A stretch of DNA of 64,000 nucleotides, taken from Saprospiraceae bacterium. GTDB lineage: Bacteria; Bacteroidota; Bacteroidia; Chitinophagales; Saprospiraceae. Of this stretch, positions 1 to 64,000 are shown piece by piece. Within the stretch, counting starts at the first letter, position 1. Each line of letters starts with the position of its first letter. Where the stretch lies: the NCBI GenBank assembly GCA_029262995.1, contig JAJCYH010000018.1:52326-116325 (forward strand), written 5' to 3'. Below the pieces are notes generated by a model, which made no database searches, was not told the DNA's origin, and saw only the letters and a list, made by a program, of their open reading frames with translations. The position numbers and the translations under genes were made by a program.

Positions 1-1359
1 ACAAGGGGCTACATAATCACAAAGAACTGATGTTTCATTTGGTTGATAGTGAACTGCAACCTTAGTTCCTACTTTTGATAATGCTTCAGCAAACTTAGAA
101 GCACTTGATGAATCGTATGCAGGATTTGTATCCAACATCACAACTGCATCAATTCTTCCACCGTTCATTTCGTTGATCAAAGCCTCAAGGTTTTTCTCAT
201 TACCCTGTCTCTGCATTGAAGCATCACTCATGGAAATGGTTGAACCATAATTGCCAAGAATTTCATTCATGTGATTAACCAATACTTGTTCGTATGGATT
301 ATTCGAAGCGCTTATGACTAAAGAATTTCCGCTTGCTGATTTAAGCTCTTGAGCTACTCTATCCAAAGCGCTTTTTGCTTTATCATTAAGGGCAGCTGAA
401 GAACTACCATCACTTAATATACCATGCAAGTAGGCAATTGCTTGCCCAAGTTCTGATGGCTTAATCAATACTCTATTATCTGCATTAGAACCTGTCATTG
501 ACATGTGACTCTCCACTTGGATATGTCTTGACATCTTTGGATTGTCCGCATTGACGATTCTATTTTTAGAATAAGCCTTCGCATATTCAACTGGAGATAT
601 CCAAGTACCAAGAAAGTCAGCATTAAAACTTACTATAACATCTGCCTTATCAAAATGATACGAAGGTATTACGGCTTGACCATAACTCATTTCATTAGCA
701 TCCAATATTGCAGCAGATGACACAGGATCATAACTAATCCATTGTGATGACGGATAGGCACTAATAAATTCTTCAATTGCATTTTTTGCTGTTGGACTAA
801 GTATGGTATTTGATACCAAACGCACATTCTTTGCAGTTGACAATGCCTCCTTAACTTCTGTATCTAGTTTATTCCAAGAAATGGCTTCAAAACCATTTTC
901 TGATTTCTTCAATGGTGAACGATATCTGTTGGTATCATATAAACTAAGCACAGATGCTTGCACCCTTGCTGAAGTCCCTCCTTTAGTTATAGAAGAAAGG
1001 TCGTTACCTTCCACTTTAATAGGACGACCTTCTCTACATTTTACTAAAATAGGGCAATAGTCTCCACCAACTACATAACTAGAAGCGTAGTATGTTGCTA
1101 CACCAGGTACTATTTCATCTGGCTTAATAACATAAGGTATTGCTCTTTTAATAGGAATATCGCAACCAGCAGCTACCGTTGCTGCGCCCAATCCAAAGCC
1201 TAAGAACTTAAGAAAGTCCCTACGGTTAGATTGTGTATAATCTAATCCTTCACTGTTTTCAAGAATATCTCCACCAGCAAATTCTTGCTCGACAGTTTCT
1301 AGAAATGCTTCATCTCTAACAAGATCTTTCTCTCCAATCCAAATAGAATTCTTATCCAT
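1..1359 (-). CDS. actB: Alternative Complex III ActB-like molybdopterin-family oxidoreductase subunit, N-terminal part (3' end runs off the window)
   Basis: Absent from the ORF track because it is open to position 1. Reverse translation from the ATG at 1359 gives MDKNSIWIGEKDL...SNRRDFLKFLGFGLGAATVAAGC, a twin-arginine signal, followed by molybdopterin-oxidoreductase-like sequence. It lies 23 nt downstream of the multihaem actA-like gene, the usual ACIII order. Confidence 0.75.
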   Translation of the reverse strand, partial: MDKNSIWIGEKDLVRDEAFLETVEQEFAGGDILENSEGLDYTQSNRRDFLKFLGFGLGAATVAAGCDIPIKRAIPYVIKPDEIVPGVATYYASSYVVGGDYCPILVKCREGRPIKVEGNDLSSITKGGTSARVQASVLSLYDTNRYRSPLKKSENGFEAISWNKLDTEVKEALSTAKNVRLVSNTILSPTAKNAIEEFISAYPSSQWISYDPVSSAAILDANEMSYGQAVIPSYHFDKADVIVSFNADFLGTWISPVEYAKAYSKNRIVNADNPKMSRHIQVESHMSMTGSNADNRVLIKPSELGQAIAYLHGILSDGSSSAALNDKAKSALDRVAQELKSASGNSLVISASNNPYEQVLVNHMNEILGNYGSTISMSDASMQRQGNEKNLEALINEMNGGRIDAVVMLDTNPAYDSSSASKFAEALSKVGTKVAVHYQPNETSVLCDYVAPC

Positions 1360-1382
1360 TATAATTTAGGTTCAATTTGCAA

Positions 1383-2783
1383 TTAATAGTGACATTTTTG
1401 ACATTCAAGACCACCGATCTCTTCTACAGTAACCTTATCACGGCTACCTGATGCCATTTCATCATGATATAATTTATAACTATCGTAATATTCATTTCCT
1501 TCGAATTGAACTTCAGTTTGTCTGTGACAATTGATACACCATCCCATTGACAAAGGAGAATACTGTTCAAGTACTTTCATCTCTTCAACTTTCCCATGAC
1601 ATTGCTGACACTCTACTTTACCAACTGAGACATGCTGTTCATGATTAAAGTAAACATGATCCGGAAGGTTATGAATTCTAATCCACTCAATAGGACCTTG
1701 AATTTTTTGCTTTTGATCATTGGTTAATGAATTTACAATACCATCCCATTGTTCTTCTACAACTCTTTCTCCTTCGTTATCCAACTCTGCAAGCCCTTTG
1801 GTTTCTAAGTAAGTATCTCCTATCCATTTAGCATAAATAGCTTTCAACTCTTCATTGCCAAGTTCATCGTAGTTGTCTATGTAGGTGTTATCTGTTGGAT
1901 TGTAACCAATAGAAGCAAATATCTTTGTTAATTCAGCAGTTCCATATTCAGAACCTACGGTAATAGCTCTGTGACAGTTCATACATGTATTTGCTGACGG
2001 AATTACAGAATGCTTAGATCTTCTGGCACCATCATGACAGTATTGGCAATCTATTTTATTTAATCCTGCATGTGTTTCGTGAGAAAACTTAATTGGTTGC
2101 TCAGGGGCATATCCTTCTTGTCTTCCAAGTGATACTGAATTATTTACCGTGGTGTAAGCACCTAAAATAACTGTTGCAAATAACAAAAAAGTAATTATAC
2201 CTCTGCTTGTAAGTGTTTGCCACAAAGATTTTCTTTGGAATGTTCGTCCTTCTTTCTCAGCTGAAATAACATTAAGGTTGGAAATGACCCTAGCTAAAGT
2301 AATAGAAAGGATAAAAAGAAAAGCAAATAAAAGGTAATACATCCAATCTGGCGTTTGCCTTTCTTGCACAACAACTGCTGTAGATCCCACAGTAGTTCCA
2401 CCAGCACCATTGACATATACGTCATCAATGTATAATAATATCGATTCTATGTTATCGTTTGTCAAGTTTGGAAATGACTGCATAGCCACTTTATTCCATT
2501 CATTGTAAACCTCTACCGCTCGAGGATGTTCGTCAGCAACCAACTGCTGAGAATTCTTGATCCATGCATACAAATCTTCACGATCATAATCTGCCCAACG
2601 TTCCTCTGCACCACCTAGGGCAGGTCCTGTTGCTTTGGATTTCATGTTTTTGGCATGACACTGGGCACAATTGATACGAAACAAATCTTTACCCTCATCA
2701 ATCGTAGGTTCTGCCAACAAAGAGAACGAAAAGAAAATGAGTGTCAGAGATAGGAAAAATGATTTAAAAGAATATCTGGTCAT
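1383..2783 (-). CDS. actA: Multihaem cytochrome c, ActA-like (five CxxCH in the C-terminal part) with an extra N-terminal monohaem cytochrome c domain
   Basis: Six CxxCH motifs are present: CAQCH, CQYCH, CMNCH, CQQCH, CINCH, CQKCH. There is a signal peptide (MTRYSFKSFFLSLTLIFFSFSLLA) and two internal hydrophobic helices. I chose the start at Met-20 of the track ORF (2783) because a TAAATTTG -7 box at 2838..2845 overlaps the longer start. Confidence 0.75.
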   Translation of the reverse strand: MTRYSFKSFFLSLTLIFFSFSLLAEPTIDEGKDLFRINCAQCHAKNMKSKATGPALGGAEERWADYDREDLYAWIKNSQQLVADEHPRAVEVYNEWNKVAMQSFPNLTNDNIESILLYIDDVYVNGAGGTTVGSTAVVVQERQTPDWMYYLLFAFLFILSITLARVISNLNVISAEKEGRTFQRKSLWQTLTSRGIITFLLFATVILGAYTTVNNSVSLGRQEGYAPEQPIKFSHETHAGLNKIDCQYCHDGARRSKHSVIPSANTCMNCHRAITVGSEYGTAELTKIFASIGYNPTDNTYIDNYDELGNEELKAIYAKWIGDTYLETKGLAELDNEGERVVEEQWDGIVNSLTNDQKQKIQGPIEWIRIHNLPDHVYFNHEQHVSVGKVECQQCHGKVEEMKVLEQYSPLSMGWCINCHRQTEVQFEGNEYYDSYKLYHDEMASGSRDKVTVEEIGGLECQKCHY

Positions 2784-2837
2784 TCTTATTTTTTTTATGT
2801 AGTTGGACTCTTCAAAAATCAAGCTCAATAATTGCTG

Positions 2838-2845
2838 CAAATTTA
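2838..2845 (-). promoter_or_regulatory. Candidate Bacteroidota -7 promoter box (TAAATTTG, matches TAnnTTTG) for actA
   Basis: The reverse complement of caaattta is taaatttg, about 55 nt upstream of the preferred actA ATG. Confidence 0.35.
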
Positions 2846-2887
2846 TAATTTCAACAATTGATTTAACAATAAATATGTAGGTACTTA

Positions 2888-2912
2888 ATTATTTAGATAT
2901 CGTCTAAATAAT
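2888..2912. promoter_or_regulatory. Perfect 10-5-10 inverted repeat ATTATTTAGA-tatcg-TCTAAATAAT, copy 1 of a motif shared with the nqr upstream region
   Basis: Read directly. It matches 30688..30712 at 21 of 25 positions. It lies between the thyA stop and the actA promoter region. Confidence 0.5.
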
Positions 2913-3706
2913 CAAACAGAAACCCTAGCCTTTATATGGGGATGCGGGTCGTAATCCTTCAACTCAAAGTCATCATATATAAAGTCAAAAATCCTATTTA
3001 CTTTAGGGTTAATATCCATAATTGGCAATGGTCTTGGAGACCTGCTTAATTGCAATTCAGCTTGCTCCAAATGGTCTGAATAAAGGTGCACATCACCAAA
3101 AGTGTGTACAAAATCACCGTATTCCAAACCACAAACTTTCGCCATCATCATTGTAAGCAAAGCATAGGAAGCAATATTAAAAGGTACGCCAAGAAAAGTA
3201 TCTGCTGATCTTTGATACAATTGACAAGACAATTTGCCTTCCGATACATAGAATTGGAACAAGCAATGACAAGGCGTAAGGGCCATATCATCCAATTCAC
3301 CAGCATTCCATGCATTAACTACAATTCGCCTTGAATCAGGATTATTTTTAATCAACTCAACAGCTCTGCTGATTTGATCAATTGTTGAACCATCTGGTTT
3401 GGTCCATGATCGCCACTGTTTACCATATACAGGGCCTAATTCACCATTCTCATCAGCCCATTCATTCCATATTCGAACACCATTATCCTGCAAATACTTC
3501 ACATTGGTATCTCCCCTTAGAAACCATAACAGTTCATGGACTATAGATTTGAGATGTAATTTCTTGGTAGTTAGCATTGGAAATCCTTCAGAAAGGTCAA
3601 ATCTCATCTGATAACCAAAGCAACTAAACGTTCCAGTGCCGGTTCTGTCCTGCTTCTTTACACCATTGCTTAATATATGTCTTAGTAAATCGTGGTACTG
3701 CTTCAA
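2912..3706 (-). CDS. thyA: Thymidylate synthase
   Basis: Classic ThyA sequence: [26 protein letters not shown]...[24 protein letters not shown]...[10 protein letters not shown]...[20 protein letters not shown]. Confidence 0.95.
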
Positions 3707-3924
3707 AACTTTGAATGTTGCGCTAAAATACTATTCTACCATTTATATATGATAAAATAAAGTATATAAAAATTCAAATGATTTGCATAAACCGTTCTGA
3801 GGAATAATTTTTTAAATTTTAATATAAGCAAACTAATAAATATATTACGCTGCTAAAATTGGGCAATCTATTAGGATCTAGGCTCATCAATTTGAATAAT
3901 TGACATTAACTAAGCTAGAATTAT

Positions 3925-5544
3925 ATGTATTTTAAGAACAGAATTTCAATCATTTTAATGGGACTACTGTTGCCATTAACTTCTTTTGCTAAAGGACTTG
4001 ATGAAACTATTGATGATTGGTTTAGTCCAATTGCAACGGCTTGGGAGTCCTTGGTATTTACGCCAATCCCAATAGCTGGACTAAGTGTTCCTTTTGTCGT
4101 CATATTGCTTGTAGTTGGTGCAGGGTTTTTCACTTTCTATTTCAAATTCGTAAATATTAGGAAATTTCCATTGGCCATTAGTGTCGTAAGAGGCAAATAT
4201 GATAGCATAGAAGGTGGTGAAGAACCAATCACGACTGACACTGTAAATGTAGTAGATGGGGATATCGTTGATACAATACGTATAGAAGGGAAACAAGGAG
4301 AAGTAAGTCACTTTCAAGCATTAGCAACTGCAGTTTCAGGAACTGTAGGTTTGGGTAATATTGCAGGTGTTGCAGTAGCTATTGCTATAGGTGGTCCTGG
4401 TGCTACATTCTGGATGATTATTTGTGGGCTTTTGGGAATGTCTTCAAAATTTGTGGAATGTACCTTAGGTGTTAAATATAGAGATGTTGATAAAGATGGA
4501 ACTGTGTATGGTGGTCCAATGTATTATCTATCAAAAGGCTTAAAAGAACGCGGCTTTGAAAAAATCGGAAAAGTCCTTGCGGTAACTTTTGCTGTTTTGT
4601 GCGTAGGTGCTTCATTCGGAGGAGGAAATGCATTTCAGTCCAATCAGGCAACCGTGCAATTAATATCAATGTTGGGTCTTTCAGGTGGGGCGATCAAGAC
4701 CGTAATTGGATTTATTTTGGCGACATTGGTTGGTCTTGTTATCCTTGGAGGAATCAAGAGTATTGCAAAAGTTACGGAGAAGATTGTGCCGTTTATGGCA
4801 GCCATTTATGTAGCAGCTTGTCTCTTTATAATAATTTCAAATTTTGGTTTTGTTGATGATGCTTTTAGATTGATCATCTCAGGAGCTTTTACACCGGCAG
4901 CCGGTTTTGGTGGATTACTAGGTGTAATAATTGTTGGGTTCCAAAGAGCAGCTTTCTCAAATGAAGCTGGTGCCGGGTCCGCGGCGATCGCACATTCCGC
5001 TGTAAGAACAAGATTTCCTGCCAGTGAAGGAATCGTAGCTTTGATGGAGCCTTTCATTGATACCATAGTCATTTGTACAATGACTGCCTTGGTTATCATC
5101 ATGTTCAATAGTGATGGTGCATTTACCTATGGTAATCTAGACGTAAATAATAATATAATCCTAAACGCTACAGGAGAATCTTTTGGTGGAGTTGATCTTA
5201 CGAGTATGGCGTTCGCAGATACATTACCTTGGTTTCCGTATGTACTAACCGTTGCAATTATTCTCTTTGCATTTTCTACAATGATTTCTTGGTCTTATTA
5301 TGGCATGCAATCATGGAAGTTCTTATTTGGTAAAGGCAAGAAAGCCGATATCGTATTTAAGGTACTATTTCTTGCATTTGTCGTGATTGGATCAGCAGCT
5401 AAACTAGATGCGGTTATTAAGTTTTCTGATGCCATGATACTTGCATTAGTATTTCCAAATATGATTGGATTATTCTTTTTATATCCAAAAGTTAAGGAAG
5501 AGCTTGATAAATATTTAGCTGCCATTAATGGAAAAAATTCATAA
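3925..5544 (+). CDS. Alanine/glycine:cation symporter (AGCS) family transporter
   Basis: Polytopic membrane protein with AGCS-like blocks GTVGLGNIAGVAVAIAIGGPGATFWM and FSNEAGAGSAAIAHSA. Confidence 0.85.
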   Translation: MYFKNRISIILMGLLLPLTSFAKGLDETIDDWFSPIATAWESLVFTPIPIAGLSVPFVVILLVVGAGFFTFYFKFVNIRKFPLAISVVRGKYDSIEGGEEPITTDTVNVVDGDIVDTIRIEGKQGEVSHFQALATAVSGTVGLGNIAGVAVAIAIGGPGATFWMIICGLLGMSSKFVECTLGVKYRDVDKDGTVYGGPMYYLSKGLKERGFEKIGKVLAVTFAVLCVGASFGGGNAFQSNQATVQLISMLGLSGGAIKTVIGFILATLVGLVILGGIKSIAKVTEKIVPFMAAIYVAACLFIIISNFGFVDDAFRLIISGAFTPAAGFGGLLGVIIVGFQRAAFSNEAGAGSAAIAHSAVRTRFPASEGIVALMEPFIDTIVICTMTALVIIMFNSDGAFTYGNLDVNNNIILNATGESFGGVDLTSMAFADTLPWFPYVLTVAIILFAFSTMISWSYYGMQSWKFLFGKGKKADIVFKVLFLAFVVIGSAAKLDAVIKFSDAMILALVFPNMIGLFFLYPKVKEELDKYLAAINGKNS

Positions 5545-5549
5545 ACGAA

Positions 5550-6035
5550 TTGGCTAAGCTAGTTCTTCATCTTGGATCAAATTTAGGAGATCGATTCAAG
5601 TATATTTCTATTGCGATTTTTTTTATTAAAAAAATGATTGGAGTCGTTTTAAAGAGATCCTCCTATTATGAAACTGAGGCCTGGGGCAATAAAAATCAAA
5701 AAGATTTCATCAATCAAGCTATTGTGGTTGAAACTAATTTGAGTCCAGAAGAAGTTTTGGATTCAATCCAAAAAATTGAATATAATTTAGGTCGCATCAA
5801 AGCAGAAAAGTGGGGAGCTCGAATCATAGATATAGATATTATCTTTTACGATTCTGAAATAATCAAAAATGGTGATTTGAAAATACCCCATCCTGAATTA
5901 ACAAATCGTAATTTTGTCCTCATCCCATTAAATGAAATTATCCCGGATTTTGAACATCCGGAATTATTTAAAACAATCACTAAAATATTATCCGAATGTT
6001 TGGACTCTTGTAATGTTCGGAAAGTTAATACATGA
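5550..6035 (+). CDS. folK: 2-amino-4-hydroxy-6-hydroxymethyldihydropteridine diphosphokinase (HPPK)
   Basis: LGSNLGDR, ETEAWG, RIIDIDIIFYD and IPHPELTNRNFVLIPLNEI motifs. TTG start. Overlaps the next gene by 4 nt. Confidence 0.85.
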   Translation: MAKLVLHLGSNLGDRFKYISIAIFFIKKMIGVVLKRSSYYETEAWGNKNQKDFINQAIVVETNLSPEEVLDSIQKIEYNLGRIKAEKWGARIIDIDIIFYDSEIIKNGDLKIPHPELTNRNFVLIPLNEIIPDFEHPELFKTITKILSECLDSCNVRKVNT

Positions 6036-6685
6036 GTACTAAGGAATTACTATACCAATTTGTCTGCATAGAAGGAAATATAGGAAGTGGTAAAACTTCT
6101 CTTGTAGAAAAACTTTCCACAGATTATGGGGGTAGAATTTTGTTGGAAGAATTTGAAGACAATCCATTCCTTCCTTTATTTTATAATGATCCAGAAAGGT
6201 ATGCTTTTACTGTGGAGTTGTTTTTTATGACGGAAAGGTACAAGCAAATGCAAAACCACATGAGCAATCAGGATTTATTCAATCGCTATTTATTCACAGA
6301 CTTTTCATTTATAAAAACACTGCTTTTTGCAAGAAAAAACCTACAGAAGGAAGAATACAAATTATTCCAAATGCTTTTTTCTGTATTAAATAAATCATTT
6401 CCTACACCTGATTTGATGGTATTTCTCCATCGAGATACAGAACATCTGATAAACAATATTAGAGAAAGGAATAGAAGTTATGAACTGAGCATCACTCAAG
6501 AATATCTTAAAACAATTCAAGATTCTTACTTTGAATACCTTAGAAATATCACGTCCTTTCCTGTCCTGATTCTAGACATTAAAGACTTGGATTTTGTAAG
6601 TAATGCAACGCATTATGAAACGATTAAATTTCTGATATCAAAGCAATACAATCCTGGGGTGCATCGAATTTCTCTTTCCGTTTAA
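6032..6685 (+). CDS. Deoxynucleoside kinase family protein
   Basis: P-loop IEGNIGSGKTSL, followed by dNK-like ERY and DR motifs. Translationally coupled to folK. Confidence 0.8.
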   Translation: MSTKELLYQFVCIEGNIGSGKTSLVEKLSTDYGGRILLEEFEDNPFLPLFYNDPERYAFTVELFFMTERYKQMQNHMSNQDLFNRYLFTDFSFIKTLLFARKNLQKEEYKLFQMLFSVLNKSFPTPDLMVFLHRDTEHLINNIRERNRSYELSITQEYLKTIQDSYFEYLRNITSFPVLILDIKDLDFVSNATHYETIKFLISKQYNPGVHRISLSV

Positions 6686-8208
6686 TCCTTATTCTTTTCT
6701 GGCTTCATCTGTGGAAAAAACAAGACATCTTGAATAGATTCAGCATTAGTCATTATCATAGCCAACCTATCAATACCGATTCCAATTCCTGCTGTTGGTG
6801 GCATACCATACTCCAAAGCTCTTAGGTAATCCTCATCCAATTGCATCGCTTCTTCATCGCCTCTTTTACCTAGCTCCAACTGATCCTCAAATCTTTTCCT
6901 TTGGTCAATCGGATCATTAAGTTCAGTGAACGCATTACAAATTTCTTTAGCATTACATATAACCTCAAATCTCTCGACCAAGCCTTCCTTTGTTCTATGT
7001 TTCTTTGCCAATGGAGACATTTCAACAGGATAGTCTGTGATGAATGTAGGCTGAATAAGGTGATGTTCGCATTGCTCTCCAAAAATCTCATCAATCAGTT
7101 TGCCCTTACCCATAGTATCATCTACATGTATTTTCAGGCTTTTGGCTGTCGTCCTTAATTCAGCTTCATCCATATTTGAAATATCAATGCCAGTATAATG
7201 CTCAATGGCTTCGAACATTGTAAACCGTTTCCATGGCCTTTTAAAACTGATGATATTATCTCCTACTTTTACCTTGGTAGTCCCATGGATCTCTTGCGCA
7301 ACATATTCTATCATTTCTTCCATAAGATCCATCATCCAGTTGTAATCTTTATAGGCAACATAGAGCTCCATCATGGTAAACTCAGGATTATGAAAACGGC
7401 TCATTCCCTCATTCCTGAAATCCTTAGCAAATTCGAAGACACCATCGAATCCTCCAACAATCAATCTTTTTAAATATAATTCATTTGCAATACGCAAGTA
7501 AAATGCTGTATCTAATGCGTTATGATGCGTCTTAAAAGGGCGAGCAGCAGCTCCTCCATAAATAGATTGAAGAATTGGTGTTTCAACTTCTAGATAACCA
7601 CGATCAGTCATGAATTTTCTCATGGCATTAATCATTTTGGTTCTTTTGATAAAAGTGCTTCTTACTTCTGGGTTAACGGTCAAATCAACATATCTCTGTC
7701 TATATTTAAACTCAGGATCTGAAACTCCATCATGTACTTTTCCTTCTGCATCTGTTTTGACAACAGGCAAAGGCTTTACAGATTTACTAAGCAACACCAA
7801 TGCCTTCACATGAATGGAAATCGTTCCTGTTTGCGTAATAAATACATGACCTTTTATGCCGATAATGTCTCCTAGGTCAAGATTCTTTTTAAAAATTTGA
7901 TTATAAAGGGTTTTGTTTTCGCCTGGACATATTTCATCTCTGTTGACATAGATTTGAATTCTTCCAGAACTATCTTGAATTTCTGCAAATGAAGCTTTGC
8001 CCATTACTCTTTGACTCATTAACCTTCCCGCAAGCTGTACAGAACCGAAATCTTCACTCCCTTCCTTAAAGTTTTCAATAATTTCTTTAGCAGAATGACT
8101 AATTTCAAATGTTTCATTTGGAAATGGATTAATCCCCATTTCTATGATTTTATTAAGATTTTCTCTTCTTATAATTTCCTGTTCACTCAAATGCCTTTCC
8201 ATAATCAT
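6682..8208 (-). CDS. lysS: Lysine--tRNA ligase, class II
   Basis: An OB-fold N-terminal part followed by the class II core (FRNEGMSRFHNPEFTMMELY, GIGIGIDRLAMIMT). The start may be the second Met, 6 nt downstream. Confidence 0.95.
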   Translation of the reverse strand: MIMERHLSEQEIIRRENLNKIIEMGINPFPNETFEISHSAKEIIENFKEGSEDFGSVQLAGRLMSQRVMGKASFAEIQDSSGRIQIYVNRDEICPGENKTLYNQIFKKNLDLGDIIGIKGHVFITQTGTISIHVKALVLLSKSVKPLPVVKTDAEGKVHDGVSDPEFKYRQRYVDLTVNPEVRSTFIKRTKMINAMRKFMTDRGYLEVETPILQSIYGGAAARPFKTHHNALDTAFYLRIANELYLKRLIVGGFDGVFEFAKDFRNEGMSRFHNPEFTMMELYVAYKDYNWMMDLMEEMIEYVAQEIHGTTKVKVGDNIISFKRPWKRFTMFEAIEHYTGIDISNMDEAELRTTAKSLKIHVDDTMGKGKLIDEIFGEQCEHHLIQPTFITDYPVEMSPLAKKHRTKEGLVERFEVICNAKEICNAFTELNDPIDQRKRFEDQLELGKRGDEEAMQLDEDYLRALEYGMPPTAGIGIGIDRLAMIMTNAESIQDVLFFPQMKPEKNKD

Positions 8209-8221
8209 TTAATTTAAAGCG

Positions 8222-8229
8222 CAAAATTA
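8222..8229 (-). promoter_or_regulatory. Candidate -7 box TAATTTTG upstream of lysS
   Basis: The reverse complement of caaaatta matches TAnnTTTG. It lies very close to the ATG, so the leader would be short. Confidence 0.25.
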
Positions 8230-8352
8230 ACATATTATTCATAGCTCTACTATGAAAATGAGAAAGACAAGTTTGTCTATTTTAAGTAATAGTATTACAA
8301 TGCCTTAACTTTATTCGTTCTAATTTAAAGCAACGAGAATAAACTATTTCCT

Positions 8353-8360
8353 TAATTTTG
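8353..8360 (+). promoter_or_regulatory. Candidate -7 box TAATTTTG upstream of the 1853-aa gene
   Basis: Matches TAnnTTTG, 24 nt before the ATG at 8384. Confidence 0.3.
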
Positions 8361-8383
8361 AATCCTAATTCAGCCTGTACTTA

Positions 8384-11300
8384 ATGAAGTTAATCAATAT
8401 TATACTTATCATCCTGTCTTTTATGGGATCCGAAATATCAGGACAAACCGTTTTATATAGCGATCCTGCAGGACAATCACATACAAATACAGATGGTCCT
8501 GTACTTGATGTAACACCTGAAGTAGATATTTCTAATTGTACTTCAATTGAGTTCACAATCGACTATTCTTTCCCGGCTGGATGGGAAGGTGGAGGAAACC
8601 TCGAATATTTAGATGAATGCTGTATGGATTGTGATGGTGATCCTGAAAATCCAACTCAACTAGGATGTCTACAAAATATGACTTGTAGTGGTATGGTTGG
8701 CTGTTGGGATTTTATGTGGATTCGGTTTATGGTTGACGGTAATGCGATCACTGAAAATCTTATTGGTGATGAAGGCACTACAGATGCAGAAAGTTCCGGT
8801 ACCTTTTCATTTATCTATTGTGTTACCGAGGAAGAGAATGCTCACATTGAAATAACAAATCAAAACTGGGCTGCTGCTGAAACTAATATATATTCAAATG
8901 TAAGCATCTTATGCTGGGAAGGACAGCCAACCATAGAGCCCTTGAATTCAGCATGTAGTTCTTCTACACTGGACTTGATTGGTGATGCACTTGACCCATC
9001 CGTAGTTAACAGTTGGGAGTGGACAACAGATGGATCAGCAATAATTAATGATGATGCAAGTCAAATCACTTTTGCTAGCGGTGCCATGGATGGTGATGAA
9101 TTTACCTTGACAACAACTGATGTTAATGATTGCCAAGGTGTAGAAACAGCTGAAGTAGTGATTAACAATTTTGATGTAACTCTTCAAGGTGGTGGAGATC
9201 TCTGTGAAGGAGAATGTACAGATGATGATTCTGATCTAATCATTGAAATTTCTGGTGGAGAACCATTGTATGAACTTAGTTTTACGGTCAATGGAATTGC
9301 CGTACCATTTGCGCCTGCAACAGATGTAGATGCCGTAATTAGAATTTGTAATGACCCCGATGCTATTGTGCCAGAATATGATGAAGACACAAACCCTCCT
9401 CAATTAATTGTACCGAGTTTCCTATTCCCTATCGTTGTTGAATTGATAGATGTCGTTGATGCAAATGGATGTATGGGTAACATATTGGGTGGTTCTGTAG
9501 CATATGATATTGTTCCTCCTCCAGATATTAATCCTACAGAATCTCCATTCTATTGTGTAGATGAACCCGGTCTTATTGATTTGACACTTATGGATGATGA
9601 TATTGACCCGAATGACTTCGATGTACTCTGGTTTGAAGATTCAGATCTTGAAGATCAAATCAATAATCCTTCGCAGTATGATATTAGTAATGGAACAACT
9701 GTCTGGGCTGTAGTTGATGATGGTGAATGCTTTTCTGAGGCAATTGAAATTATGCTTGATATAAACTTCTTACCTCTAATTGATGTGATCCAATCTCCAT
9801 TATCTGGATGTTTTTCAGGAGATTTTATTCTTCCTCCTCTAGAAGATGTGGTCAATATTACAAATCCCAATAATCCTGGATATTATTTAGATGCTGAAGG
9901 AATTGATGGACCTTACACCAGTATTAACGCTGAAGAAGTCGATGAAATATACATTTTTGATTCTGCAGGTCCAGATTGTTCTACTTCTGTCGTCATTCCT
10001 CTTAATCTATTTGAAGCTCCTGATGTTGAAAGTCCTATTGATGGACTTGCTGGTTGTGGGTCCTTAATACTACCATTCCCCGAAGGTAATAATATTGATG
10101 ATTTCCAGTACAACCTTGAAGAAGATGGAACAGGGTTTTCATTTGATGCAGGAGATATCATAAATTCAGCTGATAACATATCAGAATTATTTCTCATAGC
10201 TTTAAGTAATAACGGTTGTGAAGTAGTCATAGAAGTTGATATTACTTTGGAATCAGATATTAATTATATAGTAAATATTCCTTCCCAACTCTGTGATTCA
10301 CTGGTTTTACCTTCTATTTTACCATCTACAGGTGGAGAAGCATACTATACCGCTTCAATGGGAATGGGGATACAATTAATAGCAGGTGATGTGATTTATG
10401 CACCATTTAATGGGGACTTATATATTTTCGATACCAGTCTTGATGCAAATTGTGCAAGTGAAGATACTATAAATATTAATTTTGGTTTGGGACTTGAACC
10501 TATATTTCCATCCGATACTATGGCTTGTGAATTTATTGTTCTTCCAGAATTTGGTGGGGTAACTGGTCCTAATATCAGGTATGCTCAATTTCCTATAACA
10601 GATTTAAATTCAAGTTATTACCCAGGGGATACGCTTGCTTTCTCACAAATTTTATTTGTTTTGGATACGATTGGATCATGTGAGTTCTTTGATAGCATGA
10701 CTGTAGTAATAGTCAAAGAACCCTTTGCTGGTAGTGATACTACTTTAATTATATGTGAAGGCTTTGAGTCCAGTAATTTTGATTTCATGTCTTTACTTTC
10801 AAACCCTGATACTGGAGGGGAATGGAATTACCCTGTCGTGCCTGACTTTATGCCTTTTGATTCAACGATGATTGATCTTGATGTATTTCCAATTGGAAAT
10901 TTTAATTTTCAATATACTATTGAAGATAGCATTTGTGGAATTTATACAAGTGAGATAAGTCTTCAAGTGATAGAACCACCTTATGGCGGTGAAAACAATA
11001 ATATCAGTTTGTGCCAAGGTGTAAACAACTTAAATTTCATGGAACTCGTGTCCAGTCCTGATACAGGAGGTGCTTGGGAACAAGTATTGGGTCCTGAGCC
11101 AGTAGTCTTTGCAGATAGTTCTTCTGTAGACTTATCTGGTTTAATCAACGGTCTTTATGGTTTTCTTTATGTGATCGAAGGTGAAGCCATAACTGAATAT
11201 TGCGAGCCCGAATCTTCCTCACTGTTTATTACAATTGGATCTGGTGTAAACGCAGGATCTGATACCTTGACGACTGCATGCCAAGGTGAAATCGTTGAAC

Positions 11301-13945
11301 TGACAAATCTGCTATCTGGGGATGCTGATTCCAATGGCTTTTTTGAAGGCAATAATATAGTATTCAGTGGAACAAGCTGGAACACTTCCGCATCAATACC
11401 TAACCTCACTTATGACATTCGGTATATAATACTCAGTAATGACCAATCATGTCCAGGAGATACAGCTAAAATAAGTATCTATCTTGTTGAGCAATTGTCA
11501 GCAGGAAATGCAATAACACCTGCTATCGCATGCGAGGGAGATCTTGTAGATTTAAACAACTTCATCATTAATGCCTCTGGTCCTGGTGTTTTCATCACTC
11601 AAGCAGATCCTAGTGCAGAAATAATAAACGGTTTATGGACAGGCAATACGACAGAAGATTTCTACTTTATTATAGAAGGTACAGAATCATGTGATTCTGA
11701 CACCCTTTCTTTTTCAGTTGAAATAATAAACAGACCTTCCTATAATGTTGTATTCTCGGGCAATGAATTATGTTCTGGAAATGAAAATCTGGCAATAGAC
11801 CTAAATATTATCCCTTTAGGGTCAAACACAAATATATTTGAATTTTACTTGTTTAATAATTTAGACAATTCTCTAATTTATCAAGCAGATTCAACCAGTC
11901 AAAACACCATTAACCTTAAAGTAATATCAAGTACCAATGGACCACTATTATCCAACGATACTTTATTCATTAACGCTATGCCAGGGGAGTATAGAATGCA
12001 AATTCTAGCCTTTGATGATTCGGGCCTTTGCCAGGATGATCAAAATGTAGAAGTTGTTATTGAGGTTTTTGAATCATTTATAGTAAATATTGATGCGCAA
12101 ATTTGTGAAGAAGAATCTTTTGAATATGATGGAGTTTTCTATACCAGCTCCCAAGTATTGAATTTCCCTGGAGGCACTGCTGGTTGTGACAGTATCATTA
12201 ATATAAATATTTCTAACTATCCTCAGGAGGTAGGAACATTTTCTGGAGTATTCTGTACAGGAGATACCATACAAATATTGGGACAAAGCTATTTTGAAAA
12301 CATACAAATTCTTGAAACTTTTTCTGGTGAATCTAGTTTTGGTTGTGACTCATTGATAATGATAGACCTCATATTTGAATCTACAGTTATCACTAATATT
12401 TCAGAAGAACTGTGTGAGGGTGAGGAAATTGAAATCAATAACACCATATATAACTTTTCAAATCCATCTGGCATGGATACGCTTATAAGCATCATGGGTT
12501 GCGATAGTATCATTCTTATAAATGTTAGTTTTTTATCTTCACAAGAATCAGATTTTCAAATACAAATCTGCTCAGATGAAAGTATAACTATAGGAACAGA
12601 CATCTATGATATTGATAATTTATCTGGAGTTAGCATCTTGGAAAATGCTGCCTCAAATGGTTGCGATAGTATAGTCAATATTGACTTAGAACTTTACTCT
12701 GAAGCCGTATTTACGCTCCTTAATGAAATATGTCCAGGCGATAGCATACAGGTAGGAGGAGTTAGTTATGATGAAAATAATTTGACCGGAACAAGCATTT
12801 TACCTAATGTCGCTTCAAATGGCTGCGACAGCATTGTAAATGTAACATTGACCTTGCTTAGCCCAGCAGTAAATAATTTGACAGGTAACATTTGCGAAAG
12901 CGAAAACCTATTGGTTGGATCTGATATTTATGATATAAATAATTTGATCGGAACAACTGTTTTATCAGGAGCTGCATTAAATGGTTGTGATAGTATTGTC
13001 AATGTAGAACTAACCGTACAAGTGCCTCCAGTCTTTTCTTTGAATCAAAGCATTTGTCCTGGAGAAGAAATCATTATAGGTGGAGACATATATGATCAAG
13101 ATAATTTATCAGGAAGTACAACCTTGCCCAATCAATCCGTCTTCGGATGCGACAGTATTGTAAATGTAAATTTGCAATTAACCTTAAGCATGGCAGAGAT
13201 CATCACTACAAGTTTATGTCCTGAAGATTCTGAAGGTCTAGTAATAATAAATGAAACTGAGAATTTGGAATATCCTATTGACATCAGTGTTAACAACAAC
13301 TTTATCGGTTCATACGATTCAAGCCCTATCGAGTTAATGCTTCCTCCTGGCATGTTAAACATAAGTATCCTAGATGCCAATTCTTGTACATACGAAGAGT
13401 TGGTTAGCCTTGATGTTTTAGCTGACTTGGGGTTAGATTTAATGGTCAAGGAGATATCTGAAAATCTATATGAATTAAGTTATGTAAATAACTTTGAGGA
13501 AACTTCCATAGAATGGGTAATTGATTTTGGAGGAACGATACAAAATGAAGAATCCATTGGTGTAGAAATCACTGAGGATACACAAGTTAATCTTGTACTA
13601 ATTTCAGCTGAAGGATGCCAGATCAGTACTTCTGTATTACTACAATATATTCGACCTGTAGAAGAATTCAACTTTTATATCCCAAATGTATTTGACATAT
13701 CTGATCCAGGCAATAATACATTCACCGTTCTAGGCAATAACTTAGTAATTACCGACATGAGCATATACGACCGTTGGGGTAACCTGGTCTATTTTAATGA
13801 CGGCTCTGACGGAAAAGAATTCACTTGGGATGGAAGGATGAATGAACGTCTTTTGGAACAAGGTGTTTATATATATAAGATCACTGTTTTGGACAATACA
13901 TCCAATCCTCAAACAATTGTTGGTGATATTACTCTAATTCGCTAA
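8384..13945 (+). CDS. Giant secreted Cys-rich repeat protein with gliding-motility-type (T9SS type B, CHU_C-like) C-terminal domain
   Basis: Signal peptide, acidic and Cys-rich sequence throughout. Seven tandem modules of about 52-55 aa end in GCDSI(V/I)N (nt about 12094..13190). The C-terminus reads FYIPNVF...FTVLG...IYDRWGNLVYF...FTWDG...GVYIYKI, typical of the type B sorting domain. Confidence 0.8.
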   Translation: MKLINIILIILSFMGSEISGQTVLYSDPAGQSHTNTDGPVLDVTPEVDISNCTSIEFTIDYSFPAGWEGGGNLEYLDECCMDCDGDPENPTQLGCLQNMTCSGMVGCWDFMWIRFMVDGNAITENLIGDEGTTDAESSGTFSFIYCVTEEENAHIEITNQNWAAAETNIYSNVSILCWEGQPTIEPLNSACSSSTLDLIGDALDPSVVNSWEWTTDGSAIINDDASQITFASGAMDGDEFTLTTTDVNDCQGVETAEVVINNFDVTLQGGGDLCEGECTDDDSDLIIEISGGEPLYELSFTVNGIAVPFAPATDVDAVIRICNDPDAIVPEYDEDTNPPQLIVPSFLFPIVVELIDVVDANGCMGNILGGSVAYDIVPPPDINPTESPFYCVDEPGLIDLTLMDDDIDPNDFDVLWFEDSDLEDQINNPSQYDISNGTTVWAVVDDGECFSEAIEIMLDINFLPLIDVIQSPLSGCFSGDFILPPLEDVVNITNPNNPGYYLDAEGIDGPYTSINAEEVDEIYIFDSAGPDCSTSVVIPLNLFEAPDVESPIDGLAGCGSLILPFPEGNNIDDFQYNLEEDGTGFSFDAGDIINSADNISELFLIALSNNGCEVVIEVDITLESDINYIVNIPSQLCDSLVLPSILPSTGGEAYYTASMGMGIQLIAGDVIYAPFNGDLYIFDTSLDANCASEDTININFGLGLEPIFPSDTMACEFIVLPEFGGVTGPNIRYAQFPITDLNSSYYPGDTLAFSQILFVLDTIGSCEFFDSMTVVIVKEPFAGSDTTLIICEGFESSNFDFMSLLSNPDTGGEWNYPVVPDFMPFDSTMIDLDVFPIGNFNFQYTIEDSICGIYTSEISLQVIEPPYGGENNNISLCQGVNNLNFMELVSSPDTGGAWEQVLGPEPVVFADSSSVDLSGLINGLYGFLYVIEGEAITEYCEPESSSLFITIGSGVNAGSDTLTTACQGEIVELTNLLSGDADSNGFFEGNNIVFSGTSWNTSASIPNLTYDIRYIILSNDQSCPGDTAKISIYLVEQLSAGNAITPAIACEGDLVDLNNFIINASGPGVFITQADPSAEIINGLWTGNTTEDFYFIIEGTESCDSDTLSFSVEIINRPSYNVVFSGNELCSGNENLAIDLNIIPLGSNTNIFEFYLFNNLDNSLIYQADSTSQNTINLKVISSTNGPLLSNDTLFINAMPGEYRMQILAFDDSGLCQDDQNVEVVIEVFESFIVNIDAQICEEESFEYDGVFYTSSQVLNFPGGTAGCDSIININISNYPQEVGTFSGVFCTGDTIQILGQSYFENIQILETFSGESSFGCDSLIMIDLIFESTVITNISEELCEGEEIEINNTIYNFSNPSGMDTLISIMGCDSIILINVSFLSSQESDFQIQICSDESITIGTDIYDIDNLSGVSILENAASNGCDSIVNIDLELYSEAVFTLLNEICPGDSIQVGGVSYDENNLTGTSILPNVASNGCDSIVNVTLTLLSPAVNNLTGNICESENLLVGSDIYDINNLIGTTVLSGAALNGCDSIVNVELTVQVPPVFSLNQSICPGEEIIIGGDIYDQDNLSGSTTLPNQSVFGCDSIVNVNLQLTLSMAEIITTSLCPEDSEGLVIINETENLEYPIDISVNNNFIGSYDSSPIELMLPPGMLNISILDANSCTYEELVSLDVLADLGLDLMVKEISENLYELSYVNNFEETSIEWVIDFGGTIQNEESIGVEITEDTQVNLVLISAEGCQISTSVLLQYIRPVEEFNFYIPNVFDISDPGNNTFTVLGNNLVITDMSIYDRWGNLVYFNDGSDGKEFTWDGRMNERLLEQGVYIYKITVLDNTSNPQTIVGDITLIR

Positions 13946-13989
13946 TTAAAAAGCCTTTAATCATATTGTATTATTATATAATATGTTAT

Positions 13990-13997
13990 TAACTTTG
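13990..13997 (+). promoter_or_regulatory. Candidate -7 box TAACTTTG upstream of parE
   Basis: Matches TAnnTTTG, 38 nt before the ATG at 14035. Confidence 0.3.
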
Positions 13998-14034
13998 GCT
14001 TGACATCAGAATATGATGTTTAAATAAATTCGAA

Positions 14035-15918
14035 ATGACTCAAGTAAGCTATACCGAAGATAACATCAAGTCCTTAGATTGGAAACAACATATACGATTA
14101 CGTCCCGGGATGTATATCGGTAAACTTGGTGATGGATCAACTACAGACGATGGAATATATGTACTTCTTAAAGAGGTAATCGACAATTGCATAGATGAAT
14201 ATGTAATGGGCCATGGCAAACAGATTATCATAGAAATAGAAGATGGAGTAGTTTCAATAAGGGATTTTGGAAGAGGCATCCCTCTGGGTAAATTAGTGGA
14301 TTGCGTATCAAAAATTAATACTGGAGGTAAATATGATTCCAAAGCGTTTAAAAAATCTGTAGGGCTAAATGGTGTAGGTACAAAAGCTGTTAATGCATTA
14401 TCCGACTACTTTAAAGTATCAGCTTTTAGAGAAGGTAAATGCAAGTTGGCAGAATTTAATCAAGGTGAGCTCATTTCCGAATCCAAAATAACAAAGTCTA
14501 AAGAAGACAATGGAACCTTAATTGAATTTCACCCTGATCCTGAAATTTTTAAAAAATTCAAATTTAGAGAAGAGTTCATTGCTGAAAGATTATGGGATTA
14601 TGCTTATTTGAATGCCGGTCTAAAAATTATATTTAACAAAAAGACCTATCATTCAAAAAACGGACTTTTAGATTTGCTTGAAAGCAAAACAGATCCAGAC
14701 AAATTAAGGTATCCAATTATCCATTTGAAATCAGAAGATATTGAATTCACCTTAACACATGGTGGACAATATGGTGAGGAATATTATTCTTTCGTCAATG
14801 GTCAGAACACTACCCATGGGGGAACACATTTACAGGCATTTAGAGAAGCAATCGTTAAGACGGTCCGTGATCATTACAATAAAAGTTTTGATTCACGTGA
14901 TATTCAGTCTGCTATCATAGGCGCAATATCTGTCAGAGTTGAAGAACCCGTTTTTGAAAGCCAAACAAAAACCAAATTAGGATCTCTTAAAATGTCACCA
15001 GATGGCATGACAGTAAGATCTTTCATAATGGATTTCGTAAAGGAAAATCTTGATAATTTCCTTCACAAAAATAAATCCCATGCAGATGCTCTTTTAAAAA
15101 GAATTCAACAATCTGAAAGAGAAAGAAAGGAAATTGCAGGCATCAAAAAATTAGCTAACCAAAGAGCTAAAAAAGCAAATATTCACAATAAGAAGCTCCG
15201 AGATTGCAAAGCACATTACAATGATAAAAAAGGCGATGAAACCGAGAAAAATGGTACTACCATATTTATTACCGAAGGTGATTCCGCAAGTGGATCAATT
15301 ACCAAGGCAAGAGATGTAAGAACCCAGGCTGTCTTTTCTCTTAGAGGTAAACCTCTAAACAGTTTTGGGCAAACCAAAAAAATCGTATATGAAAATGAAG
15401 AATTAAATCTTTTGCAACATGCCCTTAATATTGAAGATGGTCTTGAAGGTTTAAGATTTAATAAAGTAGTAATCGCAACTGATGCTGATGTTGATGGTAT
15501 GCATATCCGATTGCTATTACTGACTTTTTTCTTACAGTTTTTTCCAGACCTTGTAAGGGAAAAACACTTGTATATTCTTGAGACTCCGCTATTTAGAGTA
15601 AGAGATAAGCGAAAAACATTTTATTGTTATTCAGAACAAGAAAAACAGCAAGCCATTAAGGCTCTAAAGGGCAATGCAGAAATTACTCGATTTAAAGGGC
15701 TCGGAGAAATCTCACCTGACGAATTTGGTGGGTTCATAGGTGAAAAGATAAAACTTGAACCGGTAAGAATTAAAAACAACACTAAAATTACAGATCTCTT
15801 AAGCTATTATATGGGTAAAAACACCCTCGAAAGACAACATTTTATCATCGATAATCTAAAAGTTGAGCTTGATAGTCTTGAAAACAATGAAGTTATTGAG
15901 TTGGAAGGTGAGGGGTGA
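14035..15918 (+). CDS. parE: Type IIA DNA topoisomerase subunit B (topoisomerase IV ParE-like)
   Basis: GHKL ATPase N-terminus ([29 protein letters not shown]) and Toprim region ([22 protein letters not shown]). I favour ParE over GyrB from the 627-aa length and the N-terminal sequence, but this is not certain. The last codons and the stop lie in the heptamer array. Confidence 0.8.
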
Positions 15919-16230
15919 GGAGTGAGGACTGAAAACTGAGGACTGAGGGGTGAGGAGTGAGGACTGAGGACTGAGGACTGAAAACTGAGGAGTGAGGGGT
16001 GAGGACTGAGAAGTGAGGGGTGAGGACTGAGGAGTGAGGGGTGAGGACTGAGGAGTGAGGAGTGAGGAGTGAGGGGTGAGGAGTGAGGGGTGAGGACTGA
16101 AAACTGAGGAGTGAGGACTGAGGACTGAGGAGTGAGGGGTGAGGACTGAGGGGTGAGGAGTGAGGACTGAAAACTGAGGACTGAGGAGTGAGGGGTGAGG
16201 AGTGAGGGGTGAGGAGTGAGGAGTGAGGAG
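15909..16230. repeat. Tandem array of 46 degenerate heptanucleotide units, consensus TGAGGNN
   Basis: Counted by hand: 16 TGAGGAG, 14 TGAGGAC, 11 TGAGGGG, 4 TGAAAAC, 1 TGAGAAG. The 7-nt register is unbroken over 322 nt. Confidence 0.97.
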
Positions 16231-16315
16231 TAATAAAATAGTTTTACCAACACCATGATATCAAACTACCGTCTTAAGGAGTATAGCTTAATTTAAAATC
16301 ACAAACACTTCTAAG

Positions 16316-17602
16316 ATGAAAAATACAATCAAATACTATTTCCCAACTGTCCTTTTGTTTGCTTTTATCTGTATTAACTTGAGTTCATGCCTGAAAGATG
16401 AATGTACTGAAGAAAGAAACTTTCTAGAATATAGAAGTCTCTTTGTCAAAGCTGAAGAATTCAGAATCGATCCTAGCTTTGAAAGCAGCAAGGTTCTGAA
16501 AAATACAGGAAAAATATACTTTTATCAGGATTACATATTCATTAATGAAAGAAATGAAGGCATACATATCATTGACAACTCTAACCCTCTACAACCTGAC
16601 AACATTGGATTTATCAATATCCCAGGAAATGTCGATATAGCCATTAAGGGAACAACATTATACGCTGACAACTACGCCGATCTTTTAACAATTGACATTA
16701 GTAATTTCCAACAACCAACACTTCTTTGCAGAGACGAAGATGTTTTCAGCAGTTACTGGATTGATCCACAAAGAGGCTATTATGTAGGTGTAGAAGCTAC
16801 GGGAAGAACCATGACGCTAGATTGTTCAGATCCGAACTTTGGAGACAATACATTTAATCGAAATGGGTTCATTCTTTTTAATGAAGATGCTAACATTTCA
16901 ACAGGAGCACCGACTGCATTAAACAATAACGGAAGTACCGGAGTAGGAGGATCATTTGCGCGATTTACCATTAGAAATAACTTTTTGTATGTCATCAACC
17001 AGCAAGAACTTATTCCTTACGATGTATCAGGTAGTAATTGTCCTGATAGAGGAGAAATCACTTATGTAAGTTGGGGAATTGAAACACTTTTCCCTTATAA
17101 ACAATATCTATTTATTGGCGCTAACAATGGCATGTATATCTATGATGCTACAGTACCATCTCAACCACAATATGTATCAGAATTTAGACATGCCAATTCT
17201 TGTGATCCTGTATTTGTACAAGATGATATTGCCTATGTAACCTTAAGAAATGGAACCAATTGCCAGAACTTTATCAATGAGCTCAATATCTTAGATGTCT
17301 CAGATATACGCTCTCCTGAATTGATTAAATCCTATGATATGGAACATCCTCATGGGTTATCAGTAAGTGGAAATAAACTATATCTATGTGAGGGAGCTTA
17401 TGGCCTAAAAGTATTTGAAACCGATGATCTTAAAAATATTGATGATCATAAAATAGACCACATTAAAAACATTCATGCATACGATGCTATTTCTCTTAGT
17501 TTAGAACATCTGTTAGTTATTGGTAAAGATGGTCTATATCAATATGATACAAGCAATCCTTCTAATCTATCAGAAATGAGTTTTATAAGCGTAGAAAAAT
17601 AA
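16316..17602 (+). CDS. Lipoprotein with LVIVD-type beta-propeller repeats
   Basis: Lipobox (INLSSC). Recurring segments GIHIIDNSNPLQP, LLTIDISNFQQP, LNILDVSDIRSPE and GLKVFETDDL resemble LVIVD repeats. Confidence 0.55.
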   Translation: MKNTIKYYFPTVLLFAFICINLSSCLKDECTEERNFLEYRSLFVKAEEFRIDPSFESSKVLKNTGKIYFYQDYIFINERNEGIHIIDNSNPLQPDNIGFINIPGNVDIAIKGTTLYADNYADLLTIDISNFQQPTLLCRDEDVFSSYWIDPQRGYYVGVEATGRTMTLDCSDPNFGDNTFNRNGFILFNEDANISTGAPTALNNNGSTGVGGSFARFTIRNNFLYVINQQELIPYDVSGSNCPDRGEITYVSWGIETLFPYKQYLFIGANNGMYIYDATVPSQPQYVSEFRHANSCDPVFVQDDIAYVTLRNGTNCQNFINELNILDVSDIRSPELIKSYDMEHPHGLSVSGNKLYLCEGAYGLKVFETDDLKNIDDHKIDHIKNIHAYDAISLSLEHLLVIGKDGLYQYDTSNPSNLSEMSFISVEK

Positions 17603-17608
17603 ATTAAG

Positions 17609-18382
17609 ATGAAAACATTAGCGCATATAAAAGTATTGACATTTTTGCTGGTCTTATTTTCAGTAGGACAACTATCCGCACAGTCAGAGCAAGTCCCTGA
17701 TAACAGGATGGCGATCATCCATCTTAAAAATGGAAACCTTGTAGAAGGAGAAATCATCGATTGGAATTTTGGAGAGTCAATTACAATAAAATTTCCTTGG
17801 GGAGCAACGACTAAATTTCAACAGTATGAAATTAAAAAGATTACGCAAAAGTCTGCCAAAGCAAATTTGCAAGCACCATATAGCTTCAAAGAAAATGGCA
17901 TTTACTATAACGTAAGAACTCACATCATTGCCGGTAATGATGGACAAAGAGCAAATGGTGTGTTTGGCACTGGAGTATCTCTGTCAGCAGGTCATCGATT
18001 CAATAGATGGTTCAGCCTAGGCGGAGGAATAGGATATGATCGTTTTATATGGGAGTCAGGTGAAAACCTGATCCCCATTTTCGCAGAAGTCACTGGATTT
18101 TTTAATCCAAAAAATACTTCTTTGTTTTATAACTTACAGAGTGGGTATTCTTTTGCAAGTACTGATGAGCAATATTTATTGATTGAAGCCAAAGGAGGGT
18201 TTATGGTTTATCCCAATATTGGTATCCGATGGGGCCATGAATCAACAAGCTTTTTAGTAAGCTTTGGTTATAAATTTCAAAATGCCGAATTTACTTATGC
18301 TAATCCATGGAATTTTGGAGAAACTTCTAGGCATGATATTTTGTATAAACGTATGACTTTAGGATTTGGAGTCACTTTGTAA
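17609..18382 (+). CDS. Hypothetical secreted protein, probable small outer-membrane beta-barrel with an N-terminal globular domain
   Basis: Signal peptide ending LSAQ. The C-terminal half has alternating aromatic/Gly-rich beta-strand-like sequence. Confidence 0.4.
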   Translation: MKTLAHIKVLTFLLVLFSVGQLSAQSEQVPDNRMAIIHLKNGNLVEGEIIDWNFGESITIKFPWGATTKFQQYEIKKITQKSAKANLQAPYSFKENGIYYNVRTHIIAGNDGQRANGVFGTGVSLSAGHRFNRWFSLGGGIGYDRFIWESGENLIPIFAEVTGFFNPKNTSLFYNLQSGYSFASTDEQYLLIEAKGGFMVYPNIGIRWGHESTSFLVSFGYKFQNAEFTYANPWNFGETSRHDILYKRMTLGFGVTL

Positions 18383-18390
18383 AGAAAAAA

Positions 18391-18921
18391 ATGAGATTTT
18401 TAATTTTAATTAATACAGTTTCAATTCTACTAACTTTATCCTCATGTGCTAAAGAAGAAACCAAAGCATGCCAGGAATTGGTGATTGTCTCCGACTGGAA
18501 CACCGAAAACTTTAAGTCAGAATATTATATTCAATTTCCTGAACAATATGAAGGATTTGGAATGGCAGGGTTTGAAGGTAATTTGTTCTCCAAATTTAAA
18601 GCAGACAGCTCTGCCCTATTCAAGTACTTTTATTGCGGCCCATTATTCTGTGAAGATTTTGGCGGAAGCCTAGAAAGTCCTCAACCTGATCAATTGTTAA
18701 TTGTAAATCAACAAAATCAATATTTTACTCTTGATCAAAAGCAAACATTCTGTTACAACAATGCGGAAGTTGGAATACTATATTATAATGACGTTCAAAG
18801 AATACAAGGTAGGTACTTTATGAAGATTAACCAAGAGTTTCTAGAAGCTTTAAGCGTTGAATTTGATGAATCAAATCGTGACGAAGTTTTTGCAATAATT
18901 GCTTCAATACACAAAATATAA
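18391..18921 (+). CDS. Hypothetical lipoprotein
   Basis: Lipobox LTLSSC. I recognise no family. Confidence 0.4.
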   Translation: MRFLILINTVSILLTLSSCAKEETKACQELVIVSDWNTENFKSEYYIQFPEQYEGFGMAGFEGNLFSKFKADSSALFKYFYCGPLFCEDFGGSLESPQPDQLLIVNQQNQYFTLDQKQTFCYNNAEVGILYYNDVQRIQGRYFMKINQEFLEALSVEFDESNRDEVFAIIASIHKI

Positions 18922-18950
18922 TTGATTGAAAGTTGTCTGATCAGACATAT

Positions 18951-19505
18951 ATGAAAAATGAATGGCATGAGATAAGAATTCGATGTGCCAAAAACGAAAG
19001 GAAAGCACAAGAGCTGCTTTACCGTCATTTTTTTCCTGTAATGGAAAGAATGGTACTTCGCTTTACAAACGATGAAGATCAGATCATTGATATACTAAAT
19101 AATGCATTCTTGAAAGTCTTTAAGAAGATAGAATCTTTTCAAGGGAATGGTTCTTTTGAAGGTTGGATAAGAAAGATCGTTTATCACTCTATTAGTGATT
19201 ATTTCAGAAGTCGTCAAAAGGATTTGAAATTTTTGATTTACGAAAAGGAATTTTCCAAAGAACCCACACAAGCAGAAGATCAAAAGTTATACTATCAAGA
19301 TCTAATGAAGCTTATAAATAATCTGCCTGAAATGCATATGCAAGTTTTTCACTTATATGCAATTGAAGGTTATAACAATAAAGAAATAAGTGTCAAATTG
19401 AACATCAATCACAACACATGTAGATGGTATTTGGCAGAGGCAAGAAAATTACTCCAAGTAGAGTACAATAAATATTACTTAAAAGATTTTAATGAAACAG
19501 CCTAA
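18951..19505 (+). CDS. RNA polymerase ECF-type sigma-70 factor
   Basis: Region 2 (ILNNAFLKVFKKIESFQGNGSFEGWIRKIVYHSISDYFR) and region 4 (MQVFHLYAIEGYNNKEISVKLNINHNTCRWYLAEARKLL). The track ORF starts at a TTG at 18933. I prefer the ATG at 18951 because 18934..18947 is a perfect palindrome. Confidence 0.85.
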   Translation: MKNEWHEIRIRCAKNERKAQELLYRHFFPVMERMVLRFTNDEDQIIDILNNAFLKVFKKIESFQGNGSFEGWIRKIVYHSISDYFRSRQKDLKFLIYEKEFSKEPTQAEDQKLYYQDLMKLINNLPEMHMQVFHLYAIEGYNNKEISVKLNINHNTCRWYLAEARKLLQVEYNKYYLKDFNETA

Positions 19506-20763
19506 CGCAACCTACAGCAGAACAGATCGAGGATGGCAAAATATGGAAGCCATGCTCGAAAAAGAAATGCCGCCTAAGAAAAGAAGGTACTTGATAATTA
19601 TTTGGCTTCTAGCGGGTATTGCTATTTTATGGTCTACTAATTTCTTTATCCAGCCTATCAATGATGAGCATCTTGCGGATTCAACGCAAAGCATAATTAG
19701 TGAAAACCAATCACCTATCACTTTAGCGGAACATGACAATGTAGAAGTGGGAATGGATAAAAGAACCGTTACGACAGCATTGATTAACGAATCAAAAATT
19801 GAAGGTAACATTTCTCCATCCGTTAGTAACTCTAATTCCACAATAAACAAGTCGATAATAAACATCAATGATAAACAAGCAATTAAATCTTCTCAATATG
19901 AATCAATAGTTGAAAAAAATGAAATATCAAGGAATACTGAGAGTAAAAATAAATTTATAGTGCTTAACGCAAAAAAGTATAATAATACATCATCAAATAC
20001 CTCAACTAATACGCCTATAATTTACCAAGCTGAGGCAAAGGATAATATTAATGAACTGCCTTTGATCAACAAACGTGAATTTAACTTGATTTACAATGAA
20101 TATTTACCAGCTATTTCGATAGCGTTAGCCGAAAGCCATATCAGAGTTGAAGATTCGTTTGATACGGGTATTCACATTGGTGCTCTGATTGGAGGAGAAT
20201 ATCTTATCGACTTTAAGTCACCTGGAGTTATGGGGGGAGTTATTATCGAAAAACCAATTAGTAAATCACTGTCGATTGGATCGCAGTTAGCCTATTCAAT
20301 TAATAAAAGAACCATAACAGATGAAGATGGTTTATTAAATCAGGATGTAGATATACCAACGGTAGAAGATACTAATACTGGAACATTATCGACAATCGAA
20401 TCCATTTCAGTATTGAAATCCAGTACCGGAAATCTAAATGCATGGATGACCAATCTGTATGCTAAATATAAATTCAATAAGGGGTTATCATTAAAGTTAA
20501 GTGTAGGATTTGACTATTATCTTGATCATCTGAGATTGATCAATGAAAGCTTTAATGAAATAAATTTAAGTTCAGAAAATCTTTATCAGATCGAAAAAGG
20601 AAATAAAATTATTCCTATAACATCATTAGGCCTAGAATACAATATACATAAAGGCATTTCAGTATTTGCAGAATATAGAGTTGCTTTAGAAGATTACTAT
20701 ACCTTCGAATTAGAAAAGATAAACACAACAAAAGCATCATTAGGTTTAACTTTTAGTTTATAA
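19492..20763 (+). CDS. Membrane protein coupled to the ECF sigma factor (anti-sigma-like N-terminus, Asn/Ser-rich linker, beta-barrel-like C-terminus)
   Basis: Overlaps the sigma gene by 14 nt. It has one TM helix (YLIIIWLLAGIAILWSTNFFI). The C-terminal 200 aa or so look like an outer-membrane beta-barrel (ends SLGLTFSL). Confidence 0.45.
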   Translation: MKQPNATYSRTDRGWQNMEAMLEKEMPPKKRRYLIIIWLLAGIAILWSTNFFIQPINDEHLADSTQSIISENQSPITLAEHDNVEVGMDKRTVTTALINESKIEGNISPSVSNSNSTINKSIININDKQAIKSSQYESIVEKNEISRNTESKNKFIVLNAKKYNNTSSNTSTNTPIIYQAEAKDNINELPLINKREFNLIYNEYLPAISIALAESHIRVEDSFDTGIHIGALIGGEYLIDFKSPGVMGGVIIEKPISKSLSIGSQLAYSINKRTITDEDGLLNQDVDIPTVEDTNTGTLSTIESISVLKSSTGNLNAWMTNLYAKYKFNKGLSLKLSVGFDYYLDHLRLINESFNEINLSSENLYQIEKGNKIIPITSLGLEYNIHKGISVFAEYRVALEDYYTFELEKINTTKASLGLTFSL

Positions 20764-20782
20764 GAACCAGCAATGCAATTTA

Positions 20783-21418
20783 TTAAGGAATATCAAGATA
20801 CTTATGTGTCTGCACACTTAATTTGAATTGAGGATTTTCCTTACAGAATTTAATAGCTGCTTTAGTATTTTCTTCAGCCATTTCAGAATCCATAGGTTGG
20901 ATATATTTATGCGGAAAATCCCAGTTTGAAAAATCCAAAGGATCAATTCCCTTCTGAGGATATACAATTTTAATTTCTTGGCCCGATTGGATTACAAGTT
21001 TAGTATTAGCTTTTGGACTCATACAAATCCAGTCTATACCTTCTGGTAGTGCTAAAGTTCCATTCGTCTCAATGGCAATGTAACTGTTGATTGCTTTCAA
21101 TTCTTTTATCAATACTGAATCTAATTGTAGAGCTGGTTCCCCACCTGTAAAAACTATAAATGGGGCGTGATCCAAAGGCCATATCTCCAATATTTTTGCA
21201 CATAATTCCGAAGCAATATATTTCCCGCCATTTAATCCATCTATTCCCCAAAAATCAGTATCACAAAATTTGCAAATCGCTTTTTCTCTGTCCTCTTCTC
21301 TACCGGACCATAAATTACAACCAGAAAAACGACAAAACACAGCTGGCTGCCCTGAGTGATATGCTTCACCCTGAAGAGTATAGTAGATTTCCTTTATGCT
21401 ATAAACACGATTTTTCAC
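20783..21418 (-). CDS. queE: 7-carboxy-7-deazaguanine synthase (radical SAM)
   Basis: YTLQGEAYHSGQPAVFCRFSGCNLWSG...CKFCDTDF matches the QueE cluster-binding region. Length is 211 aa. Confidence 0.85.
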   Translation of the reverse strand: MKNRVYSIKEIYYTLQGEAYHSGQPAVFCRFSGCNLWSGREEDREKAICKFCDTDFWGIDGLNGGKYIASELCAKILEIWPLDHAPFIVFTGGEPALQLDSVLIKELKAINSYIAIETNGTLALPEGIDWICMSPKANTKLVIQSGQEIKIVYPQKGIDPLDFSNWDFPHKYIQPMDSEMAEENTKAAIKFCKENPQFKLSVQTHKYLDIP

Positions 21419-21605
21419 AATGCGAAACTAAGCTATTTAATCTTAAGACAAAAGCAGGTTTGACTATCAATATTTACTCACTACGTTATTTATTATCGCG
21501 ATTTCCTTAATTTTTTTGCCCATAACATAGTGCAATCATAAGATAATTTGGTTTACTTCGAGTCTCATTATATTACGATAAAATATAATTTGATTAATCT
21601 ATATT

Positions 21606-22658
21606 ATGGCTAAACTTTTAGTTACAGGTTCTTCAGGTTTGATAGGCTCGGAAGTGTGCAGTCATTTTGCTCAGCTGGGTTGGGAGGCTCATGGGATTGA
21701 TAATAATCAGCGTGCTATATTTCTTGGTGAAAAAGGAGATACACGATGGAATCAAAATCGACTTTCTCGTGAAATAAATAATTTTCATCATCATGAAATT
21801 GACATTAGAGACAGAGACAGAATAGTTGAAGTTATTAAAACCATTAAACCTACTGCCATCGTTCATGCTGCCGCCCAACCTTCTCATGATAAGGCTGCAG
21901 AAATTCCATTCCAAGATTTTGATACCAATGCAGTTGGTACATTCAATTTGCTAGAAGCAACACGAAGGTATAGTACTGAAGTTCCCTTTATCCATCTTTC
22001 AACAAATAAAGTCTATGGAGATAAGCCCAATTCAATTCCTTTAAAAGAGTCAGAAAGTAGATTTGATTATAGTGATGACAAGTATATAAACGGAATTTCT
22101 GAAGACTTCGGAATTGATCAGTGCAAACATTCATTATTTGGTGCGTCAAAAGTATCAGCAGATATTTGCGTTCAGGAATATGGAAGGTATTTTAATATGC
22201 CAACAACTTGCTTAAGGGGAGGTTGCCTTACTGGTCCCAACCACAGTGGAGTTGAACTGCATGGGTTTCTAAGCTATCTAATTCAATGCAACATAACGGA
22301 AAAACAGTATACAGTTTTTGGATATAAAGGCAAGCAAGTAAGAGACAATATTCACTCGCTTGATGTTGCACGGTTTATCCATGAATTTATTAAAGCACCA
22401 AGAATAGCTGAAGTATACAATTTGGGTGGAGGAAAATCAAACAGTTGTTCTATACTCGAAGCTTTTGATATAATATCCAAAATAAGCGGTAAAGAAATGA
22501 AATATAGTTACAGTGAGATCAATCGCATAGGTGATCACATTTGCTATTATTCAGATTTAAGTAAAATGAAAAAACACTACCCACAATGGGGTATTAGCAA
22601 ATCACTGGAAGATATTTTTAAAGAAATATACGATTCTTGGGTGCAACGAAAAAAATAA
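21606..22658 (+). CDS. NAD-dependent sugar-nucleotide epimerase/dehydratase (SDR family)
   Basis: Rossmann motif [19 protein letters not shown], and catalytic YGASK-like FGASKVSAD. Confidence 0.8.
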
Positions 22659-23812
22659 GCGTAACCATCGTTAATCGATACTACCCTCCTGATGGCAGTA
22701 TCACTTCTGAATCAGCTCTTGATTTATGTAAATTTTTAATTTCCAAAGGTGTTGTAGTCAATATAATTTGCACCAAAGCAGCATACAATAATAGTAATAG
22801 TAATATTGCCAGAACAATCCTTGGCATAGTTCATCGAATTTCTGGATTTTATCAAGGGAAAAATAACTTCTTGAGACTTATCTCAAGCACAGTTGAGTCA
22901 TTTTTATTGATTAGAAAATCTTTAAAGATAAACGCTGATATTACTATTGTAATGACGAGTCCACCATTGCTTAATTATTTCGTTGCTCTTCTTTTTAGAA
23001 AAAGAAAAAAAAGATGGATTTACTGGAGCTTGGATCTATACCCTGAAGCCTTTAAAGCTAACAAATTGGTCAATGCCAATAATCTCATCTATAAACATGT
23101 TCTAGCAATATCTTATTCTTATCCTCCCGAGGCAATTATAGCACTTGGAAAAAATCAAGCAGCATATCTAAATCATAAGTTTGGTAAAAATCTTAATAAT
23201 TTCATCCTTCCTTGCGGTGTATTCTTGAATTCAAATAATGAAGCTAGAGGTAAAATTCCTTTTTGGAAAAAAGAAAAAGATAAAATTTATTTCGGATATA
23301 TAGGCAATTTAGGAGAAGCGCATTCTGTTGACTTTCTCAAACTTTTAATCGATAATTTAAATCCTGATTTCCATAGATTAGTCCTGGCTGTTTATGGATC
23401 TAAGTCACAAGAACTTTTAGGGTATATCAAAAACAAATCAGATACTATCCTTCTATTAGATCATATCGATAGAGGGGATTTAACTCATATAGATATCCAT
23501 AGTGCAAGTCTGAATACTGAATGGACTCATATATGTGTGCCGTCCAAATTGGTAAGTGCAGTGCATCAATCTTCTTGCTTTCTTTTTATGGGTCCGCAGA
23601 CAAGTGATAGTTGGGAATATTTAAATGAAGCGGGATGGAGAATCGATAATCTCAAACCTATAGACGATCAATTGAAAGCTTTTTTAAATAACCTTACAAA
23701 AGATGCCGTTCGACAAAAGCAAAAGGCTGCAATTAAGTTGTCTTCAGAAATTGAATCCGATGTTCAATTAGCCTATAATAAACTCTTTCATTTTTTAAGT
23801 AATGATATTTGA
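22637..23812 (+). CDS. Glycosyltransferase (GT-B fold, group 1/WcaI-like)
   Basis: The N-terminus [15 protein letters not shown] is typical of GT4-like enzymes. It pairs with the upstream epimerase. The TTG start at 22637 overlaps the epimerase, so the exact start is uncertain. Confidence 0.55.
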
Positions 23813-23814
23813 GT

Positions 23815-24294
23815 TTACTTTAGTCTTGCTTGAAAAAGAAAGCCACAGTTGATATCAAACGTATCTTGCCAAGTTAAATCAAGTTGATTGGAAGTTCGGA
23901 CAAAAATCCCAGAGTTGTAAAGTGAATCTTTGCAGTCGGACAAACAAAAATTTATATCGTTAAAACCTGAAGACAAATAATTGCCTGACTCAGTTTCGAG
24001 TGTATCCTTTCCGTCTACATTTTTGGATAACATGAAAGTATAATTTCCAGAATCATCAAAATCAAGGGAATAAGAAAGAAATTTTACTTCCTTACCATTT
24101 ATGCTGTATGTACTGTCTAGCGTAAAATCAATTTTGATATCAGAAATTGAATCTTCGCATTCAACTTTTTCATAATAATATGCTTCCCAGGTACCTGTAA
24201 TAAATATAGGCTGTGCTTCTTTGGTACATGAAGTGATGTACACCAATCCAGCTAATAATGATAAGAAAATATATTTTTGATTCATAGAGCTCAT
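23815..24294 (-). CDS. Hypothetical lipoprotein
   Basis: Lipobox LVYITSC, small beta-rich protein. I recognise no family. Confidence 0.4.
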   Translation of the reverse strand: MSSMNQKYIFLSLLAGLVYITSCTKEAQPIFITGTWEAYYYEKVECEDSISDIKIDFTLDSTYSINGKEVKFLSYSLDFDDSGNYTFMLSKNVDGKDTLETESGNYLSSGFNDINFCLSDCKDSLYNSGIFVRTSNQLDLTWQDTFDINCGFLFQARLK

Positions 24295-24296
24295 AT

Positions 24297-24338
24297 CCTA
24301 AAATAAGAAAGTTGTTATCAATTAAGACAACAACTTTC
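24297..24338 (-). terminator. Rho-independent-type hairpin after nqrF
   Basis: Perfect 10-bp stem GAAAGTTGTT/AACAACTTTC (24307..24316 and 24329..24338) with a 12-nt loop, followed on the minus strand by TTATTTTA. The tail ends just before the ATG of the next gene. Confidence 0.6.
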
Positions 24339-24360
24339 CATATGAATTTATTTTATTATT

Positions 24361-25686
24361 CTATCCTCCAAAATCATCGAAGGCGATATTTTCTTCAGGT
24401 ACACCAAGTTCATCCAATGCTTTAATTACTGAAGCATTCATAGCTGGAGGGCCACAGAAATAATATTCTACTTCTTCTGGTTCTTCATGTTTTGCCAAAT
24501 ATTGTTGAACACAAACCGGCATAATGAACCCTTTAAAACCATCACCAGGAGCATCAATATCCTCTTTTACTTGCCAGTTATCCTCTTCTAATGGATTATC
24601 TAAGGCTACATAAAATTTAAAGTTTGGAAATTCCTTCTCTATCTGTCTGAATTCATCAATGTAGAATAGTTCTCTTTTAGTTCTTCCACCATACCAAAAC
24701 GATACTTTACGATCTGTAATTTTTAAAGTATGAAACATATGGAACAAATGAGATCTCAATGGAGCCATTCCAGCACCACCACCAATATAAACCATTTCCT
24801 TTTTGGTGTCTTTAATAAAGAATTCACCATATGGACCAGATATAACACATTTATCACCAGGCTTAAGTCCAAATACATAAGATGAACATACTCCAGGATT
24901 TACATCTAACCATCCATTCTTAGTTCTATCCCAAGGCGGTGTGGCAATACGAATGTTTAGCTTAACTATATTACCTTCAGCGGGGTGGTTGGCCATTGAA
25001 TAAGCTCTAAATTGTGGCTCATCATTAACCATTTTTAGATTCCATAGATTATAATCATCCCATTCTGATTTAAACTTTTTGGGATCATCATGATAATCAG
25101 GATGCGCTGTAATATCAATATCTTTAAAATTTACGGTTACCAGCGGTACATCAATTTGTATATAACCACCTGCTTTAAAATCAAGTTCTTCTCCTTCCGG
25201 TAGTCTTACAACAAATTCTTTGATGAAGGAAGCTACATTATAATTGGCGATGACTTCACATTCCCATTTCTTAATGCCAAATACTTCTTCAGGAACAGAG
25301 ATTTGCATGTTTTCTCTAACTTTTACCTGACATGCTAAACGCTTACCTTCTGCAGCTTCTTTTCTGGTAAGGTGGTTCATTTCAGTTGGAAGAACATCTC
25401 CACCTCCTGAATAAACATGACATTCACACATAGCACAGGTTCCACCACCACCACAAGCAGACGGAAGGAAAAGATTATTCTCAGATAGAGCTCCAAGCAA
25501 ATTTACACCAGGTTGTACTCTAAGGGGATTTTCTTCATCTTCGTTAACAATAATAAATACATCACCTTGTGGTACCAGTTTTTTACGCGCGTAAATCAAC
25601 ATCATTGAAAGCGCTAGAATCACTCCACAAAAAACAATAAGTGCGAATAAAACCGGCATCAATTCCAAAAGAACAATAATCGTCAT
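24361..25686 (-). CDS. nqrF: Na+-translocating NADH:quinone oxidoreductase subunit F
   Basis: N-terminal TM helix, 2Fe-2S ferredoxin motif [23 protein letters not shown]-binding domain, and the NqrF-typical C-terminal end DDFGG. Confidence 0.95.
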
Positions 25687-25710
25687 TTCTTTAAATTGTC
25701 GTTATTTAAA

Positions 25711-26310
25711 CTAAAATGCTGCAGGATCAATTCCCATTAATCCCATAAATGCCATTCCCATTAATCCTGTTAATAAAAAGGCCATTCCTAATCCCCTTAA
25801 TGCAGGAGGAACATTAGAATACTTAATTTTTTCTCTTATCGCAGCGATAGCAACTATAGCTAAAAACCATCCAAATCCACCTCCTAACCCGAAGGCAACA
25901 GATTCAGTAAAATTATACTCCTTAGATACCATAAAAAGTGACCCGCCCAGAATAGCACAGTTTACTGTAATTAATGGAAGGAAAATTCCAAGAGAATTAT
26001 ATAAAGCTGGAGAATATTTCTCAACAACCATTTCAACCAACTGCACCATTGAAGCGATAACAGCGATAAAAAGAATAAACCTTAGAAAAGTTAAATCTGT
26101 TCCAAAAATGCCATTCTCTGACAACAACACAGTATTAATCAACCAGTTAATCGGCATCGTAATACCAAGAACAAAGATTACAGCTAGTCCAAGACCAAAG
26201 GCTGTTTTCACTGTTTTAGAAACGGCCAAATAAGAACACATTCCAAGAAAATAAGACAAAGCAAGATTTTCTATGAATGCGGATTTTATAAAAATATTTA
26301 CTAATTCCAT
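25711..26310 (-). CDS. nqrE: Na+-NQR subunit E
   Basis: 199-aa polytopic protein at the position between nqrD and nqrF, with NqrE/RnfA-like sequence. Confidence 0.9.
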
Positions 26311-26321
26311 TTTATATTTCT

Positions 26322-27017
26322 TTAGGATACGTCAACCAATTTAGGATTCCAAGCTCTATGTGCCCAGATTAATATAGCGATCACAAACATTGCCGATGGA
26401 AATAAAACCATCAAGTTATTGCTTTGATACCATCCAAATAATGTACTTTCCGTTGTGTTGATAGCATATTCTGCAGATGCACCAATAATTTTAGCACCAT
26501 AGATTTCCCCTTTACCAAAGAACTCTCTGAAAAAAGCAACGATTATTAAGATAATTCCATAACCAATACCGTTTCCTAGACCATCCAAGGCAGATTCATA
26601 AGGTCTGTTAGCCATAGCAAAAGCTTCAAGTCTTCCCATAACTATACAGTTGGTAATAATCAATCCAATGAACACAGATAATTGCTTATAGCTTTCAAAA
26701 GCATAAGCTTTTAAAACCAACTCCACAATTGTTACAAGAGATGCAATAATTATCAATTGAACGATCATCCTAACCTGCTTGGGAATTGACTTCCTGAACA
26801 TGGAAGTAATGGCATTGGAGAATATACAAACAAAGATAACAGCAATAGCCATAACCAAAGCATTCTTCATTCCCGTTGTAACAGCAAGAGCCGAGCATAT
26901 TCCTAAAACCTGTACTGTGATAGGATTGTCATCGTTTATTGGATCTGTCAACAACTTTCTTTCCTTCTTTCCGAAGGAAATTGTTCTTTTCTTTTCAACT
27001 ACCGCAGTATCTGCCAT
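26322..27017 (-). CDS. nqrD: Na+-NQR subunit D
   Basis: Polytopic protein with NqrD/RnfE-like sequence ([17 protein letters not shown]), in the operon position. Confidence 0.9.
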
Positions 27018-27019
27018 AA

Positions 27020-27763
27020 TTAACTTTTAATTGTTTTCAAATACGGTTCGTAGGCTTTTAAACCACTTTCTAACATATCGCTTACACCATCCGCTGTAAT
27101 AGTAGCACCAGAAATTCCATCCACTTCATGGACAGGATCTTTTGCGCCTCCTTTCCTGACTGTTACAGACATAAATTTATCTCCATCATAGATCTTTTTG
27201 CCAATAAATTGACGTACCCATGATTTGTTGTCTTTAATTTCAGCACCCAATCCAGGAGTCTCTCCTTTATGATCAAAGGATACTCCAGCTATAGTACTCA
27301 AGTCAGATTCAAGAGCAATATTCCCCCATATCGCATCCCAAAGACCCTTACCTCTAGTATATAAAATATAATACACTGATCCGTCAGATTTGGTAAATTT
27401 ATAAACAGGTCTTAATCTATCTGCAGCTGGTTTTTTCTGTTCTCTTGAAAGATCAAGATTCTCTGCTTTACCTTCTTTAATACCCCTTTCAATAAGCTCT
27501 TCGGTACTGTATACCTTGCCAGATTGATCAACAACTACTTGCTCTATTTGCTCATCAAATATTTTTTGTACATCATTATCTTTCAAAGTAGCAAAATCAC
27601 CTGCTATATGATTTGAAACTGCAGCTAAGGTTGCTTTTTTTGAATAAATAGATTCGTTTTGATCGTGTTTTGATTTTAGTCCATTTTGCAATGCAGCCAG
27701 AATAAGGGCAACAATTGAAGTCATTATCAATACAAAGCGAATTATTGAAGTTGTACTATGCAT
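27020..27763 (-). CDS. nqrC: Na+-NQR subunit C
   Basis: Single N-terminal TM helix and an FMN-attachment motif region (GISGATITADGV), in the operon position. Confidence 0.9.
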   Translation of the reverse strand: MHSTTSIIRFVLIMTSIVALILAALQNGLKSKHDQNESIYSKKATLAAVSNHIAGDFATLKDNDVQKIFDEQIEQVVVDQSGKVYSTEELIERGIKEGKAENLDLSREQKKPAADRLRPVYKFTKSDGSVYYILYTRGKGLWDAIWGNIALESDLSTIAGVSFDHKGETPGLGAEIKDNKSWVRQFIGKKIYDGDKFMSVTVRKGGAKDPVHEVDGISGATITADGVSDMLESGLKAYEPYLKTIKS

Positions 27764-29003
27764 GCGATAATCTTTTTTTCATGTTTGATTCAAGAACAAA
27801 ATGATCAATTAATGGAGCCATTGTATTCAAGAATAATATAGCCAACATCCATCCTTCAGGATAGGCTGGGTTAAATACTCTAATCAATAAACCTAAAGCA
27901 CCAATCATAAAACCATAGATCCATTTTCCTGTATTGGTTGATGCTGCTGTTACAGGGTCAGTTGCCATAAATGCCATTGCAAAGAAGAAACTACCCATAT
28001 AAAAGTGATAATACCATGGTACACTCATAAATGCAGTTGCATCCCAGGCATTAAAAATATATCCCATAAAAGCTGCCCCTAAAACCATGCTTAGCATAAT
28101 TCTCCAACTGGCAATACCAGTCAACAATAACATAGCAGCTCCTATTAAAATTAAAGGCTTAGAAGTTTCTCCAATAGATCCTGGAATAGTTCCCCACCAC
28201 ATATGAGCAACTGTAAATTGCTCTGTAACAGCCTCCCATCCACCTTGATAGGCCAAAGCCAGTGGAGTCGCTCCACTGTACCCATCCGCTATCACCGCAG
28301 TAGAATTAAAGGTATCTAGGTTCATCCAACCAAACAAACTGTTAAAAACATTGTGCGCCCATCCATAATCTACAGCAGCACCAGGTGCTATCTCTGTAAA
28401 TCCAGCAACCCAAGCACCATCTCCAGAAATTGATGTTGGATAAGCAAAGAATACAAACACTCTAGCCAATAATGCCACATTCCAAATGTTCATTCCTGTA
28501 CCTCCAAAAGCTTCTTTTCCAAGAATAACTGCAAAAACAACAGAAACACAAAGAATCCAAATCGGAATATCAGGAGGCATAATCAATGGAATAAGAGCAC
28601 CAGAAACCAAAAATCCTTCTTCAACGGCATGTCCTTTCTTTGCAGCAAACCAGAATTCAATACCCAAACCAACAACGTGGGTCCAGATGAATATTGGAAG
28701 CATCTTGATCAGTCCATGACCTAATTTCAAATGAAATCCTTCAAGGAATCCTGGGTACATCCCAACCGCATCAAAATGTTGATGACCAATGTTGTATGTA
28801 CCAAATAAATAACAAAGTTGAAGGGCGATTACAACAAATACCATTGTTCTCTTTAAATCCATTCCATCACGGATATGAACTCCTCCTTTAGTTGTTGTAT
28901 TTGGTGTAAATGCAAATGTGAAAAATGCATCGTACGCCGTATGTAAAAACGGACTATTCTTTTTGTCCGGTTCAATCTTTTTAAATAAATCTACTAATCC
29001 CAT
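27756..29003 (-). CDS. nqrB: Na+-NQR subunit B
   Basis: Polytopic protein with NqrB/RnfD-like sequence including YSGATPLA (FMN site), in the operon position. Confidence 0.9.
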   Translation of the reverse strand: MGLVDLFKKIEPDKKNSPFLHTAYDAFFTFAFTPNTTTKGGVHIRDGMDLKRTMVFVVIALQLCYLFGTYNIGHQHFDAVGMYPGFLEGFHLKLGHGLIKMLPIFIWTHVVGLGIEFWFAAKKGHAVEEGFLVSGALIPLIMPPDIPIWILCVSVVFAVILGKEAFGGTGMNIWNVALLARVFVFFAYPTSISGDGAWVAGFTEIAPGAAVDYGWAHNVFNSLFGWMNLDTFNSTAVIADGYSGATPLALAYQGGWEAVTEQFTVAHMWWGTIPGSIGETSKPLILIGAAMLLLTGIASWRIMLSMVLGAAFMGYIFNAWDATAFMSVPWYYHFYMGSFFFAMAFMATDPVTAASTNTGKWIYGFMIGALGLLIRVFNPAYPEGWMLAILFLNTMAPLIDHFVLESNMKKRLSHA

Positions 29004-29021
29004 TATAAACTCTTAAATGTA

Positions 29022-30563
29022 TTATGCTTGTTCACGCATCATTTCTAACCCATCTCTAAGGATAGACTGCAATGGCATCTTTGACGTACAACTAAATTCA
29101 GCTAAAGCCACATCTTCTTCACTCAACTCATTAATTCCTAATGCCTCCATTCTTTCAATATCTCCAATCATTATTGCCTTCATTAAATGTTGAGGATAAA
29201 TATCCATTGGCAATACCTTTTCATATTGACCTGTCATTACAAAGGCTCTTAATTCACCATGTGTATTGGTATCTACTTCAAATCTATGATTCTTAAATAA
29301 GAAGTTTGGAAAAGTCCCCGAAAAACTAGGTCTTGGTTTGATCGGCAACAACCAACCAAACAATTCATAATAATCTCCTTCCTTAATAGCTGTTATCATA
29401 TTGTACTTTACGCCAAGGAAATCATCCTCTCCACTTGTTTCGCCCGAAAGAACATTACCAAGAATTATTCTTGATTCTACATCGTCGTTAAGTCTCCCCT
29501 TTAAAAGGTCACTAACGCTAGCTCCAGCCTTTGTTCTCACTAGGATAGGCTCAATGATTTGCCCCCCAGTTATTCCAATAATTCTAGTTGTGTCAAATAT
29601 CCCTACTCGAAATAGTTTACCAATAACCAATAGATCTTCAATTTTTAGTGTCCAAACTGTAGCATTACCTCTTATCGGAGCGATGTGATGAATTTGAACG
29701 CCAACATTTCCAGCAGGATGCTGTCCAGCAAACCAATGCTTTTCTACGCCTTTTGCTTTTAGCAACACATCATGTGGCTGATTTCCTTCTCTTCCGTCTA
29801 AACCCAAATATACTTTACCATCTGTAAGCTTATTCAACACATCAATAGCCATTTGGAAATCTTCAGATCTTTCATTAAGAATAAATTGACTTCCTATTGC
29901 CAATGGTGCAGTATCAAAACATGAAATAAAGATATTCTCTGGTGAATTTTCTGGATCAGCAATCACATCAAAAGGTCTTTGAAGGATCATTGGCCACACA
30001 CCCGAAGCTTGAAGAAATGAAGATATTTCTTCCCTGCTTGAATGCAGTGAAGGAACATCAAACTTTTTATATTGCTGTTCTCTGTCAGCAAGTATTACCA
30101 GATGAGATATAGACCTTTTAGCACCCCTCCTGATTTCTACCAATTCTCCACTTACTGGTGAAACATATTTAATGTTTGGGTTTGATTTATCAAAAAATAA
30201 TGCATCACCAGCCAGAACTTCACTACCCTCTTCAACTTCAACTTTAGGAATAGGAGCAATGCCTCTGAAATCTGTTGGCTTGACTCCAAATCTGCTTACT
30301 TCTGCATCTACGATTGTGGTTCCTGGCATTCCAGATAAAAGAATATCACGTCCTTTTGTTAATCTGTGAAACCTAGATTTGTCGACATAAGGAGGAGTAG
30401 GTTTTGCAAATAGTTCGGAAAGTTTAGGATAAATACTCAAATTCTTTTTCGATGTATCTATTCCTTGTTTTTGGGCCTCGATCTGGATTAAATTATCTGA
30501 AATTGAAAAAACAGAAGCCAATACCAGAAGGACAACTATGATAATTAAGGCAGCAATTAGCAT
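29022..30563 (-). CDS. nqrA: Na+-NQR subunit A with an N-terminal hydrophobic extension of about 64 aa
   Basis: NqrA-like sequence starts near HRLTKGRDILLSG...VSPVSGELVEIRRGAKR. Upstream of it the only in-frame start I can find is the ATG at 30563, which adds MLIAALIIIVVLLVLASVFSI. Confidence 0.85.
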   Translation of the reverse strand: MLIAALIIIVVLLVLASVFSISDNLIQIEAQKQGIDTSKKNLSIYPKLSELFAKPTPPYVDKSRFHRLTKGRDILLSGMPGTTIVDAEVSRFGVKPTDFRGIAPIPKVEVEEGSEVLAGDALFFDKSNPNIKYVSPVSGELVEIRRGAKRSISHLVILADREQQYKKFDVPSLHSSREEISSFLQASGVWPMILQRPFDVIADPENSPENIFISCFDTAPLAIGSQFILNERSEDFQMAIDVLNKLTDGKVYLGLDGREGNQPHDVLLKAKGVEKHWFAGQHPAGNVGVQIHHIAPIRGNATVWTLKIEDLLVIGKLFRVGIFDTTRIIGITGGQIIEPILVRTKAGASVSDLLKGRLNDDVESRIILGNVLSGETSGEDDFLGVKYNMITAIKEGDYYELFGWLLPIKPRPSFSGTFPNFLFKNHRFEVDTNTHGELRAFVMTGQYEKVLPMDIYPQHLMKAIMIGDIERMEALGINELSEEDVALAEFSCTSKMPLQSILRDGLEMMREQA

Positions 30564-30627
30564 TACTCAATTGTTTGATTCACTTAAGCTTGCTTCAGAG
30601 CAATTAAAACAGCCCCGAAAATCAGCG

Positions 30628-30635
30628 CAAATATA
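30628..30635 (-). promoter_or_regulatory. Candidate -7 box TATATTTG upstream of nqrA
   Basis: The reverse complement of caaatata matches TAnnTTTG, 65 nt upstream of the nqrA ATG. Confidence 0.35.
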
Positions 30636-30687
30636 AAATTCTTTAAGCATAACTTAATCCACTCACAAGCTCAAAAAACACTATTTC

Positions 30688-30712
30688 ATTATTTAGATAT
30701 TATCTAAACAAG
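30688..30712. promoter_or_regulatory. Copy 2 of the palindromic motif (ATTATTTAGATATTATCTAAACAAG; core TTTAGATA-t-TATCTAAA)
   Basis: Read directly. 8-1-8 perfect inverted repeat, 21/25 identical to 2888..2912. It lies between the terminator of the upstream gene and the nqrA -7 box. Confidence 0.5.
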
Positions 30713-30769
30713 ATTACTAAATTCTTAACAATGAATCGAACTTCTTGTTGTATAAAAAGGAAACAAAAT

Positions 30770-30798
30770 AAAAAAAAGCCGCATGGTAAACATGCAGC
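30770..30798 (-). terminator. Rho-independent terminator of the 1743-aa gene
   Basis: The minus strand reads GCTGCATG-tttac-CATGCGGC followed by TTTTTTTT, 25 nt after the stop codon. Confidence 0.8.
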
Positions 30799-30822
30799 TT
30801 CTAGATTCAATAGAATTCAATA

Positions 30823-33800
30823 CTAACGTATTTGTATCATTTTACGACTATCTGTTCCATAATCAGTCTCTATTTTGTAGTACATAACTCCCGTAGAATT
30901 AAGTTGTTCCCTTGAAAGTCTAAGTGTATGCATTCCTGCATCATATCTCGATTTGTCCTGTAGTAAAACTCTTCCTGTTACATCAAAAACAGTGAACTTT
31001 ACATTAGAACTTTCTGGTAATCTGAATCTGATATCTGTTGTTTCTAGGAATGGGTTAGGAACGTTCTGGAAAAGAACAAATTCTTTTGATTCCTGACCTC
31101 TGAATTCGATGCTCATATCCATGATTCTAAGATCACTATCATAAGCCTCCATTTTTGTAAGATTTGAACTGATATACAATTCATCACTCAACTGAGAACT
31201 TTCCTTAACATCGAATATAAGTTCGAATAATACCTCATCAGAATCTACATTGCTTTCGTTAATTGTATTCCAACTCAAACTAACCATACCTTCATTTAGA
31301 TATGCAGTTCCAAGGTTTTCTTCGTTTAAGTCAATTGAAGAAGATTCAACACCTACAAATTCTAATCTTTCTGTATCAAAGTTGAAAGTATTCTGGAATC
31401 CAACAACTTCTTCAATATTCTTGGCGAAGAATGGTATTCTTACTCTTTCACCTCTTACCAATGATACTTCATCCGTCACTAAATCTAAGTTTGCAGGAGA
31501 TCTTCTTTCCCCTTCTCTTTCAATGCCTTGGAACTTAAGATCAGCAGAAGCATTGACATCACCAATTTTCACAGCAACAAAATTCTGATTGTTCATATCT
31601 CCTTGGAGATTGAAAATATCAATCGTTTCACTGTAAGGGAATGGCGACTGTACGTCAAGGAATGCCTGACCTTGATCAGGGAATCTCCAAGCCTGCTGCC
31701 CATTAGGAAACTCTTCAGTAATTCCTAATATCAACTTACGTATCGTCAATAAATCTAATGCACTCAAACTTCCACTATTGTCAGCATCAGCTGCAATCAA
31801 TTTGTATGGAGAATTTAATGAACTCAATCCTAGTATATGTCTCTGGATCAAAACTAAATCCAATGTACTTACACCGTTCAACGGATCATCATCCATTCTA
31901 CCACTAATTTCATAATCTGTTGATGTTGGAATGTCTTCAAAAGCATATCTACCATTTGCTTCCGTAACATCTACATTTGTGAAGTCAACATTCATATTTC
32001 TAATGGTAACTGAAACGTTTTCTAAATTCTCGCTAAATTCAGTTTTAACATTACCAGCAATTTTAGAACCTGCAATATCAGGACATAAATCACTTTGGTT
32101 GTCCTGTAAGTTCAACTGAACGATACAGAAATCTCTGTTTCCATATTCATCCTCATAATATACATTCAAAGGAAGAACCTGAGATATTCCATTTAAAATA
32201 TCATCACAATCAAAGATTAAGAAGTAAGTCTTTGTATTTCCATCAAGGAAATAAACATCAAGAGAATTAAAGTTATTACAATCAGCATTACCTGTGTAAT
32301 TGTCAAATCCTCCCAAGTCAAAGTCAGAAGCCCATATCTCTGCCGAACCATTGGTATTCATCGTTGCAGTAACAACCGAACCAAGGCAATAAGGCGTAGG
32401 TGCTTTTCTGTCTATTACATTTACCCTCGTTGTTGTTTCAAAGACATTTCCACAATGATCTTCAGCATACCAGTAAATTGTGCTTAGTCCAAAGGGATAC
32501 GCACCATTGGCATCCATGCTTGTAATCGTAGAAGAGAAACTTCCATCAGGGAATTGTATTCTATAGTTATACGTGATATCCTGAGTATCAAACATATCTG
32601 TACAAGTATCTGTAATATCAGCTACCAATGCAGAAGTGTCAATAACAGTCAGACAACTCTCAGTTTTAGATTCAATGGTCAAGTTACCTGTAACATTAAT
32701 ATCAGGTGGCGTATTATCATCAATCTTAATCACCTGTATATGTGTTCTTGTTGCCTGAGCAATACTTGTTCTTTCAGCCAAACACCAATCAATTACAGTC
32801 CATTCTCTTAAGATTTTCAAACATGCATCTTGCACTTCAGGAAATATTGTATCATCCCATCCTATTGCAATATCATTGCAAATACTAGAGTTTACGATAA
32901 TATAATCTGCTCCATTCTGGAAAGGCAGGTTATAAGGCTCTAAGCCAGCGATGTCAGAACAATTGCTCACTATATAATCTTGCGGCCATCTACTAACCTG
33001 AAAGTTATTAGGATTAGAAACGGACGCATTTGTGTATGAAAATGTCTGAGTAAAATCATCAAGAACATCATTACATTGATCCAATACTTGATATCTAACC
33101 GATCTTTGACCAACCCCACATCCTTGTGCTTCAAAAGGAGATCTAGCCTGCGATTCATTTACTACAACCACTTTTAAGTTTAACTCTGGATTTTGTAAAT
33201 TTCTGTTAAAACAGTTATCTACCCAAACAAATTCTGTCAATGATTGATCAATAATTGAATTGATATCTACAGGACTCTCAGTACAATCAAAAGTGAATGA
33301 ACGCTGAGGTGTCTGTACCTCCTGAGGAGGTAGATTATCTTGTAATTCTACTTCCACTTGACAAGTATTTGTATTACCTGCAGCATCTGTAACTCTTAAA
33401 TGCATTATTCTGTTCGGATTTTGGCAACTACATCCAAATTCATAGGTTGCACGGTAAGCAAAATTACTTTCGTTTGCACCTTTGATTTCATAAGATACTA
33501 CACCACAGTTATCCCATGATCCGTTATCTAATGATTCTGCATGTACTTTAGCAATTCCTGTCTCTCCAAAAGCAGCTACTGTATATTCTATACATACCGG
33601 TATTGGCTTTGTTTTATCAACAACATCAACCTCGGTAAAGCACTCTCCTGTATTTCCACATTCATCGGTCACTACCATCTTGATCCATGCTCTTCTTCCT
33701 ACAGGAATGCCTCTAATTTCATAAGGAATTCCAGAGCTAAATACATCATTAACCTGTCTACCCTGTTCATCATATACGTTTGTTTGAATATATGCTCCAT

Positions 33801-36054
33801 TTACTGGTGGAACTGTAGGATCATCATCATTGTCCAAAAGATAAAATACTCTTAGTGATAAATCATCACCACAAGCATTGTCCGTAATAATAGGAGGTAC
33901 TATTTTCCAATTACCATCACATGTATAAGGGTTAGACGTTGCTGTATATGCATCTAATGCCAAATCGTATCCAATGCTCGCTGCTTGAGAAGAACTCAAA
34001 TTATCAGGAACACAAGAGATGCTTATTGGTTGATCATCTATAACTTTTATTGTCTGATCATATTGAACGATGTCACCTGAACACCAGTCTAGTACAGCCC
34101 ATGAACGTATCGTTTTCTTAGCTACGGGACCACATATTTCAAATGTCAAATCATTATGTGTCACTTGGAAATTACCACACAAGTCACCAAAAGGAACTCT
34201 TGGCTCACCTGTTCTTGAAGGTAATGGCACACCATTGTCATCAAAATCAGAATCCACTAAATCTTTACATCTTAATGCTGGTTGATTCAGGTCATCATAA
34301 CTCTTTGGCCAGATGATTTCATCCACAGTCCATTGTCTCAAATATATATTCTGATCACAAGTTGCAGATTTACCTGAAGCGTTATTGGTCACTCTCCATG
34401 TCCTTATGATATGCCTCCAAAAACCATCTTCACAGTTTGTTCCCAATTGCTCATCTTCATAGGTAGTAGATTGACCAGTTGAACAACCATTGGATTCAAC
34501 TACTTCCGTTGCACTTAATAGATAGCCCTCAATGGTATATACCTGTAAATCGGCTTCGATGATTAAAATATCATCAGAACCTGAATTGTTAACTACCTCG
34601 AGTTGCCAAACCGTATTGCCCATATCCTCAGCATCTTCACCATAAAACTGATTGAAGAAATCTGATGGTTGAAAACTTCCAATTAAGGCGTTCTTCGTTG
34701 AACGACACAATACTGGTGAACCAAACATAGCATAACTTTGATTGGCGTTGTCTCTAAAACAAACACTCAAATTACTCTTGGTACATGGAGAACTAAATCC
34801 AGGATCTCCAAGATCCACCAATAAATTTTGTGTTCCTGAAGGCGATGTCAATCTTAATTCCAGATTGCTAACATCTTCCATATTCGCTTTAAAATTCACA
34901 AGAACACCTGTTATTTCACCAGCAATATCCGGAAGGTTAAGGTTATACACTTCTGTTGTTGAAGGAGATACTGTCTCATTTATCACCCATCCTCTATCAA
35001 AACCTCTAATTTCATCACCAGGAGCGGTTCCTAATGTAGAACAATACATCACAACTGTATCACAGTCAAGTATTGGTGCGGATTTATCTTCAGCCAGGAT
35101 TTGTCCCCAACATGAAATACCTGTTTGTCCCGTTACGGTAACATTATACATACCTGGAGCTGATATCATTACTGATCCAATATCCGATGATGCAAATCCA
35201 GTTGCAACTTCTTCAATATCCAATTGGAAGAGATCAAAGCAATAATCACCTTCTAAAATCATATCAGGTGTAATAATTGCTTCACAATCGCCATCTAGGG
35301 TCATATTGATCAAATCGTTACACGCTAAATTCCCTCTGCTCTCTACTACCCTTACTTCAGTCAAGCACTGATCCAATATCTCTGCTCCAGAAAGAATATC
35401 AATTCTTAGTTCATGAAAACCGAAGGGAATATCAGAATAGCTTAATCCCGCACCATAGGTTTGATTTAACAACACATTATTGATAGCTGGATTCATTGGT
35501 GGAACATCAGCCGCTTGACCTGATCCGCTCTGCAATGATAATGTAATGTCCCATGTATAGGCAGTCCCAGTACAAAATACCTGATTAATGGTAAATCCAT
35601 TGAATAATAAGTTTTTTGCACAGTCTGGATCATTTAAGTCTGGTGTAACTATAATTGTCTTAGGACATTCCCAATCAACGATATTATTAACAACTATGTC
35701 AATAGTGTCTTTCCTTACATCCCCCGATTGAAATTTTGCTGATACAATATACTCACCTGTATAGTTAGGTGAATTCAACTCCAAGTCTGGGCTTATCAAT
35801 GTAGAAGAAAAGCCATTAGGACCAGTCCAAGTCCAAGCAATATTGGCATCGTCTATTGGATTTGCTCCATTATAGCCAGTAGCCGTAAAAGTAACTGTAT
35901 TTCCGAATTCGGCACAGTCGGTGTAGCCATCCATTGGTGTATCTATAACTACGGATGTTTGGGCATCAATACTTGTACAAAATAAGACCATACACATTGC
36001 TGTAAAATAGGTCTTGATCATTGTCCTCAAGATTGTGTTATTAAAATTTTTCAT
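30823..36054 (-). CDS. Giant secreted multidomain protein: HYR-like repeats, proprotein-convertase P-domain, dockerin-like and cohesin-like modules, T9SS type A C-terminal sorting domain
   Basis: Signal peptide from the second Met (MKNFNN...CTSIDAQ). P-domain-like LELRLTSPSGTQNLLV...WQLEVVNN. Repeated DxxxP(x)xxC boundaries are typical of HYR modules. Dockerin-like DADNSGSLSALDLLTIRKLILG. The C-terminus FVLFQNVPNPF...MYYKIETD is Por-secretion-tail-like. Confidence 0.8.
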   Translation of the reverse strand: MKNFNNTILRTMIKTYFTAMCMVLFCTSIDAQTSVVIDTPMDGYTDCAEFGNTVTFTATGYNGANPIDDANIAWTWTGPNGFSSTLISPDLELNSPNYTGEYIVSAKFQSGDVRKDTIDIVVNNIVDWECPKTIIVTPDLNDPDCAKNLLFNGFTINQVFCTGTAYTWDITLSLQSGSGQAADVPPMNPAINNVLLNQTYGAGLSYSDIPFGFHELRIDILSGAEILDQCLTEVRVVESRGNLACNDLINMTLDGDCEAIITPDMILEGDYCFDLFQLDIEEVATGFASSDIGSVMISAPGMYNVTVTGQTGISCWGQILAEDKSAPILDCDTVVMYCSTLGTAPGDEIRGFDRGWVINETVSPSTTEVYNLNLPDIAGEITGVLVNFKANMEDVSNLELRLTSPSGTQNLLVDLGDPGFSSPCTKSNLSVCFRDNANQSYAMFGSPVLCRSTKNALIGSFQPSDFFNQFYGEDAEDMGNTVWQLEVVNNSGSDDILIIEADLQVYTIEGYLLSATEVVESNGCSTGQSTTYEDEQLGTNCEDGFWRHIIRTWRVTNNASGKSATCDQNIYLRQWTVDEIIWPKSYDDLNQPALRCKDLVDSDFDDNGVPLPSRTGEPRVPFGDLCGNFQVTHNDLTFEICGPVAKKTIRSWAVLDWCSGDIVQYDQTIKVIDDQPISISCVPDNLSSSQAASIGYDLALDAYTATSNPYTCDGNWKIVPPIITDNACGDDLSLRVFYLLDNDDDPTVPPVNGAYIQTNVYDEQGRQVNDVFSSGIPYEIRGIPVGRRAWIKMVVTDECGNTGECFTEVDVVDKTKPIPVCIEYTVAAFGETGIAKVHAESLDNGSWDNCGVVSYEIKGANESNFAYRATYEFGCSCQNPNRIMHLRVTDAAGNTNTCQVEVELQDNLPPQEVQTPQRSFTFDCTESPVDINSIIDQSLTEFVWVDNCFNRNLQNPELNLKVVVVNESQARSPFEAQGCGVGQRSVRYQVLDQCNDVLDDFTQTFSYTNASVSNPNNFQVSRWPQDYIVSNCSDIAGLEPYNLPFQNGADYIIVNSSICNDIAIGWDDTIFPEVQDACLKILREWTVIDWCLAERTSIAQATRTHIQVIKIDDNTPPDINVTGNLTIESKTESCLTVIDTSALVADITDTCTDMFDTQDITYNYRIQFPDGSFSSTITSMDANGAYPFGLSTIYWYAEDHCGNVFETTTRVNVIDRKAPTPYCLGSVVTATMNTNGSAEIWASDFDLGGFDNYTGNADCNNFNSLDVYFLDGNTKTYFLIFDCDDILNGISQVLPLNVYYEDEYGNRDFCIVQLNLQDNQSDLCPDIAGSKIAGNVKTEFSENLENVSVTIRNMNVDFTNVDVTEANGRYAFEDIPTSTDYEISGRMDDDPLNGVSTLDLVLIQRHILGLSSLNSPYKLIAADADNSGSLSALDLLTIRKLILGITEEFPNGQQAWRFPDQGQAFLDVQSPFPYSETIDIFNLQGDMNNQNFVAVKIGDVNASADLKFQGIEREGERRSPANLDLVTDEVSLVRGERVRIPFFAKNIEEVVGFQNTFNFDTERLEFVGVESSSIDLNEENLGTAYLNEGMVSLSWNTINESNVDSDEVLFELIFDVKESSQLSDELYISSNLTKMEAYDSDLRIMDMSIEFRGQESKEFVLFQNVPNPFLETTDIRFRLPESSNVKFTVFDVTGRVLLQDKSRYDAGMHTLRLSREQLNSTGVMYYKIETDYGTDSRKMIQIR

Positions 36055-36343
36055 GGTTAAAAATTTTTGTGTTCTTACGTTAGTATTTTCTATTCTTCTC
36101 ATTAAAATGAATTAAATATTTTTAGTATTAAAGATTCTATTTTTCATATCTCATTGTTTTTCAGGCTTTTAAGCATTAAGACAATGATATATTCAAAGTT
36201 TTTTTAATTCATAATTTGTATGAGGCAAACATTATACCAAATTGTAATATGATAGTACATGCCATGATTTTCGCAGAATTATTACTCTGATTAGAATTAG
36301 ATTACCCTCAAGAATTAGTAACTTTATTTAAAAGCAAAGGGTC

Positions 36344-37372
36344 TTGACCAATTCTAAAAACAAATGCCTCAGTTGCAGTTTTTCAATTTCAGAAACGGAT
36401 AAATACTGTCCTCAATGCGGATTAGAAACCAAATACAGAAACCTGTCAATCAGATTTCTGATCAAATCATTTTTTGAAGCCTTTTTGAATTTTGATGTCA
36501 AAATCTTTCATAGTATGAGAGATATTTGGGTCCCCAATAAGATCACCAAAACATTTTTAGAAGGGAAAAGAGAGTATCATATCCACCCATTTAGATTTTA
36601 TTTTATTTGCCTTATCATATTCTTTACAATGCTTTCTTTTTTGACAAAAAATATAGAGTTTAATGAATTCAATCTTAACGAAATTGTAGCTGAATACGAG
36701 TTCTATCAAGAGTTTGACACGCTGAGTCAGGAATATGTAGCTAACTGTGACCCAGGCATTATCGACAGTATAAAAACCAAACTCTATAGAGATGCAGACA
36801 AACTTGAAAGAGATACATTTTTTGATGCAAAAATTTTTGGATCCGATCTCAGTAAATATGGCATTTCTACTTTAGATGCTTTCAAATTAGAGAATGAGGA
36901 TATGTTTGAAAAATATAAGGTAGTAAGCAGAAAAGATCAATATATCCTGAGTCAATTTAAAAGAGTAGCCACGCATCCTGAATCTGCTATAAGGTTTTTT
37001 ATTGGAAATCTGATTTGGGGATTGATCCTTTTAACTATAATGATTGCCGCTGTATTAAAGCTGTTATATATAAGACATGAAAGCTATTATATTGAACACT
37101 TACTGCATGTATCCAATGTGCATTGCCTCATTCTGCTATTGATTAGCTTTGTAATGCTGCTTCATCTGATTACTGCATTAGAATTATTTCCAGAAATGAT
37201 ATTCTTTTCTCTACTAGCGGGAATATTATATTTTCTTATCTCTATTAAAAGCTACTATGGTGAAAAGCTTATAAAAACATTAGGAAAGCTATTGATTATA
37301 AATGTCTTTTATTTTATCTGTGTTGGAATTATCATGACGATCATTGGCGTTTTTTCACTTATGTTCTTTTAA
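36344..37372 (+). CDS. Zinc-ribbon membrane protein (DUF3667-like)
   Basis: N-terminal CLSC...CPQCG zinc ribbon, FLEGKREYHIHPFRFYF block, and several C-terminal TM helices. TTG start. Confidence 0.55.
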   Translation: MTNSKNKCLSCSFSISETDKYCPQCGLETKYRNLSIRFLIKSFFEAFLNFDVKIFHSMRDIWVPNKITKTFLEGKREYHIHPFRFYFICLIIFFTMLSFLTKNIEFNEFNLNEIVAEYEFYQEFDTLSQEYVANCDPGIIDSIKTKLYRDADKLERDTFFDAKIFGSDLSKYGISTLDAFKLENEDMFEKYKVVSRKDQYILSQFKRVATHPESAIRFFIGNLIWGLILLTIMIAAVLKLLYIRHESYYIEHLLHVSNVHCLILLLISFVMLLHLITALELFPEMIFFSLLAGILYFLISIKSYYGEKLIKTLGKLLIINVFYFICVGIIMTIIGVFSLMFF

Positions 37373-37410
37373 AGCTTATCGCTTAGTTTTCTTAGCAAAT
37401 ATATTTCATC

Positions 37411-37418
37411 GTATATTT
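37411..37418 (+). promoter_or_regulatory. Candidate -7 box TATATTTG upstream of the MerR-family gene
   Basis: Matches TAnnTTTG. It overlaps the TTG start of the track ORF, which argues for the ATG at 37441. Confidence 0.3.
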
Positions 37419-37440
37419 GATTAACGCATATCTAATCGGC

Positions 37441-37800
37441 ATGATAAACCCTGATGAATTACAAAAACGATATTACAAAATTGGCGAAGTTGCCAAAATG
37501 TTTGATGTAGCTCCTTCTCTAATCAGGTTTTGGGAAGAAGAGTTTACGCAATTAAAGCCTGCTAAGACTAAATCAGGAATTAGAAAATTTCAGAAAGATG
37601 ACATTCTGATCCTTAACAGGATTTATGCACTTGTAAAAATTCAGGGATTCAAATTAAAAGGAGCAAAACTTGCTTTGCGCAAAAAAAGTACAGCAGAAAA
37701 TAAATCAGCAGGTCCCAACAAGCAAACTTTGAATAAAATAAAAAGGGAACTAATTGATCTTAGAAACGAAATGACCAAGTTAAAAGAGCATATTAAATAG
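37441..37800 (+). CDS. MerR-family transcriptional regulator (small, coiled-coil tail)
   Basis: HTH YYKIGEVAKMFDVAPSLIRFWEEEF is a typical MerR N-terminus. Confidence 0.8.
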   Translation: MINPDELQKRYYKIGEVAKMFDVAPSLIRFWEEEFTQLKPAKTKSGIRKFQKDDILILNRIYALVKIQGFKLKGAKLALRKKSTAENKSAGPNKQTLNKIKRELIDLRNEMTKLKEHIK

Positions 37801-38404
37801 GATTCAATTCGATGCTTTTTGTACAAAAATTAAAATCAGCTTCATCATTCGAAGCTACAATAATTGTCTTACCATCTGTGTACTCTTCCATCAAATCATA
37901 AAACCATTCTTTTTTGGATTGATCCAAAAATGAAGTTGGTTCGTCAAGAATCAGAAGTGGACAATTCGTACATATCGCAAGACTTAAGTTTAATCTTTGC
38001 TTCATTCCTGATGAAAAATATTTGATGGCTTTATTTCTATGTTTTTCCATATCAGCCAACTGTAAGAACAGTTTTTCATCTTTTAGTTTGTAATCTTTAT
38101 ATATCTTATAATGATTGAATAGCTCATGGGGGTTCAATTCCTCATCCAACTCACTATAAGCTGCAGAAAGTGATAAATGCTTATAAATTGAATCGCGGTT
38201 AATTTTAATACTCTGATAGGAATATGCAATTTCACCTTTGCTTTGGGAAAGATATCCAGATAAAATTCCAATTAAAGTTGATTTTCCACTGCCATTTGGC
38301 CCTTTAATGGCTATTCTGTCTCCACTTTCAATATTTAAATTCAAATTCTTTATAACCCATCCGGAGTCAAATCGCTTAGAAATATTTTTAAGCTCAATTT
38401 TCAT
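37793..38404 (-). CDS. ABC transporter ATP-binding protein
   Basis: Walker A GPNGSGKST, signature SSGMKQR, Walker B LLILDEPTS. It starts immediately after the lpxA stop. Confidence 0.85.
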   Translation of the reverse strand: MKIELKNISKRFDSGWVIKNLNLNIESGDRIAIKGPNGSGKSTLIGILSGYLSQSKGEIAYSYQSIKINRDSIYKHLSLSAAYSELDEELNPHELFNHYKIYKDYKLKDEKLFLQLADMEKHRNKAIKYFSSGMKQRLNLSLAICTNCPLLILDEPTSFLDQSKKEWFYDLMEEYTDGKTIIVASNDEADFNFCTKSIELNPI

Positions 38405-39202
38405 TTAGTCTGCGCCAATAATACTCTGAAATCCTCTCATTAAACCATTTTCCGATTGATTAATGAATTCAAGAATCTGATTTCGCTCAACGCTTGAAGG
38501 ACATTCTTCTTTAATCATATCCAGGGCTTTACTTATTGACCAGCCTTTTACAAATAGTAATCTGTAAATATCTTGAATTCTATTTATAGCTTCAAGGCTA
38601 AAGCCCCTTCTTTCCAAGCCAATACGGTTGACGCCAATATAAGAGAGCGGTTCACGACCGGCTTTAACATAAGGCGGTACATTTTTTCGTACCAGACTTC
38701 CTCCTGAAATATATGCATGCTCTCCTATAGCAACAAATTGTTGTACAGCTGTCATACCACCTATACCAACATGCTCTCCAATAACTACATGACCAGCCAA
38801 ATTAACGGCATTGGCGATGATGCAGTTCTTTTTTATATGGCAATCATGAGCAACATGTACATATGCCATTAACAATGAATTAGACTCAACAATAGTCTTA
38901 CCATAAGCCTTTGTTCCTTTATTTATTGTACAACATTCTCTTATAGAAACATTGTCTCCTATTTCTACTATTGTCTTTTCACCTGCATATTTAAGATCTT
39001 GAGGAACAGCACCAATGACTGCGCCGGGGAATATTCGGCAGTTTTTTCCAACGATCACATCTTCGTAAATAACTGCATTGGAGCCTATCCAACTTCCTTC
39101 ACCTATACTAACACCGGAGCGTATACTCGCAAATGGTTCAATAGTCACATTAGGACCAATTTTGGCATCAGGGTGAACATAGTTTAATGGAAATTCCTGC
39201 AT
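38405..39202 (-). CDS. lpxA: Acyl-ACP--UDP-N-acetylglucosamine O-acyltransferase
   Basis: Left-handed beta-helix hexapeptide repeats plus an LpxA-like C-terminal helical domain. Last enzyme gene of the lpxD-lpxC/fabZ-lpxA cluster. Confidence 0.9.
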   Translation of the reverse strand: MQEFPLNYVHPDAKIGPNVTIEPFASIRSGVSIGEGSWIGSNAVIYEDVIVGKNCRIFPGAVIGAVPQDLKYAGEKTIVEIGDNVSIRECCTINKGTKAYGKTIVESNSLLMAYVHVAHDCHIKKNCIIANAVNLAGHVVIGEHVGIGGMTAVQQFVAIGEHAYISGGSLVRKNVPPYVKAGREPLSYIGVNRIGLERRGFSLEAINRIQDIYRLLFVKGWSISKALDMIKEECPSSVERNQILEFINQSENGLMRGFQSIIGAD

Positions 39203-40596
39203 TAATTCCTTTTAATAATCTGAGCTGTTAGCTCCCCTTCTGATGCAATTGAATCTCCGACATAAGCTGTTCCTTGCATATGAACAAGTCCTCTACGTAT
39301 GGGTGACAATAATTGCATTTTCAAAATAAGAGTATCTCCTGGTCTAACAACTTTTTTAAATTTGACATTATCCATCTTTACAAAATAAGTATCCCATTCA
39401 GTAGGGTTTTCTACTTGTGACAATGCCAGAATTCCACCTGTTTGCGCAAGTGCTTCCATCTGGAGAACACCAGGGAAAACTGGATTGCCAGGGAAATGCC
39501 CGAGGAAGAAACTTTCATCTCCCGTCACATTTTTAATGCCAACGACCAAATCGGATTGGATGTCAATAATTTTATCTACCAATAAAAAAGGATACCTGTG
39601 CGGAATAAAGCCCTTAATATCTTCATGTTCATATAGCGGCAGAACAGATGGGTCATAATTAGGCTTACCTTTAAGCTTCTTTTCCTTCATATGTTCCTCT
39701 CTGAAGAATTTGGCAAAAGCCACATTACCTGTATGCCCAGGTTTTTTCGCAATAATCGTTCCTTTTATTGGCTTTCGAAGAAGGTATAAATCCCCTAATA
39801 AATCCAAAAGTTTGTGCCTTGCTGGTTCATTTGGAAATTGTAATGTCAAACCATTAAGAATACCATTGTCAACAATGATTTCTTCGCTAACATTAAATTT
39901 AATTGCAAGCTCTTTGATCTTTTCAATAGAATAATCTTGATGACTAAAAACTATTGCATTATCTACTCGTCCACCTTTGATGACGCCACGCTTTTGTAAT
40001 TCTTCCAATTCATTTACAAAAACAAAAGTTCTAGAAGGAGCAATATCTGTTTTGTAGTCAACTGAATTGTTAAATATTGCTACTTGCCTTCCAACTTTTG
40101 CACTGTATTCTATTATGGATGTAATTTCAGAATCCTTGTGATCTTCTACAGGAAAGTAATAATATTCAGCTCCGCTGGTTGGGTCTTTAAACTGAAGCTG
40201 TTTGCTGATTTCCAATAATTCCCTTTCTCCTTCCTGCTCTATTGTACCTACCTTTAATATTTCATTTACAAAAGGCATGGCACTTCCATCTAATATTGGA
40301 ATTTCAGGCCCCGACAACTCAATTCTAGCATTATCAATACCAAGACCATATAAGGCACTTAACAAGTGCTCTGTTGTATATATAAATACGTCACCAGACT
40401 TTATTGTGGTGCTTCTGTACGTTGAATCTACATTGGTAATAGATGCTGGGATTTCTGGTTTAGACTCCAAATCTGTTCTGACAAAGTAGATGCCTTTGCC
40501 TTCCTTGGCAGGTAGACAAACCATCTCGGCTAACTTACCTGTATGAAGTCCTATCCCTTCTAACTTAAATTCTCCTGCTATCGTTTTTTGCTTCAT
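39202..40596 (-). CDS. lpxC/fabZ: Bifunctional UDP-3-O-acyl-GlcNAc deacetylase / 3-hydroxyacyl-ACP dehydratase
   Basis: LpxC-like N-terminal half ([22 protein letters not shown]) fused to a FabZ hot-dog domain ([21 protein letters not shown]). This fusion is characteristic of Bacteroidota. Confidence 0.92.
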
Positions 40597-41639
40597 AATT
40601 TATCAGCCTGATCTGAAAGTTCTTCAAGGCGTTTTTCCAATTTATTTATGCGGCTTTGAAGGTCGGGTAAATTCTTGTATATAGCAAAAGATTTTAGATA
40701 ATTATTGTAGTCTATAGCAGGTGATCCATACCACTTTGTATCAGAAGATTTAACGCTTTTGGTCATTCCGCTTTGCGCTTGAATCAATGTCCTATCAGCA
40801 ATATGAATATGACCTACGATGCCAGCCTGTCCGCCAATTTGACAATTGGAACCAACTTTTGTACTTCCTGCAATACCGGATTGAGCTGCCAAAACAGTGT
40901 TCTTTCCGATTTCAACATTGTGGGCAATCTGGATTAGATTATCCAACTTTACGCCTTTTCGAATTACAGTAGAGCCCATTGTTGCGCGATCGATAACCGT
41001 ATTCGAACCAATTTCAACTTCATCTTCAACGATAACATTACCGATTTGTGGTATTTTTTTAAAAGACCCATCTTTTAAAGGTGCAAAACCAAATCCATCA
41101 GCACCTATAACAGCATTAGAGTGGATAATGCAGTTATCTCCGATCAAACAATCTTTATAAATTATGACGCCTGGATAAATGATACAATTGTCTCCGATTC
41201 TAACATTTTTGCCTATAAATACATGAGAATATATCTGTGTTTTGGAGCCAACATTTGCTCCACTTTCAACAACTGAAAATGCTCCTATTGAACTGCTTTT
41301 GTGAACAATAGCATTCTTTGAAATACTTGCAAAAGGAGATACTTCTGTATCTACAAGATTCATTTCACCAAACAGGTTTAATAATTCTGCTAATGAAGCA
41401 TATACATTATCAACTGCGATTACAGGCACATCAAAATCTATATTACTCCATTCTTTGGATAGTAATATAGCTGAAGCATTTGTAGCTTTAGCTTTATCAA
41501 GATACCTATCATTGGATAGAAAGGTTATTTGTCCTTTTTGAGCTGAAACAATATCAGAAGCACCATTTATCTCAATCGTTCCATCTCCACGTACTGTGCC
41601 TCCTATTTGTTTTGCAATATTTTCAACTGTGATAATCAT
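40593..41639 (-). CDS. lpxD: UDP-3-O-(3-hydroxyacyl)glucosamine N-acyltransferase
   Basis: N-terminal LpxD domain, long hexapeptide-repeat region, C-terminal coiled coil. Overlaps lpxC/fabZ by 4 nt. Confidence 0.9.
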
Positions 41640-41927
41640 GTATTTGTTCTAATTAGATTGAAGATCAAAACACCATCTTTAACTTGGCAAGTTTTATACC
41701 ATCTTATTATATAACTTTCTTCACTAAAAGAAAAGTTATCATTAAGATTTAACAAGACTCAGAGTTTTTATAATAATAGTCAGAAAAATTACTAAATAAC
41801 ATAGAAATATGTCTGCACCAACAATTCTTGCTTCAAAACCGGTCATTCTAGCCTGCGAAAATAATGCTTACTCCTGAGATTTGTAATTATTCTTGAATTG
41901 AAGCACATTTGCATTGCAAATATAGAA

Positions 41928-42830
41928 ATGAATAAAAAACTCATAATTGGTACCAGAGGAAGCAAGTTAGCCCTTTGGCAAGCTTATCACCTTCAAAGTG
42001 AATTGAAAAATGCAGGTTTTGAGTCAGAACTCCACATTATCAAAACCAAAGGTGATATTGTTCAGCATTTAAGCTTTGATAAGATTGAAGGAAAAGGGTT
42101 TTTTACCAAAGAAATAGAAAATGCTTTATTGGACGAATCTGTGGACATTGCAGTGCATTCATTAAAGGACATGCCAACGGAATCTACAAAGGAACTCGTT
42201 CTAGCTGGTCTAAGTTATCGTGAAGACCCATCTGATCTGCTCATTATACGCAAAGACAGCATAGAAGAGGGTCGTTTACTACAGCTTAAAAAGAATGCTG
42301 TTATTGGAACTTCGTCTATACGAAGAAAGTCCCAGATTCAACATCTGTTAAAAGAAATCACTATTAAAGATTTAAGAGGAAATGTTCCAACCAGAATTGA
42401 AAAACTACGTTCTGGAGAATATGATGCCATAATTCTTGCCAGTGCTGGAATTCGAAGGCTTGAAATAAACTTAGAGGACTTAAACTGTATCAGGTTAAAT
42501 CCTAAAGAATTTATACCAGCTCCAGGACAAGGTGTAGTCGTTTTTCAATGCAGAGAAAAAGATTTGAATGCTCGAAAAATCCTTGATAAAATTCATCACA
42601 GAGAAGTTGCTCTTTGTAGCAATGTAGAACGCAAGGTTCTTCAACTTATGGATGGAGGATGTCACACACCTCTGGGCGTCTACTGTCAAATGGATAAACA
42701 AGGCAATTATCATTCTTATGCCTCTTATTCCAAAAATGCTGAGGATAAACTTATACACTTCAATTTGTCTCAAAGCACTAGTTATCAACTTGCTGAAAAG
42801 ATTGTAGAAAAATTAAAACAAGGAAAATAA
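41928..42830 (+). CDS. hemC: Hydroxymethylbilane synthase (porphobilinogen deaminase)
   Basis: IIGTRGSKLALWQA, RGNVPTRIEKL and a C-terminal dipyrromethane Cys region (GGCHTPLG). I chose the ATG at 41928 over the upstream TTG. Confidence 0.9.
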   Translation: MNKKLIIGTRGSKLALWQAYHLQSELKNAGFESELHIIKTKGDIVQHLSFDKIEGKGFFTKEIENALLDESVDIAVHSLKDMPTESTKELVLAGLSYREDPSDLLIIRKDSIEEGRLLQLKKNAVIGTSSIRRKSQIQHLLKEITIKDLRGNVPTRIEKLRSGEYDAIILASAGIRRLEINLEDLNCIRLNPKEFIPAPGQGVVVFQCREKDLNARKILDKIHHREVALCSNVERKVLQLMDGGCHTPLGVYCQMDKQGNYHSYASYSKNAEDKLIHFNLSQSTSYQLAEKIVEKLKQGK

Positions 42831-42831
42831 T

Positions 42832-43425
42832 ATGTATTTAATATTTGATTGTTCAGGTATAAACAAACCTAAAAATTGGAAAGCTCCATTCTCCGATACA
42901 TTTGCATGGCCAAGAATGATTCATCTATCATGGATCATTTTGGACAAAGAACTCAATCCTATTGATGACTATGATCATATTATTATTCCCGAAGGGTTTT
43001 CATTTGATTCCAATATTGAAAAATTTTGCAGGATTGACCAGGATGATATCGACAACAAAGGTGCCCCACTCGAAAAAGTATTAGAAGCATTTGAAAAAAG
43101 CCTGCAGCAAGTTGACTTTGTGTTTGCTCACAATATGAATTTCAATGAAAATGTAATCGCTGCTGAATTTTTAAGAAAGGGAATCAAACATTCATTATTC
43201 CAGAAAGAACGATTTTGTATTATGCAGGAAAGCACTTTTTTCTGTAAACTTCCAAGCAAAACTGGTGGCTACAAATGGCCCAGTTTGACTCAGCTTCATT
43301 CCATTATATTTCAAAAATCTTACTCCCCTCCAAATAATGCGAGAGCAGATGTAATTGCTGCAACAAGGTGCTTTAAAGCTTTAATGATCTCTGGTCAATT
43401 TGAGGACCTCTTTGATGAAGAATAA
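42832..43425 (+). CDS. DnaQ-like (DEDDh-fold) exonuclease homologue with substituted catalytic residues
   Basis: Motif spacing resembles Exo I/II/III: FDCSG instead of D-x-E, AHNMNFNENV instead of HN..FD, NNARADV instead of H-x-A-x-x-D. Confidence 0.45.
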   Translation: MYLIFDCSGINKPKNWKAPFSDTFAWPRMIHLSWIILDKELNPIDDYDHIIIPEGFSFDSNIEKFCRIDQDDIDNKGAPLEKVLEAFEKSLQQVDFVFAHNMNFNENVIAAEFLRKGIKHSLFQKERFCIMQESTFFCKLPSKTGGYKWPSLTQLHSIIFQKSYSPPNNARADVIAATRCFKALMISGQFEDLFDEE

Positions 43426-43428
43426 ATA

Positions 43429-44097
43429 ATGACAAAGCGAATCTTTATATCTCGTAAATTGCTTTCAGACTCTCCATTTCATGATCTGATCAGTGAGGGA
43501 ATAGAAATTTATGATGACTCCTTGATTGAGTTCAATGCCTTGGATTTCAAGCTGCCTAAAAAAATGTATCAAAATCTTTTCTTTTACAGCAAAAAGGGAA
43601 TCTTCTATTTTTTTAATTCTCAAAAATATGATCCCAACATCTCTTATGGTGTAATGGGTGAATCAAGTGCAATCTATTTTAAAAATATTACTGGACATAA
43701 ACCAGAGTTTGTTGGTCAAGGCAGTCCCAAAGAAACTGCTGATTCATTATTAACTAAAATTAAGGGACAAAACATTCTATTTGTCAAAGCAAAAAACTCA
43801 ATTTCAAGCATACAAAAAAAATTGGATGGAAATGTTCAATCAGACGACTTAGAGGTTTATAGTAATGATCCTAAAATCAAATTTGAACTGCCTAATTGTG
43901 ATATTCTAATTTTCACAAGTCCACTTAATGTAAGGACATATTATTCAATGTATCATGATAGAGGTGAACAGGTCCTAGCAATTGGCTCAACGACTTTTAA
44001 AGCCATATTTGAATGCATCCACAGAAAAGTTAAGTATCCAGAAACAGCTTCTGAGTATTCATTGTATAATCTCGTAAAATCATGTCTTATCTCTTAG
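43429..44097 (+). CDS. hemD: Uroporphyrinogen-III synthase
   Basis: Size of about 220 aa. It has the weakly conserved HemD pattern (IFISR..., ILIFTSPLNVRTY) and sits downstream of hemC. Confidence 0.6.
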   Translation: MTKRIFISRKLLSDSPFHDLISEGIEIYDDSLIEFNALDFKLPKKMYQNLFFYSKKGIFYFFNSQKYDPNISYGVMGESSAIYFKNITGHKPEFVGQGSPKETADSLLTKIKGQNILFVKAKNSISSIQKKLDGNVQSDDLEVYSNDPKIKFELPNCDILIFTSPLNVRTYYSMYHDRGEQVLAIGSTTFKAIFECIHRKVKYPETASEYSLYNLVKSCLIS

Positions 44098-44106
44098 TCG
44101 TAATGC

Positions 44107-44673
44107 TTAACTAAGTATATCGTAAATTCTGTTAAAGATGTCATCCATGCTACCCATTCCATCTACTTTATTTGAAACACCTTGCTCGTTATAATAATTA
44201 AATACTGGACTGGTCTTTTCCAAATATTCTTCTATTCGATTACGAATAATCTCTTCATTTTGGTCATCTGGTCTTTTTGATGTTTTACCTCTTTCCAACA
44301 GACGATTGACGATTTCATCATCATTTACATCTAAGGCAATTAAGTGTGTAATTTTCGTATTACGCTTCTTTAGGATCTCATCGAGTGCTTCAGCCTGTGC
44401 AAGCGTTCGAGGGAATCCATCAAAAATATATCCGGCTGGGTTCTGACTTTGATCCAATTTGTTGTCCAACATACCAATCGTCACTTCATCAGGAACGAGA
44501 TTTCCCTGATTCATATATTCCTTGGCCTTCTTACCTAAAACCGTTTCATTTCCAATTTCATCACGAAACAAATCTCCAGTAGAGATATGAGTTAAATCGA
44601 ATTTTTCAACTATTGTTTGAGCTTGAGTACCCTTACCTGAACCTGGAGGTCCAAATATTATTAAATTAATCAT
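44107..44673 (-). CDS. adk: Adenylate kinase (short-lid form)
   Basis: MINLIIFGPPGSGKGTQA, GDLFR, GFPRTLAQAEAL. Confidence 0.95.
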   Translation of the reverse strand: MINLIIFGPPGSGKGTQAQTIVEKFDLTHISTGDLFRDEIGNETVLGKKAKEYMNQGNLVPDEVTIGMLDNKLDQSQNPAGYIFDGFPRTLAQAEALDEILKKRNTKITHLIALDVNDDEIVNRLLERGKTSKRPDDQNEEIIRNRIEEYLEKTSPVFNYYNEQGVSNKVDGMGSMDDIFNRIYDILS

Positions 44674-44734
44674 ATTGAATCTAGTTATTGTAAAAGTAAC
44701 ACTTATAGTATATGCAAAGTTTGTGCGAAAATAC

Positions 44735-45190
44735 TCAAAAGTGACTCTTAATCACTACTATTCGTGAGTTCCAGTAGTTAGAATGGGTAATTTCTTCAGA
44801 AATTACACCTTTTGAGCTTGAAGAATGGATCATCCAAATGCCCTTTTTGTTCTTTCTGTTAATGACACCAACATGGCTTATTTTCTTTTTGTTGGCAAAA
44901 AATATCAAATCTCCGACTTTGCACTTTTTAAGAGATACTTTTTTCCCTTGTCGTGATTGGAGATTTGAACTTGCTGCGAGATTGATTTTGCATGCTTTTG
45001 AATAAACATACCTTGTAAAACCAGAACAATCAAAACCAGATGGCTTTTTTCCACCGAATCTATATTGTGTTTCTATTAGCGATTCCGCAAGTTTGACCAC
45101 TTCCTTTCTATGATTTTCTTTTGTATTAAAAAATGTAAGAGGATAGATCTCATGTGAAATTACAAAGAGTAGAAGTAAAACATATCTCAT
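44735..45190 (-). CDS. NlpC/P60 family cell-wall peptidase
   Basis: Catalytic FDCSGFTRYVY and HVGV motifs. I chose the start at MRYVLLLLF (signal peptide) because the longer track ORF runs through the rplY terminator. Confidence 0.8.
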   Translation of the reverse strand: MRYVLLLLFVISHEIYPLTFFNTKENHRKEVVKLAESLIETQYRFGGKKPSGFDCSGFTRYVYSKACKINLAASSNLQSRQGKKVSLKKCKVGDLIFFANKKKISHVGVINRKNKKGIWMIHSSSSKGVISEEITHSNYWNSRIVVIKSHF

Positions 45191-45252
45191 AAAACAATGT
45201 ATGATAAACCGTATAACGAACGGAAAAAAGAAGTCTCTTATTCTAATACAAC

Positions 45253-45282
45253 AAAAAAAACCCAAAGAAAATTTCCTTGGGT
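45253..45282 (-). terminator. Rho-independent terminator after rplY
   Basis: The minus strand reads ACCCAAGG-aaatttt-CTTTGGGT followed by TTTTTTTT. Confidence 0.8.
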
Positions 45283-45314
45283 CTTGTATATTATTAGCGA
45301 AAAGCTTTTAAGAC

Positions 45315-45905
45315 CTAGCTCTCAACTTCTTCTACTTCTTCAGTTATTGCTGTAACACTCTTAAGTGCTCTTGGTACCTCAACATTAGCAACAGGAATAC
45401 TTTTATTAGCCATCAATTCAATTCCTTCTTTGATTTCTATATCTTTTACTCTTACTGATCCACCAAGTTCTAGTTTTGAAATATCTATGAATAATTCATC
45501 TACCAAGTCTTTTGGATCAAGCTTAACTTTTACCTTTCTCATTGATTGTAAAAGTTTACCACCAGATTTAACTCCAGGAGAAATCCCCTTAAATCTTACA
45601 GGTATTTCAATTTTAATTTTTCTTCCATCTTCAACTTCCAGAAAATCAATATGCTCAATAGCGTCTGTTACTGGGTGAAATTGAACGTTTTTTACAATTG
45701 CTTTATACTTCTTCCCTGCAATATCTAACTCCGCAAGTTTAAAGTCGCCTGTATAAATAATATGTTTAACATCGTTTACAGTTGTTGAAATAGCAATATT
45801 TTCTTTACCTCCATAAAGGATGGCAGGAATTTTACTCTCTTTTCTTATAACAGATGCTTTAACATTTACATCTCTTCCTTCTGCTTGAATAGTTACAATA
45901 TTCAT
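45315..45905 (-). CDS. rplY: 50S ribosomal protein L25 / general stress protein Ctc
   Basis: 196-aa long-form L25 (IPAILYGG...) with an acidic tail, downstream of prs as in many bacteria. Confidence 0.9.
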   Translation of the reverse strand: MNIVTIQAEGRDVNVKASVIRKESKIPAILYGGKENIAISTTVNDVKHIIYTGDFKLAELDIAGKKYKAIVKNVQFHPVTDAIEHIDFLEVEDGRKIKIEIPVRFKGISPGVKSGGKLLQSMRKVKVKLDPKDLVDELFIDISKLELGGSVRVKDIEIKEGIELMANKSIPVANVEVPRALKSVTAITEEVEEVES

Positions 45906-45991
45906 TTTCTTATGTTTAATTGTTCATTGATAAATCCAATATTTATCAAAAGGTGTGCAAAGATACGAAAGAAAATTCGATTCTTGCAATA

Positions 45992-46924
45992 TTATTTATC
46001 AACAAATAAAGCTGAAATAGACTTAAATTCATGTGTATTCCTGATTGCTTTAGCAAATAACTTTGCACAAGACAGTACTCTAATCTTTTTTGACTTTTTC
46101 GCCAAAGGGATAGTATCCGTTACAATCAGCTCAGTCAAAACAGAGTTTTCTATATTTTCATATGCGTTTCCAGATAATACAGGGTGCGTAGCTAAAGCCC
46201 TAACACTTTTTGCACCTTTATCCAAAATAGATTGTGCAGCCTTGCATAGTGTACCTGCAGTATCTACTAAATCATCAACCAAAATAACATCTGCACCAGC
46301 TACTTCTCCAATAACTGTCATGCTTTCAACCTTATTTGCTACTTTTCTTACCTTATCACAAATAACCAAGTCACATTCAAAATATTTTGCAAAACTCCTT
46401 GCACGCTTTACGCCTCCAACATCAGGACTTGCAAAAATGACATTCGTTAATTTTTGCTCTGCCAAAAAAGGCATAAAAATGGCCTCTCCTTTCAAGTGAT
46501 CCACAGGAATATCAAAAAAGCCTTGAATTTGATCTGCATGTAAATCCATTGTAACTATCCGATCAGCACCAGCAGCTTGCAATAGATTGGCGATTAGCTT
46601 TGCAGAAATTGGAACTCTTGGTTTATCTTTTCTATCTTGTCTAGCATATCCAAAATAAGGAATGACTGCTGTAATATATCCAGCAGATGCACGCTTTGCA
46701 GAATCAATTAGGAGCAACAACTCCATCAGGTTATCTGATGGGGCACTGGTCGTTTGGATAAAAAACACATAGGATCCCCGCACTGATTCGGTAATAACGG
46801 TTTGCATTTCTCCGTCGCTAAATCTGTTGATTTGCAATCGACCAAGTGGTTCTCCATAAAAGTCGGCTATCTTTTCAGATAAATATTTTGAGTTGGCCCC
46901 TGAAAAGAGTTTTACATCTACCAT
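45992..46924 (-). CDS. prs: Ribose-phosphate diphosphokinase
   Basis: Motifs FSDGE, YARQDRK, DLHADQIQGFF and the PRPP loop ILVDDLVDTAGT. Confidence 0.95.
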   Translation of the reverse strand: MVDVKLFSGANSKYLSEKIADFYGEPLGRLQINRFSDGEMQTVITESVRGSYVFFIQTTSAPSDNLMELLLLIDSAKRASAGYITAVIPYFGYARQDRKDKPRVPISAKLIANLLQAAGADRIVTMDLHADQIQGFFDIPVDHLKGEAIFMPFLAEQKLTNVIFASPDVGGVKRARSFAKYFECDLVICDKVRKVANKVESMTVIGEVAGADVILVDDLVDTAGTLCKAAQSILDKGAKSVRALATHPVLSGNAYENIENSVLTELIVTDTIPLAKKSKKIRVLSCAKLFAKAIRNTHEFKSISALFVDK

Positions 46925-47008
46925 AATTATAGGATATCTTTGGCTGCGAAAATAAGAAAGCTAAAGCACAATTGCCTCTTATACATGATGATTTGATTAA
47001 ATAATAGA

Positions 47009-47908
47009 TTGAAAAAAAATCTCCGCAACGATTCTGCCTTGGCATGGTTACTTCTGATTATACTTAGTGTTATTTGGGGGAGTTCATTTATTCTGATAAA
47101 AAAAGCTTTGGTTAGCTTTACCGCCTTAGAAGTTGGTGCCGCAAGAGTCTCTATATCGTTCCTTGCTTTCTTACCGCTTTTTATCAAATATTTCAAGGAA
47201 ATCCCATGGCATAAATACAAGGCTTTCATTGTGGTCGGTGTCTGTGGTAGTGGATTACCAGCCTTCCTTTATGCAATAGGACAAACAGAAATTCCAAGCA
47301 GTATAGCTGGTGTAATAAACAGTTTAACGCCTGTTTTTACCCTTATCTTGGCTATACTTTTCTTCAATGGGAAACTGATTAAAAAACAACTTTTTGGGAT
47401 TATCCTAAGCATTCTTGGTGTTCTCATGTTGTTTTTCATCAAAAGAGAGGGTCAAATTGCCTTTCCGATTGGAATGAGCCTTCTTCTGGTTTTAGCCACA
47501 ATTTCTTACGCCGTCAGTGCAAATACATTAAGCAAATATTTAAGCTCCGTCAGACCAACTGTTATTAGCGTCATTTCATTTACAATACTTGGGCCCTTCA
47601 TGTTAGCCTATTTACTAAGCACTGATTTTATAAGTCATATCACTGAAACTGAACATGGCTGGAATTCACTTATGGCTGTTTCCGCACTTTCCCTGCTAGG
47701 AACATTTCTGGCCAATATTTTATTTTTTCGATTAATACAATTGACAGATGCTGTATTTGCATCATCAGTGAGTTTCGTTATTCCTATTGTCGCTCTTTTG
47801 TGGGGTATTGTAGACGGTGAAATAATTACAATTTTTCACTTTCTTGCCCTACTGTTTATACTGGGAGGTGTATTCCTAGTTAAAAGTTTCAAACATAAAT
47901 CCCTTTAG
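47009..47908 (+). CDS. EamA/DMT-family transporter
   Basis: Ten predicted TM helices in two EamA-like halves. TTG start. Confidence 0.75.
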   Translation: MKKNLRNDSALAWLLLIILSVIWGSSFILIKKALVSFTALEVGAARVSISFLAFLPLFIKYFKEIPWHKYKAFIVVGVCGSGLPAFLYAIGQTEIPSSIAGVINSLTPVFTLILAILFFNGKLIKKQLFGIILSILGVLMLFFIKREGQIAFPIGMSLLLVLATISYAVSANTLSKYLSSVRPTVISVISFTILGPFMLAYLLSTDFISHITETEHGWNSLMAVSALSLLGTFLANILFFRLIQLTDAVFASSVSFVIPIVALLWGIVDGEIITIFHFLALLFILGGVFLVKSFKHKSL

Positions 47909-47909
47909 C

Positions 47910-48431
47910 TTATTTTGGATTACTATACCAAGTCTTATATTTCACGTAAGCTTCGGCCGTTCTTTTAATATACATTTGAGCCATATAATCATCAATGGGT
48001 TTTAGTTTTTTTGCTGGAGTACCTGCATAAATAAATCCTGATTCCAATTTTGCGCCTGAAGTCACTAATGCTCCTGCTGCAATAATGGTATGAGATGGAA
48101 TAACAATATCATCTAGTATAATTGCACCCATTCCTATTAAGACATCAGATTCAATTTGACAGCCATGAATGATTGCCCGATGACCAACACTTACACGATC
48201 CTTTAGGATTGTATCACCACGTCCAATTGTTCCATGGACTACAGCACCGTCTTGAATATTACAATCCTTCCCAATTCTAATTTTATTTACATCTCCACGA
48301 ATGACAACTTGAAACCAAATACTAGAGTTCTCCCCTACTTCAACATCACCTGTTATTGTAGCATTTTCTGCCACCCATACTGAAGAATGAATACGTGGTT
48401 CAATACCATTTACCTTAATTAAATTAGCCAT
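47910..48431 (-). CDS. Gamma-carbonic-anhydrase-like hexapeptide-repeat protein
   Basis: 173-aa left-handed beta-helix protein. Its ENSSIWFQVVIRGDVNKIRIG and HG blocks are typical of the YrdA/PaaY group. Confidence 0.8.
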   Translation of the reverse strand: MANLIKVNGIEPRIHSSVWVAENATITGDVEVGENSSIWFQVVIRGDVNKIRIGKDCNIQDGAVVHGTIGRGDTILKDRVSVGHRAIIHGCQIESDVLIGMGAIILDDIVIPSHTIIAAGALVTSGAKLESGFIYAGTPAKKLKPIDDYMAQMYIKRTAEAYVKYKTWYSNPK

Positions 48432-49384
48432 TACAATTCATTGCTTATCGGAGTGAGTGTATATCCTTCTTTTATAAGCAGTCTAATGACACCTTTTGAT
48501 CCAGCCAAATGTCCTGCGCCAACAGCAAAAAACATTTGTTCGCTTTTCATCAGTTCCTCCATTAATGGAATCCAGTTTGCATTTCTCTTATGAAGAAGCA
48601 AGTCTTCATATTCACCAATACTTTCATCTTCAGACATACTACTGACCATTCTGGTAATATCCTGTTGCTTATACATCTGTACCATCTCTTTAAATGAATC
48701 ATCACCAATATCTGAGGATTTAATAGTTTCTAAAAGCATATCTGCCTGAACCTGATATGGAATGGAATCAAAAACACTAAGCTGAAACTCTATGGTTTCC
48801 AATCCCTTAACTTTCTTTTGTGATTGTTCACTCAATTCGTATAATTCCATCTCATAGGATTTCATTCTACTGTTTCCAGACATTCCAGCACCAAATTCTA
48901 CATCACCACTAGCAAAAACCGTTAGAAACATGGGCTTCAATCTCTCAAGAAAAAATAAGGGGATTCCGATATCTTCAAAATGAGATTTGATAAGCTTGTA
49001 ATCTTCTTCCGAATAAAAATCCTTTAAAGATTTTCCATCATTCATGAAGGCTTTAGTAAGCAAACTCATTTGTTTTGAGATATCAAACATGTCGTCCATA
49101 TCTATTTCAAAAACAACAGAACTTACTTCATCAAAAGCTGCAAGTGTACCTTTGGGCCAATAAAATTCATCGCTTGTAATCATATGAATCGTACCAAATA
49201 GATAAGAAGCTTGTTCCAATCCTTTCCCTTCAATTTTCCATAAAAGTGAATTCGATAGCTCTTCTATGTCCTGCTTCTGGTTTGTAGATGAAATATCTCC
49301 AGTTGCTTTAGCTATCTTTTTTGTGTTATTACAAGAGACTAATAAGCTACCAAAAAAGAATAGATAAATTATAATTCTAAACAT
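48431..49384 (-). CDS. TraB/GumN family protein
   Basis: LWKIEGKGLEQASYLFGTIHM and C-terminal FFAVGAGHLAG motifs, with a lipoprotein-like signal. Confidence 0.75.
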   Translation of the reverse strand: MFRIIIYLFFFGSLLVSCNNTKKIAKATGDISSTNQKQDIEELSNSLLWKIEGKGLEQASYLFGTIHMITSDEFYWPKGTLAAFDEVSSVVFEIDMDDMFDISKQMSLLTKAFMNDGKSLKDFYSEEDYKLIKSHFEDIGIPLFFLERLKPMFLTVFASGDVEFGAGMSGNSRMKSYEMELYELSEQSQKKVKGLETIEFQLSVFDSIPYQVQADMLLETIKSSDIGDDSFKEMVQMYKQQDITRMVSSMSEDESIGEYEDLLLHKRNANWIPLMEELMKSEQMFFAVGAGHLAGSKGVIRLLIKEGYTLTPISNEL

Positions 49385-50126
49385 TGATGTTTGTTTGTCT
49401 ATGAATAAAAATCTGATGCATCAAAATCGCCCCCGCTACCGATACGTTAAGTGACTCCACTTTTCCCGAACCAGGAATGGAGATGGTCGCATCTCCTTCA
49501 TTTTTAATTTCTCTTGCAACGCCAGTACCTTCAGAACCCAAAACTAGTGCAATAGGTTCAGAATAGTTAAGGCTATTAGCATCATTGTTTTCTGTATCAG
49601 CGATCAGGATTTTAACACCTGAACTTTTAAGATACTGAATTGCCTTTTGCAAACTAGCTTCTCGGCAAATAGGAATATCTTTTATCGCCCCTGAAGATGC
49701 CTTATAGGCAAAACTGTTTATGGGTGCTGCTTTTTTTGCCGGTAAGACAATACCATCACAATCAAACCAAACGGCAGATCTTGCCAAGGCACCCAAATTC
49801 CTTACATCTTCAATACCATCCAAAACCAAAAGAAATGGACTCTTTCCATGTTCGTATAAAAGTGGAACCAATTCCTCAACAGTATAATAATCAACAATTG
49901 CCAATTGAGCAATAAGGCCTTGATGATTCGCATTACCACACAATGAAGACAGTTTTTGCTTAGGTACATATTGCAAAGGAATCTTATTTTCTCGGGATAA
50001 CTTTCTTATCAACTTTTCCAATTCTCCCCTCATATCCTTGTCTATCCAAATTTTTTCCAATTTGGTCGCCTGATCCAAAGCATCGGTCACGGGTTTTCTT
50101 CCAATAAGTAAAGTATCATCTTTCAT
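49377..50126 (-). CDS. rlmB: 23S rRNA (guanosine-2'-O)-methyltransferase, SpoU/TrmH class
   Basis: SpoU motifs (DGIEDVRNLGALARSA, LVLGSEGTGV, IPGSGKVESLNVSVA) with an N-terminal substrate-binding domain. Confidence 0.8.
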   Translation of the reverse strand: MKDDTLLIGRKPVTDALDQATKLEKIWIDKDMRGELEKLIRKLSRENKIPLQYVPKQKLSSLCGNANHQGLIAQLAIVDYYTVEELVPLLYEHGKSPFLLVLDGIEDVRNLGALARSAVWFDCDGIVLPAKKAAPINSFAYKASSGAIKDIPICREASLQKAIQYLKSSGVKILIADTENNDANSLNYSEPIALVLGSEGTGVAREIKNEGDATISIPGSGKVESLNVSVAGAILMHQIFIHRQTNINV

Positions 50127-50316
50127 ATGCCAAATATAATCTGAATTAGAAACTGCTGTTTAAATGGTTATTCAATAGATATCAGATTTTTTCTACGACC
50201 AAATTATGTATCAAGACTACATTTTCAATACAATTTGTCTTTAATAAATGTAAAAGCCAGTTTGCATAAAGCATTTTAGTTTTATATTCACGATCAAAAT
50301 TAAATTTTATTCTATT

Positions 50317-53300
50317 ATGATCAGACATTTACTTCTCCTTGCATTATTGTTGAGTAGCCTTTTAACTTTTGCGCAAAGCAGCAAAAAGTCAATCGGTGAC
50401 AAATTTCTTAAAGAAAACCAGCAAAACTTAAATATCTCAAATTTAGATATTAGAGATGCACAGTTGGTTGACATGTATCAGACCAAACATAATGGTGTAA
50501 CACACATGTTTTATAATCAAACGTATAATGGCATATCTGTTTACAATGCTATTATCAACCTTAATTTAAGTAAGGAAGATAAGATGCTTTACTGCGGTAA
50601 TACATTTGTTGAAAAGCTTGAAACTAAAATCAATTCTACAAAATCTTTGTTTAAGGCACAAGATGCAATCAAGTCTACTGCAATAGCTTTAGGCATCGAT
50701 AATCCCGAAGACGCTAAGTTCTTGAAAAAATCAACAAATGGTCAAATGGAATTTCAGGAAACCAATTTTTCTCAAGGAAAAATCCGGGTTAAACAAATTT
50801 ACTTTCCTTATTCTGAAGAGGATGTCAGATTAGCATGGGAGGTTAGTTTTCATCAAAAAAACTCTACGGATAGCTGGAGCTCTAAAATAGATGCCGTGAG
50901 TTCTAAGGTGCTAGAAATGGAAAACAGAACGCTATACTGCAGCCATACTCCAGGAAAATATCACAATCATTCAGATGAATGTGAAAGCACAAATGAAGTT
51001 GCAAAGCAAAGCAAATTTCCAACTGCTACGCAAGCTTCTTCCTATAACGTATACGCATTGCCATCGGAAAGCCCAATACATGGACCACAGCTATTAGTAG
51101 TTGACCCTCATTACCCTGCTGCTTCGCCTTTCGGATGGCATGACATTGATGGCATGGAAGGTCCTGAATATACAATTACAAGAGGAAATAATGTTCATGC
51201 CTATAACGATGATAACGATGATGGTCAAAGTGCAGGTGATGAACCTGATGGCGGCGTGGAGTTATTGTTTGATATCCCCCACGATCCAACTGTAGAACCT
51301 GAAATGAACAGAGATGCGGATGTTATCAACTTGTTTTATGCTAATAATATGATTCATGACATTACATATTTGATGGGATTTGATGAGGGTTCTGGAAATT
51401 TTCAGGCTAATAATTACGGTAATGGAGGAGTTGACAGTGATTTTGTTGTTGCTCATTCACTTGACGGATCTGGAGTAAATAACGCAAACTTTTCTATAGT
51501 CCCTGATGGATTCAGTGGTAACATGAATATGTTCAAGTGGGAAATACCGCAATCCAGTTTATTTTCTATAGTACTACCTCAGGAATTGCAAATGAATTAT
51601 CAGAATGGAGCTGCAGGTGGTGGATGGGGCTTTGATGAAACCTATTCAGATATAGATATTGAAGCAGAGCTGGCACCAGCTTATGATAACAGTTTGCAAA
51701 ATGCCAATAATGCATGTAGTCTTATTGCCAATCCTGAAGAAGTTGAAGGTAAAATAGCAATGATTTACAGAGGGAGATGTGAGTTTGGCGTAAAAGCATT
51801 GAATGCACAAAATGCAGGAGCTATAGCGGTAATAATCTGTAACGTTCCAGGAGCTGGAAATGATCCTACAAGTGATGGCAATGACCCAATCTCAAATGGT
51901 ATGGGTGCTGGTGCTTCAGGAGCAAATGTTACAATTCCAGTATTTGCATTAGGATTTCAGGATTGTAATACAATTGTTGCAACCATTCAGGGAGGCACCC
52001 CTGTTGTAGGCAAAATTAAAGCGGTAGACAAAGGCGGACCACGAGAAGTTAGTTCCGGTTTTGATAACGGCATTATATTTCATGAATATGGACATGGCAT
52101 AAGCAGTAGACTAGTTGGTGGTCCTGGACAGGTTTGTATGGGTTCTGACGAACAGATGGGAGAAGGATGGTCCGACTTTTTTAGCCTAGCATTAACAGTG
52201 GAACCAGATGATCTTGGAGAAGATGCAAGAGGCATTGGGAATTTCGTACAAGGAGAAGATATTAATGGAAGAGGGATAAGAAGATTTCCATACTCTACAG
52301 ACATGGCCGTTAATCCTCAAACATTTAAAAGCATAAAAGCAACTACGGCACCTCACCCTCTTGGTGAGGTTTGGGCCGATATGCTTTGGGACATATTCTG
52401 GTTATATGTAGATAAGTATGGTTATGATTCTGATTGGAACAATTCTGAGTCTGGTAATTTCAAAGCTTTTCAATTGGTTTTGGACGGAATGAAAATGGTG
52501 GGGTGCAATCCTGGTTTTATTTCAGGAAGAGATGCCATAATAGCAGCTGAACAAGCTAATACCAATGGTGACAATCAATGTATGCTATGGGAGGCATTTG
52601 CCAGAAGAGGACTTGGATTTTTTGCTGATGGTGGTTCTGTAAATAACAGAAATGATGGTAAAGAAGATTTTCTGCCTTTGCCAGAATGTCAAAAAACCAT
52701 TAAAATTTACAAAGAAATGCCTGCTCTGATTGAAGGGAACAGTGAAATTGATGTTACAATAATCATTGCCAACCATAAAGATGACACGGTATATGATTTG
52801 ACCGTAAGCGATGAAATTCCTAAAGGACTGAGATTTGTTGAAGGATCAGCCAACATTGATGCTGCCGTAATTGGTGATCAAGTTATTTTCGAGTATGACT
52901 CCCTAATGTCACAACAAAGAAGTACGATTCGATTCAAACTTCAATATGACAATTCAGCAGTTTCAACTATACTCTTTAGCAACACTGTAGAATCAAATGG
53001 AGAAATCGGAGAATGGCAAAGAGAATTAGTTGAAAACCAAACAAACATTTTCAGAATCAATTCCAATACAATTTTTCCTACTTATTCAGGCGAAAACTGC
53101 TGGTTTGTTCAGGAACTTGATGAAGATACGGAAGCCATAATCAGATTTGACAATATTGAAGTTATCGGTGAAATGCCTGTTGTTAGATTTTGGCACAGAA
53201 TGAATACAGAATTTGCTCGAAATGGAGGGTTCGTAGAAATCTCTACAGATGGTCTATTATGGCAAGATGTAAGAGACCATTTCATCAGGAATGGATATGA

Positions 53301-53895
53301 ATGTCCTCTAGCATTTACAACCTTTGCAATTCCTGCACTACAGGCATTTTCTGGCAGATCAACATCAAGTAGTTATCTGGACAGTTATATTGACCTTTCA
53401 GATTTTAATGGAGAGACAATTAGCTTAAGATTCAGATTTGGAACAAACATCGCAGGTACTGCAAATGATGAAGTTTTTCCCCCTGACGCCGGTTGGTTTA
53501 TTGATGATATAGATTTAATTGATCTGATAAGAAACGAAACCCAGGCTTGTGTAACTACGATTTCAGATCAAGCCTGCACAGAGGCATTCTTCTCAATTCT
53601 TGATCCGCAGATGATCAGTAGTAACAATGAGCTTGATCTAGAGTCTCTAACGCTTAAACTGTATCCTAATCCTGCTGGAGAATTCCTTAATGTAGAGTTT
53701 GGCAATATTAACGCTGATGAAGCTAATATAAATATCATAAACGTTAAAGGAGAAGTAGTCTTTAATGAATTCAAAAAGCTCAACAGAAACTTTAATACTG
53801 TACAAGTAAATACAACTAAACTACCTACTGGTATTTATTTTGTTCAACTTCAAAGTGCGAGTGGCATAGTAACCAAGAAATTAATTATTGAATAA
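50317..53895 (+). CDS. Secreted M36 (fungalysin-like) metalloprotease with propeptide, PA domain and T9SS type A C-terminal sorting domain
   Basis: Zinc motif HEYGHGISSRLVGG with downstream EGWSDF. PA-domain-like GKIAMIYRGRCEFGVKALNAQNAGAIAVIICN. The C-terminus LKLYPNPAGEFLNVEF...GIYFVQL is Por-secretion-tail-like. Confidence 0.8.
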   Translation: MIRHLLLLALLLSSLLTFAQSSKKSIGDKFLKENQQNLNISNLDIRDAQLVDMYQTKHNGVTHMFYNQTYNGISVYNAIINLNLSKEDKMLYCGNTFVEKLETKINSTKSLFKAQDAIKSTAIALGIDNPEDAKFLKKSTNGQMEFQETNFSQGKIRVKQIYFPYSEEDVRLAWEVSFHQKNSTDSWSSKIDAVSSKVLEMENRTLYCSHTPGKYHNHSDECESTNEVAKQSKFPTATQASSYNVYALPSESPIHGPQLLVVDPHYPAASPFGWHDIDGMEGPEYTITRGNNVHAYNDDNDDGQSAGDEPDGGVELLFDIPHDPTVEPEMNRDADVINLFYANNMIHDITYLMGFDEGSGNFQANNYGNGGVDSDFVVAHSLDGSGVNNANFSIVPDGFSGNMNMFKWEIPQSSLFSIVLPQELQMNYQNGAAGGGWGFDETYSDIDIEAELAPAYDNSLQNANNACSLIANPEEVEGKIAMIYRGRCEFGVKALNAQNAGAIAVIICNVPGAGNDPTSDGNDPISNGMGAGASGANVTIPVFALGFQDCNTIVATIQGGTPVVGKIKAVDKGGPREVSSGFDNGIIFHEYGHGISSRLVGGPGQVCMGSDEQMGEGWSDFFSLALTVEPDDLGEDARGIGNFVQGEDINGRGIRRFPYSTDMAVNPQTFKSIKATTAPHPLGEVWADMLWDIFWLYVDKYGYDSDWNNSESGNFKAFQLVLDGMKMVGCNPGFISGRDAIIAAEQANTNGDNQCMLWEAFARRGLGFFADGGSVNNRNDGKEDFLPLPECQKTIKIYKEMPALIEGNSEIDVTIIIANHKDDTVYDLTVSDEIPKGLRFVEGSANIDAAVIGDQVIFEYDSLMSQQRSTIRFKLQYDNSAVSTILFSNTVESNGEIGEWQRELVENQTNIFRINSNTIFPTYSGENCWFVQELDEDTEAIIRFDNIEVIGEMPVVRFWHRMNTEFARNGGFVEISTDGLLWQDVRDHFIRNGYECPLAFTTFAIPALQAFSGRSTSSSYLDSYIDLSDFNGETISLRFRFGTNIAGTANDEVFPPDAGWFIDDIDLIDLIRNETQACVTTISDQACTEAFFSILDPQMISSNNELDLESLTLKLYPNPAGEFLNVEFGNINADEANINIINVKGEVVFNEFKKLNRNFNTVQVNTTKLPTGIYFVQLQSASGIVTKKLIIE

Positions 53896-53911
53896 TAATA
53901 ATCTTGGAAAT

Positions 53912-53949
53912 AAAAAAAGCGATGGGAAATTCCTCATCGCTTTTTTTTA
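53912..53949. terminator. Bidirectional rho-independent terminator between convergent genes
   Basis: AAAAAAA-GCGATGgg-aaattc-ctCATCGC-TTTTTTTT. The A-run and T-run flank the stem, so it can serve both strands. Confidence 0.75.
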
Positions 53950-53965
53950 TCTGTTAAATTAAAGT

Positions 53966-55444
53966 TTACTCTTCCTCTCCAAGAACTTTGTCCGCAAGAT
54001 CTTCTGCTGCATTTTCAACTTTATCAATTATCTCCTTGCCCTTCTTTTTTAATTTATCAAGCTTTTCATCTATATGGTATTTTTCTTTAGCCTCCTTGAT
54101 ATCTGATTTTATATTTTCCGTACTTTCGTCAATTTTTTCTTCAGCAACATGAGCAATCGCTTTTACAGTATCCGTTACATCCTCAATAATTTCTTCTGCT
54201 TCAGTTTTCATTTTAGAAAGCAAACTTTCCTTCTTGGCTTTAGCCTTTTTTGCTGGAGATTCATTAATAGCTTTAGCAGCCTCTTCAAGCTTCTTTGCCT
54301 CATCACTTTGCTCTTCTACTTTCTGACTAATTTCTTCAGCTACCTTAATTTTAATCTCTGCTTCCTTTTCTTTAATCTTCTTTTTTTCCTCAAGTTTGAT
54401 TTGCTTGGCTTTTTCATTCTCTAACTTGGTTTCAAGTTCGGTTTTGGTACGCATCATCTCATCGAGTTTTTCATTCTTTGAGTTAATACGTTCTTGTACC
54501 ATCAGAACTTTTGCCTGTCTAAGCTGCATTTCCAATTGCCCTTGTGTTTCCCCTACTCTCTTGTTTTGAAAATTGATATCTTTTACATCTCTGGCAATAG
54601 ATTTTTCCATTTTGTCTATTGCTGATAAAAGTCCTTGATATCTTCTCTCTAAACGGCTAGTGTTAGAGCTTTCGGAAGGACGCTCGCCATATCTCTTTTC
54701 CTTATATTTTTTAAAAGCCTCATCGATCTTTTTCCAAATGGAAGAACGATCACCTTTCGTTAGTTTCTGATCTTTAAATTCCTCTTGCAATTTTTTAAGC
54801 TCATCAAAAATAGGTTTAAGACCCAATCCCTTTTCAATCTTCTCCTCTATTACTTTTATTTTCTCGGTAAAAGCTTGTGCATTGGCCTTTGAAATTTTAC
54901 CAAATTCCTCATTGGCTCTATGCCTTAATTCTTTTAAACTTTTAAAAACTTCATTGGCTGAATCTTTAAGTTTATCTGCATGATCACGAAACAGATTTCT
55001 CTCTCGTGCCTGATCAGAAAGCTTGGACCAAAATGCTTTCATTTCTTCAAACAATGAACTATCATATTCTGTAAGCTTTTCAGCTTTTTCTTTTAGTTCC
55101 TCAAGTTCTGAACTGTAGAGGTCATATAATTTGGTTGATAAAACAACAAAATGCCACTCCGTTTTGGCTCTGATAATCACATCTGATCTTTGAACCTTTA
55201 AATTTTCAGGAAGCAAGTCATCGGTTATAGAAAGAGGCCTGTCCAGTACAGTATGACCTTCAGGCAAAACAACTTCTTTGTCTTCTCGCCATTCATTCAT
55301 CAATTGGTTGTATAATTCTTCAGTAGCAACCTCCTCAGGGAAACTAAGCATTTTTACTTTGTTTTCTTTTGCCAATAATTCCAAGGCTATTAAAACTTTC
55401 TTTTCATTTTCATCACTGGCCCACAGTACAATCTTCTTTTTCAT
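53966..55444 (-). CDS. Hypothetical Lys/Glu-rich coiled-coil protein
   Basis: 492 aa with no signal peptide. A globular N-terminus of about 100 aa is followed by long charged helical sequence. I do not recognise a family with confidence. Confidence 0.4.
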   Translation of the reverse strand: MKKKIVLWASDENEKKVLIALELLAKENKVKMLSFPEEVATEELYNQLMNEWREDKEVVLPEGHTVLDRPLSITDDLLPENLKVQRSDVIIRAKTEWHFVVLSTKLYDLYSSELEELKEKAEKLTEYDSSLFEEMKAFWSKLSDQARERNLFRDHADKLKDSANEVFKSLKELRHRANEEFGKISKANAQAFTEKIKVIEEKIEKGLGLKPIFDELKKLQEEFKDQKLTKGDRSSIWKKIDEAFKKYKEKRYGERPSESSNTSRLERRYQGLLSAIDKMEKSIARDVKDINFQNKRVGETQGQLEMQLRQAKVLMVQERINSKNEKLDEMMRTKTELETKLENEKAKQIKLEEKKKIKEKEAEIKIKVAEEISQKVEEQSDEAKKLEEAAKAINESPAKKAKAKKESLLSKMKTEAEEIIEDVTDTVKAIAHVAEEKIDESTENIKSDIKEAKEKYHIDEKLDKLKKKGKEIIDKVENAAEDLADKVLGEEE

Positions 55445-55494
55445 TTTTCTTTATTCATTCCGTAATTCTGCATTCCGATTAAAGATTGCATTCA

Positions 55495-55528
55495 ATCAAA
55501 ACGTTTGAATAATATAACTTATTCAAAC
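55495..55528 (-). terminator. Hairpin terminator after asd
   Basis: Perfect 10-bp stem GTTTGAATAA/TTATTCAAAC (55503..55512 and 55519..55528) with a 6-nt loop, followed on the minus strand by GTTTTGATT. Confidence 0.55.
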
Positions 55529-55533
55529 AGTCT

Positions 55534-56523
55534 CTATAAACTTTGTATTTTTTGCAAAATCTGAATGGCATTTGTAGCTGCGCCTTTTCTGAGATTATCA
55601 GCTACAATCCAAATATTTAATGCATTTTCAATGGAATCATCTCTTCTGATTCTACCTATAAATACTTCGTCCTTTTTTCTAACGAATCTAGGCATAGGAT
55701 AATGATTCACATTAATATCATCCTGCAATATGATACCTTTTTCAGTAGAAAGCAATGTTCTTAGCTCATCAATATCAAAGGCATTATTAAATTCTATGTT
55801 CACTGATTCTGAATGTCCGCCACATACTGGAACCCTAACTGCAGTAGCCGTAATTGCCAATTCAGGAGCATCCATTATTTTTCTTGTCTCATGAACCAAC
55901 TTCATTTCTTCTTTCGTATAATTATTATCCAGAAAAACATCACAGTGAGGAATGCAGTTTTCAAAAATTGGATATTGATAAGCTTTTGGGTAATCACTAG
56001 AAAAATCGCCTTGAGATTCCTTGGAATATTGTTTCATAGCCTTTGCTCCAGTTCCTGTAAAACTCTGATAAGTAGAAATTACCAATCGCTTAATTCCATA
56101 TTTTTTATGCAAAGGATTAAGCGCAACAACCAATTGGATTGTTGAACAATTTGGATTTGCAATAAGCTTATCTCCTTTTGTTAATTCATGACCATTGACT
56201 TCCGGAACAATCAACTTTACTGAAGGTTTCATTCTCCATGCAGATGAATTATCTATAACTGTTGTCCCTTTCTCAACAAAAAGCGGTGCATATTCAGAAG
56301 AAACAGAACCTCCTGCAGAAAATAATGCAAAATCAGGAGCTTCTTCAATGGCTTGAGACATAGACATTATAGGGTATTCCTTTCCCATATAATTTACCAA
56401 ACTACCTACTGATTTGGATGAGGCTACTGGTATAAACTTATCTACGACAATTTTTCTTTCAGCTAATACTTCAAGCATTTCACGTCCAACTAATCCAGTA
56501 ACACCAACAACAGCTAATTTCAT
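55534..56523 (-). CDS. asd: Aspartate-semialdehyde dehydrogenase
   Basis: MKLAVVGVTGLVGREM, active-site NPNCSTIQ, and Asd-like C-terminus VADNLRKGAATNA. Confidence 0.93.
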   Translation of the reverse strand: MKLAVVGVTGLVGREMLEVLAERKIVVDKFIPVASSKSVGSLVNYMGKEYPIMSMSQAIEEAPDFALFSAGGSVSSEYAPLFVEKGTTVIDNSSAWRMKPSVKLIVPEVNGHELTKGDKLIANPNCSTIQLVVALNPLHKKYGIKRLVISTYQSFTGTGAKAMKQYSKESQGDFSSDYPKAYQYPIFENCIPHCDVFLDNNYTKEEMKLVHETRKIMDAPELAITATAVRVPVCGGHSESVNIEFNNAFDIDELRTLLSTEKGIILQDDINVNHYPMPRFVRKKDEVFIGRIRRDDSIENALNIWIVADNLRKGAATNAIQILQKIQSL

Positions 56524-56703
56524 ATTTAATACATATTAGCTTGCAAAAGTAAGATGACTTATTCAATAATGCTTATTCAAGACAAAATAGAAACCTAGTC
56601 TATAACAAATGACTGTTTACGCTTAATGAATTTTTTCATCTGCATAGAGCTTAATCTACTCTTTTATTATATTAATAATTCATGGAAGGATAAATTTTAA
56701 TTT

Positions 56704-59283
56704 ATGAAATGGACGATTACTATTGCGATAATATTCATTCACTTAACTGCTGTTGCACAGTTTTCTGATGACTTTAATGATAAACTCTCTAGGGACTGGA
56801 AAGGTGATTACGAGCATTTTATAATAAACGAAAAAAAACAATTGCAGCTTTTTGCTGAAGGATCAGGGAATTCATCATTGTTCCATATTGTATCTTTTCC
56901 AGATTCAATACAATGGCAAATTGAGATAAGTCTTAGCTTTTCTCCTTCCAATAATAACAGATTAAGGATAGTACTGGCCTCTTCGGAGTTAAATATAAAT
57001 TCAGGCACGTCTTATGTACTTGATATTGGCGAGTCAGGAAATCAGGATGCTATTAAATTTGCGAAAATTACAAATGGAATTACAGAGGACTTAGCAACTG
57101 GTATTCCTGGAAAAGTATCCAAAGCTTTCAATCTTACTTATCTGATTACTAAAAATGAATATAATCACTGGCAATTGTTTTCTCAGAATATCGATGGCTC
57201 AAATAAAGAGTTGGAGTTTGTAGTTGACTTAAATAATCAAAATGATAAGATTACTGATATGCAATATTTTGGGATGATTTGCACATATACTTCATCGAAT
57301 GTAGATGCTTTTTCTTTTGATAACATCAAAATTGATAAAATTCAAAATGACACAATACCGCCTCGTATCCTATCCATTAAAGCAGTAGAAGAATCTATAA
57401 TAACTCTCCAATTTGATGAAGCCTTAGACTCTAGCACTGCTATAGACAAAAACAATTATACAATCGCACCTCCAATCACTATTTCAAATGTCATATATGA
57501 CGATAGGATAAATGCTGTGTATTTACATACTTTAGAAACACTCAATGGATGTTCTCCTTATAAGATAATAACAAATGGTATTCAGGATTTGTCAGCCAAT
57601 ATCTCAATAGAATTCAGTACTAATTTTGAAGTATTTGAAGACCTTGAACATGGAGATATTCTTATCAACGAACTTCTTTCTGATCCGAAGTCAGGTGGCA
57701 GTGACTACCTTGAGTTGATCAATCCTACATCAAAAGCCTTTAGTCTCAAGGGACTAATTATAAGAAACAACGACAAGGATGAAGAAATTAAAATCAATGA
57801 TGATATCCCTATCAGACCGTCGCAAATCATTGTGTTTACAGAAGATTCCATTTCTGTTATTGAAAATTATCACCCTCCTGATGATATTGTCCTAATTGAA
57901 ATAAGTCTTCCGGACTTCAACAATGCCTCAGGCAATATTACAATAATGATAGAAGATAGTCTTAGCAATAGAATTACTATCGATTCTTTTGATTATAATG
58001 AAAATCAACATAATCTTAATCTCAATTCAACTGATGGCATAAGTCTTGAGCGAATAGCCCTATCTCATGCTACACAGCTCCCTAATAATTGGTCTTCATC
58101 AATAAACAAATACTTTGGAACACCAGGGTATCAAAATTCTATTCAAGACAATACAGATTACCTTGGCGTCCATATAACCAACTCCTTGGAAATTGAACTT
58201 CTGTTTGTCGACCAGATGTACTTACCCAGTATATTAACTTACGGCAATTATGACATTAACGGTATAGAAATAGTCGATATAAGTGTTAATGATGAAAACA
58301 ATAAAAATATTTTTATCACCTTAGAAAACGAACTTTCAGCTGGAACAATATATAAACTTAAACTAAGCAAATTGATCAACTCATGCATGGATACTCTTTC
58401 TGATCAAGTAAATGATCTAAGGCTTATTGAAAATCCCGAAAAGGGTGATATCCTGATCAACGAATTACTTTTTAATCCTTACATCGATCAATATGACTTT
58501 CTGGAGCTGATTAATAATTCAAATAAATTTGTAACTATCCAACAACTGAATATTATCAATGATCACAATTCTAAGGACGAAAGTATCTACTATAATAATT
58601 ATTTAAAGCCTGGTGAGATAATTGCTTTTACACAGGATGTTGAAAAACTAAGGGACATATATAATGTGCCCGATACTGCCAATATTGCAAAAAATCATTT
58701 ACCTGCCTTTAACAATGATTCAGGTAATGTAACGCTTAGGTGGCTCGCCAATGGAGACTGGGTAATTATTGATTCCTTTGACTATTCAGAGTCAATGCAT
58801 TATAAACTATTGAATGATAGTGAAGGGATAAGCTTGGAAAGGATAAATTCGGATATCCGTACAAATGATGTCAACAATTGGTTTTCATCTTCTCAAGATA
58901 ATAACTTTGCAACACCAGGGTTTAAAAATTCAGCTTTTACAGTAATCCCTGCAATAAAGGAGGAGGTTTTAACATTTCCATATCAAATATTCTCGCCTGA
59001 TGGTGATGGATATAGAGATTTTCTTGTAATTAACTATAATTTGTATAAACCTGGCTTTCTGGCGAACATAACCATCTATGATGATTCAGGCTACAAAATC
59101 TCAAGATTAACCAATAATCACTTAATGGGAAACAGTGGAATTTTTAAATGGTCAGGCTTAGATGATCATAATCTTGCACTTCCAATTGGAATGTATATAA
59201 TATTTTACTCATTTTTCCACCCAGATGGTGATATATTTGAAGGAAAAAAAGTAGTTGTCCTAGCACAGGACCTTAACAACTGA
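56704..59283 (+). CDS. Secreted protein with two lamin-tail-like domains and a type B-like (FSPDGDG) C-terminal domain
   Basis: Two copies of GDILINELL..P....DYLELIN (lamin tail domain-like). The C-terminus reads IFSPDGDGYRDFLVINY...IYDDSGYKI...FKWSGLD...GMYIIFY. Confidence 0.65.
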   Translation: MKWTITIAIIFIHLTAVAQFSDDFNDKLSRDWKGDYEHFIINEKKQLQLFAEGSGNSSLFHIVSFPDSIQWQIEISLSFSPSNNNRLRIVLASSELNINSGTSYVLDIGESGNQDAIKFAKITNGITEDLATGIPGKVSKAFNLTYLITKNEYNHWQLFSQNIDGSNKELEFVVDLNNQNDKITDMQYFGMICTYTSSNVDAFSFDNIKIDKIQNDTIPPRILSIKAVEESIITLQFDEALDSSTAIDKNNYTIAPPITISNVIYDDRINAVYLHTLETLNGCSPYKIITNGIQDLSANISIEFSTNFEVFEDLEHGDILINELLSDPKSGGSDYLELINPTSKAFSLKGLIIRNNDKDEEIKINDDIPIRPSQIIVFTEDSISVIENYHPPDDIVLIEISLPDFNNASGNITIMIEDSLSNRITIDSFDYNENQHNLNLNSTDGISLERIALSHATQLPNNWSSSINKYFGTPGYQNSIQDNTDYLGVHITNSLEIELLFVDQMYLPSILTYGNYDINGIEIVDISVNDENNKNIFITLENELSAGTIYKLKLSKLINSCMDTLSDQVNDLRLIENPEKGDILINELLFNPYIDQYDFLELINNSNKFVTIQQLNIINDHNSKDESIYYNNYLKPGEIIAFTQDVEKLRDIYNVPDTANIAKNHLPAFNNDSGNVTLRWLANGDWVIIDSFDYSESMHYKLLNDSEGISLERINSDIRTNDVNNWFSSSQDNNFATPGFKNSAFTVIPAIKEEVLTFPYQIFSPDGDGYRDFLVINYNLYKPGFLANITIYDDSGYKISRLTNNHLMGNSGIFKWSGLDDHNLALPIGMYIIFYSFFHPDGDIFEGKKVVVLAQDLNN

Positions 59284-59288
59284 TTAGA

Positions 59289-60200
59289 TTGAAAACAAAA
59301 ATAATAAATAAAGGCTCACAAGTTTTTGCAGGATTAATATTTCTGGCAGCAATATTGATTATATTAATTCCACCCAACAAAAAGATATTTGCAAACGTTT
59401 TAGTTTTCGCTCCACAGGTAATGTTTACTATACTTTTTATCAGCTTTATATTTCTGGTGTTAAATCAAAAAAGCTTGATGATTATTAGTTTGCTAAGCAC
59501 CGCCTTAATTGCATTTTACCTTAAAACTGCTTCTAACAATCATCTGATACTTCCAGATGAAAACAGTTCCTCTAAAATCGAAATAGTTCTAATGAGCTTA
59601 AATTTAACAGAGGAATCCGGTGCCGATATCTTTAGTATTATAAACTCACTAGATGCTGATTTACTAGTACTTCAGGAATACAATCAAATTTGGGATGAAA
59701 AAATAAACAAAACACTTATTAAGTCCTATCCTTATGCACATATGCAAAAAAGGAATGACAATTTTGGAATTGCGATTTATACAAGAAGAAAGATATATAA
59801 TATCGAAAACTTTTATTTTAATGATATTCCAAACATTAAGGTCGTAGTGGATAATGGATCGAGTAAACTAACACTATTATCTTCTCATCTTCCGGCTGAA
59901 TATCCAACCCAAGATCAAAATGCCGATTCCCATCTATCCATACTATCAGAAAAAATCCAGTCAAGTAGATATCCATCCATTGTGATTGGAGATTTCAATA
60001 AAATGTATTGGTCCAACGAATTGATTAAATTCATGAAAAATAGTTCACTTGAAAACAGTAGACGAAGTATCAGTATTGAGAATTTAAATCCTGATGATCA
60101 TATTTTCTATACCAAACGACTAGAGTGTATTGGGTTTCAAGAAATAACTGACTTGAGTAATAACCATCTGGGATTAAAGGGAACTTATCAGATTAAATAA
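59289..60200 (+). CDS. Membrane-anchored endonuclease/exonuclease/phosphatase (EEP) family protein
   Basis: Three N-terminal TM helices followed by EEP motifs (LLVLQEY, GDFN, D-H near the C-terminus). TTG start. Confidence 0.65.
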   Translation: MKTKIINKGSQVFAGLIFLAAILIILIPPNKKIFANVLVFAPQVMFTILFISFIFLVLNQKSLMIISLLSTALIAFYLKTASNNHLILPDENSSSKIEIVLMSLNLTEESGADIFSIINSLDADLLVLQEYNQIWDEKINKTLIKSYPYAHMQKRNDNFGIAIYTRRKIYNIENFYFNDIPNIKVVVDNGSSKLTLLSSHLPAEYPTQDQNADSHLSILSEKIQSSRYPSIVIGDFNKMYWSNELIKFMKNSSLENSRRSISIENLNPDDHIFYTKRLECIGFQEITDLSNNHLGLKGTYQIK

Positions 60201-60673
60201 TGAGTATCAGCAATCAAAAAATAGAATATTTCTTTAAGAGGTTTGATGAGCTGACAACAAAAGAGCTGTACGAAATATTAAAACTAAGGCAAGATATATT
60301 TGTTGTAGAACAAAATTGTCCATACTTAGATTGTGATGACAAAGACTACCAAGCATGGCACCTATGGGCAACCATCGAAAATCATTATTCAGCTTACACT
60401 CGAATTTTACCAAAAGGTATTTCTTATGATGATTACTCTTCAATAGGACGAGTAGCTACCAATAAAGTAAATAGAAATACAGGATTAGGATATAAGATTA
60501 TGGAAAAGACGCTTACGAAGATGAAGTCACTCTTTCCTAACGATACCATAAAAATTTCATCTCAAGTCTATATTATGCCCTTCTATGCAAAATTTGGATT
60601 TGTTGAGGTAGGAGAAGAATACCTTGAAGATGATATCCCTCATCATGCAATGATTTTAAGTTTTGCAAAGTGA
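60200..60673 (+). CDS. GNAT family N-acetyltransferase (ElaA-like)
   Basis: ELYEILKLRQDIFVVEQNCPYLDCDDKDYQAWHL is typical of ElaA-type GNATs. Overlaps the EEP stop by 1 nt. Confidence 0.8.
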   Translation: MSISNQKIEYFFKRFDELTTKELYEILKLRQDIFVVEQNCPYLDCDDKDYQAWHLWATIENHYSAYTRILPKGISYDDYSSIGRVATNKVNRNTGLGYKIMEKTLTKMKSLFPNDTIKISSQVYIMPFYAKFGFVEVGEEYLEDDIPHHAMILSFAK

Positions 60674-61295
60674 CCAATTAAAGGTTTTGGCAATAAGCAA
60701 TCTGCTTTCCAAGGAAACACCTGAAGTAGCAAAATATCTGCTTGGAAAATATCTAATATCAACTATAGACAATAATGAAATTATATGTCGGATTGTCGAA
60801 ACAGAAGCTTATAGAGCACCCGAAGACAAAGCCTCACATGCCTACCAAAACAAAAAAACAGAAAGGACTAAATTCATGTTTGAAAAAGCTGGTATTTCAT
60901 ACGTCTATCTTTGCTATGGCATTCATCACATGCTAAATGTAGTTACTGGACCTAAAGGTTATGCACATGCAGTTTTGATTCGTGCTGTTGAGCCATTAAC
61001 AGGAATTGATCATATCCTCCAAAGAAGGAATATTACGCTTAGCGCAAAATTAACAAATGGCCCAGGCAAGTTATGTCATGCACTAGGAATTAGATACCAA
61101 TATCATAATGCTATTCATCTTTGTGATAAAAGTTCTATGCTGTGGCTTGCAGATAATGACTCTATTGACAAACATCAAATTCTATCAGGGCCTCGTGTTG
61201 GCGTTGCTTATGCTGAAGAATCTGCACATTGGCCATGGAGATATCAGATTAAAGATAACAATTGGACCAGTAGTCCTATGCTGGTAAACTATTAA
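60663..61295 (+). CDS. DNA-3-methyladenine glycosylase (Mpg/AAG family)
   Basis: IVETEAYRAPEDKASHAY and YVYLCYGIHHMLNVV blocks. TTG start. Confidence 0.85.
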   Translation: MQSDQLKVLAISNLLSKETPEVAKYLLGKYLISTIDNNEIICRIVETEAYRAPEDKASHAYQNKKTERTKFMFEKAGISYVYLCYGIHHMLNVVTGPKGYAHAVLIRAVEPLTGIDHILQRRNITLSAKLTNGPGKLCHALGIRYQYHNAIHLCDKSSMLWLADNDSIDKHQILSGPRVGVAYAEESAHWPWRYQIKDNNWTSSPMLVNY

Positions 61296-61431
61296 TGATA
61301 ATAATGAATTCAAAGTCTATTGCACCAAAGGAAAACTAATCTCCTTCAATAAACTTTTGTTAAAAAAACATACATTAAAATTTTATTAGACAAGATGGTG
61401 TTACTTTATTTGCTTAAGCAAACCAAATAAA

Positions 61432-62712
61432 TTGATTAGATCAACATATAAACCACTTATCCTCCTCTTAATGCTATCATATAGTATGAGTTTAAGTGCT
61501 CAAGATTTTGTTTATGATAATAATGTATACCTGGATTACATTAAATCGGTTAAACTAAGTCTAGCAGGGCTGGCAACTTCATATCCTATTGTTGATTTAG
61601 GCTCTTCTTTTCAGGGCAGGATGCTTTTGAGTTTTGATGATATGGAAGGAGGTTACAAACGCTATACATACAGGATTGTGCATTGTAACATGTATTGGCA
61701 ACCCTCTACTGAAATGGAGGAAATTGAATATCTCGATGGTTTTAACGGACAGGATATTGCAGACTACTCTTATTCTACAAATGGATATTCAGATTATACG
61801 CATTACAGGCTAGTCCTTCCCAATAGAGATCTCAAATGGACCGTCTCAGGCAACTATCTTTTAATAGTTTATGATGATGACTTGGAAATTCCTGTATTAA
61901 CCAGGAGATTTATGGTGGCAGAGAACAAGGTAAATATTGGCTACCAGATTCTGAAACCAAGAAATGTTAGAAAAATGGATACGCACCAGGAGTTCAAAGT
62001 GACCATAAGTTATAAAAACTTCCGGATCAGTCAACCGATAAATGAGCTTTATGTTACTGTACTTCAAAATGGAAACTGGAATACAGGCAAACTAAATATG
62101 AGGGGTGAGTATGAAAGAGGTGAAAAACTGTATTTTGATCAGTTTGATAAAATTTCTTTCCCAGCACTAAAAGAATTTAGAAACTTCGACATAAGACCTT
62201 TAAGTTATACAACCGAGTTTGTTACTAGCATTGATAGAGACGAAGTAGAGTCAACCGTTCTATTGGACCTTGGAGAAAAAAGATCCAATCGAAACTTCCT
62301 CGACGAAATTGATGCCAATGGTTTTTTTATACTAGACAATGCAAGATATCAAGATGCATTTGTCTCTAGTGAATACTGTCGAGTAATCTTTTCTTTGGCA
62401 TCTGTAAATCCTTTTGACAGAGATTTATACATCGTAGGTGCTTTTAACGACTGGCAAGCAAAGGAAGAGTACAAACTTACGTATGACACAATAAGACAAA
62501 CATACTTTGGTCAATCCTATTTTAAACAAGGCTACTATGATTATCTATTTGCTCTTCAAAATGAAGATGGAACATTGGATTTTCAGACTATTGAAGGAAG
62601 CTGGTTTGAAACAGAAAATGACTACCAAATCATTGTTTACTACAGAGAATTTGGAAGCTTCTACGACAGAATTCTTGCTGTAAAAAACTTTAACTCCAAC
62701 AGAAGCAACTAA
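61432..62712 (+). CDS. DUF5103 / T9SS plug-like domain protein
   Basis: Signal peptide. The blocks IKSVKL...LLSFDDMEGG...YTYRIVHCNMYWQPS...EYLDGF...YTHYRLVLPN...SGNYLLIVYDDD match my memory of DUF5103 (Pfam T9SS_plug_1st). TTG start. Confidence 0.6.
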   Translation: MIRSTYKPLILLLMLSYSMSLSAQDFVYDNNVYLDYIKSVKLSLAGLATSYPIVDLGSSFQGRMLLSFDDMEGGYKRYTYRIVHCNMYWQPSTEMEEIEYLDGFNGQDIADYSYSTNGYSDYTHYRLVLPNRDLKWTVSGNYLLIVYDDDLEIPVLTRRFMVAENKVNIGYQILKPRNVRKMDTHQEFKVTISYKNFRISQPINELYVTVLQNGNWNTGKLNMRGEYERGEKLYFDQFDKISFPALKEFRNFDIRPLSYTTEFVTSIDRDEVESTVLLDLGEKRSNRNFLDEIDANGFFILDNARYQDAFVSSEYCRVIFSLASVNPFDRDLYIVGAFNDWQAKEEYKLTYDTIRQTYFGQSYFKQGYYDYLFALQNEDGTLDFQTIEGSWFETENDYQIIVYYREFGSFYDRILAVKNFNSNRSN

Positions 62713-62713
62713 C

Positions 62714-63460
62714 TTATTCTTTCTGAAAATTATACTTCAAATCATACAGATGAAGTCCTTCAGGCGGCATCATTTTATAATTATCTATTGACTTATTTTC
62801 TAAAAATATATTTCTGAAATCATCTATCGCAATATTCCCTTTCCCCAATTCAATCAAACGATAAGCTAATATTCTAACCATTGATCTAAGAAATCTGTTA
62901 GCTGTTATTGAAATATAAAATCTTGGGGCATCCAATTCTATTATTTGGGGTGTTGATCTTATTTTACAAATTGTATTTTCATACTTGTCAGGACTTTTGC
63001 AAAATGATCTAAAATCTGACTGCTGCTTCACAAACAACAAAGCTTCTCTTATCAATTCAAAATCTATGTTTCCCTCGATAAGAGTACTGTGATCTCTTAA
63101 AAAAGAATTCTTTGAATTATGAAAATAAAAATGATATGTTCTTGAAACGGCACTGAATCTAGCGTGAACATTTCCATTCACGATCCTATAACCAACTATA
63201 CAAATATCTTCAGGTAAGAATCTATTCAGTCTATATGTAATTTCAGTTGGTAATTTTTGATTGTAATCAAAATGAAAATAAAACCTTTTAGCATGTACCC
63301 CCTTATCTGTCCGACCACAAGATATCGAAGTAATCTGTTCACCAAGTATAACTGACAATGCCCTTTCTATAAATGCTTGGATTGTGTTATCCGTATTGCT
63401 TTGTCTTTGCCATCCGCTATAGGCTGTGCCATCATATTTTATTTCAAATAAATATCTCAC
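62714..63460 (-). CDS. truA: tRNA pseudouridine(38-40) synthase
   Basis: YDGTAYSGWQRQ and catalytic GRTDKGVHA motifs. Confidence 0.92.
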   Translation of the reverse strand: MRYLFEIKYDGTAYSGWQRQSNTDNTIQAFIERALSVILGEQITSISCGRTDKGVHAKRFYFHFDYNQKLPTEITYRLNRFLPEDICIVGYRIVNGNVHARFSAVSRTYHFYFHNSKNSFLRDHSTLIEGNIDFELIREALLFVKQQSDFRSFCKSPDKYENTICKIRSTPQIIELDAPRFYISITANRFLRSMVRILAYRLIELGKGNIAIDDFRNIFLENKSIDNYKMMPPEGLHLYDLKYNFQKE

Positions 63461-63472
63461 TTTAAATCTTTA

Positions 63473-64000
63473 TTAGGAGACTTCTTTTCGCAATACTTCA
63501 AGTGGCGATTTATTGATGACATCCCTACTGTTTAGTAAGCCAATACCAACTGTTAATGAAACTATTAAGATAAATATTAATACTATGGGTGTCCAGTTCA
63601 ATGAGAATTGAAGGTCAAGTTGATACGTTGCAATCATATAACTTCCAAAAATCGCCAACACAATTCCCGTAAGTGCAGATAACACTCCGATCATCAGATA
63701 TTCAGTTGCATTTATAGTAAATATCTGTTTGTGGCTAGCGCCCAAAGTTCTCAACAATACACTCTCTTGTATCCTCTGATACTTACTAAGTAAGAGTGAA
63801 CTGAGCAATACAATTAATCCTGTGAGAATACTAAAGCCTGCCATGAATTTTATAACATAGGAAATCTTGGAAAGAATGTCATTTAATGTCGTCAAGATAG
63901 AAGCCAGATCTACAACTGATATATTTGGAAATCGCTTTACAACTTCTTTTCTGTACTCCGCCATTACACTATTATTAGGTGACTTAGTGACAAGTACATG
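63473..64000 (-). CDS. FtsX-like ABC transporter permease, C-terminal part (5' end lies beyond the window)
   Basis: The reading frame stays open upstream of the track Met to position 64000. The C-terminal FtsX domain has three or four TM helices (LLRTLGASHKQI...). Confidence 0.7.
   Translation of the reverse strand, partial: HVLVTKSPNNSVMAEYRKEVVKRFPNISVVDLASILTTLNDILSKISYVIKFMAGFSILTGLIVLLSSLLLSKYQRIQESVLLRTLGASHKQIFTINATEYLMIGVLSALTGIVLAIFGSYMIATYQLDLQFSLNWTPIVLIFILIVSLTVGIGLLNSRDVINKSPLEVLRKEVS

Follow-up and report, generated by a model that had tools for sequence, protein, structure and literature searches.

The closest described counterpart of the sites reported here is the Fur box of Riemerella anatipestifer (Flavobacteriia), ATTTAGAATTATTCTAAAT, which was extracted from the set of genes deregulated when fur was deleted and is backed by gel shifts with Fur (PMC5609570). 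The box at the rhuB promoter of this organism, ATTTAGAATTATCCTAAAT, was bound by Fur together with Mn2+ at a Kd of 4.3 nM (PMC10986502). Briefly, the Riemerella box is a 19-bp inverted repeat with a 7-1-7-like layout and the arms ATTTAGA...TCTAAAT, and such boxes are located less than 100 bp from the start codon of iron and haem uptake genes, which are repressed by Fur.

Activation by Fur from upstream sites has also been described. Delany et al. in 2004 reportedly found that nuoA, norB and pan1 of Neisseria meningitidis were directly activated by Fur bound upstream. The activation sites of these genes and of Salmonella hilD lie further upstream than those considered here or act by displacing a silencer, and we know of no report of strict helical phasing of such sites across many species. 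In Salmonella, hilD is activated by metal-bound Fur from a site upstream of the promoter (PMC3089636). The hilD and Neisseria cases resemble the present one in that a gene outside iron uptake has a Fur-type site lying entirely upstream of its core promoter, and the Neisseria targets include an operon for a respiratory NADH dehydrogenase. Sites of the class-I CRP type are centred at -61.5, -71.5 and -82.5. Iron-sparing responses are exerted through Fur-repressed small RNAs, which include RyhB in E. coli and PrrF in Pseudomonas. IsrR is the Fur-repressed iron-sparing small RNA of Staphylococcus aureus (PMC11879123). Control by RyhB, PrrF and IsrR is indirect and post-transcriptional.

The window analysed here, a stretch of 64,000 nucleotides from a Saprospiraceae bacterium, contained two respiratory operons on the minus strand. 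The first, encoding alternative complex III (ACIII; 1-2783), consisted of actA (1383-2783, minus strand, with its ATG at 2783) followed by the 5' part of actB (1-1359, minus strand), which runs off the window. The actA product was a multihaem cytochrome c of the ActA/QrcA-like type, as judged by Pfam families and an NCBIfam QrcA-like match, while the actB product was a Tat-signal, molybdopterin-like protein of the ActB/QrcB-like type that matched an NCBIfam QrcB-like model and TIGR04519, the Tat-variant molybdopterin oxidoreductase domain. The second operon, nqrABCDEF (24361-30563, minus strand), was assigned with Pfam and NCBIfam and comprised nqrA (29022-30563; NQRA_N, NQRA_2nd and NQRA_SLBB, with an NCBIfam nqrA equivalog score of 486 bits), nqrB (27756-29003), nqrC (27020-27763), nqrD (26322-27017), nqrE (25711-26310) and nqrF (24361-25686), all on the minus strand, with a Pfam set that included NQR2_RnfD_RnfE for nqrB, FMN_bind for nqrC, Rnf-Nqr twice in the operon for nqrD and nqrE, and Fer2, FAD and NAD domains for nqrF. 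An initial annotation of this DNA had reported a palindrome upstream of each of the minus-strand operons actA-actB and nqrA-F, and these gene assignments held. The upstream neighbour of the first palindrome (site 1) was thyA (2912-3706, minus strand), the stop codon of which overlapped the site by one base, so that site 1 is directly downstream of thyA as well as upstream of actA. The upstream neighbour of the second (site 2) was the gene for a 1759-aa type IX secretion (T9SS) surface protein. Both the T9SS sorting domains and the NqrA relatives assign the window to the Saprospiraceae (Bacteroidota).

Site 1 (2888-2912, no strand assigned) reads ATTATTTAGATATCGTCTAAATAAT and forms a perfect 10-5-10 inverted repeat, ATTATTTAGA-TATCG-TCTAAATAAT, at the coordinates and with the symmetry originally described. 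Site 2 (30688-30712, likewise without strand) reads ATTATTTAGATATTATCTAAACAAG and is arranged as ATTATTTAGA-TATTA-TCTAAACAAG. The two have 21 of 25 bases in common in the same orientation, again as first noted, with mismatches confined to positions 14, 15, 22 and 25. Their 19-bp cores occupy 2891-2909 (centre 2900) and 30691-30709 (centre 30700). The exact core TTTAGA-N5-TCTAAA occurred twice in the 64 kb, whereas dinucleotide-preserving shuffles gave an expected mean of 0.02, with two or more exact cores in none of the 100 shuffles made. Allowing up to two mismatches gave 13 cores against 11.3 expected, which is no enrichment. The window signal is therefore two full sites and not half-sites, in keeping with the initial annotation, which had seen only half-site matches elsewhere. 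A 29-bit matrix built from related nqrA loci only, independent of the window, returned sites 1 and 2 as the sole window matches at 10 bits or more (31.9 and 28.5 bits, respectively). Chance similarity in AT-rich intergenic DNA would suit a window of 35% G+C, in which 2-mismatch matches occurred at the chance rate. The excess of exact cores and the conservation of the site at both operons in dozens of species with unalignable flanks, described below, leave this explanation with a negligible probability.

Conservation upstream of nqrA was followed in 80 genome loci encoding NqrA relatives, among which the best NqrA identity was 65%. The pattern TTATTTAGA-N5-TCTAAATAA was found at one place upstream of nqrA in these loci. 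Counts were based on the loci of 66 Saprospiraceae species with NqrA at least 50% identical and enough upstream DNA, where the 14-base core ATTTAGA-N5-TCTAAAT was present in 33 at no more than one mismatch and in 45 at no more than two, compared with 1 of 188 control windows of equal size from the same loci. About one third of the Saprospiraceae nqrA loci had a degenerate site or none. The matrix derived from these loci gave 43 matches of at least 15 bits in 1.34 Mb, all of them upstream of nqrA and one per locus. For actA, 80 metagenome loci encoding ActA relatives were used. Although the matrix contained no actA data, it located a site upstream of actA in approximately 30 of the 33 loci with ActA at least 49% identical and sufficient upstream DNA, and nothing else in 0.73 Mb. 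At one mismatch or fewer, every match to the core pattern in 2.07 Mb of related DNA was upstream of nqrA or actA. Phylogenetic footprinting of the two upstream regions, which the initial annotation had proposed, thus recovered the site at most nqrA loci (45 of 66) and at nearly all actA loci, and the scatter through the genome that it had named as counter-evidence was absent from the DNA scanned.

The sequences flanking the sites were unalignable, with 28-30% pairwise identity and 0.06-0.2 bits per position. Within the sites, the arms held approximately 1.67 bits per position, a value inflated by the selection of sites by pattern, while the 5-bp spacer held 0.16-0.47 bits; the unbiased measures are the locus fractions relative to control windows and the transfer of the matrix from nqrA to actA. 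The arms were conserved in sequence without covariation and the spacer varied freely, which points to recognition by a dimeric protein rather than an RNA stem. These results support the view, raised in the initial annotation, that both palindromes represent one functional, conserved cis-regulatory operator common to the ACIII and NQR operons, with a footprint at each operon and flanks that are not conserved. Further copies near other genes were sought with the matrix (cut-off 12-15 bits), with the core allowing two mismatches, and with the canonical 19-mer allowing four, the last compared with a reversed-sequence control; none was found in approximately 2 Mb of Saprospiraceae DNA made up of repeated neighbourhoods.

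Sigma-A promoters of Bacteroidota carry a -7 box, TAnnTTTG, at -12 to -5 (PMC9723704). A predicted actA -7 box matching this consensus, TAAATTTG, was located at 2838-2845 (minus strand), 45 nt downstream of the operator core, and the TTG at 2867-2869 (minus strand), 21 nt upstream of the -7 box, is read from the sequence as the probable -33 element. A TTG-containing block, 'attgtt', recurred at the -33 place in related actA loci. The predicted nqrA -7 box, TATATTTG, which also matched the consensus, was located at 30628-30635 (minus strand), 55 nt downstream of the operator core, and in nqrA loci the -7 box was followed by a conserved GCGGTGATTTT. Between the core and the first -7 box, 30 of the 33 actA loci had a gap of 44-47 nt (exactly 45 nt in 18) and 34 of the 36 nqrA loci one of 54-58 nt. 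From the predicted transcription starts, the operators would be centred near -67 for actA and near -77 for nqrA (-76 to -79 in relatives). The two centres differ by 10-11 bp, or one helical turn, and both operators are wholly upstream of the -33 region, so that they show the geometry of upstream activator sites, upstream of the predicted core promoter and whole helical turns apart.

The position of site 1 at the thyA stop codon raises the question of whether it could instead be an RNA hairpin that terminates thyA transcription, its likeness to site 2 being incidental. The RNA of site 1 would form a 13-bp A/U-rich hairpin of -12.2 kcal/mol with a z-score of -3.35. The stem has one G-C pair per arm and no U-tract follows it, and a terminator scan of 2700-3000 found nothing. 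Site 2 folded no better than shuffled sequence (z -0.9) and follows a separate canonical terminator of the T9SS surface protein gene (30774-30802, minus strand). Conservation of the arms in sequence, rather than by covariation, also argues against a conserved hairpin. Only 13 actA loci had thyA as their upstream neighbour. In these, thyA lay anywhere between 6 and 309 bp from the site, whereas the spacing of the site to the actA -7 box held at 45±1, and site 1 therefore belongs to the actA promoter and not to the end of thyA. An intrinsic terminator at site 1 was rejected on these grounds, and the terminator reading as a whole is highly improbable.

The outer 7+7 arms of the R. anatipestifer Fur box were matched at 14 of 14 positions by site 1 and at 13 of 14 by site 2, in a genus of the same phylum. 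The likeness differs at the inner AT-N-AT of the canonical ATTTAGAAT-N-ATTCTAAAT, of which each window site matched 0 of 4 positions. These inner positions were not conserved among Saprospiraceae sites, the consensus of which keeps only the outer arms and flanking TT/AA, and in 37 Saprospiraceae nqrA sites a T never preceded TCTAAAT, whereas the canonical box has ATTCTAAAT. The Riemerella box is characterized by metal-dependent binding of Fur to promoter fragments (PMC5609570, PMC10986502), whereas the likeness of the window sites to it is one of sequence. The two also differ in placement, with the Riemerella boxes near the start codons of Fur-repressed uptake genes and the window sites at about -67 and -77 of respiratory operons. 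The E. coli Fur consensus was not matched by the window sites.

The form of the box was recognized when IMG/VR viral contigs were scanned as a control and the exact 18-base palindrome unexpectedly turned up in at least 120 of them, mostly with the centre AT(C/G)AT. The resulting form, TTATTTAGAAT-N-ATTCTAAATAA, is 7-1-7-like and led to the Fur-box literature. A BLAST comparison of the motif with plasmids gave Bacteroidota (Cytophagia) matches that were all at iron and haem uptake promoters, with the box either separated from the -7 box by 5-11 nt or placed immediately beyond it. These included a Chondrinema plasmid box with the exact consensus and a second box at genes for a TonB receptor and a PepSY protein, another Chondrinema box at ECF sigma-FecR-SusC genes, a Hymenobacter box at a TonB receptor gene and a Fibrella box at TonB receptor-HmuY-DUF4198 genes. 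Canonical boxes were also located upstream of distant actA genes, with gaps of 46 nt in L279 (ATTTAGAATTATTATAAAT) and L278, 45 nt in L237 and 54 nt in L244, and upstream of a Polaribacter nqrA (L077) with a gap of 57 nt. The sequence match indicates that the operator is of a known kind, namely a Fur-family 7-1-7-type box in its Bacteroidota form. The initial annotation had stated that there was no match to Fur and had suggested an undescribed operator; the first statement does not apply to this phylum, given the agreement of the arms with the R. anatipestifer box, and the second is superseded by a box that is published in R. anatipestifer and recurs at Bacteroidota iron and haem uptake promoters. 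The match of the arms to the Fur box and the presence of the same box at iron and haem uptake promoters make it likely that the signal is iron, sensed through a Fur-family protein, and not one read by a dedicated regulator of the respiratory chain.

Candidate regulators of other families were considered and rejected. A LysR-type box was formally compatible, with TAG-N7-CTA fitting T-N11-A, but no LysR domains were present in the Pfam-scanned ORFs of the window and the genes next to the sites, thyA and the T9SS surface protein gene, included no LysR gene. The half-site TTTAGA and the 5-bp spacer fit neither TGTGA-N6-TCACA nor TTGAT-N4-ATCAA, so that a CRP/FNR operator was dismissed, as it had been in the initial annotation. 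The window does hold a MerR-family gene (37417-37800), but operators of MerR regulators are found within the spacer of the promoter. With respect to the Fur family itself, the 64-kb window and 2 Mb of related loci were searched by phmmer for relatives of three proteins, namely Fur of E. coli, PerR of B. subtilis and gp09 of Polaribacter phage Freya, and neither set contained a Fur-family ORF. Searches of the related loci for iron genes (E. coli Bfr, FeoB, FtnA, Dps and SodB as phmmer queries) recovered only a single SodB-like ORF and a single GTPase, neither of which had a box.

The reading that we consider reasonably likely is that both sites are Fur-family operators through which expression of ACIII and NQR responds to iron, with upstream activation as the probable mode. 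Both palindromes would be bound by a dimeric Fur-family metalloregulator, of which the likeliest is the housekeeping iron sensor Fur, and metal-loaded Fur would contact RNA polymerase from one face of the helix in the manner of a class-I activator. Both operons would be transcribed more strongly when iron is available and expressed less when it is scarce, giving a direct transcriptional link between iron and respiration. We infer that Fur is the binding protein in Saprospiraceae and, from the geometry, that its effect is activation rather than repression. Metal-loaded Fur is proposed as an activator since the sites at -67 and -77 look to one side of the helix and do not reach into the core promoter. 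The box at iron-uptake and phage promoters, in comparison, overlaps the -33/-7 region, which is the geometry of a repressor. With class-I CRP-type sites the operators share a palindromic dimer site upstream of the core promoter and a spacing of one turn. They differ from these in protein family and half-site and in the Bacteroidota -33/-7 elements of the window promoters, and the likeness to contact with the polymerase alpha subunit is one of geometry only. The activation sites of hilD and the Neisseria genes, further upstream or displacing a silencer, differ from the present ones, for which activation is deduced from geometry only.

The outcome proposed resembles that of RyhB, PrrF and IsrR, in that expression of iron-containing respiratory and TCA enzymes would follow iron through Fur. 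The difference is that here a Fur-type box lies directly at the respiratory promoters. In R. anatipestifer the ACIII subunit gene RAYM_00020 was down-regulated under iron restriction and was expressed at a lower level in the fur mutant (PMC5609570 Table 2). The gene was still iron-dependent in the fur mutant (-3.47) and was not listed as changed in iron-replete medium (PMC5609570). Iron dependence of this gene without Fur is a poor fit to simple activation by holo-Fur. NQR is cheap in iron while ACIII, rich in haem and FeS, is costly. Co-regulation of the two in the same direction is therefore not obviously predicted by iron economy.

These considerations bear on a second way in which Fur might act, namely that it binds and represses by blocking an upstream promoter element, by polymerising along the DNA or by acting in its apo form. 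The operons would in that case be shut down at high iron or kept low at low iron. Fur is mainly a repressor, and the same box occupies repressor positions in iron-uptake promoters. Derepression of nqr under iron limitation would be sensible for an iron-cheap NADH dehydrogenase, and the R. anatipestifer ACIII data likewise accord with repression in lacking simple holo-Fur activation. Turning down a haem- and FeS-rich complex when iron is plentiful would be counter-intuitive, however. The site never overlapped the -33/-7 core promoter, while at iron-uptake and phage promoters the box is 3-16 nt from the -7 box instead. The strict distance, with the two operons set one helical turn apart, is the signature of a face-specific contact with polymerase and not of occlusion. 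On balance we regard repression from upstream as quite unlikely.

A rather doubtful alternative, to which we nevertheless give some weight, is that the operator is recognized by a Fur-family paralogue or another dimeric regulator that senses haem, peroxide, redox state or some further non-iron signal and that governs a small dedicated respiratory regulon, much as the initial annotation had suggested. The 7-1-7 boxes of the Fur, PerR and Zur paralogues are set apart by one or two positions in each half-site, which is in keeping with this possibility. PerR boxes, for example, have been described in the form NTANAANNATTNTAN (PMC3458967). The inner positions of the Saprospiraceae sites differ systematically from the canonical Fur box, including the lack of a T before TCTAAAT in the 37 sites, and this difference could mark a Fur paralogue of different specificity. 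All close matches in approximately 2 Mb of Saprospiraceae DNA were at actA or nqrA only; the lack of further boxes is fewer than might be expected of a global regulator, in a sample consisting of repeated neighbourhoods. The pairing of an iron-cheap NQR with an iron-costly ACIII would also fit a respiration signal better than iron economy. Against a paralogue, the outer 14 positions are those of an experimentally supported Fur box, and neither operon had a regulator gene next to it, whether in the window or in the related loci. Fully canonical Fur boxes were moreover present at the same -67 position upstream of distant actA genes (L278, L279 and L237), which suggests one orthologous regulator with a site centre that has drifted. 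Taken together, the R. anatipestifer ACIII data, iron economy, the inner positions, the scarcity of boxes and the nqrA loci that lack a site keep a paralogue or repression from upstream as live rivals of Fur activation.

A wider form of the activation model, in which Fur activates ACIII and NQR transcription in Saprospiraceae and some other Bacteroidota in a class-I type manner that depends on helical phase, and in which phage late transcription is tied to or hijacks the host iron regulator, is offered tentatively as possible but not the expected outcome. If true, the respiratory promoters themselves would carry the iron-sparing control, with no small RNA involved.

Among phages, the Polaribacter phages Freya and Danklef carried several boxes (three in Freya) together with a Fur-family protein (PF01475) consisting of the DNA-binding domain only, and they were the only cultured phages with several copies of the box. 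The IMG/VR contig L151 likewise had boxes and a PF01475 Fur-family protein. In many Bacteroidota phages the same Fur box was located over the -33 region of structural-gene promoters. A scan of viral contigs with patterns from an alignment of the phage Fur-like proteins recovered only the already known contig, the patterns being too degenerate. The boxes and truncated Fur proteins of phages could link iron status to phage development.

A literature search for Bacteroidota found nothing direct on ACIII or NQR being controlled by Fur. These two targets, the lineage Saprospiraceae and the strictly conserved, helix-phased placement upstream of the promoter appear to be new. Members of the Saprospiraceae abound in lakes, in wastewater and on marine particles, and we know of no information on the regulation of transcription in this family. 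The operator sequence is conserved from Flavobacteriia through Cytophagia to Saprospiraceae, so that one matrix could serve to chart iron regulons in genomes and metagenomes of Bacteroidota. If the proposed activation is true, these operons would be a clear case of direct, position-dependent Fur control outside iron uptake. A Fur-type box at a fixed, helix-phased position at two main respiratory operons provides a testable model in which the supply of iron would set the respiratory capacity of these bacteria.

Upstream of nqrA, the proximal arm of the Fur-type operator was overall the better conserved of the two. In several Saprospiraceae loci (L022, L028, L039 and others) the distal arm had decayed, leaving (G)TCTAAAT, the half-site nearer the promoter, as the sole remnant at its usual distance, while the site was wholly lost in some lineages (e.g. 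L037, L040, L043, L050, L058, L065 and L066). At one metagenome actA locus (L217), the conserved box was preceded, 69 bp further upstream, by another box, ATTTGGATGTAATCTAAAT (boxes at 5758 and 5827), and tandem sites of this kind are found at some Fur targets. Conservation in the nqrA promoter region extended past the predicted -7 box as TATMTTTGCGGTGATTTT (window 30610-30635, minus strand; nqrA loci L001-L078). A clear -33 TTG was not visible in this region, unlike at actA, where TTG was kept 21 nt upstream of the -7 box. The nqrA pattern may represent an activator-dependent promoter or a 5' leader whose start is conserved.

At its N-terminus, the NqrA protein of the window is extended by 66 aa that include a transmembrane helix and the conserved motif SDNLIQIEAxKxGID (30366-30563, minus strand), and the canonical domain starts at residue 67-69. 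Extensions of 66-100 aa were present in nearly all Saprospiraceae loci among L001-L080 and absent from NqrA of Bacteroidales and Polaribacter.

Other window genes included a MerR-family regulator (37417-37800, plus strand; best NCBIfam match MlrA-like) adjoining a DUF3667 gene (36344-37372). This regulator may be related to MliR, a MerR-like activator of iron homeostasis in the flavobacterium Bizionia argentinensis (PMC9478572). A link between the gene and the window palindromes was not found. The haem synthesis genes hemC and hemD (41898-44097, plus strand) had no Fur-type box. An ECF sigma factor gene and, after it, a gene for an outer-membrane beta-barrel protein lie at 18933-20763 (plus strand). 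The window also encodes a 1759-aa cohesin/dockerin T9SS protein (30823-36102, minus strand) and a fungalysin of family M36 bearing a T9SS tail (50317-53895, plus strand).

The exact palindrome TTATTTAGA-N5-TCTAAATAA occurred in at least 120 IMG/VR viral contigs (L081-L200). Among the matches listed, 116 of the 124 sites were intergenic and 41 had a TAnnTTTG -7 box within 20 nt, compared with 3.7% of random positions; downstream genes encoded portal, tail, terminase and other structural proteins. Polaribacter phages Freya and Danklef contained three strong boxes together with a Fur-family protein, gp09, consisting of the DNA-binding domain only, a combination on which the paper describing these phages is silent (PMC8776804). 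The box and Fur-family features of phage NC_062746.1 (L281) lie at 4082-4510, 6848, 14267 and 22527. Viral contig L151 likewise had a box and encoded such a protein (features at 822-1244 and 3615).

Canonical Fur boxes overlapped the promoters of four gene sets on Cytophagia plasmids (L283-L286; NZ_CP111059.1, NZ_CP043648.1, CP155474.1 and NZ_CP111045.1), namely a TonB receptor with PepSY, a TonB receptor, TonB receptor-HmuY-DUF4198 and ECF sigma-FecR-SusC. Double boxes were present at two of the four loci, and one box was the exact Riemerella consensus. Conservation of the Fur box thus extends across Bacteroidota classes.

Follow-up and report, generated by a model that had tools for sequence, protein, structure and literature searches.

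The STRRs of heterocystous cyanobacteria, said to have been described by Mazel et al. in 1990, are reportedly tandem heptanucleotide arrays in non-coding DNA, present in many dispersed copies per genome and with CCCCAGT, TTGGTCA and CAACAGT as consensus units. The array studied here lies in a 64-kb stretch of Saprospiraceae DNA (the whole stretch analyzed, hereafter the window). It is STRR-like in being a run of tandem heptanucleotides in non-coding DNA, as the first-pass annotation of this DNA had pointed out. It belongs to another phylum, however, and none of the STRR consensus units is found in it. Nor is it dispersed over the DNA covered, being the one array in 64 kb, and the rest of the clade sequence, about 143 kb, yielded no further genuine heptamer array.

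LSSRs are units of 1-11 nt repeated head-to-tail beyond chance expectation. Heptamers are their most over-represented class, and polymerase slippage has been proposed to generate them (Mrazek 2007, as cited in PMC4679880 and PMC4692102). Heptamer LSSRs are intergenic, since 7 cannot be divided by 3. Our array is of this type: TRF places it at 15908-16231 with period 7, 46.3 copies, 0% indels and a score of 382, while every other tandem repeat in the rest of the window scores at most 50. It also shares with LSSRs, as these are summarized in the two citing papers, a sporadic, lineage-specific distribution and slippage as the proposed origin. Two differences are that 46 units fall at the long end of the LSSR range and that the window is otherwise not rich in heptamers. 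Simple-sequence repeats of this kind are known from bacteria, and the array stands out among them by its length.

Long arrays of mixed heptamers are on record for Bacteroidetes, contrary to the earlier statement that they are not a described feature of Bacteroidota. Arrays with up to 43 copies and mixed units were reported in Gramella, Aequorivita and Elizabethkingia, with contigs breaking inside heptamer arrays; the long mixed arrays occupy intergenic regions and are missing from close relatives with the same gene neighborhood (MacGregor 2015, PMC4679880). No TGAGGAC-type arrays are listed in the supplement of that paper. The TAACTGA repeat of Beggiatoaceae, Cyanobacteria and Bacteroidetes (PMC4679880) reads TGATAAC in the TGA register. 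Its ACTGA core is found in 18 of the 46 units in our array (as GGACTGA or AAACTGA), whereas the other 28 end in G without ACTGA, and the TAACTGA unit itself is absent. Unlike the TAACTGA arrays of that study, the array in the window overlaps a stop codon. In the BOGUAY pattern, repeats in forward orientation lie a few nt upstream of a start codon (PMC4679880), whereas here 85 nt, with a promoter-like motif among them, separate the end of the array from the ATG at 16316.

A second comparison is offered by the GGGNATC and GGGGA(C/T)T heptamers of Xanthomonas and Nostoc, which form G-quadruplexes and are mostly transcribed, and for which no regulatory role could be demonstrated (Rehm 2015, PMC4692102). 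Those repeats have a G3-4 tract in each unit and a preference for four units, whereas GGGG is present in 11 of our 46 units. As with them, the orientation is sense relative to a stop codon, that of parE, which the array overlaps, and the wider class to which it belongs shows the same bias (see below).

Organization and authenticity of the array

The array occupies 322 nt on the + strand (15909-16230) and consists of 46 units of 7 nt with the form TGA-R-R-R-S and 0 indels. The units are TGAGGAG (16), TGAGGAC (14), TGAGGGG (11), TGAAAAC (4) and TGAGAAG (1), so that reading the sequence and counting the units reproduced exactly the census given in the first-pass annotation. All units share TGA and differ only at positions 4-7. 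The GC content is 58%, against 35% for the window, with a GC skew of +0.81 and 80% purines. GC skew was uninformative about the replication strand because it tracks gene orientation. The TGAGGNNTGAGG dimer does not occur outside the array on either strand of the 64-kb window.

With TGA in every unit, the + strand is closed in all frames (15-16 stops per frame) and the - strand is open in all three (0 stops), as had been claimed from the phasing. The open strand and the antisense of the parE 3' end together give a 149-aa ORF on the - strand (15807-16256) with a 7-aa period of the LLTPHSS type. It has no Pfam match, and its database 'homologues' are solely other repeat-derived ORFs. We rejected it as a protein on these grounds and because all three - frames are open, in agreement with its earlier description as an artefact.

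No clean higher-order period of units was found across the 46-unit array, which agrees with the first description, but block duplication is present. A stretch of 40 nt (5.7 units) at 15909-15948 is repeated exactly at 16147-16186, both on the + strand, and TGAGGAC precedes every one of the TGAAAAC units (p=0.006). This combination points to duplication of several units at a time and to homogenization. Since the array combines block duplications with nearly no private variants (five unit types, one a singleton), its turnover has been faster than point mutation. Identical units are neighbors in 7 of 45 cases, somewhat below expectation (p=0.06), and adjacent GGGG units number 0, again below expectation (p=0.046); both values speak against slippage by single units.

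All array k-mers of at least 41 nt are unique. A separate k=31 Logan assembly (SRR15505516) contains an identical parE and the same first array units. Its contig L001 terminates at the last base of the first 40-nt internal repeat, a point at which a k=31 graph must branch. Unique k-mers, the Logan match and the conserved gene order from parE to LVIVD establish that the array is real, and 46 is its copy count in the assembly. The concern raised at first, that the array might be an assembly artefact, does not hold. Short-read contigs do break within the array and the - strand does carry the 149-aa ORF, but the Logan break falls exactly where the graph must branch, the gene order on both sides is kept in relatives, and the ORF is antisense to parE, lacks a Pfam match and is no more open than the other two - frames. 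An artefact, or a - strand gene for a repeat protein, is thus extremely improbable. Copy-number lability is expected, and the differing array lengths at the same site in related lineages (see below) may support it indirectly. The junction 21-mer TTATTGAGTTGGAAGGTGAGG had 0 matches in JGI metagenomes, and exact-protein look-ups with two downstream genes returned no record.

The parE junction and the same site in related lineages

The gene parE (14035-15918, + strand), identified from its ORF and the Pfam domains DNA_gyraseB, Toprim and HATPase_c, encodes topoisomerase IV subunit B with 627 aa. Its 3' end reads GGT GAG GGG TGA. Directly 5' of unit 1 are two G residues (15907-15908), and the last three codons (GEG) and the stop are built from this 'GG' and units 1-2, the stop that ends at 15918 being the TGA of unit 2. 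This origin of the stop had been recognized in the first-pass annotation. The protein ends in ...EVIELEGEG*, whereas in the closest relatives ParE has 624 aa and ends in ...EVIELE*. It is by the names that ParE homologues carry that the analysis assigned the DNA to Saprospiraceae.

Homology between the window and its relatives ends at GAA (15906) and restarts at 16232 with AATAAAAT, followed by TAGTTTTA (16232-16246, + strand; comparison with L122 and L127). In both lineages AATAAAAT marks the stop-codon region of the gene for the LytTR regulator. In L127 and L169/L170 the order is parE, a CarboxypepD_reg protein, His_kinase, RR-LytTR and LVIVD, and in L122 it is parE ending in TAA, about 200 nt, a 66-aa LytTR remnant and LVIVD. 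By this comparison, the array takes the exact place of an ancestral segment reaching from the stop of parE to that of LytTR, which in the relatives consists of a TonB-like/histidine-kinase/LytTR module or its remnant.

Two relatives have other heptamers at this spot. In L165 the parE stop TGA opens the first unit of TGAGAAC TGAGAAC TGAGAGT, and in L168 parE ends in TAA, followed by ATAGA, 8.7 copies of ATTCAGG, ATAAA and the promoter-like motif. L122 and L166 have no array at the parE-LVIVD site. Heptamer arrays thus recur here, with 3, 8.7 or 46 units of differing motifs, or none, in lineages that are 84-91% identical in ParE and include no same-species pair. In the window itself, intergenic gaps of at least 240 nt other than that of the array carry no arrays. 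Arrays in three lineages at one gap, and none in these other gaps, are not accounted for by neutral slippage alone.

The exact replacement of a segment, the different heptamers at the same spot in two relatives and the promoter-like motif past the array are new. The states found at this one site form a natural series: complete ancestral genes, a pseudogene remnant, absence of an array, and arrays of 3, 8.7 and 46 units. From such a series the rates at which arrays originate and turn over could be estimated, and their possible effects on 3'-end formation and on the insulation of a neighboring promoter could be tested.

We consider it likely that the array is a microsatellite of the LSSR/STRR type that slippage turns over rapidly in a hot spot where local conditions permit it, and that its effects on the neighbors are incidental. 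We infer the slippage mechanism, its neutrality and the order of events as follows. Starting from a short seed at the stop codon of parE, the array would have grown by replication slippage and unequal recombination, one to several units at a time, in an intergenic gap freed of constraint by loss of the TonB-like receptor/histidine-kinase/LytTR module. The array may have been joined to GAA, the last ancestral codon of parE, by a deletion that had one of its ends within the repeats. Such a junction would be tolerable because every unit carries TGA, closing three sense frames, and ParE would always end in G-E-x, whatever the copy number. The array would thereby provide parE with its stop and three extra residues, and would place 322 bp of G-rich, C-poor DNA, open in antisense only, between parE and the promoter of the next operon. 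These effects are presumably incidental and not evolved functions. If the array is only neutral slippage DNA, it is a well-documented but ordinary example.

Alternatively, a MITE/REP-like element with inverted arms of heptamer arrays could have inserted at the parE stop and later lost its center and one arm, while the other arm survived and expanded into the present array. In L165 an element opens with TGAGAAC units at the parE stop; an inverted arm of 95% complementarity lies 188 nt away, and inside the element there are three ACTGACGA...TGTCAG hairpins. A similar arrangement is seen in the high-GC genome L128, where a TGAGGAG array, a center of about 380 nt and an inverted CTCCTCA array follow one another; the core of this center turns up again in 26 of 120 ORFs derived from repeats, on different contigs. 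However, the 64-kb window has no CCTCA..CCTCA dimer that could be an inverted partner, and neither of the L165 core motifs CTTACTGACGA and ACTGACGA. ParE identity is 85.8% between the window and L165 but 91.5% between L165 and L168, so that the window lineage and L165 are not sisters. The mobility of elements such as those in L165 and L128 is itself only putative. On the whole we regard this origin as decidedly unlikely.

Promoter-like motif and downstream operon

The sequence TAGTTTTA (16239-16246) matches the Bacteroidota -7 box TAnnTTTG at 7 of 8 positions. It had been stated that no such box lies between the array and 16316; this is correct for the exact box, but the near match had been missed. 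Directly after it comes the ECF-type promoter-like motif CCAACA-N17-CGTCT (16247-16274, + strand), conserved in 5 lineages (alignment A1) with CCAACA and GTCT invariant and the spacing fixed. The motif has one match in the window, against 0.04 expected, and lies 16 nt past the end of the array and about 42 nt upstream of the ATG. It may act as an ECF-type promoter. Because the motif is 3' of the array, the array is probably not the leader of the operon, and the earlier suggestion that it leads the LVIVD-ECF module is unlikely, as the motif separates it from the start codon.

The operon (16316-20763, + strand), delimited from ORFs and Pfam, encodes an LVIVD beta-propeller (16316-17602), two proteins of unknown function (17609-18382 and 18391-18921), an ECF sigma factor (18933-19505) and an OMP beta-barrel (19492-20763), in the same order as in L122, L165, L166 and L168. 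These are envelope-type proteins together with a sigma factor, and array length differs greatly between lineages. Moreover, the array ends 16 nt (window) or 5 nt (L168) upstream of the -35-like box CCAACA. It thus resembles the contingency SSRs of host-adapted pathogens, as a putatively hypermutable tandem repeat adjoining envelope-related genes, and could be a phase-variation repeat that tunes the LVIVD-ECF-OMP operon through its copy number upstream of -35. Contingency SSRs, however, are found in 5' coding regions or between -35 and -10, whereas this array touches only the last 10 nt of parE, where gain or loss of units would leave the promoter spacing and the reading frame as they are. There is no known activator site upstream, and 46 units far exceed known promoter-proximal switches. 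Phase variation is therefore very improbable.

No intrinsic terminator was found on the + strand in 15500-16600, which bears out the earlier remark on the lack of a terminator hairpin. A functional 3'-end element or insulator, standing in for a hairpin terminator and uncoupling parE from the operon under ECF control, would suit an interval of this kind. It might work as a parE 3' UTR with an R-loop, a weak G-quadruplex or polymerase pausing (G-rich sense, C-rich template); alternatively, a C-rich, G-poor, unstructured antisense RNA might serve as a Rho-loading site, and the antisense array RNA indeed has a predicted MFE of 0, with 52% C and 6% G. In L168 the interval between the parE stop and the promoter-like motif is essentially array only, and in L165 the inverted heptamer arms form a strong hairpin (RNA z = -4.8). 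Furthermore, among the listed loci of the wider class, 26% of arrays lie at most 30 nt after a sense-strand stop, compared with 8% in antisense and 3% of random positions, a placement like that of the Xanthomonas and Nostoc heptamers (PMC4692102).

No G3+ G-quadruplex motif, (G3+ N1-12)x3 G3+, occurs in the array with loops up to 12 nt; GGGG units are never adjacent, hence no canonical motif can form, and the unit order avoids such neighbors. The two-tetrad GG-N5 motifs are the sole G-quadruplex-type motifs, and ViennaRNA chose no G-quadruplex in the array when computing the MFE with G-quadruplexes enabled. The two-tetrad potential proposed in the first-pass annotation therefore exists, but is weak. 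In its native unit order the array RNA folds no better than unit-order shuffles. The ATTCAGG repeat of L168 is neither G-rich nor C-rich, so a mechanism based on composition is not common to the relatives. L122 and L166 do without an array, and no regulatory role could be demonstrated for the repeats of Rehm et al. (PMC4692102). On balance we consider an insulator unlikely, and continue to favor slippage-driven turnover with incidental effects on the neighbors.

The array has no Rfam match at the gathering score, only chance-level C/D-box hits (E at least 0.08), and no tRNA was found. Nor does it resemble a CsrA/Rsm-type sponge, which would show many GGA motifs in hairpin loops, match known sponge families and go with a csrA gene; its 30 GGA motifs are accompanied by neither meaningful hairpins nor an Rfam match. 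The anti-SD of Bacteroidota ribosomes is sequestered, and for this reason a role of the array as an anti-SD sponge, also put forward earlier, is implausible.

Heptanucleotide arrays in other genomes

We scanned genomes and viral contigs with the pattern TGAGGNN x4, which yields lower bounds and not quantitative counts. Among the matches listed, TGAGGNN arrays of up to 63 units occur at more than 120 genome loci in many phyla, and the array in the window belongs to this cross-phylum class of heptamers. At the loci fetched, only two arrays, one of 63 and one of 47.6 units, exceed its 46. The listed loci also bear 126 further period-7 arrays with unrelated motifs, and we therefore rejected the idea that TGAGG is special. 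No specific report of TGAGGAG/CTCCTCA repeats came up in literature searches. The class has practical consequences, since its arrays yield spurious repeat 'proteins', of which 222 were found as ORFs, and interrupt contigs built from short reads.

The position of the arrays relative to genes depends on the control used. A naive control suggested that arrays supply stop codons above chance (32% vs 3%), but a fair control reversed this, a frame being open into the position in 32% of arrays and 48% of random positions. The enrichment within 30 nt after a stop is the only one that survives. Seeds composed of a stop and a Shine-Dalgarno sequence (TGA-GGAG) were not supported, as a downstream start lies within 25 nt of 12% of arrays and 16% of random positions. 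The 3:1 sense-strand bias after stops is not explained by neutral slippage alone. On a far-reaching reading, heptamer arrays, whatever their motif, would be under selection as a 'terminator-less insulator' or tuning device that arises, or is installed, repeatedly at particular gene boundaries, here between parE, an essential housekeeping gene, and an ECF-controlled envelope operon. The sense-oriented 3'-end arrays of many phyla would then be one class, and TGA phasing, strand asymmetry and length variability would all be functional. We judge this quite improbable.

The particular mix of TGAGGAC and TGAAAAC is not confined to the window and was also found in 35 metagenome contigs. In two metagenome contigs, L158 and L145, these two units are mixed with TGATAAC.

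Structure and authenticity of the array

The array at 15909-16230 (+ strand) spans 322 nt, with 46 heptamers in perfect register in the copy number as assembled. Counting of the units gave 16 TGAGGAG, 14 TGAGGAC, 11 TGAGGGG, 4 TGAAAAC and 1 TGAGAAG, which exactly reproduces the composition, unit number and absence of indels reported in the first-pass annotation. TRF returned period 7, 46.3 copies, 0% indels and a score of 382; all other TRF repeats in the 64-kb window score 50 or less, and no further TGAGGNNTGAGG dimers were found outside the array on either strand of the window. TGA is constant in 46/46 units and only positions 4-7 vary (G/A at 4-6, G/C at 7). The + strand is closed and the - strand open, as had been described, with 15-16 stops per frame on the former and 0 in every frame of the latter. 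The stop-free - strand creates an ORF of 149 aa (15807-16256, - strand), rightly called artefactual: it matches no Pfam family and retrieves 222 repeat-derived 'proteins', several of which share single Mb-size contigs. The array has 58% GC against 35% in the window, a GC skew of +0.81 and 80% purine, and it contains 41 GAGG and 16 AGGAG motifs, the latter being the many cores already noted.

The array is real and unusually long. Exact internal repeats reach at most 40 nt (copies at 15909 and 16147) and all k-mers of at least 41 nt are unique, so the array is resolvable by a normal assembler. A Logan contig, assembled separately from SRR15505516 at k=31, carries an identical parE and the same first array units, and ends at the final base of the 40-nt repeat block, an obligatory branch point of a k=31 graph. 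The gene order from parE to LVIVD is kept in relatives; hence the join is not chimeric.

The units fall into five types, only one of which is a singleton, and the 40-nt exact duplicates lie 34 units apart. TGAGGAC precedes every TGAAAAC (p=0.006), identical adjacent units are slightly rarer than expected (7/45, p=0.06) and adjacent GGGG units are absent (p=0.046). The few unit types, the duplicate and these neighbour patterns point to multi-unit duplication and homogenisation faster than point mutation.

Gene loss between parE and the LVIVD operon

The parE gene (14035-15918, + strand, Pfam) ends in GGT GAG GGG TGA, that is, 'GG' plus array units 1-2, as first proposed. The protein therefore terminates in ...EVIELEGEG* at 627 aa, compared with ...EVIELE* at 624 aa in close relatives; its homologues are named Saprospiraceae, Chitinophagia or Bacteroidota, the closest being 87% identical. 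The operon that follows opens with the LVIVD gene (16316-17602), a beta-propeller by Pfam; two uncharacterised ORFs come next, and then genes in which Pfam identified an ECF sigma factor (18933-19505) and an OMP beta-barrel (19492-20763).

Contigs of related lineages form a stepwise gene-loss series. L127 and L169/L170 have three genes between parE and the LVIVD operon, encoding in turn a CarboxypepD_reg (TonB-receptor-like) protein, a histidine kinase and a LytTR response regulator (module at L127:8007-12251 and L169:4975-7875). In L122 this stretch is reduced to ~200 nt plus a LytTR remnant of 66 aa (L122:8079-8279), and the module is absent from the window, L165, L166 and L168. Homology between the window and L122 stops at GAA (15906), the last ancestral parE codon, and restarts at AATAAAAT (16232), the LytTR stop-codon region. 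Thus 'GG' and the 46 units replace exactly the segment bounded by the parE and LytTR stops, 407 nt long in L122. It is fairly probable that this long heptamer SSR grew in a gap left by gene loss: the loss would free the space 3' of parE, slippage and unequal exchange would extend the array there, and a deletion would fuse it to parE, harmlessly because every unit carries TGA.

All real heptamer arrays in ~143 kb of clade DNA fall in the parE-LVIVD gap, and none were found in other window gaps of at least 240 nt. At this gap an array is absent in L122 and L166/L167. L168 (ParE 84% identical) has a spacer that consists entirely of TAA + ATAGA + (ATTCAGG)x8.7 + ATAAA + promoter. In L165 (ParE 86% identical) the parE stop TGA belongs to the first unit of TGAGAAC TGAGAAC TGAGAGT, and an inverted, 95% complementary copy of this arm lies 188 nt downstream, with three hairpins between. 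Motif and length differ among lineages, which argues for fast array turnover or independent origins at one site, and the gap appears to be a single permissive or favoured one.

The L165 contig (3x coverage according to its name) contains a structured intergenic element from the parE stop (L165:6305-6614), with 21-nt inverted heptamer arms around three ACTGACGA...TGTCAG hairpins; two GAATCCT units come next. Its predicted RNA has an MFE of -78.8 kcal/mol (z = -4.8), and it could be a terminator or a MITE.

Candidate promoter and RNA structure

A candidate ECF-type promoter motif, CCAACA-N17-CGTCT (16247-16274), was found by conservation upstream of the LVIVD gene. The CCAACA and GTCT boxes are invariant and at fixed spacing, ~40 nt 5' of the LVIVD ATG, in five lineages (alignment A1), and CCAACA-N16-18-CGTCT occurs only once in the 64 kb, where 0.04 matches would be expected. 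ECF promoters typically have 'AAC' -35 and 'CGT' -10 elements. An ECF sigma factor is encoded within the LVIVD operon itself, and the arrangement suggests that the operon may be autoregulated. CCAACA-N17-(C)GTCT occurs upstream of the operon in every lineage examined (window, L122, L127, L165, L166 and L168). In addition, TAGTTTTA at 16239-16246 matches the Bacteroidota -7 box at 7/8 positions. Whichever of these putative elements is used, they lie 3' of the array, so that, judging from their position, the array is more probably an upstream spacer, or a 3' region of parE, than an operon leader. The LVIVD-ECF leader proposed earlier is thereby unlikely.

No G3+ quadruplex motif was found in the array with loops of up to 12 nt, and ViennaRNA with G-quadruplexes enabled selected none. 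The quadruplex potential proposed earlier is confined to two-tetrad GG-N5 motifs. Array RNA in native order folds at -43 kcal/mol, against -49.6 +/- 12 kcal/mol for unit-order shuffles, and shuffles with adjacent GGGG units reach -77 kcal/mol; the antisense RNA was wholly unstructured in ViennaRNA. The array matched no Rfam family or tRNA. Weak hits to archaeal C/D-box sRNAs (sR41, sR2) at 15924-15969 and 16086-16130 are noise (E = 0.09-0.6, far under the gathering score) caused by CTGA/TGA periodicity.

Relation to known heptamer arrays

The array is a heptamer SSR of an already described class. Among the long SSRs of bacteria, heptamers form the most over-represented class, with polymerase slippage over a ~7-nt contact as the proposed cause (Mrazek 2007, as cited in PMC4679880 and PMC4692102). 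Such arrays had been thought undescribed in Bacteroidota; MacGregor 2015 (PMC4679880), however, reported that intergenic regions of Bacteroidetes can contain long mixed heptamer arrays with as many as 43 copies, which close relatives lack and which break contigs. Rehm 2015 (PMC4692102) described G-rich heptamers just 3' of stops on the sense strand, transcribed but without demonstrated function. The window array has the defining features of LSSRs. It shares these tandem heptamer features with cyanobacterial STRR sequences, to which it had been likened, but differs in consensus units and, with a single array in the 64-kb window, in dispersion. It also differs from TAACTGA repeats in unit sequence and start-codon proximity, from G4 heptamers in lacking a G-tract per unit, from contingency repeats in position, and from inverted-arm elements in having no inverted partner in the window.

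Species-representative genomes were scanned for TGAGGNN x4. The matches listed included Planctomycetota, Acidobacteriota, Proteobacteria, Chloroflexota, Cyanobacteria and Bacteroidota, including Saprospiraceae, and the longest array among them has 63 units. With stop-to-stop frames as a gene proxy, 26% of arrays of this class lie within 30 nt downstream of the stop that closes a long sense-strand frame, against 8% for antisense frames and 3% for random positions. This bias, together with the recurrence of arrays at the parE site in relatives, hints at a less probable, functional reading in which the window array would be an insulator or 3'-end element, or would tune the adjacent ECF promoter. 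Growth in a gene-loss gap is the reading we prefer.

The impression that arrays often supply the stop codon did not survive a fair control (32% for arrays, 48% for random positions), and seeding from stop-plus-SD sequences was not supported when tested. TGAGG as a special motif was likewise rejected: the listed loci also hold 126 more period-7 arrays with unrelated motifs, and period 7 accounts for 262/625 of their TRF rows, which indicates heptamer richness instead.

TGAGGNN x4 also occurs in viral contigs (IMG/VR, L171-L250 among the matches listed), several with multiple arrays on both strands (e.g. L178). The exact 20-mer TGAGGACTGAAAACTGAGGA was found in 35 JGI contigs of 38-69% GC, in short arrays mixing TGAGGAC, TGAAAAC, TGAGAAC and TGAAGAC with occasional TGATAAC, a register-shifted TAACTGA. 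A GG to AA double change recurs within arrays of unrelated organisms (L021, L029, L038 and L118; JGI contigs L130-L164), as TGAAAAC among TGAGGAC units and TGAAACG among TGAGGCG units, the latter without single-step intermediates.

Two further contigs carry paired arrays. In the yidC-mnmE gap of L128, a high-GC 1.59-Mb contig, a three-part element (4830-5700) comprises a TGAGGAG array with TGAGGTCGTAGGAG 14-mers scattered through it, a central segment of ~380 nt without an Rfam match, and an inverted CTCCTCA/CCCCTCA array of ~45 units. The spurious translation of the central segment ('LLRQKKVTKKKA' core) recurs in 26/120 repeat-derived ORFs from different contigs, so the element looks like a putative dispersed REP/MITE-like element with heptamer-array arms. 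In L129 (4070-4370), a (CGAGAAR)n array runs directly into a (CTCACTC/CTCGCTT)n array, roughly its reverse complement, and the two form a long hairpin flanked by rplL and a 1062-aa ORF without a Pfam match.
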